The position numbers were made by a program, and so were the translations under genes. Below the pieces are notes generated by a model. It was not told the origin of the DNA and did not search any database. It was given only the letters and a program-made list of their open reading frames with translations. A DNA stretch of 64,000 nt from Octopus bimaculoides (lineage: Eukaryota), in contig NC_068981.1 in assembly GCF_001194135.2 (NCBI RefSeq), positions 198,887,315-198,951,314 of the forward strand, in the 5' to 3' direction. Below, in pieces: positions 1 to 64,000 of this stretch (its first letter is position 1; every line of letters starts with the position of its first letter).

Positions 1-149
1 ATAAGAGAGAGAGAGAGAGAGGGAGAGAGAGAGGGGGAGAGAGAGAGAGAGAGAGAGAGAGCTCTGTAAAGGTTAGTGTTCACAATGATGTATAGGGACA
101 AGTTCAGCTTAGATCTAGAAATACAATGGTTGCACACACTGTTGCCAGT

Positions 150-600
150 GTTGTATCCTAAAGTGATTGGATGCTTTGAGTTTTAGAAGAAAGACCTTCA
201 TCAAGACAGCCTGGCCTTAGGTTGACCAAATCTGTGTCTGTGAGCAAGTGCCATTCTACTGACCTCACTGATCCCCACTTTTTTTTTTTAGCCAGAATAA
301 GAAACTGAAATTTAAAGAGAAGAGAAAAAAGTAGGGAATTAATGAGGAGGGGGGGGGAGAGGCAGCAAAGGATAGACAGAGAGAAAGGGCAGAGTGAGGA
401 AGTGAGAGAAAGACTGAATCTTGTAATGGAAAGAAAATTTAAGGTAGAATGAGCCAATAGTTAACAATGGTCTGTGTAGAAACTGAACCACTAATTGGGA
501 ATGAAGAAACATTGTAAAAAAAGGAATGTCAGAATTTACTAACAGAATGTCTTAATAATGTAACAAAAAGTAATACATCTTCTCTGACAGGGGCCATCTT
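150..600 (-). mobile_element. Possible highly decayed L2/CR1 RT fragment
   Basis: Weak FLS.RS..V and PLL...IN.L-like traces only. Confidence 0.25.
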
Positions 601-3599
601 CTCCCAAAATTAAAAGAGATTGGGGTACTATTGATGTAAGGGGACTGGGACAACTCTATCAATGGTGATATAGTTGAAGACAATATAATCTCCAGTTATG
701 ACAACCACTTAAGAAGAAAATTGTTGCAATTTGTCACACTTCCTTGAAAACACCAACTGCTTAGATAAGACAATACTATTGGCACAAAGCTAAAAAAAAA
801 AAAACCCAAATACACTCTACATATTGATTATAGTGTGATACACCATTGCTCCAATCTGTGTTATAGAATGTTCTTGTGTAATTCCAGACAGTCAACAGTG
901 AGCCAATGGAAGGGCTGGGTATAAGTACCATGCATGTCCCTTGATGATGGGAGATAACACTCCAGATCTATGAGTTGATGACCCCACTGCATATTTCAGA
1001 ATGTGATCAAGGCTGTGGTGGTGGGCATCTAAGCAGTGTCAGCATGATGACAAAGTGAGTGAAGAGGATGGTGGGGCAGCCTTTAAAAGTTAACATTGTG
1101 ACAGTGGTGGAAGGGAAGAACGAGGAAGTTGAGACAACAGCTGATCAACATCTCAAGACATAAGGTTTCATACTTTAACAACTTGAGAATAATTTAGGAA
1201 TTCCGTACAAGAAAATAATGCAGTATAAAAATAGGGTTGGAAATTCAATGGGAAATATTGGATTGGAATATTTATGTCCAGTGAACTTCATCATGTCCTC
1301 TCCACCAACCACAGTCTGATGTGGAGGTCATAAATTTGAGATCATACTGATTTGGTGGGAAATATTAAAGAAATGATTATGAATGTTGTTGAGAAATAAT
1401 TATTTTGGCTTCTGTGTTCTGGTTGTAACTAAGGACATACAATTGTCAGTTTTTGAAACTTTAATTCTTAGTATCAGAAGTCAAAGTGAAAACCCAAGAG
1501 ACAAGATTAATTTATAATATTTTTATGTTTTGAAATATTCAACCTGGTTCGCAACTAGTCAACAGCTCACAACAGACTGACTGACAACAGATTGGTTCAC
1601 AAGAGATCGACTTATATTGTTAAATTTGAATCCAAACTTTTATGGATTAACAACTAACATTAGAAATGTCAAAATATAAAATAGATAAAGTGTTACACAT
1701 TAACAATGAAATATTCTTCACTGGAGAAGTTATTTTAAATGGATAACATTTTACTGTACAAAAAGTTTTGTGTTTTAAGGGATTATACAGTTACTATAAT
1801 GTTTTAAATGTACTTAGTGAATAAAATATTAAATAACAAACAATATGTAAAAAGGTTTGTCAGTCTGTCTTGTGGTCCCAATGGACAAAATGGGAAAGGC
1901 GTTGCCCTGGAGAGTGGCGAGGGAGATGCACTGGAACAGCCACTCTGACTCATGAGGCTTGCCGGTAGCAGTGAGCAGGGATGTGGCCCAGGGGAGACAC
2001 TGGAGGTCTCCACTGCCACAGGTTCAATCATGCTGTCGATCCACTTTTAACAATAATAGTTTAAGATTTAACCAGAAATATAACTATATCTGGATATCAC
2101 TTCATTGTTAATTACCGAATGAATAACATAATTATAAATTTGTTTTTATGGAACTTTTTAATTGGGTAAACATTAATGAAGGTGTTAAATACACTCAGTT
2201 ACATCTAACACTGAACATAAACTGACAATTATTACAAACAGTTTAATTATTGTTGCATCCATTTTGCTGACAGATTGTTGTGAATTAAATAAAAATATTT
2301 TGCCTTTGGAATGTGAACAAGAAGCTGAGTGAAGATTATGTGTGTAGTTTTAGAGAAAGTGAGAAATGACAGATAAAGTAAATTCATGAACAGTACAGAA
2401 AGTGTAGAGATTATCAATGTAGAAGACAAAGACATGGAATGACCGTTTGGCCTCATTCAGATTTTTTTCTGTTAAATGTTTATTTGTTCAGTGTTTTCAT
2501 CTAATCATTTATAATCTTGTAGCTTTGAGATTTTGATTATGTGATTGTATATTTTCAAAATGACATTGAAGGGTAGGTGCGAGAGGCCGGATCTGGACAG
2601 TTAGAACATAAACAGGTAGAATATTTGTGCTGGATATGGCCACATTGAATACTAAATGGTGAAAAGACATCTGGTGGTTCAGACTGACAAGATGAAGACA
2701 AAACAACTGAAAAGGTTTAGGAATTGGCTTTTACATTACGACATGTAAAATTCATTCAATAAATCTAGATATTTTAGTGATATGAATATTTATATATTCA
2801 TCATGGTACTTAATGTGGACTTAAATAGAAAAAGTTCTCACAGTCTCATTAAATACAAATAATATATTTACTAAACTTTTAGTTATTCATCTGAGCAGAA
2901 AAAGAGAAAAAAAAACTTCTTTTTCTTTTTGTTTTCCCAGCTTCAAATATTGGATGGTTGGTTTATTCTTCTTCATTGGATAATATCAAAGAGAAATCTA
3001 CAAATCTTTTTATCCAAAAAGAATGACTCCCAATTCAAGAATTGTATTGAAAAGGTCAGAGTTCTTTGTGGATGTTTCCTTTTTTCCTATTGCTATTTTG
3101 GCAAACAATTTCAATTGGTTCCGTTAGCAGCGAGAGTTCTACCGACATCTTCTTCTTCAGCTGCTAGTTCAACTAGTCTTTGATGTTTTACTAAGAATTT
3201 TATTCTCTATTTTGGTTTTGCTGTATTCCTGCTCCTTTCCACCGTTTTCTTTCTTGTCTACATTTCCACATAAAGAGTAAGGAGCAATCTGTTCATACAC
3301 AACAATACTAGGAGTACAGGCTAAACACTCTTTCAGAGTGGCCCCTAACAACTACAACAAAAATAACAACATGAAGGAGCTGTAAGGACTGTCTCTAATG
3401 CAAGGTTATTTCCCACTGAGATTGATGTGCTCATTACCAGATTTCGTAATAATTACATTATTCAGTTGTGTCAATTCCCATCCAAAGTCTCCAAAGTCCT
3501 TCAAGATTGTCATCCAAATCTTCGGGCCATTTATATCAACTTGGTTGGATCTCTGAATGTGATTTACTCTTTCATTTGTTTCAGTCATTTTTTACTGCG

Positions 3600-3951
3600 A
3601 CCATGCTGGAGCACTGCCTTTAGCTGAACAAATCAACCCCTGGACTTATTCTTTTGTAAGCCCGGTACTTATTCTATTCGTCTCTTTTGCCGAACCACTA
3701 AGTTATGGGAATGTAAGCACACCAACATCAGTGTCAAGCAATGGTGGGGTGGGGGTGGGGGACAAACACAGACACACAAATACATACACACACATGACAG
3801 GCTTCTTTCAGTTTCCGTCTTCCAAATCCACTCAAAAGGTTTTGGTCAGCCCAAGGCTATAGTAGAAGACACTTGCCCAAGGTGTCACACAGTGGGACTG
3901 AACCCAGAACCATGTGCTTGGGAAGCAAGCTTCTTACCACACAGCCATGCT
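3600..3951 (-). mobile_element. SINE family A copy
   Basis: Reverse complement of the family A motifs. Other copies at about 33990-34270 (+), 47120-47290 (-), 53240-53440 (+) and 61195-61275 (-). Confidence 0.8.
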
Positions 3952-4894
3952 TGTAAAATATTCTATTATCCCTTCCTGGATTGCTTTCAATGGATTGAGA
4001 GACATATTTCTCCATTGTTCATACAAGCACACAAATATACAAGACTTACATTGATTGACTAGAAAAAAAACAAAAAAACAACATACAAACTATTATCTCT
4101 GTTTAAGACTGATGGTAAACTGCCCTGGGAATTAATTATTATTTAAACAATGCAAGATAATTAAGATTCTCAAGAAATATGAATCCTGATAACAAAATTA
4201 ATGTATATTCAACAGAAGATGCAAAATTTTCGAAACAGTGTAAAAATTCTTGAAATAAATACATAATAATGACATTAGAAGTGACACTAAAGCACGACAC
4301 AGTGCTTGGGTCTCTCAGCTCCTATTAAATTGTCTAATCCATGCCAGTATGAAGCATGAATGTTTCAAATGGTGATGATGATGATAAAGCATTGATAAAG
4401 AATAAAGACAGTGAAAGAAATGGTGTTTTTGATGTCATCCTTTGAAAATATGCAAACGAAGGGAAGAATAGTATCTCATTTATTTATTTTTAAGTGTATC
4501 ATTTTTGTGTTGCTTTTAATTTGTGTGGTTGTTTGTCAAAGAAAGAAAACAAACCCACCTGATTGGAATACAAAATATTTCACTGATTAATAATGACTTT
4601 CAGAGAAATACTACAGAATCAGTGAACCCCTTCTCACCAAAAACTAGGCTGCTATTTCTACTACTACTACCATTCACATAATTTCTCCTCTCATCTATGC
4701 AAATAGATGATGTCAAATTAACTAACGAGAACAGCAAAACAAACATCTAGTTGGCAGCTTGCCAAGTTATACCTCCCATCTTACTCTTGTTTTTGACAAC
4801 TATATCCATAATTTAGGTAAAAATAGGGTGTTTGGCTGGGCTGGCAACAAAAGAGGTGTAGATCCATTCCCAAACACCACCGCTGGCGGCACAT

Positions 4895-5207
4895 GAAAGA
4901 GAAGCACCATTCGAGCATGGTAGTTGCCAGTGCCACCTGACTGGCTCCCGTGACGGTAGCACGCAAGAAGCACTATTCGAGCATGGTCGATGCCAGTGCC
5001 ACATGACTGGCCCTCGTGTCAGTGACATGTAAAAAGCACCCACTACACTCTTGGAGTGGTTGGCGTTAGGAAGGGCATCCAGCTGTAGAAACCTTGCCAG
5101 ATCAGATTGGAGCCTGGTGCAGCCTTCTGGCTTGCCAGTCCTCAATCAAGCCATCCAACCCATGCCAGCGTGGAATGCAGATGTTAAACGATAATGATGA
5201 TGATGAC
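4895..5207 (+). mobile_element. 5'-truncated RTE 3'UTR copy (representative of a very abundant family)
   Basis: Motif gtggttggcgttaggaagggcatccagctgtagaaacc...ccaacccatgccagc...gttaaa(tga)n. Further copies at about 8300-8580, 11005-11285, 22262-22385, 29876-30260, 30945-31130, 35480-35680, 36612-36900, 42420-42545, 43545-44030, 49041-49423, 54780-54885, 56150-56258, 56727-56900 and 59522-59630. Confidence 0.85.
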
Positions 5208-6234
5208 CACAAAGTTTATATTTAATGATACAATAGCCTATGAGACTAGAAAGCAATAAACACCTTTAAGAAGATTAATAAATACAATATTTATTCATAA
5301 ACAACATGCACTTCTTTTTTCAGATTTAGAAAAATTTTAAACCTAAAATTATGAGGACACAGTTCCATAACAATTAAATATTATACAATGTTCCATGGAT
5401 CTATTCAATATGGTATGAATTGTCCAAGCTTACTGATGTGCATTGAAGAGTTTAAATCACAATTGATAATGTTAACAGTTCTCTATAACAGTAATTAATA
5501 CATCAAATATTCATTAGATTTCATAGGTTTATCCATAAATATCCAAGGTTGTTTACCATTTTACTAATGTACTGATACGATTCAGATGTAAAATGTAAAA
5601 CCAAAACAGAAAAAGTAATCTGATAGCTCTGCTTGAAGACCTATTCTTCTCCATCACCTTGGCAACACTGAAACCTCCTTTCTACCTACACTCTTTCCTT
5701 TTTTTTTTTTTTTTTTTAGTGGGGTTTCACTCCACCTAATACCAAACATAAGCAAACTTTGCAACCTCAGTTAACACAGATGTTTGTTTATACTATGATG
5801 GCAATGCTGTCACTAATCCAGTAATATTTTGTTACACAGCTCTGATGATTTGACAACGTAATTTGATTATAAAATTTAGCTAGGTGACCAAGTCAGCAGT
5901 GGAGGAGGATGCTCTGAGAGCATGGCTACTAGAATAAGANNNNNNNNNNNNNNNNNNNNNNNNNNNNNNNNNNNNNNNNNNNNNNNNNNNNNNNNNNNNN
6001 NNNNNNNNNNNNNNNNNNNNNNNNNNNNNNNNNNNNNNNNNNNNNNNNNNNNNNNNNNNNNNNNNNNNNNNNNNNNNNNNNNNNNNNNNNNNNNNNNNNN
6101 NNNNNNNNNNNNNNNNNNNNNNNNNNNNNNNNNNNNNNNNNNNNNNNNNNNNNNNNNNNNNNNNNNNNNNNNNNNNNNTTGTATGGTGATGTGATGTTAT
6201 AGGCAAGGACAGCTCCGTAAAAAAGTACTGATCT

Positions 6235-6620
6235 CTAACTGTGGAGGGACCCTGCGGAAGAAGTAGACCCAGGAAGATATGGGATGAGGTGGTGAAGCAT
6301 GATATTTGAATGTTGGGCCTCACTGAGGTAATGACGAGTGACTGAGACTTTTGGCGATATACTGTGCTTGAGAAAACCCATCAAGCTAAATGAAATCATA
6401 GTTGTGGCAGATACTGGCATCACACAACTGGCACCTGTGCTGCTGGTGGCACATAAAACACCCATTACACTCTCGGAGTGGTTGGTGTTAGGAAGGGCAT
6501 TCAGCCATAGAAGCCATAGCAAATCAGACTAGAGTCTGGTGCAGCCCCTCAGCTTACTAGCCCTGGTCAAACTCTCTAACCCATACCAGCATGGACAATA
6601 GACACTAAATGATGATGAAG
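6235..6620 (+). mobile_element. RTE LINE 3' end
   Basis: agtagacccaggaagatatgggatgaggtggtg (RPRK.WDEVV), followed by the family 3'UTR and gatgatga tail. Confidence 0.8.
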
Positions 6621-6973
6621 GTAATGATGATAAACACAATTGAACAGACATAGCCAAAGCGTGTGTGTTGTTAGATCGTCATGCAGACGTGTTTCTGTCT
6701 CTTTTTTTGCAGAGTGACAGACATCGATGTTTCGTCATCATTGTTCGCTCCAATGTCTGTCTTTTTGACAAAAATAAGGGATTCGATGCAAGTTGTCTCG
6801 CTTGGCTATGACCTACTTTCAGGTGTTTTACACCAAATGCATTAAGAATGTATTCCCTTACACCTAAAAGACACAGCTGCCTGACGAACTAACAATACAC
6901 ACACCTTGAGGATGTGTGTTCGATTTTTTTAAATACCTCAAGGTACTTCTAATTCATATTTGAATATATATAC

Positions 6974-7018
<45 letters not shown>

Positions 7019-7189
7019 TACATCTACACACATACATACATACACATATATACATATACATGCATACATAAATACATATATATACACATATATACATACA
7101 TATTTATACAAATATATACATATATATATATACGAGAGTATTGTAGTTTGTTTGAAGCATTGTGTATTGTTTGTAAAGAATAAAAAATG

Positions 7190-7449
7190 TTGAATGGTAC
7201 AACAACGCACTATAATACAAACAATGGACTATGTACTTGTTGTAATTTAGTCATCCATTGACTGATAGGATATTTCAGAATAAAATTCCTTCTTCAGATA
7301 TTCTTAGATGGAGTCATAGCAGCGACTCCATCTAAGAATATCTGAAGAAGGAATTTTATTCTGAAATATCCTATCAGTCAATGGATGACTAAATTACAAC
7401 AAGTACATAGTCCATTGTTTGTATTATAGTGCGTTGTTGTACCATTCAA
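7190..7449. repeat. Perfect inverted repeat, 126-bp arms, 8-nt spacer
   Basis: 7190-7315 is the exact reverse complement of 7324-7449; spacer ATAGCAGC. Confidence 0.95.
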
Positions 7450-7464
7450 AATTTTATATATATG

Positions 7465-7505
<41 letters not shown>

Positions 7506-9149
7506 GGAAAGAACGAAAGAAAAACTTAAAGACATGAGAAAATAGAAATGAAAGAATTCTGCTATGGATTGCCATTTGAGGGAATGTAGCTAAAAGACAG
7601 ACATACAAAGAAAATAAAACAAGAGAGAAAAGACATTGGAGTTGATAGCTGGAAATAATAAGAGGATGGTGGAACTAGAAGGATTAAGTAAGAGAAAATG
7701 ACAAGGATAAAACGAAAAAGGTGTGGGGGGAGGGTGTTCAGTGATAAAAACTGATATTACATTTTGATGATAAGATCAATTGAACAGAAGTGTTGCTAGT
7801 TATGAACATTTCATGGTTGTCTCTTTGATTGGGAATCAATGAGGATTCTTCAGCAATGAATAATGGAAGCACTAAAGAATGAGAAAATATGGAAGTATTC
7901 ATAAAATTCTTTAAATCCAATGTAATGAGGATATTATGACAGTGGAGAGCTATCAAATGATGGACAATTTTAATGTAATAAAGCTGTACCTAGAAATGAA
8001 GCTTGTTTCTACTTGAGAATCTGGAGATATCTGAATACATGAAAGGAAGAAAATATACCAGAAGCTGACAAAAGAAATGAAATTTAAAGAGTTCTTCGTT
8101 TTGTTAATCTTCACCCCTATCATTCTTGTCATTGCTTAACTTTCAATGTTTTCTCCACCACCCTCATCATACACTCCCCTTTTCTAAGCAGTCACAAACT
8201 CCTTCCTCCTTACTTTTATTGTTTCTATTATTTTTATTTCTTGTAATTTACATGACTCTCCTTCAGTTTCATTAGTGAGTTCATCATCATCTTTTTAATG
8301 TGCTGGTACCACGTTAGAAAAGCACTGGTGATGGTACCACATAGAAAACACTGGTGATGGTACCATGTGAAAAGCACTGGTGATGTGCCTCATAAGAATC
8401 ACCTGGTACACTCTGTAAAGTGGTTGGCATTAGGAAGAGCATCCAACTGTAGGGACCATGCTAAAGCACACAATGGGGCCTGGTGTGGCCCCTGGCCTTA
8501 CCAGCTCCTGTCAAACTATCCAACCCATGCCAACATGGAAAACGGATGTTAGATGATGATGATGATAATGATGATGATGACATGCTTGGATGAGCTGGAT
8601 GAAATTCAGTGAGATTCAATTCTTTCCCAGTTTCCATCCAAGATAATAGCTGTGCCTGGCCAAACATGTTTTCACAGAAGATTGGAAACAAAGGATGCCA
8701 CTTGTGTGCATGCACCCTCAAAACAAGGAGACAATCACACCCACATGATGGTCTTCTTTTAGCTTCAGAGGGAAAGAGCAGAACCTGCTGAAAGTGTTCT
8801 GCGGTGGAACTGAAGTCATACTTTACATTCCATACAATGACATGTTCAAGCAGTTATTCCCTTCCTGGGCCGGTGATAGCATTTTCCCTTAATAGTTCAT
8901 TCCCCTCCCCTCGCTGCCATTCTGCTTCTTTCCGTTTCCATTATCATCATTATATTCCGCTTGTTGAAAACTGACATGTTTTCTCAGTCTTCTGTCTAGA
9001 TAGATCTAGGTATTTCTTCTGATGCAGATAGAAGAGTCCCGGCTCCTCCTCACCTGTGAACAATACTGCTCCCACCCACCCACATAGCTACTACTAGATT
9101 TAGATTAGATATGGACCCACCCATCCCCTTCTAAAAACACATATCCAGT

Positions 9150-9720
9150 CTCTAACTGCTTATCTACAAGCCACCTACTACTTATAACACTCTCTACATT
9201 ATAATTGCTCCCCAATTAAAGAAAGCATTCATGCTTCTGCAATCTCTGCCATTCATAAACACGTCCACTTACTCTGCTTCAAACTTTCTATGCCCAACAC
9301 CTCTAAATAAATCTATTCCTCCTTCAACCATTTTCCAAATTCCTCCAACCACCCATAAAAACTTCTGACCCTTTGACTTCTTGAGGGATATCTTTCTCAC
9401 TTCACCACTTTCTGAAGTTTTCTTCCTCAGTTACTTCAATGTTCTTGCTACTTCCAATCTTCTTCCCATGTCGATCTTGCAGTCTTCCTCCAATCTTCTT
9501 CCCACTACAGAAGAGGTGCCTCTTTAAATATGATTGGTAACATCACCTTTAAATATTCCTGTTTCACTAACATTTATTTAATTTAAACTAAAACTTGAAC
9601 CAAATTCAGGGCCAGGACATCAAATATTCTGTATAGGTTGAACAGCTCCTTAATGTAATGGGTGTTTCTTGAACCTCTGACCAAACTCCTCTGAATGATT
9701 CCTCTCGATTCCTCTCGTTT
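9150..9720 (-). mobile_element. Decayed CR1-like LINE 3' fragment
   Basis: RGIIQRSLVRGSRN...LFNLYRIFDVLALNLVQV resembles the CR1 RSIVSRS..LY..LVRP.LE..VQ segment. Confidence 0.5.
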
Positions 9721-9793
9721 AAGTCAGACAAATTACCAAAGCCATAAATGTTTTCTACTCACTTTTGCTTTTATTTTTTTCTCTCTCACATAC

Positions 9794-9880
9794 ATCAGTC
9801 TCTTGGCTATTGCAGATGATGTCAAATAATTGCTGTGCTGATGATGGATATTGAGGCAGAAATGAATCCACAACTGCCCT
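9794..9880 (-). CDS. Possible downstream exon (RAVVDSFLPQYPSSAQQLFDIICNSQETD, phase 0->0)
   Basis: Donor GAT|GTATGT; open frame (ORF track 9755..9973); acceptor weak. Confidence 0.25.
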
Positions 9881-10080
9881 CTTAATATCCAGACACAATA
9901 AGCCTGTTTTTTTCTTTAATTGAATGTCAACTTTGGAGAATTCTTTAATCTTGAAATTATCTTCCCTTCTCAAGTGATGCTGGTCTTAATTGCTATTTGG
10001 TAATTATGATTCATTCACAAGAGGTGGGGATGATTTTAATAAATTAATAATTTATGTTGTATGTGATACACCTGTAATTG

Positions 10081-10119
<39 letters not shown>

Positions 10120-10546
10120 AGGGTCATTCACCTGTTTGTAAAGAATTCTCTTCAAATATTCAGTCACATTCAATAGTTTGATAAATGAGACTATAAAACT
10201 TTAAAAAATTTAGAAAAGCAAATGTTTTTAGAAACGATCACTCTATCATCTTCCATTCATTATTCACATGGTTTTAGTGTCAGGTTGCATAAATCAAAAG
10301 CGAAACCTTATTATTCCCGAACCCACTACATACAAACCCTGATGCCATATTGGCAAGAGGACATTGGCAGAATAAAATATGAATGTTAACGAACATTCAG
10401 AATGATAAATAGTTTTTATTGGATTAAACTATGAATAACAAAACAGATCAAAGGACTTTTGATGTGTGGACAAAATTGCTGAGCTAATGAAATATTTGCT
10501 TGATGGGTTTGATAGAAAATATTTTACTTCACAGAAGTTAGCTCAC

Positions 10547-10562
10547 CTGACACTGGAGATCC
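10547..10562 (-). CDS. Possible downstream mini-exon (DLQCQ, phase 2->0; an alternative acceptor would extend it to about 10596)
   Basis: Strong donor CAG|GTGAGC; acceptor tttacttattttcaAG; phase-compatible with the 21931 exon. Confidence 0.25.
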
Positions 10563-12331
10563 CTTGAAAATAAGTAAATTCCAAAGTTTTCATATTCTAT
10601 TGCAGTAATTTAAAGTGTAGGCAACAAAACAGTTGAAACCAACACAGTTATAAACTAATTCTCAAATACCATTTACTAACAAATACAGGAATATTTTAAC
10701 TGGAAGGTCTAATTCATTATAAGAATTCCACCATTGTTATTTGTTCATACTTTTATATTCCACAATGGAAAGTTTCCTTGCCACCACTCTTCCTTCTTCC
10801 CCAATTCCCTTTGTATGTTGATGACCCACCCAGACACCTTATCCCTACTATTCTCTGTTTCTCTGCACCTCCACCCTGATCTTCTAAGCTTCTCAAGAGC
10901 AAAAACCCTGTTCTGTTTTGGCCTCTTATGCTTTCATCCCTCAGCAACCAACATAAAGCAGTCTCTTAGGGTTTGTAATGTTATGAGCTGCAGGGAAACT
11001 TCACCAGTGCTGGTGCTATGAAAAATGTACCCTTTGTACACTCTGTAAAGTGGTTGGTATTGGGAAGGGCATCCAGCCATTGAAACAATGTCAAAGTAGG
11101 TGTTGGAGTATATTACAGTATGTGAACCTGCTAGATCCTGTCTTACTGTCCAACCTATGCCGGCACAGAATCATCATCATCATTCATCATCATTTAAAGT
11201 CCCTTTTCCATACTGGCATAGATTGGATGACTGTGCCAAGTTCTACTCTCTGGCTGGATGCCCTTCCTAATGCCAAGTTGCCAGGAATGTGTTTATTATG
11301 CAAATTGGTCTATCAAATTATGTTACACTGTTAAACGTTGTAGGTATTTAAGCAAAGTGTTCATGAAGAGTTGTTAGGTTATATGAGGTACTGATGAAAG
11401 GACAATAGTCCCTAAAATATGCATCTACTATTTATTCTATTTTTTTTATTATCTATTTATTCTATTTTTGATTGCATTGTTTACATAGACATATTCATAT
11501 TCAAAAAGTCATAACTTACAGTGCTGGCTCAGAATTTTACAGAAAATCTATAGAGATAACCTCAAAATATTCCTTTTGCACTTTTTTGGAGGTGCCAGTG
11601 CAAAAAAGCCACTGGAAATAGCTAAAAAACGCAGAGGACAATGATGGAAACAAACAAGACAAACTAACATAAATATAATAATTATATAAACTAGCAGGAC
11701 CCATGAATATTTCACGGAATTAATGATAAACCCATTGGGTTATTTCTGAAAACTTTATCGAAAAAAAAAACCTGGAAGTGTAGCCTGTGTTGTGTCTGTA
11801 TGGAAAGACAGTCGCTCATCTGCTCCTCAATGAAAAGTGAAAGAAATTGTTATACAATGATTACTCAATGCACTTTATGTATTATACACCTTATATACTT
11901 TATGCACAATTTTATAAACTTAATACATTGCACTCATAAAATAAATATTCACTCTTATTTTTCCTTTTCCCCCCATAAACAAAAAAAAAAAAATCTCGTA
12001 CATGTGATACAACCTTTAGTTAAATTGCATATGTCTGCCATGCAAATAAGTGTGAATATTTCACAGGACTGCACTTATGTGCATGCATTAAGTGATAGGA
12101 GATATAAAAGACTTGGTTCAATTTAAAAAAAAAAAACAACTTTTCACTATTCAATCACCACCACCACCAGCACCAGCACCAGCACCACCAGCACCACCAC
12201 CACCACCACCACCACGAGAAACAGCAAGTCAGAAGCCAAAGGAAAAAGAATGACAAGGGCATAGATGGCCTCGTTTTAAAATTTGAAACCCCATTATTAT
12301 TATTATTATTATTGTTATTATTTTTGTTAAT

Positions 12332-12548
12332 AAGGTAATGAGCTGGCAGAATCATTAGCACACTGGGCGAAATGCTTAGCGGTATTTTGTCTATCTTTAT
12401 GTTCTGAGTTCAAACTCCGCAGAGGTTGACTTTGCCTTTCATTCTTTTCGGGGTTGATAAATCAAGTACCAGTGAAACACTGGGGTCAATGTAATCAATT
12501 AGTCCCTTCCCACCAAATTTCAGGCCTTAAGCCTTTAGTAGAAAGGAT
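12332..12548 (+). mobile_element. SINE family B copy
   Basis: Homologous to 13341-13558; flanked by (TTA)n. Other copies at about 42725-42900 (-), 43318-43480 (+) and 63225-63371 (+). Confidence 0.8.
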
Positions 12549-13257
12549 TACTATTATCATTATTATTATTATTACTATTATTATTATTAGTAGTAGTAGT
12601 AGTAGGATAAGTGTTGATACTGCACCCCTCCCCCCAATACTACTGCTGTTAATTGTCTCTGTGACATTATTCTAGATGTAATATATTTAGACATATTTCA
12701 GTGTGATGCTGAGGTAAAGATGGGAAGCCTTTGCTGCAAGTGGAAACCCTATCAAGTGTTGGAGACACCAAATGGTGATAAGCTGCACAAATAATCTACT
12801 GATGCCATAGAAATGATCAAAACGAAATCTACAATGAGACAAAACCAAGATGCATCCTCTCCATCGACTCCCTCCATGTAATCTAACACATCAGCTGATC
12901 GCTTCCGTACTTGCTGCTGCTGCTGTTACTACTGACGCTGCTCTTTCGCTGCATTGAAATTTTGTGTCACTTAATTTCGGTTCATTTCAAAATATTGATT
13001 GGAAAATATTGCACTTCTTCCCCTAAACTGAACCAGATAAGAATGTCAGAGAGTTTATATATATATATATATATAGACTGTACATGCATAGCCACCGACA
13101 CACATGTAATAAATACCTGTGTATCTATATGTGTATTTGTGTGTGTGCATATACACACACACACTCACACATATATAAATATATACAGGTGTACATTTAG
13201 ATAGACACAGATATATACATATGTGCAATCTCAATATATATGAATACATATATGCGA

Positions 13258-13288
<31 letters not shown>

Positions 13289-13340
13289 AGCAGCTACGTT
13301 ATCAACATCATCATCATCATCACTGTTTTAATGTCTGCTT

Positions 13341-13558
13341 AAGGCAGCGAGCTGGCAGAATCGTCTGCATGCCGGGCAAAATGCTTAGCATCATTTCGTC
13401 TGCCTTTACGTGCTGTGTCCAAATTCGGCCGAGCTCGACTTTGCCTTTCATCCTTTCGGGGTCGATAAATTAAGCACCAGTTGCATACTGGGGTCGATCT
13501 AATCGACTGGTCTCCTCCCCATGAAATTTCGGGCCTTGTGCCTTGAATAGAAAAGAGA
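13341..13558 (+). mobile_element. SINE family B
   Basis: gagctggcagaatc...caaattc.gccgag.tcgactttgcctttcatcctttcggggtcgataaattaag...agaaaag. Confidence 0.8.
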
Positions 13559-13577
13559 AGAATGTCTGCTTTGCGAT

Positions 13578-13600
13578 GCTTACCTGAAACAGATGGAATT
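13578..13600 (-). promoter_or_regulatory. Strong CAG|GTAAGC site (junction 13584/13583): recursive site or ordinary donor
   Basis: Minus strand TTCCATCTGTTTCAG|GTAAGC. Confidence 0.3.
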
Positions 13601-13911
13601 GTTGTCCTAGTTATTACCATCATCCAAATTATCAGAATCACAATGATCACCTCTCCACCAGTCATCATCATCATCGTCATCATCGTCATCACTGTCATCA
13701 TCGTCATCACTGTCATCACAGTCATCATCATCATCATCATCGTCATCACTGTCATCAGCCAATTTATAAAATTTTCATCAGTGAATTTCCAGGAAATGTT
13801 CTCTTCCTCTGAACAGTTTATTGATTGACTCAAAGACAGAGACAAGTCATTGGTATTTTCGATCAACAGGGATCGGCTGATAAGTAAGTTAGACAAATAT
13901 AGTCCTCAACT

Positions 13912-14550
13912 TTATTATTATTATCATTATTATTCAGCAGTCCTATTTTTATCACGTGCTTTCTCTACACTACCGAATGCAGCTCTGTGTGCCTTGGGTA
14001 CATGCTGTGGTTTGTTGTGCTGTTCTTATGTTCACTCTATTGAAAGTGTTTTCCATAGGATGTGTGTGGTGCCTAGTTGTACTCTTCCATAAGTCCTGGT
14101 GTTTTGGTTATGTATTTGTCTGAATATTTTTTTTTATCAGACCTAATGCACCTACTATAATAGGAATTGTTTCTCTTTTTAGACCCCACATTCGAGTTAC
14201 CTCTGTTTCTAGATCTTTGTATTTTGAGACTTCCTCCATTTCTTTTGGAGATACATTGTCATCTGTTGATGTGAAGAAATTTTTTTGCTTCATGATCTCT
14301 GACAACTATATCCAGTCTGTTAGCCTTGATTTCTCTATCTGTGTGTGTTGGCTTATCCCAGAGTATGGTCACTTTGTCATTTTCTGAGACCTTTTCCAGG
14401 ATATGCCTTCACCATATTTTTCTCTTCTCATTCCATAGTGTTGGCCTAATTTACAGTGTGTATAGGTCCCAACCATGTCCTGTCTGTAGATACATTCCTT
14501 CTTAGTCAGGACTGAGCAGCCAGAGACAATATCAGTTATTGTTTCTTCCA
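13912..14550 (-). mobile_element. 5'-truncated R4/Dong-like (RLE-endonuclease) non-LTR retrotransposon ending in a (TAA)n tract
   Basis: EETITDIVSGCSVL (CCHC region) and KYKDLETEVTRMWG...IPIIVGALG motifs; 3'UTR runs into (TAA)n. Confidence 0.8.
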
Positions 14551-14844
14551 CATCACCACATATTCCTTAGTTACTTATTGTATTTTATCATTATTACTAT
14601 AACAACATCCAATAGTCTGGTCCTTTACCTGTTGCATGTGTGCGTGTGTGTGTGTGTGATGGCTGTGAATAAGCGTGTGTATCCTGTGTTTCCTATCTAC
14701 CATAAAAACATGTTTAAACAAAAGGAGAAATATTGCTTGGAAACAGGTGAGTGTTGGTGATAGGAAGAGTGTCTGGTCAGAGAATATATATAAATATATT
14801 CATATATATATATATATATATATATGTGTGTTATAATATATATG

Positions 14845-15387
14845 ATATGAACATTAGGCCTCACGGAGGCAATGACTTGTGACTGAGACCTTTGGAAATA
14901 TGCTGTGTGTGAGAAGACCCGGCAAGCCAAGTGAGACCACAATCCGAGGCCTCTGCCNNNNNNNNNNACCCGGCAAGCCAAGTGAGACCACAATCCGAGG
15001 CCTCTGCCAGGGGTGTAGCCAGCCCACTTATGCGTACCTTTACTTCATTGGACACTAAAACTGCTTGCAAAGACCTGTTGAGGCAAGTGAACTTGAAATC
15101 GAACCAAATTCGACGACTGGCACACATGCCAACCTCTCCTTCATTGGACACTAAACTCGGCTTGCGAAGACCTGTTGGGGCAAATGAAATCCAAATCGTG
15201 ATGGCACGAGCACCGACCGAGTGTGATCATTGCCAGAGCAGCTGTCTGGCTTCCGTGCCAGTGGCACGTGAATAACACCGTTTGAGCATGGTCGTTACCA
15301 GCGTCACCTTATTGGCACTTGTGCTCGAGGCACGTGGAAAAAAACATTCGAGCAAGGTCGTTGCCAGTGCCGCTGGACTGGCTCCTG
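14845..15387 (+). mobile_element. RTE LINE 3' end (ORF end plus 3'UTR with internal tandem repeats)
   Basis: LGLTEAMT...DLWKYAVCEKTRQAK*, then duplicated ~90-bp cttcattggacactaaac units; homologous to 41280-41780 and 57415-57740. Confidence 0.8.
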
Positions 15388-16505
15388 NNNNNNNNNNNNN
15401 NNNNNNNNNNNNNNNNNNNNNNNNNNNNNNNNNNNNNNNNNNNNNNNNNNNNNNNNNNNNNNNNNNNNNNNNNNNNNNNNNNNNNNNCACACACACATAT
15501 ATATATATACACATACAACACACACATATGTATAGGTAGATAGGCACACACATCCCGCCCTACTAGAAACTCTATTTCTCTATTGTCATGTTACAACAAC
15601 ATCTGAATGCATGAATTAGAAAACACTGGAACAAAAATACCAGAAATATTTTTAGTTCAGTAGGAGAAAAAGAAGTGGCAGAGCAGGTGAATGGGTAGCA
15701 GTAGTGGTGGTGGTGGTGGTGCTGAAGGACTCCCAACAAGCAGAGAGTGGGGGCTGTGTTGTTAAAGCTGTGCACTGTACCTTCTGGTGAGGCAGTAAAA
15801 AGTTAGGAGATTTCACATTTGTCAACATGGCTGGGGGTGAGGGAATGGTGGCATGAAGCTTCTGAGAGATAAAAACGATTGTGAAGAAAGAATATGAGGC
15901 AGGTGTCAGATATATTCTTCAAACACTAAACACTATAAGCATGTGTGTGTGTGTGTGTGTGTACGCACATACACACACAGACAGATTTCTATGTTCGAGT
16001 CTATTTATGACAAACAAAAGATTAGCAAGTCTGTTTTTTCTTTTTTGTTAAACTATGGCCATGTTTATTTTTAGAAATAAAAAAAAACAAAAAAACTGAT
16101 TTAACAGTTTTTTTCTTCTAGACTAAATTATCAGATCTGGATAAAAACTTCAGTTATGGATTTAGAACATATCTGCAGAAAATAATTAAGTGAAGAAACA
16201 TCATCCGTAATTAAATTAGAACAGCGTACATTTATTCCACACCTGAGAAAATTTCATTACAGGACTAAAATGCAGCACACATAGTTGAACATTACTTCAC
16301 CATAGCAGTTTTGTGGATAAACCGGTTGTTAGATGTGGTTGGGGTGGGCCCTACATGGTGTGGACAGGGCTGTACAAAGTAAGTGACTAGGAGGGAAACT
16401 CACAACACTTTTGCTCAACAAAACAGAACAAATTTATTGGGGGAAAACTAGTTGTGTTGTGATTGACAGCAGACTGATTTGAACCAGGAAACTGTGATTT
16501 AAGTG

Positions 16506-16880
16506 TAAGCATGGCTGTGTGGTAAGAAGCTTGCTTCCCAACCACAGGGTTCCAGGATCAGACCCATTGTGTGGCACTTTGGGCAAGTGTCTTCTAGTAC
16601 AGCCTCAGGCTAACCAAAGCCATGAGCGGATCTAGTAAACAGAAACTGAAAGAAGCTCATTGTATGTGTGTGTGTATCTCTGTTTGCCCCCACCACTGTT
16701 TGAGAACCAATGTTGGTGTGTTTATGTCCTTGTGACTTGGTGGTTTGGCAAAAAAGATTGATAGAATAAGTACCAGGCTTAAAATAAAAATACAGGGGTC
16801 GATTCATTCAAGTAGAAATTCTTCAAGGCAGTGTGCCCCAGCATGGCCACAATCTAATGATAGAAACAAGTAAAAGATAA
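16506..16880 (+). mobile_element. SINE family A copy
   Basis: Homologous to 17882-18297. Confidence 0.8.
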
Positions 16881-16967
16881 AATATATTTATGTATTTCCC
16901 ACCAAACATAGTTTGTGGAACAAATTCTAGAGAAAGAGAAAGTGAGAAAAGACTTTGTCCAACTTAC

Positions 16968-17050
16968 CAATGGCATGTAAATAATATTGGAATGAATATT
17001 TGGGCTCCTGGCTCGGACACTTACCTGAAACACATTAGAAACATTAACTT
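16968..17050 (-). promoter_or_regulatory. Candidate recursive splice site (AG|GT junction at 17025/17024) with 57-nt cryptic RS-exon 17024-16968
   Basis: Minus strand reads AAGTTAATGTTTCTAATGTGTTTCAG|GTAAGT, followed 57 nt later by TTG|GTAAGT. Confidence 0.55.
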
Positions 17051-17709
17051 CAATACAAAATCAATAAAACATTGATAATATTAATTCATAACAAGACAAT
17101 ACTTTTACATAAGTTTAAAAAAAAACAAAATAGTTTTCTATTTTCAAAGATGGAATATTGATAAAAAGTATAATATTAGTAACAGATGCAGTGTTAATAG
17201 CAAAAATGGAGATATTTATCTCCACTCAAATGTGGATGTTCTGTTAGAACAAACTATACTGTAGCAAATATCACGAGAGAAACTCTCATATTGGCTTTTG
17301 GTGCAAAATGCAGGCTTCTTTATATCACTAGTGGGGAGATGAAATCCCCACTAACCCCAGCGCTGAGACCACCAGATCACATGATTTCGACCTTCCTTGG
17401 TCTTGTCAATGAAGGACACTTGACTACTAGAGACAGCAGTGATTCATCTCCCCACCAATGATATTATGTTCTTTTTTATGTGGCACCCTCACCAGTGTTT
17501 TTTAAATGGCACAACACACACAGGGTCACCAAATTCCTTGCCTCAGCCATGTCTAACAAAACTGTGTCATCTAGAAAAATCTTTAAGTCATATTTTAGGA
17601 CAGCCCATAGCCCACCCGAAGCAGAAGATGTTGACTGAAGTACATTTTTATCTAAATTTTAACTCTTTTGTTATCAACTCATAGTGTTTCACACAAACTT
17701 CTTGTTTTA

Positions 17710-17848
17710 AATTATTTACATTTGATGGATATTTGTCCTCATCTTGTTTGTTGTTAACACGTTTCTGCTGATATACTCTCCAGCCTTCTTCAAGTGTCCT
17801 GGGGAAATTTTGAACCTGGGTTCTCATTCCTAAGGTATTTTTCGATGC

Positions 17849-17879
<31 letters not shown>

Positions 17880-17880
17880 T
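17710..17880 (-). mobile_element. Single degenerate copy of the same Penelope-like repeat
   Basis: Matches the left arm of 41887-42030 and ends in (TTA)n; hammerhead core mutated (UUGAAGA). Confidence 0.75.
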
Positions 17881-17881
17881 C

Positions 17882-18052
17882 GTAAGAGTGGCTGTGTGGT
17901 AAGTAGCTTGCTTACCAACCACATGGTTCCGGGTTCAGTCCCACTGCGTTGCACCTTGGGCAAGTGTCTTCTACTATAGCCTCAGGCCAACCAAAGCCTT
18001 GTGAGTGGATTTGGTAGACGGAAACTGAAAGAAGCCCGTCGTATATATATAT

Positions 18053-18102
<50 letters not shown>

Positions 18103-18297
18103 TTGTTCCCCCAACATCACTTGACAACCGAAGCTGGTGTATTTACGTCCCCGTAACTTAGCGGTTTGGCAAAAGTGACCGATAGAATAAGTACTAGGCT
18201 TACAAAGAATAAGTCCTGGGGTCGATTTGCTTGACTAAAAGCGGTGCTCCAGCATGGCCGCAGTCAAATGACTTAAACAAGTAAAAGAGTAAAAGAG
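17882..18297 (+). mobile_element. tRNA-derived SINE family A, near full length
   Basis: A box TGGCTGTGTGG, B box GGTTCAGTCCC, core ttgggcaagtgtcttctactatagcc, internal (TA)/(TG) tract, tail aagtaaaagagtaaaagag. Confidence 0.85.
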
Positions 18298-19006
18298 GTT
18301 ACTGTCTGGAATTGAACTTGGAATTTAGGGGTTAGTAGCCCACACTCTTAACCACTATGCCATATGACCATGGGACATTTGACAAATATCTGTCAAATAT
18401 AGAACTAAATTAAGATTTCTGAAATACAATCATTAGGAGCAATTTATATTAAAAAAAATTTCAATTTATATTTCTATGTTAAAATTTTAAGTCATATCTC
18501 TGTACTTCATTGTAAAGTAAGTTTTGAAGATGTCATAAACTACCCTATAATTAATACCTTCCTTACAATTAATTTCTCAAAAATGATGGCAAAAACACGA
18601 AACTAGTATCAGATATAAATGATCAGCCAACTTCAATAAGATATCTTATTAAATGTATTTCCAATATATTCTGAGTTAAATTATTTCCTCTCCACATGTT
18701 TTGTAGAGTTTATCTGAAACTTTCTTTCCAATTCTTAACTGATCCAACTGAACATATCTCTTTTTTCTAATAAATACTCTCCTCAACTGCTTATTATTGC
18801 CCTTCATCTTCTAGTTTCATCTATTTGGTCGACTGAAGTCAGAGAATAAGCAACGACTTTAATCAGAAGTTGGCTTATTAGAAAAGACACTTAAAAGATT
18901 TCACTCAGCTAATAAAGTACGAATGACATTTTATAATTTGCAGGATATCGAATAGTCTCAAAAGACAAGGTGAGAAAACATCTAACCTTAATGAAACCAA
19001 GGCAGT

Positions 19007-19041
<35 letters not shown>

Positions 19042-19418
19042 TAGAGAACTTAACTATGTCATCTAATTTCATCATCATCATCATCGATGATGTCATCTAA
19101 TTTACGAGTAAAAAATCAATGGGTTTATAATAAAGCTTTCTGGTTGCTTCTAAACTGCAAAATGGCATTTCAATGAAGCTGAGTTAATTAAGAAAGAGGA
19201 TTTGATGGTAAAATCTAGCAAAGACCAGATATTGCCCGCACAAACCCTTCTTTTGGTTAATATATTTATTCACCAATCATACTTTCTTTTTCTTTCTTAT
19301 TCATCGGCCATTTAAGTGTTGGCAACCACAGCTGAATCAATACCAAGTTGGAGGAAATGAATTAAATGTTAAAGAAGCTTATTCTTACCATTTCTCTGAA
19401 TCATTCGGAGAAAGTGTC

Positions 19419-19518
<100 letters not shown>

Positions 19519-19751
19519 TGTCCATATTAAAGGTTGAAATAAAACAAGATAAAACCACTTCCATCAGTTTCTTCCATCCTTTAATAAAATTTCTCCTTCC
19601 CTCCCTAACAATGGCACATTTTTCTTTTCATCTGTTGCATTACAAAACAATAAAAGGGGTCACAAAGTACAAAGCTATTTCCTTGCAATCATTATACAGC
19701 AATTGAAGAGTATTGTCCTTACATGTATATTTATATGTGTGTATATATGTA

Positions 19752-20971
19752 CTGGGTCATCCCATAAATAATGTAGTTTTTTCATACTTTGTTTGTTTTT
19801 CAAAATTAAGATAAAGTTCTTTTTAAATCTAAAATATACTTTCCTTCAATTTCTACAATGCTTTTCCATCTAGTAGACTTGCAGGACCCCTTGTCTGTGA
19901 CGAAAAATTTACTTGTCCATAAGGAAATTCAAAATTCATTCATCTACAGAATTCATATTTTTTCCATTCAAACGATTTTGAAGACTGCAGAATAAATGAT
20001 AATCAGATGGGGCAATGTCCAACAAATATGGTGGGTAGGGCATTGTTTCCCATTCAAATTGTTCCAGCCTTTGGAATGTCATCCTCGCTATATGTGGCCG
20101 AGCATTATGATGATGGAAGAACACGTTTCCTCTTAAAACCAAAGATGGTTGTTTTTCTTCTGGCACTGACTTAAGCTGCTCACAGTAGATCTCCTTCATT
20201 ACTGTTTGGTTTGGGTTTAAAATTTCAAAGTGGACTAAACCTTTCACAACCCACCAAACAGATAACAGCACCTTACGTGGGTGAAGACCTTCTTTAGCCT
20301 GGGGTGCCAGTGTTTCTCCTTTCCCTACCCATTGTCTTTGGCGCTTGACATTTTTCGTCACAGTAACTATTTGGTCTAAAAACAGGTTCATTCGTGAGCC
20401 GTGGCAGCAAAGAAGAGCACACATTCACTCTCTGCATGCAATTAGACTCAGAAAGTTTGTGAGGAACCCATTGACCCAATTTGCTGACTTTTCTGATGGC
20501 ACGCAGGTGTTGATGAATGGTTGACTGACCAAATCCAAGCTTCTCTGCTAGTTCCTCAACAGTTACAATGGGAATTTTGTTCCACCGGGATTTGCAAGAC
20601 ATCTTTGTTGAGCTCTACAGATCTTCCAGGTCAAGGCTCATCTTCTAGGCAGTAGTTTCCCCGCATGGAATTTTTGGCTTACACTTATTGTCCGATCCCC
20701 ATATACTGTATTAACATTCCTTGCACTCTCTGTTGTGTTGTTGGCTTTATTGAATTCATAAAGCAAAATATGCTCTTTTGTCACTTTCATTATAGCTTTG
20801 AAAAAATAACTGTTAAAATCGAATTGCACTCTTCAAAACTTACACTAAGAATAAGGACAAGATAAAATTATTACCTGCTTTTACAGCAAGTTGATGCAGG
20901 TAATTTATCCTGTCCTCTGACTTTTAGTTCATGCAATTGAAAAAAATGGCATTATTTATGGGATGACCCAA
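19752..20971 (-). mobile_element. Full-length but inactivated mariner (Tc1/mariner, DD34D-type) DNA transposon, about 1.22 kb
   Basis: TIRs CTGGGTCATCCCATAAATAATG / CATTATTTATGGGATGACCCAA; TA on the left flank; transposase split over three frames with WVPHKL, HHHNARPH (from HHDNARPH) and YPPY..DIAPSDY motifs. Confidence 0.93.
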
Positions 20972-21930
20972 GACAAGTGCGTGTTTTACAACCTGCCCTG
21001 AGCTATGGCCACCAATGGTGACATTGTCATTGTTTATGGTTGAGCTGCACAACACATCTGTCACAATAAATTACTAACACTTCTATAGTTTTTCTTAGGT
21101 GACAGCAAGGAAAATGTAGCGAAAGTCACAGCAATTCTACAAACTGTGGCTGGTATGGCTGCATTTTCTAAAATTCCATTTTTGGTGAAGTACCATTGGT
21201 GCTTGAGAGAAAGAAACTTGGGGTTACTTTATCCTTATGTAAATTCATCATCATGAAAGTCATAAACTTACATCCGCCTGTCCATTGGTCATTCAATCAC
21301 CTTTTGAAAGTAATCCTGCATCTGTTACTATTATTTTTGCTTTTAATAAGCTTGCTGACTATCTGCTGCATCAGTGCCCCAACAAATACTGAAATTCTAT
21401 ACATGGTTGACAGTGAGATTTGGCTGTTATGTCAATACCAGACATTTTCTACTGAAGAGACCAGGCAGGATGAAATCATGTCATGGTAGCTGTAGCAGAT
21501 GATTCTCATCTGTTAAAAATATATGAGTACATTTATGCACTCAAGACCATATACTGGGTGTAATATATATGATTACTCATTGTTTAAACATAATAAGTTG
21601 TGCACTTCACTTGAGAAAAGGGTAGGCAATTTAAATTGTAAATATATGTAAAATGTTGTTAATAAATATAACAGCCAACCTGTAAACTTTCATCAATCAA
21701 AACCTAAAGCTTTTTATTTTCGACATTACTACTATGTTATAATATTTCTGTGTTTTGAGGACCAATTCCAAAAGGAAATTATTTCACAAGTTCTCAAAAG
21801 TTTAGTAATTCTTTTGACATCAACAATAAATGAATGCATGCATATCAAAGGGCAGAAGAGCTCATGAGCTGTCAACAGCTATCCAACAACATGTGTACAT
21901 GTGTATGTATGCCCGGAGACATGGAAATAC

Positions 21931-22160
21931 CTAGGTTGGTATCCAGGCACACAGCTGTCCCCTCTGTTGCTGTCACAGCATCTCTCTAGGAGAGGGAAAC
22001 TCTGAGAGAAAACCTGCAACACTGACAATATTCGATGAAGCAGACTAGTTCTTCTTTTTGAGTTTATGTTGTCCATGTTCAGAGAATGGGATTGGATTTG
22101 TGCAAATCCTTTCTCCACCATAAAAAAATCATCATGCACAGGCATCGAAAAAAGTAAGAC
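21931..22160 (-). CDS. Putative 230-nt internal exon (VLLFSMPVHDDFF...LLHRILSVLQVFSQSFPLLERCCDSNRGDSCVPGYQP, phase 0->2)
   Basis: Acceptor aattttgtgacAG with an in-frame TGA immediately upstream; 76 open non-repetitive codons (ORF track 21879..22145); probable donor AG|GTATTT (3' end less certain). Confidence 0.6.
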
Positions 22161-22431
22161 CTGTCACAAAATTGGCCGGTCATAGCCTTTGCGTGTGTGG
22201 GACTTTCAATCGGGTGATAGCAGTACTTGAACATGAATTTGCAACCATCATATCTCATCATTATCATCACTTAATGGCTGCTTTCCATGCTGGCATGGGT
22301 TGGACGGTTTGAATGAGGAATGGCAAGCCAGTAGGCTGCACCAAGCTTCAATCTAATCTGGCAGCTGGATACCCTTCCTAACGCCAATAAATAAATAAAT
22401 TTGTGTGTGTGTGTGTGTGTGTTAGTTACAT

Positions 22432-22475
<44 letters not shown>

Positions 22476-22510
22476 GTTACTTATATCCTTATATATACTA
22501 AGAAGAGGAA

Positions 22511-22584
22511 ATAGGTGTTCACAGACACCATATGTGGAGGTGCATTGATAGGTGTTCACAGACACCATATGTGGAGGTGCATTG
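22511..22584 (+). repeat. 37-bp exact tandem duplication at a SINE 5' boundary
   Basis: ataggtgttcacagacaccatatgtggaggtgcattg x2. Confidence 0.9.
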
Positions 22585-23339
22585 CTTAGTGGTTCGGGTG
22601 TTGCCCTCATTACTGTAAGACTGTAGTTTTGGTTGCTGGACTGGATGATGTGTTGTGTTCTTGAGTAAAACTCTTCATTTAATAATGGTGAAGTTATTTT
22701 ATTAATTTCTTCATTTTTTCAAAACTGAAGGCAGTGTTTTCCTTTAGGAATATGGTAATGCAAAGGTTGAGGTAGATTCCCGTAGTTAGAGCTATGACAG
22801 CTTAAAACAACCAATGAAACCAGATCGAGTTGAACAGAGGATATGGATGACAGCCTCTCATTCCTACATTCAATATATATTTTATCATCACAAACCAGAC
22901 AAATGATCTATATAAGGACTCAATGAAAATAGAAAGCTTTAATTAGGTTCTGATGTTTTCAATCACGAAAAGACATCCATCTGGGGACATGCCCAGCAGC
23001 ATAGCCCAGGATATTATCAACGGCCAACTTAGTAAAGAGATTACAACAGAAATTATAGCCAGCACTGGAGTTTTTGCTAGAAAACATTTTATATCGAGAC
23101 GTCAGATGTAATCAAGCAATGAGACTGGAGACGAGTGTATATATGCCATATTTCATTGAGGGTTCTTGCCCCTTCATCAGCATCCATCTAACCCACTCTC
23201 GCTTCCAAACATATTGCTTATAGAGCCACCGCATACACCAATGTTAAGTGATTGGATATACCGATTTACCTATTAAACACATTCCTGGGGCTGGTATGTA
23301 AATATCAATGAATTGTAGGCACATGGTGGTATTACGTTT

Positions 23340-23597
23340 TGCAACCATAATATTATACTATAAAGTATATTAAATGTTTTTTTATGAGTCAACACCACAT
23401 TCTACTGTGTTAGCAGTGCTCTTTACATTATTTTGTCAAGGTTATTTCTGTAGCAAAAAAAAAAAAAAAAATCAATGCTGGCTACAATATCTGTAGAAAT
23501 AACCGTAACAAAATAATGTAAAGAGCACTGCTAACACAGTAGAACATGGTGTTGGACTATAAAAACAGAATATACTCTATAGTATATTATGGTTGCA
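23340..23597. repeat. Imperfect foldback (MITE-like), arms of about 105 bp
   Basis: A 37-bp perfect core (23400-23436 vs 23508-23544) plus outer TGCAACCATAAT / ATTATGGTTGCA. Confidence 0.85.
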
Positions 23598-23892
23598 TAA
23601 TGAAATGCCACGTAACTACAGGTCATTAATCAGTAAGGGGAAGTTAACATTGGACAAGCTGCATAACATAAAGGACTGGAATGTGTGTGTGTGTGTGTGT
23701 GTGTGTGCTGAAGGTTGTATTAAAGCCGGCACTCTTCCCCCACCCCTGCCCCCTTACAAAAACATCAAATAATATGACACTAAAAATAGACTGCCAAGTG
23801 CAACAGTCAGCATATGTGCAATATATGCACCATAAGTCATTAATAGAACTGCAGTTGCAACATGCAATCTGCTACATTATCACCTGCAATTG

Positions 23893-24292
23893 ATTGCTGT
23901 TTAGCCCTAGGATGACCCTTACTTACAATCAGACATTCCAGCCATGACCACACGATCTCATAAATACTGTGTCCAAGATAACACAATCCAATGTGCCTTC
24001 CTTTTTAAGACTGGAGGCTAAGATTTGAGTGAGATTCCACAGTTATTTCCAGCATGGTGAGTAATCATGTGCAAGTGATATTTGGATTCTCTCACTGCAA
24101 TATTATCAACAAAAAACACAGCTCCTATGTGGTTGAGTAACTAGCAAGAAATAACAGCTAAGTCTCCTTCAAGTCACATCCTACTATATTGTGAAAAAAA
24201 AAAGGACACATAGAATAATGTAATCCTAGAGCAGGGATTGTCATGGCTGGAATGTGTCTGATGACAGAGCTAAGCTTGGCTTAAGAAATATG
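23893..24292. mobile_element. MITE-like element with subterminal inverted repeats
   Basis: cagacattccagccatgac (~23931) vs gtcatggctggaatgtgtctg (~24240); a related internal piece at about 61600-61640. Confidence 0.5.
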
Positions 24293-24574
24293 AACAGAAG
24301 TTAGAATCGACAGCACAGGTCTTGTCAGTAAATGAATGGAGGTTGTCATCTATGTTATCAGGACCAAAATAGTTGGAGCAGTCTCTTGAGTCATGGGTCT
24401 GCTAATAAGTCACATGGTTATGTGTCTACACTGTTAAAGCTGAAGATTAACAAAACCCACAGACCTAATTTCCTGAGAATTAGTATAAAAAAAACACTGT
24501 GTTGCTCATTAAGATAAGTTCTGAAACATGGAAGGTAGAGAGCTCATCTTCAAAAAACCTCACGTATCATTCAC

Positions 24575-24607
<33 letters not shown>

Positions 24608-25090
24608 TTGATGTCTATTTCCTACGGTGGTATGGGTCAGACAGTTTGACAAGAGCTGGTAAGGCTGGGGCCTCACCAGGCTTATCTGTTCTGGCAGGGT
24701 TTCTACAGCTAGAAACCCTTCTTAATGCCAACCACTTTACAGAGTGTGCTGGGTGCTTTTTACATGGAACCACTATTGGTGATAATTGGTGGAGAGGTCT
24801 TCTTGAGAACAAGCAAGGCTTCAGACATCTTGGTCCTTTGTCATCTCCTTTGTAAGGCTCAATGCCTTGAGATCAGTCTTCAATACTTTATTCCATGTCT
24901 TTTGGGGTCTCCCACTTCCATAAGTGATCAGTACAGCTGTATACAACTGTCTCCATCCCTCCGCATCCCATGACCAAACCAGTGTTGTCTCCTCCCTTGC
25001 ACACTACATCTGTTTCCTCTGATGCCTAACTCCTCTCTCAATACACCAGCGCTCTGTCACACATGTACACTAACAATGCCCACACGCATA
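24575..25090 (-). mobile_element. RTE LINE 3' fragment
   Basis: (CAT)n tail, family 3'UTR, and decayed ORF end homologous to 63780-63950. Confidence 0.7.
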
Positions 25091-26446
25091 TACTAAAAGT
25101 TTGCATCTGCTTAAAAACCAGTGTTGTTTATATTGCGTTCCTTTGTGTGTCATAACATCAACGTGGCTGACAGAGGTTAATAAAACAAGTAGCAGATTGA
25201 CAAAAATTACTGGAGTCAATACAATTAATTAGAACCACTCCGTCTGCTAGAAATGTGTTATATTTCCAGTGACGATATATGAGGTGTGTATAACAATATA
25301 TCAGAGTATCAAATATAACCATATAACAATAAGTAATGTAACAAGCGTTGGTTATCTTATAATCGTTTGCACAGTAACACTCCAACACAGAATCAATAAT
25401 GAGACTAACGCTCTCACAGTTTAACCTCAACTGTCTGCTGGCTCATTCTATTTATAAGACTTGTCCAGTCCACTGACAGTCACGTGCAGGAATGTCAGTT
25501 CAGTCCACCACAAAATGGAAGTCAAATTACACACATTTCTCTATTAGATGATATTGTCTTAGATGTACATCCATATAGGATGTTCTTGGTTGGAATATTT
25601 ATGATGATAGGTCTGCCTGGTAAAGGTTGACCATGGGCTAAATAATGCCAACGACTTCAACAAATCTTCATGAAGTCTAATGTTTAATCTTGAGCTGCAA
25701 TAGTCAGAGGAAAATTTATTTACACATGGTTTCTGTAAGTGTTTTCATTAAAAATGAAGAAGAACCAACAAAATTAATGATTACTACAATTATATCTGAA
25801 AACATCGCACATTCTTTTACTTGTCGAAAATGTTTCTTTTGGAAACTTGGCTTTTAATAAGAATTCTCTTTTGAGCAAGTCTTAATATGTCGCAATTTAT
25901 ATAGATTGTTGATGTTGCATTTGGTTAAGAATGGACTTGTATAAACATGAAGTTTATCAAGAAGTTTCAGGAACATTAATACCATTAGACAAGAAACAAG
26001 CTAGAGTCAGTGGAATAATGTGAAGTATTGTCGACTCCACTTTATATAAATGAGTTTGTTGGAGTTAAAGGTAGGTTACATTCCTTTTTGATTCTAACTC
26101 ACCCAAGACCTCTGCTTCTCTGAAACAAACTTCCAAACGACTAAGTTATTTGACAAAATTCTTTATTATTTTTTGAAAACTAATTTAAACTAAGATAGTA
26201 TATTCAACAGAAATGTGGCAACAAAATGGTTAAGGAAGGTGGATGGACCGATTCCCCTGGGCAGCCAAAAGCCATGTTACACAACTAACTAATGAGGATG
26301 GATGGAATAAAAGAAAGCAGCATCAAAGACTGAATGAAATCTTTACGGAATTTCGATTGAAACATCAAGAAAATATGGAGAAAACTTGATTGCAATCATG
26401 ACAGTTTTATGTAAAAGAAAGAAAATTATGCATCAGAGTATGGTGC

Positions 26447-26496
<50 letters not shown>

Positions 26497-27244
26497 ATGC
26501 CATAATAAATGTGTTTCTACAATAAAATTATTGATAGAGAAAATCAGAAATTCCATCACTGCACTGCCAGTATCTATAAATGTTACAAAACATAAATGAT
26601 ATACATCCAATTAATGGGACACAGTTTTTCATGCTAATGGTTTTTTTAAAGTCAATTTTCTATAAGGAACCTTTTACTTTATCAGATTTAGATCCAATAA
26701 ATAAGATGGAGATGTGAGAGCTGAAGCTATAAGGAATGATTTGTAGCTAACATCATCCTCACATCAATTCTACACTGTGTATCCAAATATGTGTTGACAA
26801 ACACATAACAACACCATTCTCGACCTGCCATTGTCTTAGCCAATTTAATAAAATACTTCTAATTTTACCACCCTGCTTTCATTGTAAAGTATTCTTAAAG
26901 TGATTTGGGAACTAACTTCTTTCATAATTACATACATCATGGCTACCATAGAAACGACCACTTATTCAATTGTTTGCCTCTTGTAGTAACCTTTTATTTT
27001 TGTGTCTCATCTGGGGTAGAGTTGCAACTTTGTAACTAATCTGAATATTACTTTTAAGGTTTAAACTATTATTATTTAGGAAATTAGAATTAACAAATGT
27101 CACCAGAGATGATATATTTACCATTCCTTACAGAAAACTCAGAAAACTTTAGTGCGCCAAGAGGATCAGTGATTTGTGATGTGGCTGAGATATATCTTAC
27201 ACCAAACATTTGACTTGGTCCTTAAAAACTGATACTCACTCTCA

Positions 27245-27307
<63 letters not shown>

Positions 27308-29723
27308 CAAATTGAACCTTAACTATAACAAACAATACAATGAATCAACACAGATCAGAGAATTTTTGATGGCTGTGGGCATGGCCTATCTTTTAGGCTA
27401 AATTAAAAATAGGTAACCAATTTTTTTCTCTCATTATAGAAAATTTAGCTCCAAAAACTTTTACCATTGCCTGACTTAAGATTAAGGTAGCAGATACTTG
27501 TATAAAGATGCTGTGCTATATTAACTTCTTGAGTAATCCCATGGCCATGTTTGTTCCCCTAATAACAAGAAAGAAAGCATCATTAAAAATCCCTTACAAA
27601 GATATTTCAAACTGAAAACAATCTGCCTTACAAAGACCGGTGGATTCAGTTTCAGCTATTTATACCAAGTGGTGATTGTTACAATGAAGCAACATCGGTA
27701 GAACCAGCCAACCCATGCCAATATGGAATATGGACATTAAATTAAGATTATGCTGATGATATGTGTGTGTGTGTGTCCCCTTTGTGTTGACTTCACATGA
27801 TGGCTGTGAATGAGCATTCTTACCATTTCCTGAGTGAATTATCCTCCTGTGAAATACAAGTCCAGCCATGGGGAAATATTACATTGCTTGGAAATAGGTG
27901 TTGGGTTGCAACAGAAAGGGAATCTGACTAGAAAATCTGCTTGAATAAATTCTGTCGGACCGATGCAAGTATGGGAAAGTGGTTGTTAAAATGATGATGA
28001 TGACGACTCTGGGTGTGTGTGTGGNNNNNNNNNNATAAGATGCTGTGTGTGTGTGTGTGGGGGGTGCAGTATAAGATGCTGTGTGTTTGTCTGGTGAATA
28101 AGTAAGATATAGAGTCGTGATGTGGAAGTACTACTAAAGTAGAGACATAGAAACAATGAACGTCTTCGTTACCCCAACAAAATACCAACAGAGAGTTAAT
28201 GTGTATTACTTAATTTAATTGTTTCACCATTGGCTACTTGTGAACAGCCTGTCATTATGTCTAGGAATTATTAAACCAGGATGGTTTTTAAGATAGGATA
28301 TCTGATTGCTGTTCCTAGCAAATAGAGTGACCACATAAAAGTTTGTTGGAACAAATACCAAAAACTGGGTTATGAAACTCACACAGTTGACAAACTTAGT
28401 TTCTGTTTGAAATCTTAGAACAGTAACATTGTTGAGCAACAGTTAAAGAATACCTAATATTGACACAATCAAACAACAGCGTTTCCAATCAAAGAATATT
28501 GGCTGACCAAATATCCGAGATCAATCAAAGAAAAAAAGAAAAGTCTACTGGACTAATGAGGTTGGAAGGAAGTTACTTGGTAGATTGAATGAGAAACCAC
28601 ATCAAAGAATAAGTTGTTAACAAGGTTCTGTGTTTACAAACAATTAACATTAGAGTGAAAGCAAGGAAATAAATGAAGAAATCTGCCTATTGGAATATGT
28701 ATTACAACAATATAAATCATAGAATATAAAGAGAATTCATTTAGGAAACAGCAAATGAAGAAAGACACCAGTGAAGAACTGTTGATTGGGTCAGTAAGTT
28801 AGACATTAATGTCTTCTGTTGACTGTTGGAAATAAAGGTAAATAGTATCAGACATTCTGAAAGTGGAATGATTTCCTTAACAAATGTTAGAATCAAGAAT
28901 AATTATTATAGTTGAAGGAAATTAGTGGTGGACCACTACCACTGCTATTTTGGCATGAGTTGGGTAGTTCTGTTTACCTGAATGGGTTTGGGAACTTGAC
29001 CTTACATGCAATTCATTTTGGCTTTGTTTCTAACATCATCCACTTTGAATTGGATGCTTTTTTTTTCTGGGCCTTCAGTACTTGAGAATTGTCATGTCCT
29101 TCACAGGATCGTTCATAGGTGTAGAAAATTTCTTTCTATAATAAAGCCACAACACATCTTTACTCAGATGTTTACATTTTATTGACCAAATCAATGTAAT
29201 TTTGTCCAGTTCTGGCCTTCCATATATTGTATATACAAAGAATGAATTTTGTGTGTATATTTAGAGTTGAACTCTTTATATAACCAAGATGTTCAGGTGA
29301 TCTGAAGAGCTAGCTTTCTTTATTTGCGTTAATTTGTGAATATACAATTCTATTGTATAATGCTGAGCAAACATATTAGTGCAAACACGCAGGCATAATT
29401 TCTGGCAAACGAAAATTAATGCTACATATAAAAGTTGTGAAACATCTGTAAACCTAATGAAGTCATGTGATTAAATAAATCTATATTCACCTATTGTACC
29501 TCCTGACTTAGATTTTAATATACACCTCACAAAATAATTTTATCACTCACATTTTTTGGATTTTCCATTGGTTACATGGACACGTTTTTAATTGGATACC
29601 ACAAGGACTGATAGTCAAGTTTGTAAAAGAAGCTCCCAGTGATAGCTGTGCAGTTAGCTGAAGCCATATTTTACACTACTCATTTCTATATATTTTAAAG
29701 AGGTCTTAGGCCATCAGACATTA

Positions 29724-29782
29724 GGGTCTGATGATACACCAGAAAGGTGAACCCTTTATGGATGGGAAACCCAGGGTAACCC
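29724..29782 (+). ncRNA. Type I hammerhead ribozyme motif (PLE-associated) with intact core
   Basis: GGGU (stem I) - CUGAUGA - 13-nt arm/UGAAC/13-nt arm (stem II) - GAAA - CCC A GGG (stem III) - UA - ACCC (stem I'). Confidence 0.65.
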
Positions 29783-30360
29783 CATAAACCAGCTTTCACC
29801 AGATAGAAATATAGACGGCTCTTTCTTAGAGTGTGCTTCTCCGGATTTATGCTTTTCTAATAATGATATATAAAATCATCATCATCATCATTTAACATCT
29901 GTTGTCCATGCTGGCATGGGTTGGACAGTTTGGCCAGGGCTGGTAAGCTGAGGGGCTGCACCAGGCTCCAGTCTGATTTGGCATGGTTTCTATGGCTGGA
30001 TGCCCTTCCTGATGCCAACCACTCCAAGAGCGTAATGGGTGCTTTTAAGTGCCACTGACACGGGTGCCAGTTGTGTGACACCACTATCTGCCACAACTAT
30101 GATTTCACTTGGCTTGATGGGTCTTCTTCTCAAGCACGGCATATTGCCAAAGGTCTTGGCTATTTGTCATTGCCTGTGTGAGGCCCAATGCTCAAGGTGC
30201 TTTTTACGTGTCACTGTCACGAGTGCCAGTTATGTGACACTGGCATTGGCAACATTGCTTCTGTGACATCCAATGCTATATATATATGTGTGTGGGTGTG
30301 TGTGTGTGTGTGCATGTATATATGTGTGTGTGTGTGTACACATACACACATATATGTATA

Positions 30361-30687
30361 CAACTGGCACTCTGTCAGTTACAACGACGAGGGTTCCAGC
30401 TCATATGATCAATGGAACAGCCTGCTCATGAAATTAATGTGCATGTGGCTGAGCATTCCACAGACATGTGTACCCCTAATGTAGTTCTCAGCGAGATTCA
30501 GCATGACACAGAGTGTGACAAGGCTGGTCCTTTGAATTACAGGTCAACTTAGTTTTGCCAGCCGAGTGAATTGGAGCAACGTGAAATAAAGTGTCTTGCT
30601 CAAGGACACAACACATCGCCAGGAATTGAACTGATGACCTTCCAGTCATGAATCAAATACGCTAACCATTAAGCCATGTGCCTTCAC
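30361..30687 (-). mobile_element. tRNA-derived SINE family C
   Basis: Minus strand TGGCTTAATGG A box, GTTCAATTCC B box and gtgtccttgagcaagacact core; partial copy at 22573-22680 (+). Confidence 0.7.
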
Positions 30688-33159
30688 ACACATTAGGGCT
30701 TATAAGCCCCATTATTAGACTATTTTCCTTAGTCATTTGCACGGTGACTGCTATAAGTCTTAAGCTTATAAAAAAAATACCATTATTATTATTTACAGAA
30801 TTGTAAAACTCGACACCGCTTAACAAAACCATTCGCACCGAAATATACATACACACACACACGTATATATATAAAGGTGGTGCTCCAGCATGGCCACGGT
30901 CAAGTCACTGAAACAAATAAAATACACACACACACACATATATATCAGCATCATCATCGTTTAATATCTGCTTTCCATGCTGGCATGGGTTGGACAGTTT
31001 GAATGAGGACTGGCAAGCTGGGAGGCTGTCCCAGGCTCCAATCTGATCAGGTAATGTTTCTAAAGCTGGATGCCCTTCCTAATGCTAACCACCCTGAGAG
31101 TGTAGTGGGCGCTTTTTAAGTGCCACCTCACTTGACTCAAAAGGTCTTCGCAAAGTAGAGTTTATTGCTCAATGATTGAAGGGTACTCTTAAATGGGCCG
31201 ATTGAAGGGGACTCTTAAATGGACCAATTATGCTACCACAGAAATAAATAAAATCTAAAAAAATATAAATACTTATTGGCTGCAGAAACTCAGATATGCT
31301 GAGGAGTTTGTGATATAAATTTATGTATATTAACCAGAAAACAATCTGTGATGTACTGAGTGTGTGATTGGTGAAACGTGATGCATGATAGGTGAACTGC
31401 AATATGGTAAGGGATTACTGTATTGTTTTCTGTACTAGAAAAAAATATGAAAAGATGAGAGAATATTGATTGGCCTAAAATTGTGTGCCTGGTGTGATCT
31501 GATGAATGCAGTATGAATGGCAGGGCAGGAACTCAGCTATGTTGGAATCTCTGAGCTGTAATAGTCAATAAGGGCCAGGAATGCAGTGGGAGGTGAGGAA
31601 GAGAGTGGGGTGGGGGTGGGGTGAGAAGAATTACAGAAAGAAGAGACACGTTCTGAGAGGTTCAACTGATATATCCTTGTTTGACTTCTTTTATTTATTT
31701 ATGTGGTGTGTGTGTGTGTGTGTGTGTATAAAAGAAAGCTTTCAGTGTGTCTGTATGTGTATAAGCATGCACACACATGCACATATGTGTGTGTGATCCC
31801 AGTTATAATTTCCACTTTTCCATGCTTGCATGGGTGAGGCTGATTTTATCAAGGCACATTTTTAACAGCTGGATGCCCTTCCTGTTGCCAATGCTCGCTT
31901 GCTTCCAAGCAAGGTGACATGTTCCCATGGCCAGACATGTGTTCAAGGAGGATCCCCTACCCACACACAGAGGGTAAGTAAAGTATTATTTTGCTAATTA
32001 CAATACACTATAAGATGTTTTAGACAAAGATTTTTCAGTAGAAAAGTGAACGAAGAAAATAACTGGCACAGGTTAGGTGTTGACTGCTCAATCATGGCAT
32101 TGTATCAGATGAAAGGAGATCACTTCCAGAGACCATTCTGATCAACAGACAGATCTCAGAATTTAACAACAATAAATCTTTCTTCACTTTTCCTTACCGT
32201 CTGCTGTCTGTCTTTCTCTCTCATCCTTTCAACTCAAACAACAATGCAGATAGACTCTGCTCAATGTTTCACACTAGATTAATCAAAAGCAATCAAATAT
32301 CGCATATCATTAGGAAATCTTGAAGATAGAATATCAAACAGTGAATATAATGGTATTCTTTAAGCATGACCATTCTTAATTATTTAGAACTTTCCCACCC
32401 TAAACCAAATAGTCTTTTCATCCAAGACAAAAAGCCTGCAATTTTGGGCAGAGTCTACATTTAAAACATCAATCAAAGCCACCCTGCTCTCATAGTGAGT
32501 GCATTATTACACTGAACTCAAATAACCTATTGATCAATAACATATTAAGAATAGACAAAGAATAACCTGTTGTTCTGTGAGGATGATTAATTAAAGACTA
32601 GTTCTCTCCTCAAAAGAAAATATAATGAAATTGATAACGTTTACCCCAGGCAGATTATATTTAACATAAAGTTCTTGTTTAAAATATACTGCCCTCCACT
32701 ATTTTCGATGTTTGGTCTTGCCTGTGGAACCATCATAGCTTACAACAAAGTACACAGTCTTCTTTATCCCGTATCACTATGCTCTTCAATCTCACCACTT
32801 ACTTCCCGGTCTTAAAAACATTAAATAAAAACCATTGTTTACAAGTACAATACTAAATCTTTGAAACTCATATCAAATTTCAGTTTACAGATAAAAACTG
32901 TTTTATGATAATATCTGAAATATATTTTCATTCGAAATTAGTTTCCATGAATTTGTTTGAAAAAAGAAAAAAAAAAGAAAGAAAAAATGGCACATAAATA
33001 TGCTTAAATGCACTGAATTTATAAGTGGTGGTCACAAGGATGTTAGAGCAGAATGCCAAGATTAGTTGATCAATATTGCAATGATGATTTAATTAATTGA
33101 CATTTTCATTCATATTTGAAGAGTTATTCTGAAGTCTTCTTCAGATATTGGTTCCTTAC

Positions 33160-33205
33160 ATCCTCCAAACTTTGTTGTGATATTTCTCTGTTTGGGTTAG
33201 CAATT
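33160..33205 (-). CDS. Putative 46-nt internal exon (IANPNREISQQSLED, phase 2->0)
   Basis: T-rich tract ending cgatcttcAG and donor GAT|GTAAGG; phases match both neighbouring putative exons. Confidence 0.55.
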
Positions 33206-35889
33206 CTGAAGATCGTATAAAGTGTTGTACACAACAAAATGAAAAAAACAATTTAAAGATCTGAAAAGCTTTTCAAAACATCAATGACACTCACAAATAG
33301 AAAATTAATTAAAATAGATGTGTTAAAACTACTCCATAAAAAAAAAAGAAAAAAACCAACTGAGCTGTCTATAAACTTCTATAAAAGTTGTCACAGAATG
33401 AATCTGTTGCATAAAAGGTTAAGCTGCAGTTCATTTTCCTCACCATTTATCCACTACAGGCAATAAGACACTTACAGAAAATTAAGGGGGGGGGAGAGAA
33501 GGAGAGGGTCTGGACATGGCTGTAGATATCAAGTACAGTTAGATTAAAATTTATTATTTAATCAAATAACTAATTAAATCATTTAAAATTATTTGTTTTT
33601 CTTTCAAAAACACCAAAAAAAAAAAAAAGATGTTTTATAGAAGCAATGATGTTTTTTGGTAGTTTTTATCATTTTTGGCACAACCTTCATGGAAAGACAG
33701 TTCTTGACATTGAATTGAAAGGAGAAACAACAACTTGGTTAGGCTTGCGGAACTGAAAAAATTTAAGAACTTAATGATTATGGTTCTACAAATTAAATTT
33801 CTAAAATGTGAAATCAAGTTGGAAATAGCCAACCTAATTACATTTGGAATTATTGAGAAGAAATAATTGAGACTGAAATGGTTTCAAGCTTTTCTTTAGT
33901 CAAGTGTTGATCAAAGAATATGTCAAACATGAAATACAACTTGGTCAAAACAAGAAACTTAAATTAAAAATTACTTTCTCCAATAAGTACAGGCATGGCT
34001 GTGGGGTGAAGACAAGTTTTTCTTCACAACCACCTGGTTTTCAGTTCAGTCCCTAAAGCATAGCACATTGGGAAATCTCCTCTACTATATTTCTGGCTCT
34101 ACTATGCTTTCTGGCTGAATTTGGTAGAAAGTATGCCTGTCGTGTTTGTATGTGTGCCTTTATATCACTTTGTCTTGATATTGCACGATAGTTTGAAATG
34201 AGCATCATTATTATACAAGCAGTGTCATTCTTTGCTAATATTCTGCAAAAACATGTCTGGTCATGGTGGTGGGGGTTATTTTGCTTGGAACCAGGTGAGG
34301 GTTGGTAACAGGAAGGGCATCCATCTGTAGGAAATCTGTCTTGACAATCTCTGAGTGACTCATGCAAACATGGAAAAGGTGGATATGCTGCTGTTGGTGA
34401 GGTTGATTTTCCTCTTGCCTCCATAGGTTCTACGTTTGTCATGACAATATCATCATTTAGATTGAAATAGCAATATTTTGTCTAACAGTAAAACTGAAGA
34501 ACTGCAAATAAAATTGGTAAAACATCATACTGAGTTACCCTGCAGCCCTGTCCACAGCAAGTTCAGAATAAAGATATCTGTAAGTTATGTCTTTCCAATA
34601 AATTTAAATGAAACCTCTGTGAAACACTTAGCACCTTGGTTTTACATATTTCTTTTGTTAATCTTCAACAAAATTAAGCAACTGTGAAAGAATTCTGTTG
34701 TTGTTGAAGATCATTTGACTTGTGTAACAATGCAATAAACGTAACTGTTCTGAAAACTTCAATGATTATAAGTTATACCAGCTTTACAAGACTGGAGAAA
34801 TATGAATAAGTATTTTCCCCCCCAAATTCTTTAAAACATTTAAGCACAAGCTTAATTAAAATAGAACACATATGAAAACCTTCAGAATCATAACTTCGAA
34901 ATTTAACAAATTACATGCTTCCTCCATGACATATCTAAGATCAATAATTATTGATTTCAACCCTTGGCACAGAGCCACACATGACTGGCTTGTTTTATAA
35001 ACCTTACACATATGAAAAGCAAAGTTACACACAAAATACAAGCAGACCAGATACTGTAATGGTGCTACCATCCAACGACCTAGAATCAATAATAATGAAA
35101 TTAGTGTACTTCAAGAAACACTGAGTCTTTGGAAGAAAAAAAAAATGCAGCAAAATGGAAAGATAGTTTAAGAGCCAAAAGTTTGGTGTCCTTCAATTGA
35201 AAACTAGCATAAGATCTTGTATTTAGGGTTTGTTACAACCTTGAACTTCGACCATAAATTAATTCCTCTCCACCCACCCCCTCCCTCTCTATTTTCAAAC
35301 CTCTCCTCTGAATGGTGTAGCCATGTACCTTCTCTACAGCAAGACACCTGGTCCTGTCCCCCTATCATAATTTAATTTCTTATCACCTGGCATAAAGCGA
35401 CCTCCCTCAAGATTACTCTTCCTTTCAGGGAAGTAGTACTGAGGGATCTTTGTCTTGCAAGTCAATTGGTGACCTCACTGGTGCTGGAGCCACGTAAATA
35501 TTGCCCAGTCCACCCTCTGTAAAGTGGTTGGTGCTAGGAAGGGCATCCAATTGTAGAAACCATGTCAAAGCATACAGCAGAGCTTGCCATACTCCTCTAG
35601 TTTGTCAGTTCCTGTCAAACTGCCCAACCCATGCCAGCATGGGAAATGGATGTGAAGTAAAGATAATAATGATGATGAAATTATGGACAACTGAGCTAAA
35701 AGGACAGTGCTTCACTTCATACACTACAGCCTCTTCCTGTTTCATAATCTATAATCGGTTGTTCAGGCTTTTCCTATTAATTGGTCCCTCAATATTTGCT
35801 CACTCTCTGCTGTTTCATTAACAAAGCATAGATTTATGACAATCAGCAAGTTCAGCCAAGAACATATCAATGTCAGATTCTTAAACTGG

Positions 35890-36430
35890 TGACAGTGTTT
35901 TGTTTTTTGAGCTTCCACAATAATGACAGTGGCAAGTGATGACAGGGCAAGTGATGACAGGGCAAGAGATGATGTGTACCTTTCTGGTCGCTACAGCAGT
36001 GGTGGAAATGGCAGAGGCCAAGGGCCGCCTGTAAACGACTGCCAACCAGAACGAGTCGAGTGGCCACTTTCTGGATATGGTCTAGGATGTCCGTGTGTGC
36101 AACAGCTGCACTATCCCCGATATGGCAGATATAGCTCCATTGTGAGCTGTACCAAAGTTTTGGAGAGGGTCAACAACTGCTGAAGGACAAAGTATGTTCT
36201 GGCCCTGAAGGGAAGGACCAGTCACCATGTCTAAGATCTTGTGATAGTGAGGTCTAGTATTTCGAAGTAATATTCTGGGTTATAGTTGCATGCTGCTCAT
36301 GATTATGGTGATGTGCTGCTATGATGTTCTTTCGATGACGAAAGAGAAGAGACTGGTCACATGGGAGGAAACTCTCAAGAAGGGAGACAGTTTCATTATA
36401 GAAAACTTCAGTTTCATAAATGAATGTCAA
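35890..36430 (-). mobile_element. Decayed CR1/L2/Jockey-type LINE RT C-terminal fragment
   Basis: QQLLTLSKTLVQLTME / YICHIGDSAAVAHTDILDHIQKVATRLV, frameshifted; 15-bp tandem repeat x3 at 35925-35969. Confidence 0.6.
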
Positions 36431-36933
36431 GATATTAATCAATAAAGACAAAATAAATGTAAAGTCAGGGAACTGGCTACCATTTGGAAATATGGATTAA
36501 ACCACTGTCAAATGCACCACCAGCTGTTTCGATGCCATAGGAAGGGAAGCATAATTGTCTCTGAAGAAAATGGTGTGTTATCTTATTTGGAGATAGTTGT
36601 TAACATTACTATCATCATCATCATCATTTAGCATCCATTGTCCATGCTGGCATGGGTTGGACAGCTTGACCAGGGCTGGCAAGCTGCAAGGCTGCACTAG
36701 ACCCCAGTCTGATTTGGCTTAGTTCTCTACAGCTGGATGCCCTTCCTAATGCCAAGCACTCCAAGAGTGTAATGAGTGCTTTCATATGCCACCAGCACAG
36801 GTGCCATTTGCGTGACGCCGGTATCTGCTATGATTGTGGTTTTACTTGGCATCATGGATCTTCTCAAGCGCAACATAATGCCAAAGGTCGTGGTAATTGC
36901 TTCCATATATAAATAACTATATATATATATAAA

Positions 36934-36978
<45 letters not shown>

Positions 36979-38249
36979 TAAGGTTAAATGGATGGTACCC
37001 ATATCTGCCAGTGATGCCAACATTTCAGTAAACCAATGTGTTTACTTTTATACCGTCTTGGTCAGTCATTTTTCGCTGGTGGTATGCACCATCACTTTCA
37101 CCACATTTACAAATTGTTTGACATATTTTTTAAGCTGACATCAAAGTGTAGCAGTTTAGTAGGAAATACGAATGTCTAGGTTAGAGATTTATCAATGATT
37201 TCCCTGACTCATCATTTTGAATGGATGCACCATCAGTGTCTGTTGACATGGATTCACTGGCAACGTATTAAACACTTGTAAACAGAGAAGAAACCAGAAA
37301 TACCCTGGCAAGAAGTGCACATAAACTAGCGTGCGTGCGTGCGTACACACACACACACACATATATGTATGCAAGTATATAAGCACACACACACACATGT
37401 GCACATCCATTAACAAAGAACATATGTTGCTTAAGTGAATGGATGAATGGTGAATGACATGGAATTGGCTGCCACACAGCTGGTAACTATAACAACATAG
37501 TGATATAAATATATGAATGATATAGAAAGGTAAACACAATATCTTAATATATTCACAATGCTTAGTGTAAATATCAGAGAGAGAGAGGGGGGGAGGGAGG
37601 TGGATGTGTGTCATTGTGGAATTCCTATTAACATGCAATTTACAGTAATGGTTATTTCAGTGAAGATATTCTGCTGCTGGTATTGAACACAAAACTATCC
37701 AGAGAGCCCCCAATAAAAAAAAAAAAAGAAAAAAAAACTACCCAGAACCCAACAAGAAAATATGGTTTTCTTTCTCTGTCTGGAATCGACAGCCATAGAC
37801 TAAATATTCTGACATTGACACATAAATGTTCCTTCATGTGCTTTATCCAAAGTTCCTCAAAACCGTTTCTAGCTTTTATTTATCTATATTTATAAAAATG
37901 AGAATGTGTGTGTCTGTCTGTCTGTCTGTGTGAATCCCTAAAACTCGAGAACTACGCAACCAATTTCATTCAAATTTTACACATGCCTTACTTAGGGTTC
38001 CAGTTGTGTTTTAGTCAAAAAAAATTATTAACTTCTTGCAGAGTTCGAGCACACGGCAACATAATATCTCCTCCACTATTTAAGTATTACGTGTCAAAAG
38101 TGAAACAAAAACACTCATGTCAAATACTTTCACTTTAAAAATGAAACTATTCCACTAACTGAAACAATCACATTTCGATACTGTAGTGACAGATACTTTC
38201 ACAGAGAGAGAAAGAGAGAAAGAGAGAGACAGAAAGAGAGAGAGAGAGA

Positions 38250-38750
38250 NNNNNNNNNNNNNNNNNNNNNNNNNNNNNNNNNNNNNNNNNNNNNNNNNNN
38301 NNNNNNNNNNNNNNNNNNNNNNNNNNNNNNNNNNNNNNNNNNNNNNNNNNNNNNNNNNNNNNNNNNNNNNNNNNNNNNNNNNNNNNNNNNNNNNNNNNNN
38401 NNNNNNNNNNNNNNNNNNNNNNNNNNNNNNNNNNNNNNNNNNNNNNNNNNNNNNNNNNNNNNNNNNNNNNNNNNNNNNNNNNNNNNNNNNNNNNNNNNNN
38501 NNNNNNNNNNNNNNNNNNNNNNNNNNNNNNNNNNNNNNNNNNNNNNNNNNNNNNNNNNNNNNNNNNNNNNNNNNNNNNNNNNNNNNNNNNNNNNNNNNNN
38601 NNNNNNNNNNNNNNNNNNNNNNNNNNNNNNNNNNNNNNNNNNNNNNNNNNNNNNNNNNNNNNNNNNNNNNNNNNNNNNNNNNNNNNNNNNNNNNNNNNNN
38701 NNNNNNNNNNNNNNNNNNNNNNNNNNNNNNNNNNNNNNNNNNNNNNNNNN
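38250..38750. other. Assembly gap (representative)
   Basis: N runs at 5940-6178, 14958-14967, 15388-15487, 28025-28034, 38250-38750 and 48570-49040. Confidence 1.
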
Positions 38751-38888
38751 ATCTTCTCTTGGAAGAGCCCTGCTTCTCACATGGACAACTGTATGTTGGC
38801 TGCTCAAGAGTGGGCAGCAACAAAAAACCTATTTGTATATGCTCCACAAGGGAAAACAAGGAACATAGTTTACAATGAGGTGTTATAA
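38751..38888 (+). pseudogene. Helitron RepHel (Pif1-like helicase) C-terminal remnant
   Basis: PCFSHGQLYVGCSRVGS plus frameshifted NLFVYAPQGKTRNIVYNEVL*. Confidence 0.9.
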
Positions 38889-40255
38889 TCACAACAGCAA
38901 GAAAGTATGTACATGATCACCTTCTCTTACGAAACTTCATTGACTTTCATATATTTATATTGATATACATATATATACGTGTGTTTGGGTGCGTGTGTGT
39001 ATATACATCTCTATATATAAAGATGATGCGTAGTCTAGACGGCGTTTTTAGATTTCATTATCCTCTTTAACCCGGGCAACGCCGGGTATTTCTGCTAGTT
39101 GTCTATAAAAATGATTCTCTTTATCAAACAAATACAACTTCTGTCTCAATTTCTTTGGTGATTTTCCTATGAATCCACGAATCGAAGACCTTACTTGGCA
39201 CCATGTTAACACCACAAACTTACAAATGTATTGGCTGACTGCTTCTTTAAAAGCTTCTCCAATGACTGATGTAACTATAATCCAGGGAACAACATACAAC
39301 CCCTTTTATCTTCATCTATTCAACACATCCATCTCCGTTTTCTCATCACTCCCAACACTGTGTCCCCGTATCACCATCATTTGAATGTCTGCCTTCCTGT
39401 TCGCCTGGCCCAGCTGGAGTTTATTGATGCAGATTTTGTATGTCAGGAGCCCTCCTTCCTATTGCCAACTCTTTATCTGTTTCCAAGCAAACTAATATTC
39501 CCCCCCACCCCGACATGTTTTTCACACAAGACTGGAAATAAACCACCTCACTTGCATGATGGTGAGGTTTCTTTACAGCCATCACATAAAGTCAAATCAA
39601 TAATGTGTGTGTGTGTGTGTGTATTCATAGACACACTGTCTCTCTGTGTATATTCTATATCTGTATAACTGTGTATTCTTTAGTTGCAGATATCATAGCC
39701 ATGACCATGTTGTAGCACTAACTGTTTATATACGGTGTGTGCATGAGTGTGTGTACACACATACATCCAACACATTTCCCCATGTACACAGAAATATAAT
39801 ATATAAGCACACACACACACACACACACAAACACACACATACTGTGTGTGTGTGTGTGTGTGTGTGTACATCAACAGAGCATATGTGCAGTGACTGAGGG
39901 TGAGCACAGGATAGAGGTATTTGGTCACATCCAGAGAGAGGGAGGCATCATTTCTTTTCCACTGACAGATTGAAAAATCAAATAATCCTCACATCTTTGA
40001 GATAATGGAACTTTGGCAAATTGAATCATTGTGCCATAAGCTGAACATTTAATTAGAGTGTGGTTAATTGAAACAACTTTCTTCTCTTCTCTGCCATTGC
40101 ATCTCATTATTTTTACCTTTCATAGAATTTATTAATCATTCAAACAATCATAACACATTCACACAACAACTTGTTTTATTTGTTTCTTTATCTGCCACCC
40201 CCACCCCCACCAGCTGTGATATAGATAGCAGAGTACAGAGGAAAGTGTGTGTGTG

Positions 40256-40287
<32 letters not shown>

Positions 40288-40547
40288 TGTGTGTGTGCGC
40301 GCAGGAGACACTATGTAATTATAAATCTAAGCGATTTTTACACAACAAACCAGTCTCCTTAGTTGGCTGCACTGAAACCACTTGAATGGTATAATAGTGT
40401 CTACAGAAGAACAAGTTGGATGAGCAGAGAGCAGAGAGAATGTGTTTCATTGCAGATGCCATCAAAACTATGTTAAGTGTGAGAAACAACAGCAGACACA
40501 GTTCTTGATGCTGCTTGCAAGATATTTGCTCCAAGAGGTAGCACTGG

Positions 40548-40623
<76 letters not shown>

Positions 40624-40767
40624 TACATATATATGTATATACATACATATACATATATATGGAAAACGAACGTTAAACGGTGATGATGATGATGATGACA
40701 CGTGTATACACACACACACACACACATATATATACATACACGTGTATATATATATATATATATATAT

Positions 40768-41780
40768 CACCATCATCATCATTGTTTAACATCCACTTGC
40801 CGGGCTGGCATGGGTTGGACGGTTCGACCGGGGTCTGGGAAGCCAGGAGGCTCCAGTCTGATCTGGCAGCGTTTCTACAGCTGGATGCCCTTCCTAATGC
40901 CAACCACTCCGTGAGTGTAGTGGGTGCTTTTTACGTGCCAGTGGCACGGGTATCACAACTACAATTTCCATTCGATATTTACTTTGATGTTAATGTACTT
41001 GACTCAATAGGTCTTCTCAGGCACAGCAGGTGGCCACACACATACGTATATCATCATCATCATCATCATCGTTTAACGTCTGCTTTCCATGCTAGCATGG
41101 GTTGGACAATTTGACTGAGGACTGGTGAAACAGATGGTTACACCAGGCTCCAATTTGATTTGGCAGAGTTTCTACGGCTGGATACCCTTCCTAATGCCAA
41201 ACACGGGGTGCTTTTATGTGCCACCAGCACGAGGGCCAGTCTAGCAGTACTGGCAACGGCCACACTCAAAATGGTGTATTTTACGTGCCACCTACACAGG
41301 AGCCAGTCCAGCGGCACTGGCAACGATCTCGCTTGAATGTCTTTACACGTGCTACTGGCACAAGTGCCATGAAGGCGACGCTGGGCACAGGTGCCAACAC
41401 TATTTTGCTTTCAATAAGTCTTCGCAAGCTGAGTTTCGTGTCCAATAAAGGAGATGACATTGGCATGGGTGCCAGTTGTCGAATTTAGTTCGATTTCGAT
41501 TTCACTTGCCTCAACCGGTCTTCACAAGCGGAGTTTAGTGTCCAATGAAGGAAAGGTACGCATAAGTGGGCTGGCTACACCCCTGGCAGAGGCCTTGGAT
41601 TTAGGTCTCACTTGGCTTGCCGGGTCTTCTCACGCACAGCATATTTCCAAAGGTCTCGGTCAGAAGTCATCGGCTCGGTGAGGCCCAATGTTCAGAGGTC
41701 GTGCCTCACCACCTCATCCCAGGTCTTCCTGGGCCTACCACTTCCACAGGTTCCCTCAACTGCTAGGGTGCGGCACTAAG
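40768..41780 (-). mobile_element. Stacked RTE 3'-end copies (two (GAT)n tails plus ORF end)
   Basis: Two catcatcat-tttaac-ttccatgc-catgggttggac tails; the 41600-41770 piece encodes an RGRPRKTWDEVV-like ORF end on the minus strand. Confidence 0.85.
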
Positions 41781-41886
41781 AAATGAGTACAGGAAGAGAG
41801 AGAGAGAGAGAGAGATAGAGAGAGAGAGAGGGTGAATGAGAGAGAGATAAAACAAGGGAGTTTATTTAAGAAACTAAAAGAAAACT

Positions 41887-42192
41887 TTATTTACATTTGA
41901 TGGATATTTGTCCTCATCTTGTTTGTTGTGAACACAACATTTCGGCTGATATACCCTCCAGCCTTCATCAGGTGTCTTGGGGAAATTTCGAACCTGGGTT
42001 CTCATTCCTAAGGTATGTTTCAATGTTGTTGTTATTAATAATAATAATAATAACATTGAAAAATACTTTAGGAATGACAACCCAGGTTCGAAATTTCCCC
42101 AAAACACCTGATGAAAGTTGGAGGGTATATCAGCCAAAACGTTGTGTTAAAAACAAACAAGATGAGGGCAAATATCCGTCAAATGTAAATAA
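41887..42192. mobile_element. Inverted pair of Penelope-like terminal-repeat fragments around (TAA)n, each with a minimal hammerhead motif
   Basis: Arms of about 140 bp (41887-~42030 and ~42050-42192). Consensus GACAC-CUGAUGA-A-GGCUG-loop-CAGCC-GAAAC-GUU-GUGUU. Confidence 0.75.
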
Positions 42193-42326
42193 TGTACATA
42201 ATTCCTCATCTTTTAAATATAGAACTATAAAAGAAAACTATTTCATGTGAAGAACTTTGAAAATGTTGTGTGCAAAATCTAAGACTATGTAATTAATAGG
42301 AACATGATGACATGAGAGAGAGAGAA

Positions 42327-42376
<50 letters not shown>

Positions 42377-43130
42377 AACAAGAAGCTGTGATTAAAGAAG
42401 ATGTTCATAGAAGAAAATGTTCAACAAATCCTGCCAAATCAGTCACAGGAGTCTGGTGCAGGCTATGGTCCGGCTGGCTCTTGTGGTACCGTCCCACCCA
42501 TGCTAGCATGGAACATGGACGTTAAATGATGATGATGATGATGAGGTGATTTCAGATTAAACTTGAAGAAGCAATAAAACATACAAATATACTCTTCACA
42601 TAAACAAAAACATTTTAAAATTTCAGTTTGGTTGAAATCAATCAGTCAATTCATTGATCAGTCTGTTTCTTTCTCTCTTTCTGTGTGTTTGTGTGTGCAT
42701 ACTTTAATAATTATTGGTTTCAAGATTTAGCACAATGCCAGCAATAGAGTAATTTGATTGCATCAGCTCCATTGCTCAACTGCTACTTATTTTTATCAAC
42801 CCCAGAAGGATGAAAGACAAAGTTGACCTCGGTGGAATTTGAACTCAGAACGTGAAGACAAACATTTTTCCCAGTGTTCTGACGATTCTGACAGCTTTTA
42901 CTGCCTTTAATACATTAATCTTGTTAATGCCAACCTGGCTGAAACCACCCCTGGCTCTGAGTACAAATGTCTTGTTTCCAAAAGTTCTGAATTAAAATCT
43001 TCTACCAAACCTTGGCCACAATTCAGGTTCCTAACACTAGCTTAACCATAACTAAATTCTTTGTTACAGCTTAGAAACATATTTGAAGCAAAAGAGTGTT
43101 GCAAAATAGCTTCTTATAGACATTGAGATG

Positions 43131-43185
<55 letters not shown>

Positions 43186-44699
43186 AAATATGTGTAAGCA
43201 TGCATGCCTGTGCACACATGTGCAGTTGCGAATGTGGGTTGCAAGTACAACACAAGACAAATGTCACAGGGAAGGAGGATGTGCTAACTCATTTATTATA
43301 AATAATCGTTCGCATGTTACCTGTCTCTACAATCAGAGTTCAAATTCCACCAAGGTCAGCCTGACCTTTCATCCATTTAAGATCATTGAAATAAGTACCA
43401 GGTGAGTACTGGGGTCACTTCAATTTACTTAACCCCTCTCCACAAAATTTCAGACCTTGTGCCTATAGGAGAAAGGATTATTATTACTTTAAATATATTT
43501 TTCTGTTGAAATTTCCCCACCCCACCCTCCTCAAATGGAAATTGTAGTTGTGACCCTCATGCTGGTGGCATGTAAAAAGCACCATCCGATCGTGGTCAAT
43601 GCCAGCTCCTCTGACCCCTGTGCCGGTGACATGTAAAAAGCACCCACTACATTCGCAGAGTGGTTGGTGTTGGGAAGGTCATCCAGCTGTAGAAACACTG
43701 CCAGATCAGATTGGTGCCTGGTGCAGCCTCCTGGCTTCCCAGACCCCAGTCGAACCGTCCAACCCATGCCAGCATGGAAAACGAATGTTAAACGGTGATG
43801 ATGATTAAAAATGTCGAAAGAATTAGACCAAATCCTTAAGATATCCTCATGAATAACCTTGTTTCATGTCTGCCTTGGCATTGGTTGGATGGTTTGACCA
43901 GATCCAATATCTGGACAACAATATCAAACTCTAATGTCTAATTTGTTCAAGTTTCTACAGCTGGATGCCCTCCCTAATGCCTACAACTTTACAGAGAGTA
44001 CTGGGTGCTTTTTATGTAACACTGGTACGTGTGAGGTCACCTTGTAACTCACAAGACACAGAGAGAAAAAAAAGAACAAGCTCCACCCCCACCATACCCA
44101 CCCTGATTGAGTGGGGTTGCAGTAGGGGGGAGGTGGCAGTATGGCAGGTGTTTAGGTGATAAAATGTAATGGAGGGAAAGGCCCAGGTGTTTTGTTGTAG
44201 AAGAGATATGTAGTTACTCTGCATTATACGAGGGAGGGTAGCAGTAATTGGAAGGAATCCACTGTGTCCACTAAGATTGGCTTTGTCAATCTATTTCTGA
44301 ATTGCAGTCAGAATGAGAATTCAATGAGAAATTAATAACTTGATTAATAAAACAAAGCCCTTGGAAGATCACAAATAAATTACATTTCCAATAACTTTAA
44401 CAAAGTGAACGTTGTGTTAATTCAACATGATGTATTCACAATTTTGATAAACACTTGAGATGAGTAGAGTCCAAACTAAATATTACAGCAATCACTATGT
44501 CGGGGATAATAAAATTTGACCCATCAATTACAAGGCATTAACTTTTAGATTTTAATATTTATATAAAACCAAAGAAGTATTAAAATAAACAAATTCAAAG
44601 AGAAAGTAGATGAAATCTGTTTAGACAAATCATTGATAAAATATTCTTATATTAATAAGGATGGTGTAAGGAATTCTATATTACACATCCAGTGGAGGA

Positions 44700-45470
44700 T
44701 ACTGGCTTTATTCCTTGCAAGTTTACGCATGTCCTCAGCAGTCACCGCTCATGTTTCACTGCCATGAAGCATGGCTGTTCATACACATGCGTCATACAGT
44801 CTGCCTTTTACTCTGAGCGAGAGGCCCTTTGTCACCAGCAGAGGTAGGAGCTCCCTGAACTTTGCCCAGGCTATTCTTATTCTAGCAGCTACACTTTCAG
44901 AGCACCCACCCCCACTACTGACTTGGTCACCTAGGTAATGGAAGCTATCAACTACTTCTAGTTTTTTCTCCGTGGAATGTGACAGAAATTGTTCTCTGCA
45001 CATTTCCAGTGTTTATTGCTCCTGAGCATCTGCCACACACAAAAACTATCTTCCCAGTTAGCCTTCCTTTGATATTGCTGCACCTCTTATGTGCCCATAG
45101 CTTACACTGGGTACATTTTATAGATGAGCAGGGCCATCTACCTGAAGGAATTTGTGGTTTGTCTGCCCTCCTACTTATTAAGATTTGGATTTAGCTAGGT
45201 TGACTCTAAGACATCCTGTCTTGAATTCCTCTGTTATTGCCTGGAGGACTATGATAAATAGGAGGGGGCTGAGGACTGAACCTTGGTGGATCCCTACCTC
45301 TACCTGGGATTCTTCACTGTATTCATTAGCGTCCCTGTACATGGCTCGCACAGCTCTCACTAACCACTCATCTGTCCCTAGTTTCCACATTGACCACCAG
45401 ATAAGAGATCGGGGGACCCTGTTGAAGGCTTTCTCCATGTCAACGAAAGCCAGGTACGGAGTTTTTAAAT
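44700..45470 (-). mobile_element. Internally deleted RTE LINE fragment
   Basis: MEKAFNRVPRSLIWWSM, GIHQGSVLSPLLFIIVL and RIRIAWAKFRELLPLL motifs; the YADD segment is deleted. Confidence 0.9.
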
Positions 45471-45967
45471 ACTGGACTAAACTTTGAACTTTTGACCTTT
45501 ATACTGTCAAAGCGAAGGATTAAACCCAATAAACCCGAAAATAACTAAAACTATTGGCACATCCTGAACTTACATGTAAGTCTAGGAACCACTTTTGTGA
45601 ACCACTAACAACAATCTCATGACCTGAAGTGGACACACATAAATAGACAAACCTGTTTATAAAGTTTATATACATGAATAAATGCTAAACAATAAGAACT
45701 TCTCCAAAACACCTCTCTACCACACCCCACCCTACAACCTAATTACCCGCCACTCAAACCCCACACACCAAAGGAAGATTTTAACTCAATAGAGACTATA
45801 TAAAGCCAAGATTAACTTCAATGCATCACAGTCCAAAACTCTGAAATCACTGTCAATGATATTATTGTTAAAGAACAATAAATCTGTATTCTACAGAATA
45901 TAGAGTTACCAATCGGATTAATGTAAAATTGTTTATATTATAACTGAACTTTGAAGTAAACATTAAG

Positions 45968-46005
<38 letters not shown>

Positions 46006-46274
46006 TAGTGTATACATGTGAAAGTAGTGTATACTCTACACATGGCAGTAGAGCAACTGAGACATCAAATTCTAGTCCTATGGTGTGGCTGTGTTTACAA
46101 ATATATTTTCCATTCATCATACCTTATGGAAGAACAGAAGGGAAACAAAAAATCAAAGATAAGAACAATGAAATTTAATTTTAAAACATGCAGATAATGA
46201 ATAAGAAAGTCAGTTAGGATGGAAGATATTTTGCAAAAGGTTTGAAAAATGCCAAGAAATAAATGAAATCTTAA

Positions 46275-46313
<39 letters not shown>

Positions 46314-46621
46314 ATGTATGTATGTATGAATATATGTTTTAAGACAGAATGTAAATATGACATGTTCAGCTGGGAAGGTAGGAAGAAGGTAATCAATAAC
46401 TTATAATGGAAAAATACTACGGTGAGCAAGACAAACTCCTTTATCAGTCAGTCAGGTGAAGTCCATTAAAAGAAGAATGAGAAGCAGTGGCGAATGTTAT
46501 TTTAGCAATGCTACCAGCAGATTCTTAGTAGTACAACAATATCAATATAGAATTTAGACATTAGTGGCTGTCTTATTGCTAATTGAGTTATCCTTCCCTG
46601 TTGTAGAAAAAACACAGGAAA

Positions 46622-46665
<44 letters not shown>

Positions 46666-48059
46666 GGTGCTTTATTCATGGCAGTTGAAATCTTCATAAC
46701 TGCGTTACAAAATGAGTCATTGATAATTGAAAATGTGATTGATGCCAGTTAAATATTAGAGTCAAAAGACTACGACAATTTACCATTTGTTGCAATAATA
46801 AGACAGAGGCCAGATTGGTTTACAGCAAAAGTCTGTAAATGTTACATGAAACAATGACACAAGACAACATTCTAATTCAGAAATACAGACATACATCACC
46901 ATTATCAGTGTTTAATGTCCACTTTTCCATGTTTGCATGGATCAGGCAGAATCTGTTAAGGCAGATTTCCTATGGCGGGATGCCCTTCCTGTCACCAATC
47001 CTCACTTATGGCCAGACATGGTTTTCATGGAAGACTAGAAACAAACAACCTCACTTGTATCATGGTGATGCTTGCTCACATCATGAGATGTCTAGATAAG
47101 GGTACACACAAACACAGAGACACCCATAAGACAGACTTCTTTCAGCTTCGGTCAACCAGAGACATCGTTCAAGGCTTTGTTCAGCTGAGAGCCATGGTAG
47201 AAGACACTTGCCCAAGGTGCCACACCGTGGGAATGAACTGGAGACTTCACGTTTGGGAAGAAAGCTCCTTAACCACACAGCCACACTTGCACTGAACCAG
47301 GAAGGAGAAAATAGTGTTGGAAGAGAGAAGAAGAAGAGAGAGGAAACAAAAGAGAGAAAAACCATTCTGTGAGGTGAGAAGAGAGAGAAAGAGAGCAAAG
47401 AAAGAAAGACTTTGAAAGAAGAGCATCATGCATTCGGCATTCCGACAGGATACACCTACAATCTACAGATAGTTAGATTGGAAACGGATTACCATGTCCA
47501 TTCTTCATGAAATGTTCATGTAGGTCTCAGGTTTCCGGCAACAATAGAAAACAGTGAGGGCTGGTAATGCTACTGTAGCAGAAAGACAAACATTGGTGGT
47601 TGAACTTTAAAATAAGCCAGAAATTATAATGAATAGAAATATAAACTAATTAGAATATCTGATGACTTCTATGTTAATACTTTTCAAAAGACTTCAGATA
47701 TAAGAACACATTTCTAAAGAAGTTACTGGGTTCATAAATAACTGAGCTGCTAAATTCTATAATTATTTACAACAATCAGTCATTTATTGATTGGAATGTT
47801 TTGATTGATCATTATATCTACATTACAGAGAAATACCTTTCGTTTTACCATGTTGCTGAAGAGGTCACAAATGGCAATGAAGGGATTTTGGCAAACACAA
47901 CAGACTGATTGATAAACCAAATGATTAATCAAACAACTGATTAGTTGGTAGATTAAATTACTAAGCAATTGACCAAAAAAATAAAGAAGTGAAACAGAAA
48001 CGGTGCGTGTGTTTATTATTGGCATAATGACCCTCTCAAGATAAGTATCATGTGTGTGT

Positions 48060-48540
48060 GTGTGTGTGTGATCAGTAAATCATAAATCTGAAAGAGAAGC
48101 ACACTCTAAGTTATAGAGTAATTAAATATAGTTACGACCAGTTTATGAGGTTACACTAGGTTCTACGTCCATAAAGCATTTAGCTTTATAACGTTACTGC
48201 AGACCCTAATGGCCGGTGGTCAATAACCTCTATTCAAAGTGTAAGGAGAAAAGACCTTGTAGCTACTTCTTGAACACTTGGACAAAGGGTTAAGCACAAA
48301 GGGTTGTTGCCCTTAGACTGCTACCTGTAGTTGAAGTGGTCTGTTTGTGGATTCCGGGACTTCAGTAGGAATCTCTTGAAATGCTAGCAGGGTCTGAAGA
48401 CTTCTATTCTGGAATTTAAGATGTTCCCTGGGTTGAGGGAGTTCTTTAATATTCTTGCCTGATCAGTGATGCACAGCTTGCAATGCTTGCTCCTGTTGAT
48501 GTAGGGGCCTGCTTTTTCAAGGATCTTCCATCAGATTACA
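48060..48540 (-). mobile_element. Penelope-like element 3' remnant (GIY-YIG C-terminus, possibly Naiad-type, plus terminal repeat)
   Basis: I*WKILEKAGPYINRSKHCKLCIT...ILNSRIEVFRPC*HFKRFLL matches my recollection of the PLE endonuclease C-terminal pattern; followed by a hammerhead-like segment. Confidence 0.7.
48148..48206 (-). ncRNA. Degenerate homolog of the 29724 hammerhead
   Basis: Colinear GGGU-CUGCAGU-13/5/13-AGAA-CCUAGUG-UA-ACCU; the core is mutated but stem II pairing is retained. Confidence 0.55.
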
Positions 48541-49251
48541 TGTGTGTGTATATATATATATATATATATNNNNNNNNNNNNNNNNNNNNNNNNNNNNNNN
48601 NNNNNNNNNNNNNNNNNNNNNNNNNNNNNNNNNNNNNNNNNNNNNNNNNNNNNNNNNNNNNNNNNNNNNNNNNNNNNNNNNNNNNNNNNNNNNNNNNNNN
48701 NNNNNNNNNNNNNNNNNNNNNNNNNNNNNNNNNNNNNNNNNNNNNNNNNNNNNNNNNNNNNNNNNNNNNNNNNNNNNNNNNNNNNNNNNNNNNNNNNNNN
48801 NNNNNNNNNNNNNNNNNNNNNNNNNNNNNNNNNNNNNNNNNNNNNNNNNNNNNNNNNNNNNNNNNNNNNNNNNNNNNNNNNNNNNNNNNNNNNNNNNNNN
48901 NNNNNNNNNNNNNNNNNNNNNNNNNNNNNNNNNNNNNNNNNNNNNNNNNNNNNNNNNNNNNNNNNNNNNNNNNNNNNNNNNNNNNNNNNNNNNNNNNNNN
49001 NNNNNNNNNNNNNNNNNNNNNNNNNNNNNNNNNNNNNNNNGAGTGTAATCATTACCAGCGTCGCCTTCTAGCACTTGTGCTGGTGGCATGTTAGAAAATC
49101 ATTCGAGCAAGGTCATTGCCAGTGCCGCTGGACTGGCTCCCGTACAGGTGGCACGTAAAAAACACCATTTTGAGCGTGGCTGTTGCCAGTACCGTGTGAC
49201 TGGCCCCCGTGCCAGTGGCACATAAAAGCACCCACTACACTCATCATCATC

Positions 49252-49423
49252 ATCATCGTTTAACATCTGCTTTCCATGCTGGCATGGGTTGGACGATTTG
49301 ACTGAAGACTGGCGAGCCAGATGGCTGCACCAGATTGGAGAGCCTCGTGCAGCCATCTGGCTCGCCAGTCCTCAGTCAAACCATCCAACCCATGCTAGCA
49401 TCGACAACAGATGTTAAATGATG
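49252..49423. repeat. Foldback of an RTE 3' tail, arms of about 78 bp, 16-nt loop
   Basis: Inner 24 bp perfect: GACTGGCGAGCCAGATGGCTGCAC / GTGCAGCCATCTGGCTCGCCAGTC. Confidence 0.9.
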
Positions 49424-51565
49424 ATAATTATATATATCAGAGAGAGAGAGAGAGAACTAAATAATAAATGAGAAATAAGAGCAAACTGAATTGATTAGTT
49501 AATTAAATCTGGCAGCTGGATAGAGGTGACATCTTCTGAAGGTTAACAGTTATTTAAAGAGTGGGAGAACTGGGACTGCACATACAGAGAATAAAGTCAA
49601 CTTTTCTAATGATGGAAGTAAAGAACTGTGTGGTGCCAAGTAGAAGAACATTGCATCATGTTCACTTGTTGAAATGCCCAAAGAAAAAATAGCAGCTTTA
49701 TGTAATTTTAGAAATAGGAAGAATATGAAGTTTCTAAATTATATTTTGGAATTGGAAAGTCCTGTAATGAATAGTGACAGTGGTATTTTCGGCTAAAAGT
49801 TATTCATGAAAGAGTAAGTATGGTGAAGCGGTTGATTACTCCTGCCAGGCCATTAGGCCCATACTTGGGTGCCTACTATAGAAATATTCCATAAGAAATA
49901 TTCAGCAGTTTCCTAATATCCAACTCTTCTTCGTGTTCTCTGTCTTATCGGCATTAACTTCCACTTTTCCAACAACCAATTCTGAATAAATCAATACCCA
50001 GTGGACTCTGGGCCATGTTCTATCTTTGGAAAGAATCCTAACAGGTCTTTACATATGACAAGAGATAAAAGTAGCAATGACATTTCATTCATATAACACC
50101 ATATCATCTTTGAAGTGAAGCTTACATTGGATGTGTACTTTTCCATATGGTTTGCATGCAAAGCAGATGGTGTGGTCACTTTTGAAAGATTTGTCTTTTA
50201 TCATAGGTTTACTGGATCAAGACTGGTCCAAAGTGTGTTTAATTATTTGAAATCCAATTATATTTAATGAATAAAATTCACAAAATAATTCACTGAAATA
50301 CATAGGAGTCAATACGAAGGGTTTAAGATGCTTGAGGATAGTGGAGGATTACGGGAAGAGAGCCAGAGGTGACCAGGTTCAAATGGTACAGCCATATACA
50401 CATGTATGTTTATTTATATAGGTACATGCACATGCACACACACACACACACACAGCCATGCACGTGTGTCTCTTGTTTTGTGATAGTTGTAAACGAGTGT
50501 CACTACCATATAAACAGCATCATCATTGTTAATTTCCAATCTTTCATAGAAACATACCCAGCAATGGATAAATATCCTATTTGGAAATAGGTGAGTGTTG
50601 GTGACAGGACGGGCATCTTGCCATAAAAAAAACATGCCTCATGCACACACAATCATTTTATGGAAGTGATATTTGTGATGAAGTGTGTTTTGGTTTTACT
50701 CCTGTGAAAATATCTTTGTCTTTGTAAATGTATATTTGAACATCTATTTGAACAAACTGTACGATGACTGTGACTTCAAATTTTGCCCCCAATGGTTAAT
50801 GAAGAATGACTAAATGATGACAGCTTAAACACAAAGCATATGAATGGCTGGAAGAGTAAAATCACGAGAAGAAAGATGTAAGGAGCCGGTGACAGAATCG
50901 GCCTTTTTGTATCATAGCCTCATTATCTCCATTATGCGTTCTTTGTGTCTGTTTATTATATTTTGCATTAAATGTAAATGTGTGTGTGGGTGGATGGAAA
51001 GATGAATAAAAAGATGGGTGGGCGGGTGGATGGATGGGAACATAGAAGATAAAAAGATTATGAGGTAGATGAATGGAGAGATGCTTAAATAGGTAGACAA
51101 ACATACATATCATCATCATCATCATCATAGAGTCACACAGATGGACAGAGAGACAGCTAAAGAAACAGACAGAGAGACGTAATATAGATGGTGAAGCAAA
51201 GCTAAAAGTGTAAATCGATAAAGGAAATTTGGAAATAAGGTTGAAGTAGATTATGGAAAATAGACGCCACCACTAGCAGCAACAACAACAACAAGAATAA
51301 TAATAATAAATGTAAATGTAAGAGAGACAGATCAGATTAGATTGTTTTTGTATTGAGAAGTTTAAAGAAGATGATGGATGATTTTCTAAGTGAATCTAAA
51401 TAGCATCATATGTCTAATGGTAGGCTGGTTGTAGTCTGAAATATTTTCATAGAGATCATTGCAGGGATTGACTAGTTCTTTCATGTGTCCACCATCAATA
51501 GTAACGTCTCTTCCAAACACATTGGAACCACTGTCTTTGCTTGCACAAATGCAAGTCTTTCTCAC

Positions 51566-51645
51566 AGTTTGTCGTATGATTCCCATCTGTCAATAACTGC
51601 AACTATACGAATGTGACTTCTGATGCCGTTTCTCTCCAGATCACG
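51566..51645 (-). CDS. Putative 80-nt internal exon (RDLERNGIRSHIRIVAVIDRWESYDKL, phase 0->2)
   Basis: Acceptor cacttttgatctttacAG and donor CT|GTGAGA. In-frame stops lie just upstream of the acceptor and inside the donor, so the open frame coincides with the splice sites. Confidence 0.7.
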
Positions 51646-51892
51646 CTGTAAAGATCAAAAGTGGTGTTTTTCATCAGAGCAACCGAAGTATATCCACTAA
51701 AATATGTACCCAGTGGATAATTCAGGGTATGGATCATGAAGGCAAAAATCATTGGTTATTTATAAGCATTGAACATAAATACATGCCGTCTCTAGCACAT
51801 GCCATTCAGTATTTAAATTAAGAAATGTTAAAGCACCACTAATACCAATATCATAAAATACTGGATGTTTAAATCTCAAGACACACACACAC

Positions 51893-51971
<79 letters not shown>

Positions 51972-52527
51972 TGTGTGTGCATGCATTATTTAGCTTTACG
52001 TTTATACAATCAGAATAGAGAAGAACTGAAATGTTTCTCCTTGCTAACCAAAAGATTTTTTTGGGATGTTCAAGACAAACATGTGAAAAATATATTCCAT
52101 TTAAATTTACTTCCAGATGTGTCATTTTATCTTTCCTACTTTAGCCATCGCATACAATGTTAGCAGAACTTGAATCTAGATAGAGCACAGCTGTTGCTAT
52201 GTTAAATTCTCCCATTTTTAAGGAATTCTGATAATTCTGTTCTTATGAGTTCAAAATAGTTCTTCTGATGTCAAATGAAAAGAAACCCATGTGAAATTAT
52301 ATTTTGTTTTCTTTTTACTTTCTAGCACTCTGACATAAATATAAAATGGCTTGTTTTGTGAGAGCAAAAGTGAAATATTAGTCGTATTGAAAGAAGATAT
52401 GAAGTCTTTTGACCATTTTCTTTAATTATTCTTCATTCTCACAAAAGTACCAATATATATTGCAGGAGAAAAATAGCTTTTATTTAAAGTGATTCTTGTT
52501 CTCGTAAATAAAAATGGTTTGGCTTAC

Positions 52528-52563
52528 CATAACAGAGGAACCAGCTCTGTGACCAATAATCAT
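52528..52563 (-). CDS. Putative 36-nt internal exon of minus-strand host gene (MIIGHRAGSSVM, phase 0->0)
   Basis: Acceptor ttgaatttaaatgcAG and strong donor ATG|GTAAGC; open frame; joins in phase to the exon at 51645. Confidence 0.6.
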
Positions 52564-55500
52564 CTGCATTTAAATTCAATCGTATCAAAATTCAAAATGA
52601 TGTGCCAAGATTTCGCCTATCAGCTGTTCAAACTGGTCGTTTTAGATTTAACTTTTAAATGCCTGTCAGCAGTGTATCTAAATATTTCTGAGAGAGAGAA
52701 TCAAACAAATAAGTTTTGCGATTCTTGTGAACAGTGAATATAAAAATATAATAAACACATGACAAATAGGTCTGGTTGGAGATGACACTCCAATGAATTT
52801 ATTTAATGAAGGTAATCAAGGAAGAGGTAGACCCAGGAAGACATGGGATGAAGTGGTAAGGACTGATCTCAGGAAGTTGGACCTCATGGAGGAAATGACC
52901 ATGGACCGAGATGTTTGGTGATATGAAGTTCTTGAGAAGACCCATCCATGTCAGTGGAGCTGAGTTCTAGAAGTGCTGTGTAGAAAACTTCTCACACATT
53001 CTACCACAATGAACCAAACTACATCCCTTCTCTTCCTCACATTTCTGCAAGAGTACATTCATGTACTTTTTGATTACCTCCCACTCCCCAATCTCGTCCT
53101 CTTGGCCTGGTGCCACTTGCTCTCTGCTTGCTCCCGACCTGTGCGTTCTATCCACATGTCTTGTCTCACTCTATTATTGCCATCTGCTGCCCCCCGACCT
53201 GGGTGTTCCACCCACACATAACAAGATAATTCATATATCTATGAATGTGTGTGTTTTTGTGGTCTGCATTTGTCCTCCACTACTGCTTGGCAACTGGTGT
53301 TGGCGTGTTTACGTCCCCATAGCTTAGTGGTTTGTAAATACCAAGTTTAAAAAACAAAAATGGGGGTGATTCATTTGACTAAAATTCTTCAAAGTGGTGC
53401 CCAAGCATGGCCACAGACTGAAACAAGTAAAAGAATAAAAGAACTAAATATTAGCAAGGAGTTGATCCGAGCATCATTCCAATAAATGTTTCAATTTTCT
53501 CCCCTCTACAAACCATAATTTTTTTTTTCTTCTTTTTTTTTTTTGTTGCTTTCCTAGAATATAATTGTTTCTCTGTATTATACATATCTGTATCATCAAG
53601 TGACAGGGTTTCACCATAAAAAGCGTTATTTATTTATCTTATTTTCTGCAAATCAATAAAACTTTTTTTTTTTCTGAAGGTTAACTGGAAACATTCAGAA
53701 ACAATGGCAATAAAAATACAATACATTATTGTCTCTGTAAGAGAGACATTAGTGACTGGAAGTGTAATTAATGATGCTTCAACCAACCTGCAGCAAAAAC
53801 TGAGGTGAATCCCATCATTTGGAGCTACTCCCATATCAGGGTCGGTCCTGCTTTTATACATACAAACATCCAGGACAGTGTCTTATATATACACAAAAAA
53901 GGAAAAAAGTCACCCAACAAACTGACAGAGTCACTCATTGACACTTTCCGGTCCTTTCACTGCCTTTCCTCTGCCTCCTCCCACAACTGCTGTTATTGCT
54001 ACAACAATGGCCTATTCTCCTCAGTCCACTGAGGAGCATGTTGCATTCCCTCATCTCAACCCTACCAGTTTCAATTTCAGCTATTTTGCCAATACTACTT
54101 CCCCTGCATTACATCCCTCTGGAATTCCTTCACATATAATTTTATAATGAACAGGCAGAGTCAGAATGCTTGTAAAACAACAATACGTGAACAAGATGTT
54201 TATCTAGTCTATATTAGCATAGAAAAATGTTAAAGAATTAAATGGAGAAACATATAAAGTTGGTTCTTGTGAGATTTTACATTATGAAACAACGAAGAGG
54301 AAAGCAGAATGTTTAAAGTATGAATCAAGATGATATAAAATGAATTTAAATAATTCTTACTGATGATATATAAATGCATCAGTGGTAACCACCACCACTG
54401 CCACCACCACCAGCCCTTGAATATCTTAGTTGGGCACACTCTCTTACAAGCAATCAGACTAATCCTGTTATCTAATCAGAAATACAACACCAAGAATGAT
54501 TTAGAATGCTATGAAAACAAGACCAGGATTCAGAACTTTCAACTAAAAGAGAATCTGGTAAGAATTTTTAATTTGCAGACGAACTTATTTTCTAAGAAAA
54601 AATTAGGATATTATTAACTCCGGTGTGATATTACTTATGATGCCACCTGGCAGGAATTTTGCTACAGCAGTGAAGAATGAATTGAAACCAGAAGTGTTTA
54701 GAAGTTGGGAATCAATTAGGGAATTCAGCTAATGGAATAGGAGAGAGAAGAAAAGAGATATACATAGCTAGATGATGTTAATTAATGGCACATTGCAGTC
54801 TTCTAGGCCATTGGATCTACCCTGTTGAACAGTCCAACCCATGCCAGCAAGGAAAGCAGATGTTAAAGGAGGATGATGATGATATTGGAAGAACTGAACC
54901 AGTAATATTTTGGCAATATTGAAACTATATCAAAGCAACTGAATAATTTCAAGAGGGTCATTTTTTTTTGCCAGATACACACAGGCACTCTAGATTTTTT
55001 TTCTTCACTCGTTTATTACTGTTCTTATTTTATTATTTTAACTCATGTCCAGACAATGGACAAGAGTTAAAATAATGAAAGAAGAATAGGAATGAAAGAG
55101 TGAAGAAAAAAGATATATTTATATATATATAGTATGTGTGTTTATTTGGCAAAGAAAAAGATAAAAAGTACCATCCCCGAAATACAACAATATTTGTTTC
55201 AACACACAATTTCACAGCAGGATCAAGATGAATGAATAATTTCATATATATTGAAAATCCATGACAACTGGATATGAATATTTAACATTTTTATAAGACT
55301 GAAACTATATCGAAATACCTGGACTGTTGCTTGAAAACTTCCAGGAAATTCAACACAAACTCCGAGGTTATTCAGTGTGGTAGAAATAACAGCCAAATCT
55401 TCTTCAAGCCAGACTCTAATGTCTGGACAAAGGATGATATTAGGTTATGTAGTCCAAGGTACACTCAACCTAACAAAAAAGTTGGGTGGTCATGGTTAGA

Positions 55501-57031
55501 ATGTCCTTCATTGTAGTCTTGCTTGTTCAAGGCCAACTACATTTTTGTAAAGATTTAGTTGGAGGAGGGGGGGGGCAACCATGATCTTGTCTCATTACCA
55601 AGAGGTGGGGTGAGGGAAGAGATTGTCCTATGAATGAAAACCTGGTCTCATTGCTAACAATAACAACAACATTTTGGAAGTAATGTAATCCAGTGTTACA
55701 TTAACAAAGCAAATGATGGATAAGAAGAGAAAGTAATCTCTATCAACGAAAAATCAATCAAAAATGGGTTGGTATTGAAGAATATTATCCAAATGTGTTA
55801 TCAAGATCAAATGGCAGTTTATCTTGTGATGCTGACAAATTACTTTAGAAACTTGTTCACTACAAAGATGTAGAGTCTAATTCTATTGCTGCAATTTAGA
55901 TATGAAAAATAATTGACATCAATAAAGGGTAAGATGAATAACAAGTTTATAATGAACACACACGTAAACCCGTATACATATGTATGTGCCTATACACACA
56001 CACCTCTAACACTTGAAATGAAATCTCTTTGAATAACTGGCTGCACTTCACTGCGAGAAGAACTTTATTAAGTATATAGAGTGGCAAAAGTATATATAGG
56101 CATGGCCATATGGTTAAGTAGCTTTTGCAAGGCCTTGGGAGTGAATTCATCATCATCATTTAACATGTGTTTCCCATGCTGGCATGGGTTGGGCAGTTTG
56201 ACAGGAACTGGCAACTTAGAAGACTACACAAAGTTCCACCGGCATCGTTTCTATGGCTAGAAGTTAAAATCCAAGCTGTATCCTCATGAAGCAGGTTCCA
56301 ATAATCAAATGTATGTGTATAGAGAAGATTCATTTGAGATGAGGAATACAAACGAGTTGAAAGTTCTGGTGAATCATATTTGCAGAGGAGTAAGTGTATA
56401 TATTCAAGCAAAGACTAGAAAGTTTGATAGATTTCTAATTCCATGTTACACTTGTTGCATTAACGGATAGGAAATACATTATGAATATTAATATGAATAT
56501 AATACATTCTTAATATGTTCTTAATACATTCAGAAAACACGTATGGGATCACTTATATGTTTTCTATACTGTAGACACTTATTATGACTTTATTATAATA
56601 TCATTATTATTAGTATCAATAATTATATTCATAAGGCATTTGCTTCACTGTAACATGTATAATCATCATCATCATCATCATCGGTAATAAAAATATACCA
56701 AACTTTCTAGTCTTTGTTTTTATATATCATCATCATCATCATTTAACATCCTTGTTCCATGCTAGCATAGGTTAGATGGTTTGATAGGAGCCAATGGATC
56801 CAAGTATGGCACCAAGTTCCAATGGCTGCTTTGGCATGGATTCTACAGCTGGATGCCTTTCTTAACAGCAACCATTTCATAGCATGAACTGAGTGCTTTT
56901 TCTGTTTTTTTTTCTACCATCAACACTACTGAAATGATCAAGCAGTTTGTAGAATTATGAGCCGTGAGGGAGGTTGTGGGGGGTTCAGCTTTAGGCTAGG
57001 GATCAAGGGGATTACTAAGAGAAAGACATAT

Positions 57032-57737
57032 ATCATCATCATCATTGCTGTTTAACATTTGCTTTCTATGCTGGCATGGGTTGGAAGGTTTGAATGAGGA
57101 CTGAGAAGCCAGAAGGATGCACCAGGCTCCAACCTGATCTGGCAAAGTTTCTACAGCTTCCTAACGCCAACCACTCCGAGAGTGTAGTGGGTGCTTTTAA
57201 CATGCCACTGGCATGAGGGCTAGTCTGGTGGTACTAGCAACAACCATGCTCAAATGGTGTTTTTTACGTGCCACCTGCATGAGAGCCAGTCTGGCAGCAC
57301 TATATATATATAGTACTTATTCTATCAGCCTAGTACTTATTCTATCAGTCTCTTTTGATGAACCGCTAAGTTACGGGGACATAAACACAGACACACAAAC
57401 GCACATACAAATCCAAGGCCTCTGCCTGGGATGTAACCAGCCGACTTACGCGTAACATTCCTTCTTTGGACACTAAACTCCGCTTGCGAAGACCTGTTGA
57501 GGCAAGTGAAATCGAAATTGAACTAAATTTGTAGACTGGCACCCATGCCAACGTCTCCTTCATTGGACACTAAACTCAGCTTGCGAAGACCTGTTGGGGT
57601 AAGCGAAAGCGAAATTGTGATGGCACCTGTGCCCAGCGTCGCCTTCCTGACACTTGTGCCTGGAGCAGGCTCTGGGCTTCCCAGACCCCCGTCGAACTGT
57701 CCAACCCATGCTAGCATGGAAAACAAACTTTAAATGA

Positions 57738-57740
<3 letters not shown>
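57032..57740. mobile_element. Nested cluster: RTE tail (-), SINE 3' part (-), RTE 3'UTR (+)
   Basis: Recognisable family motifs in both orientations. Confidence 0.75.
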
Positions 57741-57831
<91 letters not shown>

Positions 57832-59039
57832 TATGTGAGGGAGAGATATAGGAGAGAGAGATAGAGAGAGACAGAGAGGGAGTAATAACAATGCAGTGAT
57901 TTGTACTTTTAAATAATAAACTATTTATAAAGTACTTGAATGACAACCACAAACATGAACTGCTGTTGAAGATGTGTGTCTGAATGATGTCACTAACTTG
58001 AGTAAATTCCAGGTTAAAAACCCAAATTCATTTTTAAGGCTCTAACGTTCATAAATTTTAAAACATTTTCTAAAAGGTACAGTTTCCTGTACAACAACAA
58101 GAAGTCATTGTTGGGAAGTAAAATCTTCAAACAGATTCTAACAGAATTGAAGAAACAACAAATTAGAAGCAGAAATTCAGAACATCAAGAATAAAACATA
58201 ATTTTTGAAAGAAACAATAAAAAATTAGTTGCTTGAACCCTTTTGATACCAATGCACCCAAAACTACCCCTAATTCAATGATGCAAGTTCCTTGTTTTAA
58301 AGTTATCTAAAGTAAAACCTTTCACCAAAATCTAACGTTAATTTATATTCCAAGCATCAGCTTTTAACAACAAAGTTATTTTACTAAATTCTTCAATATT
58401 TTCAAAATAAAATTAAATAAAAGCCATGTATTTCAACGAGAATATGGTAACAAAAGGGTGTAATGATGAAGATCATGGTATTATGTCCATTCTTTAAGCA
58501 GACAGGAATCTTAAATGTTTTTATGAAGCTAGTTTGAAAATAGCAATTAGTTTGTTTTGAGAATAATCAACCATAACACCATAATCTCTGATGCTAATCA
58601 GTATAAAACTGGTTGTTCAGGTGCTGAATGCAAATTGACCTCAAGAATTTGGTTGAACTTATGGCCAAGGAGAACAACTACCATTATCAGTTATATTAAT
58701 AATATTGACAATGAAAAAAATTTTAAAAAATCAATCCTTTTTTTTTCCCTAGTTATAAATTCTACGTTCAGAAATACATAACTGGAGAGACATTATTTGA
58801 AAATAGATTCTGGTTAAACTATGTAACTGCTTTTATTCTGATCACAACTGCAATTAGTACAAAAGAGTACAAATTGAGATCAGACCTGAGAACTTTAGTT
58901 CAATAAATTATCAAGTGATCAACTGAGAAGAGTAGTTTTACAAGTATCAAAACACTAACGAACTTGGCTGTTTTTTATTAGTATTGTCACATTCACTTGT
59001 CAGTTATCCTTGGAAATGTCACCATCATTCTGTCCTCAC

Positions 59040-59120
59040 TGTTCACTGTAAACCTATTAGTACTCCATTCTCAACATCAATTACTGTACTCTTACCTGAA
59101 AATACAGAAACACATAAATA
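59040..59120 (-). promoter_or_regulatory. Candidate recursive splice site (junction 59096/59095)
   Basis: Minus strand TATTTATGTGTTTCTGTATTTTCAG|GTAAGA; possible second donor CA|GTGAGG 56 nt downstream. Confidence 0.4.
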
Positions 59121-59133
59121 CTTAAGTACATGT

Positions 59134-59134
<1 letters not shown>

Positions 59135-59170
<36 letters not shown>

Positions 59171-59521
59171 TAATAATAAGGCGCACAGAGCTGCGCTCAG
59201 TAGTGAAGTGAAAGCACGTTATAAAAATAAAACTACTGAACAATAATAATAATAATCAGCATGGTACCGTAGGCTGCAGACAAAACTTGAGTTAAAAATG
59301 ATAATAATAATAATAATAATAGTAATAATAATAATAATAATAATCATGTGGCCAGATATGTCTGCTGAATGTTGTGCGGTAAAGCAAGTATTGAGAGAGC
59401 TGAACAATGGTATGAACACAAACCAGAGGGAGTAAAGGGAAACAAACATCAGAAAATACTTAGGGATTTTAACATGCAGTGCGACCAAGTCATAGAGGCG
59501 AGACGACCAGATATTATGCTC
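59135..59521 (+). mobile_element. Cluster of R4/Dong-like fragments separated by (TAA)n tracts
   Basis: 59178-59241 matches the 3' terminus of the 13912-14550 element; 59345-59521 encodes HVARYVC*...WYEHKPEGV...DFNMQCDQVIEARRPD (RLE region). Confidence 0.75.
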
Positions 59522-60095
59522 ATTCATCATCATCATTTAACATCCGTCTTCCATGCTGGCATGGGTTGGGCGGTTTGACTGCGGACTGGCAAGACAGGAG
59601 GTCGCACCAGGCTCCAATCGGATCTGGTGATATTTTTGTAATTCGACAGTTCATCTAAATGCACATTGCACAATGCTCACTTCCAGGTACCCAAGTGTGA
59701 GTTTAAAAAAAAATTTTTTTTTTAACTGGTACTACCTGTAGGCAGTAAGTTCCACTCCCTCCAGGAGTTTTCCTGTCCTGCTAATGGGCTTGAGTGTTGT
59801 TTGCAATTGATTGTGTTCAATTGGGGGTGCTTCCCGAAGAAGGCAGTGTAGTATCCTTTGCTGAGGGTTTAACACTACTAGACTGAGTTGCTGTCACTGC
59901 TGCGGATTATGGAGGTGGTAGTGATGCTGGCTGGTGCGATTTTGTGGTTTGCTGGTATGATGGAGGAGGAGGTGGCTGGGAGAGAGAGATCCAGCGGACG
60001 CCCAACTGGATCTCTGGTCTTGAAGGTGTAATGTGGATGTGCAATGGTGGAGCTGGCTGGTGTGATGATGATGGCAGCTGGTGTGGTGGTCTTCC

Positions 60096-60480
60096 TCACA
60101 GTACTTCACGGTACACAATGTCTTGTGTGGATGTCACACCACATTTTTGGCCTTGTCTGTGAGCGTGATGGAGTGCCATGACTCTTACTCTGATATTGTT
60201 CATAGCTTCTGCTCTTGAAAATGCGACATGTATTTGGCCACGAGAAAATATCAGTTGAGGCAAATGTATTCCAACTTATTCAAATGTTTGCCCTTGAGTC
60301 TTATTAATTGTCATTGAAAATGCAAGTCAAAGTGGAAACTGAAGTCTGTTTAGTGTGAATGGAATATTTGCATCACTTAGGCTAAGTTTAATTCTGGGAA
60401 TTAGAACTGTACGACCTCTGTTGCAGCCTGTTACCAATGATGCCTCTTCGCACCTTCATGCGAGTTCCATTACACAATGC
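60096..60480 (-). pseudogene. Second Helitron helicase C-terminal remnant
   Basis: LCNGTRM; VTGCNRGRTVLIPRIKLSLSDANIPFTLNRLQFPL*LAFSMTINKTQGQTFE*VGIHLPQLIFSRGQIHVAFSR...IVYREVL*, with stops and a frameshift. Confidence 0.9.
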
Positions 60481-61303
60481 TTAACTGATGAAAAGACTTC
60501 TTAACAGCATAACAATAATCCCTGCCGTCTGTTGCTTTGCCACTCACTTCAACCATTCCTCTTCTGCTTAATGTCCTTTATTTGTCTTTTTTTTTTTTGT
60601 GTACCTTTCTCTTCAACTGTAGAAAAGCAACAATAATAGTCACAGCTATTTGGTGAGAGAGAGTGCGTGAGAGGCAGACAGACAGAATAATTCTCTTTGC
60701 AATTTCCATATTTCCCACTGCTTTATCATATATTTGTGGAAAAGGTAAAGTTTTGCAGCATTTTGTCTGCAACAATATGAGAACGGGTTTCATTCTCTAT
60801 CCACTCCCTATCTCTCTAAACTCTCTCTCTCTCTTTCCCCTCCCCCCTCTATGTCTCCTTGCTTCTCACCCGTCCTACTGCAGTAACGAAAAGTAAAAAT
60901 AACATCCTATATTTGCTGGGGTTGTTTTGTCTTTGGTGTAACATTGTGTCGATGTATCGAGTTTTCTTTCAATGTATGCACTCTGAAAAAACTGATAAAC
61001 ATTTACAAAACAGGAAACGAACGACATCTTCCTTTCAATCATCACTCACTCTGTCTGTCTGTCTGTCACTGTCTTGCTTTCTATCTCAGTCCCTGTCTGT
61101 CTGTCTGTCCTATCTCTCACTTTGCCACTCCCTTCAACACACACACACACACACACCTTTTCTCTTTTACGTTTTCAATCAGGAACTACAGTAGAGACAC
61201 TAAGGTGCCAGTCAGTGGGAGTGAACACAAAACCATGTGGTTGCAAAGTGAACTTCTTAACCACACAGCCATGCTGGTACTTACACTTCCCAATAAATTG
61301 TGT

Positions 61304-61358
<55 letters not shown>

Positions 61359-61947
61359 CAAGACTTCATTCAATACAAGAGAACTTAAGAAAAAAACAAG
61401 GGTGAAATACAAAATCAAATTTTCTTCTTTAATCAATAATCTTTAACTGGTTGAATGGGTCAAATATCTCATAATCTCCAAAGCCAGGATATCTTGCATT
61501 TAGTGGAACTTTCAATAAAAGCTTTGCAGCAATTCCCATCTTGTATTTTTTCCCAGACACATTAGCTCCAAGACAAGATTATTTACTGTGCAAAGTGTGA
61601 TTGAAGGGAGATTCGGCTGCTATTTCTAGTAAGTCAAGCAACAATGTAAAAGACTGTTTTGTGGGGTCCAGTACCTAGCTCCTTTGATATTTGTTTTGAT
61701 TAGATCTGTTCAGTTAACACTACTACAAGTGTGTGTGAATAACTCAAACATTATAAATCTTTGCCTCAATAAAACGATTCAGTGTTGCACACTGACAAAT
61801 TGTCTCTGCAAAACTGGTGTCAATGTGGACACACAGACATATTTAGATTCAACCAACAAACGATTCACTTGCAATAAGGTGCGCTGACACATTTCAAATG
61901 GAAGACTTATTTTTCTCTTCACAGCTTCTATGTCTGACCATACTCAC

Positions 61948-61971
61948 AGCAGTAGCAAGTTTTTGAAAGTT
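61948..61971 (-). CDS. Possible 24-nt upstream exon (NFQKLATA, phase 0->0)
   Basis: Donor GCT|GTGAGT is good and the phase is compatible, but the acceptor pyrimidine tract is weak. Confidence 0.2.
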
Positions 61972-62039
61972 CTATTTCACACATAAGACTTACATGAAGA
62001 AATTGCTTTATTATAAAAGGAAGAGTGGGGGTAGCAGGG

Positions 62040-64000
62040 AACTATATCAGATAGCCGGAAGGGAAGTTAGGCGACAGGTATATCTAGCCAGAGGAGAAGT
62101 AGAAAAGAAGAAATTTGCCTAAGTTCAGCGACGTGAGGACCAAAGACTTGAAGCGTTTCAAATTGCAGGACAGTGTGTGAGAGAAAACTATGATGTCATA
62201 GGAGAGAAATATGTCCACATGGATGATGGTGCACTTGCATTAATTGAGTCTGCATAGAAAGAGGATTGGAAATGCAATTATTAATGTCTGATGAGCGTGG
62301 AGAATGGATGGGAGGAGAAGAGTCGGCCAAATGTTGACCCAACTGAGGGACCAGCTATCCAACAGTACCTTGGTAGATGAAGCAATTAAGGATATTAAGA
62401 CAGGGAAAGCCCCTGGCCCATTAGGAATCACTGCCAAGATGCTTAAAATATCAGGTGGTGTGGGTTATGGTGTTGTCACCCATATTGTAAATCAGGTAGT
62501 TCATGAAGGAGTCATACCCAATGACTGGTGTAGCAGCACCATAGTCAAATGCTACAAAAATAAAGGTGATACCTTAGACGTAATTACAGAGGTATAAAAT
62601 TATTGGATCAGGTGATGAAAGTTACAGAGAGGGTCATTGCCCAAATAATTAGGGAGAGAGTTGGCCTAGATGAGATACAGTTGGGTTTTGTGCCAGGAAG
62701 AAGCACCACTGATGCTATATTGCTGGTAAGGCAGCTAAGGAGAAATACCTAGCCAAGGATAAACCTCTGTACTTGGCTTTTGTTGACTTGGAGAAAGCCT
62801 TTGACATGGTCCCCCAATCCCTTAACTGGTGGTCAATGCGGAAACTAGGGATAGATGAGTGGTTAGTGAGAGCTGTACAAGCCATGTACAGAGATGCTGA
62901 CAGTAAGATTAGCAGTGAATACAGCGATGACTTCTAGGTACAAGTAGGGGTTCACTAAGGATCAGTTCTCAGCTCCCTCTTGTCCATCATAGTCTTTCAG
63001 GCAGTAAAAGAGGAATTTAAGATGGGCTACCCCTGTGAGCTCCTCTATGCTGATGACCTTGTTCTTATAGTGAATCACTACCAGAACAAGAGAAGTTTCA
63101 GGTATGGAAGCAAGGTCTAGAATTGAAGGGCCTTAGAATTAACCTAGCAAAAACCAAAGTCTTAGTAAATAGGAAGGCAGACAAATCGCAAATGCCTTCA
63201 GGTAGATGGCCCTGCTTGATCTGTAGTTCTGAGTTCAAATTCCGCCGAGGTTGACTTTGCTTTCATCCTTTGGGGGTTGATAAATTAAGTACCAGTTGTG
63301 TACTGGGGATGATCTAATCAACTGACACCCTCCCCCAAAATTTTGGGCCTTGTACCTAGAGTAGGAAAGAATATCAGAGGAAAGTTAACAGAGAAAATAG
63401 CTTTTGTGTGTGGAAGATGCACAAGTACAATAAATGCTGAAAATGTACAAAAAAAAAAGACTTCATCAACTGCCAGGTGGATAAGCTAGAGGCAGTAGAT
63501 AGCTTCCATTATCTAGGTAACCAAGATAGTTGTGGAGGTGGATGCTCCAAGAGTATAGCTGTGAGAATAAGAATAGGCTGGGCAAAGTTTAGAGAGCTCC
63601 TACCTTTGCTGGCAACAAAGGGCATCTCTCTCAGAGTGAAAGGCAGATTGTATGATACCTGTATGTAAACAGCTATGCTACATGGCAGTGAAACATGGGC
63701 TGTGACAGCCGAGGACATGGGTAGGCTTGAAAGAAATGAAGCTGGTATGCTTCGTTGGATGTGCAATGTCAGTGTGCATCTTCAACAGAGTGAAGATGCA
63801 CACTGAGAGAAAAGTTGAGCATAAGAGGCACTGGATGTGGTGTACAAGAGAGACGATGGTGCTGGTATGGTCATGTCATGCTTATGGATGAGGATAGCTG
63901 TGTAAAGAAGTGCCAATCTCTAACTGTAGAGGGAACCTGTGATAGAAGTAGACCCATTACACTCTCAGAGTGGTTGGCATTAGGAAAGGCATCTAGCCAT
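62040..64000 (+). mobile_element. Decayed RTE-clade LINE (RT domain to 3' end, cut by the window edge; SINE inserted at about 63225-63371)
   Basis: KTGKAPGP, DWCSSTIVKCYKNKGD, AFVDLEKAFD, QGSVLS-like, LLYADDL and RIRIGWAKFRELLPLL motifs, with stops and frameshifts. Confidence 0.92.

What the first reader, a model, noticed from the sequence alone, without database searches (positions are those of the whole stretch)
16968..17050. Textbook recursive-splice-site architecture with a 57-nt poison RS-exon in a long intron
Seen: the minus strand reads T-rich tract, TTAAT/CTAAT branch-like motifs, GTGTTTCAG|GTAAGT, then 57 nt later a second consensus donor TTG|GTAAGT. It is on the same strand as the traced exons and 4.9 kb downstream of the 21931 exon. 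If included after that phase-2 exon it would read AG|G TAA, an immediate stop. Established: Drosophila ratchet points and vertebrate RS sites have this layout of a 3' splice site that regenerates a 5' splice site, followed by a short cryptic exon with its own donor. Inference: this gene may be spliced recursively. I am not aware of recursive splicing being characterised in molluscs, but could not check the literature.
Basis: partly seen in the sequence, partly recalled or inferred. Interest (0 to 1): 0.75.

Follow-up and report, generated by a model that had tools for sequence, protein, structure and literature searches.

The report
Unverified recursive splice site motif
The sequence really contains a textbook-looking recursive splice site, but no gene, transcript or conservation evidence could be found around it, so it is a candidate at best and may be a rare chance motif in repeat-rich non-coding DNA.

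Summary
On the minus strand, TTTCAG (AG at 17026-17025) abuts GTAAGT (17024-17019). Exactly 57 nt later comes TTG|GTAAGT (16967-16962).

It is rarer than chance within one window. The core is expected 0.08 times and the full layout about 0.003-0.009 times per 64 kb. Across a genome of gigabases, which I assume here, that still predicts roughly a hundred or more chance copies. The site lies in 824 bp with no paralogue in the window, between two SINE-like repeats.

The gene context did not hold up. Pfam scans of both strands and three searches of 5.8 billion proteins found only transposon domains. The "21931 exon" has no homologue and a weak donor. The "immediate stop" depends on an unverified reading frame. 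The segment is 3x19 nt and open in the other two frames.

Two observations weakly favour minus-strand transcription. A second similar site lies at 59096 on the same strand, and unique DNA shows a consistent T>A excess on that strand.

RNA data and orthologous sequence were out of reach. Verdict: observation confirmed, interpretation cannot be decided. I put a genuine recursive site at about 0.27. If real, it would be a new member of a known kind. No paper in the searched library describes recursive splicing in molluscs.

The parts
17026..17050 (-). 3' splice-site-like region. It holds TTAAT (17047-17043, branch-like A at -20), CTAAT (17038-17034), a moderate pyrimidine tract, TT at -5/-6 and CAG ending at 17025.
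   Evidence: Read directly. The acceptor PWM score is in the top 7.3% of the 3616 AG sites on the minus strand. No AG lies between the -20 A and the acceptor AG.
17019..17024 (-). GTAAGT immediately after the AG. This is the 5' splice site that would be regenerated after splicing to an upstream exon.
   Evidence: It is the only AGGTAAGT on either strand of the window. Its donor PWM score is 12.9 bits, the best on that strand. With the preceding CAG it has full 9-nt complementarity to the U1 5' end, a point I take from established knowledge.
16968..17024 (-). 57-nt candidate cryptic (RS) exon.
   Evidence: One search gives the length as 57 nt. Two frames are open (VSVRARSPNIHSNIIYMPL and KCPSQEPKYSFQYYLHAI). 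The stop occurs only in the G|TAA frame. Neither peptide has a homologue at E<=10.
16962..16967 (-). Second donor, TTG|GTAAGT, which would define the 3' end of the candidate RS-exon.
   Evidence: It scores 8.46 bits, weaker than the upstream donor. Published models expect this for RS-exons that are skipped (PMC8605326).
21931..22013 (-). It is unverified.
   Evidence: The donor scores only 3.4 bits. No homologue was found and no Pfam hit.
16499..16883 (.). SINE-like repeat copy flanking the site on its 3' side in the minus-strand sense. It ends 79 nt (16884-16962) short of the second donor.
   Evidence: Self-BLAST finds copies at 3562-3952, 17882-18294, 47109-47296 and 53242-53440.
17708..18296 (.). 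Repeat block on the other side of the site. The 824 bp between the two repeat blocks (16884-17707) has no paralogue in the window.
59040..59120 (-). Second recursive-site-like locus on the same strand. It reads tgtgtttctgtattttcAG(59096)|GTAAGA, with a weak donor ACA|GTGAGG 56 nt downstream (GT at 59039).
   Evidence: It ranks first of the 387 AGGT sites in the window by summed acceptor and donor score; 17025 ranks second. It is not homologous to the 17025 site.

Best explanation
Most likely this is an unselected, fortuitous juxtaposition of a moderate 3' splice-site-like sequence, a perfect 5' splice-site hexamer and a second donor 57 nt downstream. It sits in repeat-rich non-coding DNA whose transcription and strand are unknown.

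As DNA it does nothing. If the minus strand is transcribed as part of a long intron, the spliceosome would be expected to define the 57 nt as a pseudo-exon. It would join it to the upstream exon and then reuse the regenerated CAG|GTAAGT donor. The site would then behave as a recursive site whether or not it was selected for that. The presence of the motif is shown. Everything about its use is inferred.
For: No recognisable host gene was found:
- Pfam on minus-strand open segments from 64 kb down to about 3.4 kb (>=30 aa) and on plus-strand open segments from 1 to 47 kb (>=50 aa) gave only mariner and reverse-transcriptase domains.
- Three searches of 5.8 billion protein clusters found nothing. 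They used the '21931 exon', both open frames of the 57 nt, and all unique open segments of 40 aa or more.
- No ORF from the window is on record.

The chance rate of the full layout is 0.003-0.009 per 64 kb. That is on the order of 100-400 chance sites in a 2-3 Gb genome, so a genome scan will meet such sites without any function. The core 8-mer itself is at or below expectation (1 observed against 1.43 expected).

The pyrimidine tract next to the AG is only moderate (12/17). Drosophila ratchet points have unusually prominent tracts (10.1101/006163).

The supposed first intron segment is only 4.9 kb. About 1.5 kb or more of it is mariner and SINE-like repeats recognisable in the window. Published recursive sites lie mostly in introns longer than 40-50 kb (10.1101/2024.12.11.627982).
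Against: The combination is rare for a single window (0 of 100 shuffles).

It meets the fine details of known sites. TT at -5/-6 is found in 99.5% of fly ratchet points. The upstream donor is stronger than the downstream one. The cryptic exon is about 50 nt.

A second, non-homologous site with the same layout lies on the same strand at 59096. With relaxed thresholds I observed 2 on the minus strand and 0 on the plus strand. Simulation gave a mean of 0.075 per strand and P(>=2) of 0.003. The thresholds were set after seeing the data.

Unique DNA shows T>A on the minus strand (skew 0.039, z 6.4, 14 of 16 blocks). That is the direction seen on the sense strand of mammalian introns.

The site is not part of any repeat in the window.
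Confidence: 0.5

Rival explanations
1. This is a genuine intronic recursive splice site (ratchet point) with a 57-nt cryptic RS-exon, inside a very long intron of a minus-strand gene whose exons lie outside the window or are too short or divergent to detect.

The 57 nt would be defined as an exon by its 3' splice site and the 16967 donor, then ligated to the upstream exon. The regenerated CAG|GTAAGT donor would outcompete the weaker TTG|GTAAGT donor, so the segment is skipped and the intron is removed in two or more steps. The site at 59096 would be another step.
For: The motif grammar matches published sites. The layout is rare by chance within one window. A second similar site lies on the same strand. 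T>A asymmetry is present on the minus strand. The DNA is single-copy within the window. A 64-kb stretch without detectable exons is what a giant intron would look like.
Against: There is no evidence that the region is transcribed or that it is an intron. The only proposed upstream exon is unsupported. The pyrimidine tract is moderate. Conservation and RNA evidence are not available. The thresholds in my enrichment tests were set after seeing the sites. Strand asymmetry has not been established for this taxon, and the G/C skew that accompanies it in mammals is absent.
Confidence: 0.27
2. This is a conventional short exon that merely begins with GTAAGT. It could be a frame-preserving 57-nt alternative cassette exon, or a non-coding exon of a UTR or lncRNA. 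That would make it an expressed 'RS-exon' in the sense of Blazquez et al. (2018), which is sometimes included in mRNA.
For: The length is 3x19 nt and two of three frames are open. Both flanking splice sites are plausible. The phase-1 frame of the 55-nt upstream segment reads through it without a stop.
Against: Neither peptide has any homologue. No neighbouring exons were detected. Nineteen codons open in two frames is weak evidence on its own.
Confidence: 0.13
3. The segment belongs to an unrecognised transposable element or other multicopy sequence that happens to carry splice-like motifs. The layout would then be a property of the repeat family and not of this locus.
For: About a quarter of the window is repeated within the window itself. 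The site sits between two SINE-like copies and 3 kb from a mariner element. A family present once per 64 kb would escape a search within the window.
Against: No paralogue of 16884-17707 exists in the window. There is no transposon protein domain or open reading frame there. An exact scan of metagenome contigs with the 27-mer found nothing, although that collection is uninformative for an animal genome.
Confidence: 0.07

Closest known systems
Drosophila intronic ratchet points with cryptic RS-exons (Ubx, kuz, Bx; Hatton 1998, Duff 2015, Joseph 2018/2021)
   Same: It has a juxtaposed acceptor and donor, TTTCAG|GTAAGT, with TT at -5/-6. It has a short cryptic exon (57 nt here, about 50 nt in flies). 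It has a downstream donor weaker than the regenerated one, which predicts complete skipping (PMC8605326; 10.1101/006163).
   Different: Fly ratchet points are ultraconserved. They have very prominent pyrimidine tracts, lie in known long introns (mostly over 40 kb) and have junction and lariat support. None of this is shown here, and the tract is only moderate. Fly cryptic RS-exons are usually out of frame, whereas this one is a multiple of three.
Vertebrate recursive splice sites with RS-exons (Sibley et al. 2015)
   Same: It has the YAG|GT core, RS-exon definition by a downstream donor, and a possible premature stop on inclusion that would act as a quality-control switch (summarised in PMC5126111).
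   Different: Vertebrate sites were found from RNA data in very long introns of brain-expressed genes, and they are conserved. Here the host gene, expression and conservation are all unknown. The stop exists in only one of three phases.
Expressed or annotated RS-exons repressed by the exon junction complex (Blazquez et al. 2018, PMC6224609)
   Same: It would be an exon whose first bases recreate a 5' splice site after ligation.
   Different: Those are annotated, mostly constitutive exons seen in mRNA. No transcript evidence exists for this segment.
Pseudo-exons and cryptic splice-site pairs in long introns (for example DMD pseudoexons, PMC7175933)
   Same: It is a pair of plausible splice sites bounding a short non-conserved segment deep in non-coding DNA, arising by chance and normally silent.
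   Different: Ordinary pseudo-exons do not usually start with a perfect GTAAGT directly after the acceptor AG.

Membership tests
Intronic recursive splice site (ratchet point + cryptic RS-exon) | Acceptor AG directly followed by a consensus donor (YAG|GTAAGT or GTRAGT) | tested here: met
   TTTCAG|GTAAGT at 17030-17019 on the minus strand.
Intronic recursive splice site (ratchet point + cryptic RS-exon) | Strong 3' splice-site context: TT at -5/-6, a prominent pyrimidine tract, and a branch point with no intervening AG | tested here: inconclusive
   TT at -5/-6 is present. TTAAT has its A at -20 with no AG downstream of it. The tract is only 12/17 pyrimidines and the PWM score is in the top 7% of AG sites. 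Fly sites have more prominent tracts.
Intronic recursive splice site (ratchet point + cryptic RS-exon) | Downstream donor that defines a short RS-exon and is weaker than the regenerated donor | tested here: met
   TTG|GTAAGT lies 57 nt downstream. It scores 8.5 bits against 12.9 bits for the regenerated donor.
Intronic recursive splice site (ratchet point + cryptic RS-exon) | Lies on the sense strand inside a long intron of an expressed gene | tested here: inconclusive
   No host exon was detectable on either strand. The only hints of minus-strand transcription are indirect: the T>A skew and a second site on the same strand.
Intronic recursive splice site (ratchet point + cryptic RS-exon) | Evolutionary conservation of the AG|GT junction above its flanks | not testable with these tools
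   No related animal genome could be reached. The collections are prokaryotic, viral or metagenomic. The protein-based route failed for lack of any protein hit.
Intronic recursive splice site (ratchet point + cryptic RS-exon) | RNA evidence: exon-to-site junction reads, recursive lariats, saw-tooth coverage | not testable with these tools
Poison (NMD-triggering) exon | Inclusion introduces a premature stop or a frameshift in the host reading frame | tested here: inconclusive
   Length 57 = 3x19, so there is no frameshift. A stop (TAA) arises only if the upstream exon ends in phase 2. The other two phases read through. The host frame is unverified.
Multicopy repeat / transposable element | Additional copies elsewhere, or transposon protein domains | tested here: not met
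   No paralogue of 16884-17707 exists in the window and there is no transposon domain. Genome-wide copy number was not testable.

The most novel reading that the evidence does not exclude
The site at 17025, and perhaps its look-alike at 59096, is a functional zero-nucleotide recursive splice site in a giant intron of a mollusc gene. That would be the first such site described outside arthropods and vertebrates. It would imply that ratchet-point splicing with cryptic RS-exons is ancestral to bilaterians or recurs wherever introns become very long.
Probability: 0.25. Interest if true: 0.55.

Novelty: new member of a known kind. Interest (0 to 1): 0.25.

Why it matters
Recursive splicing has been documented in flies, mice and humans. 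My searches of the literature library found no description in molluscs.

Large, intron-rich invertebrate genomes are a natural place to ask two questions. Is stepwise intron removal a general solution to long introns? Is the fly-type motif (TT at -5/-6, CAG|GTAAGT, a cryptic exon of about 50 nt) conserved across bilaterians?

A validated site would make that testable at a defined locus. A single unvalidated motif does not. Its main value is as one entry in a genome-wide census: counts of such sites on the sense versus antisense strand of annotated long introns, checked against total RNA-seq.

Tried and rejected
1. Finding the host gene by domain search. I ran Pfam on minus-strand open segments of 30 aa or more, from 64 kb down to about 3.4 kb. 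I also ran it on plus-strand segments of 50 aa or more from 1 to 47 kb. Only mariner (Transposase_1, HTH_48) and RVT_1 were found.

2. Finding the host gene by homology. I searched with the '21931 exon' plus both open frames of the 57 nt. I then searched with pseudo-proteins of all unique open segments of 40 aa or more. There were no hits. Short or divergent exons would escape these searches.

3. Reaching the locus in public assemblies through exact ORFs. None is on record, so no orthologous DNA and no conservation test were possible.

4. A simple splice-site and ORF exon finder, and inspection of GC-rich unique islands in six frames. Nothing looked convincingly coding.

5. Rfam and tRNA scans for intronic RNAs or SINE heads. 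None were found. The plus-strand reading ACTTACCTG resembles the U1 5' end, but the flank does not match and Rfam found nothing.

6. Testing whether the three AG|GTAAG sites on the minus strand are copies of one element. They are not.

7. An exact 27-mer scan of metagenome contigs. It found no match, and the collection is uninformative for an animal genome.

Full report
**What is there.**
Read on the minus strand, the window contains ...gaagTTAATgtttCTAATgtgtttcAG|GTAAGTgtccgagcc...catgccaTTG|GTAAGTtgg.
- The acceptor AG is at 17026-17025.
- The GTAAGT that would be regenerated as a donor is at 17024-17019.
- The second donor GT is at 16967-16966.
- The piece between them, 17024-16968, is exactly 57 nt.

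Two details need correcting. The obvious T-rich run (17130-17117) is about 95 nt upstream of the AG. The tract next to the AG is only 12/17 pyrimidines. Also, the 57 nt is a multiple of three and is open in two of three frames (VSVRARSPNIHSNIIYMPL and KCPSQEPKYSFQYYLHAI). Only the G|TAA frame has a stop.

**How good are the signals.**
I used a simple position-weight model.
- The regenerated donor scores 12.9 bits, the best on its strand.
- The downstream donor scores 8.5 bits.
- The acceptor falls in the top 7.3% of the 3616 AG sites on the minus strand.

TT occupies -5/-6, as in 99.5% of Drosophila ratchet points (10.1101/006163). TTAAT places an A at -20 with no AG between it and the acceptor. 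The order of donor strengths, upstream stronger than downstream, is the one that predicts skipping of the cryptic exon (PMC8605326). At the level of sequence grammar the resemblance to known recursive sites is real.

**Is it more than chance.**
- AGGTAAGT alone is not unusual. It occurs once, against 1.43 expected.
- YYYCAGGTAAGT occurs once against 0.08 expected.
- The core plus GGTRAGT 30-60 nt downstream appeared in 0 of 100 shuffles.
- At the observed strengths, a second-order Markov model gives 0.0033 full layouts per window.
- A null that keeps the real sequence, using 560 decoy 8-mers of the same composition, gives 0.0089.

The layout therefore turns up by chance in about one window in 100-300. 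That is striking for one window. In a genome of 2-3 Gb, a size I assume for illustration, it means roughly 100-400 chance copies. The motif alone cannot carry the claim.

**Repeats.**
Self-comparison shows the site lies in 824 bp (16884-17707) with no paralogue in the window. It is flanked by a SINE-like element (16499-16883, with other copies at 3562-3952, 17882-18294, 47109-47296 and 53242-53440) and a repeat block at 17708-18296. A decayed mariner element (19936-20829; Transposase_1 and HTH_48) lies between the site and 21931. Genome-wide copy number could not be tested.

**The gene context.**
This part of the finding did not hold up.
- Pfam scans found only transposon domains. They covered minus-strand open segments from 64 kb down to about 3.4 kb (>=30 aa) and plus-strand segments from 1 to 47 kb (>=50 aa).
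- A search of 5.8 billion protein clusters with the '21931 exon' and both frames of the 57 nt found nothing at E<=10.
- Searches with all unique open segments of 40 aa or more found nothing at E<=0.01. They covered the whole minus strand and the plus strand from 15.8 to 24 kb.
- No ORF from the window is on record in the assemblies index.
- Rfam and tRNA scans were empty.
- The donor at 21931 (CTAG|GTATTT) scores only 3.4 bits.

The window is either part of a very long intron or intergenic. I cannot say which. Short or fast-evolving exons would have escaped these tests.

**The 'poison' claim.**
After ...CCT AG at 21931 the junction would indeed read AGG TAA. That holds only in the phase-2 frame. 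With the acceptor at 21987/21986, the 55-nt 'exon' is open in a second frame. That frame continues through the 57 nt as GKCPSQEPKYSFQYYLHAI without a stop. Because 57 is divisible by three, inclusion would not shift the frame. The label is conditional on an unverified exon and an unverified frame.

I ranked all 387 AGGT sites in the window by summed acceptor and donor score. The top two are both on the minus strand. The first is 59096 (tgtgtttctgtattttcAG|GTAAGA), with a weak donor ACA|GTGAGG 56 nt downstream. The second is 17025. The two are not homologous.

With thresholds relaxed to include both, I observed 2 on the minus strand and 0 on the plus strand. Simulation gave a mean of 0.075 per strand and P(>=2) of 0.003. 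Those thresholds were chosen after seeing the data, so this is a hint only.

In repeat-masked DNA the plus strand has A>T (skew +0.039, z 6.4, 14 of 16 four-kb blocks). That means T>A on the minus strand. From memory, this is the direction reported for the sense strand of mammalian introns (Green et al. 2003; Touchon et al. 2003). It has not been established for this taxon, and the accompanying G>C skew is absent.

**Weighing the explanations.**
The fraction of such sites that are real equals true sites divided by true plus chance sites. Chance sites number perhaps 100-400 per genome. If this genome holds a few hundred consensus-strength recursive sites, as flies do, a randomly met site would be real with probability of roughly one third to one half. 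That figure is then discounted because we do not know that the region is transcribed on the minus strand. It is raised slightly by the second site and the strand skew.

My estimates are:
- about 0.27 for a genuine recursive site
- about 0.13 for a conventional short exon that starts with GTAAGT
- about 0.07 for an unrecognised repeat
- about 0.5 for an unselected chance motif

If the minus strand is transcribed through this point, even an unselected site would probably be used to some extent, because exon definition needs nothing more than what is present.

**Comparison with known systems.**
The closest relatives are Drosophila intronic ratchet points with cryptic RS-exons and vertebrate recursive sites with RS-exons. 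The motif-level features of that class are met. The features that actually define it are location in a sense-strand long intron, conservation and RNA intermediates. These were inconclusive or untestable here. Published sites lie mostly in introns over 40-50 kb (10.1101/2024.12.11.627982).

**Novelty.**
Full-text searches found no paper that describes recursive splicing in molluscs. 'Recursive splicing' with 'octopus' gave 0 papers. With 'mollus' it gave 2 papers that each mention both terms only once, neither in title or abstract. With 'cephalopod' it gave 1 paper that holds both terms only in its reference list. If validated, the site would extend a known mechanism to a new phylum. That is a new member of a known kind and of moderate interest. 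As it stands it is a well-formed candidate without supporting evidence.

Noticed in passing
window 59040-59120 (minus strand): A second recursive-site-like locus reads tgtgtttctgtattttcAG(59096)|GTAAGA, with a weak donor ACA|GTGAGG 56 nt downstream. It is the best-scoring AG|GT junction in the window, lies on the same strand as the finding and is not homologous to it.
   Followed up: partly
window 13560-13600 (minus strand): A third junction, tctgtttcAG(13584)|GTAAGC, lies 28 nt from the edge of a repeat copy (13307-13556). It has no strong downstream donor and is probably incidental.
   Followed up: partly
window 19936-20829 (minus strand): A decayed mariner/Mos1-type transposon has its transposase split over three ORFs (Pfam Transposase_1 at 2e-17, HTH_48 at 3e-06).
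   Followed up: yes
window 45181-45498 (minus) and 62295-63500 (plus): These are reverse-transcriptase fragments of non-LTR retrotransposons. RVT_1 was confirmed for the first. The second, and RT C-terminal remnants near 14000-14500 and 59300, were recognised by eye only.
   Followed up: partly
window 3562-3952, 16499-16883, 17882-18294, 47109-47296, 53242-53440: A SINE-like repeat family of about 400 bp has at least five copies at 68-74% identity to the 16499-16883 copy. About 24% of the window is repeated within the window.
   Followed up: partly
window ~59700-60200 (minus strand): Open segments resembling the C-terminal part of a PIF1/Helitron-type helicase (…GRTVLIPRI…, …SRGQIHVAFSR…) were recognised by eye. 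Pfam did not report them.
   Followed up: no
whole window, unique DNA: A consistent A>T excess on the plus strand (skew +0.039, 14 of 16 four-kb blocks) occurs without any G/C skew. It may be a transcription-associated asymmetry pointing to minus-strand transcription.
   Followed up: partly
window 5940-6178, 14958-14967, 15388-15487, 28025-28034, 38250-38750, 48570-49040: There are six runs of N (assembly gaps), several of them next to microsatellites. (TG)n and (TA)n tracts are abundant throughout the window.
   Followed up: no
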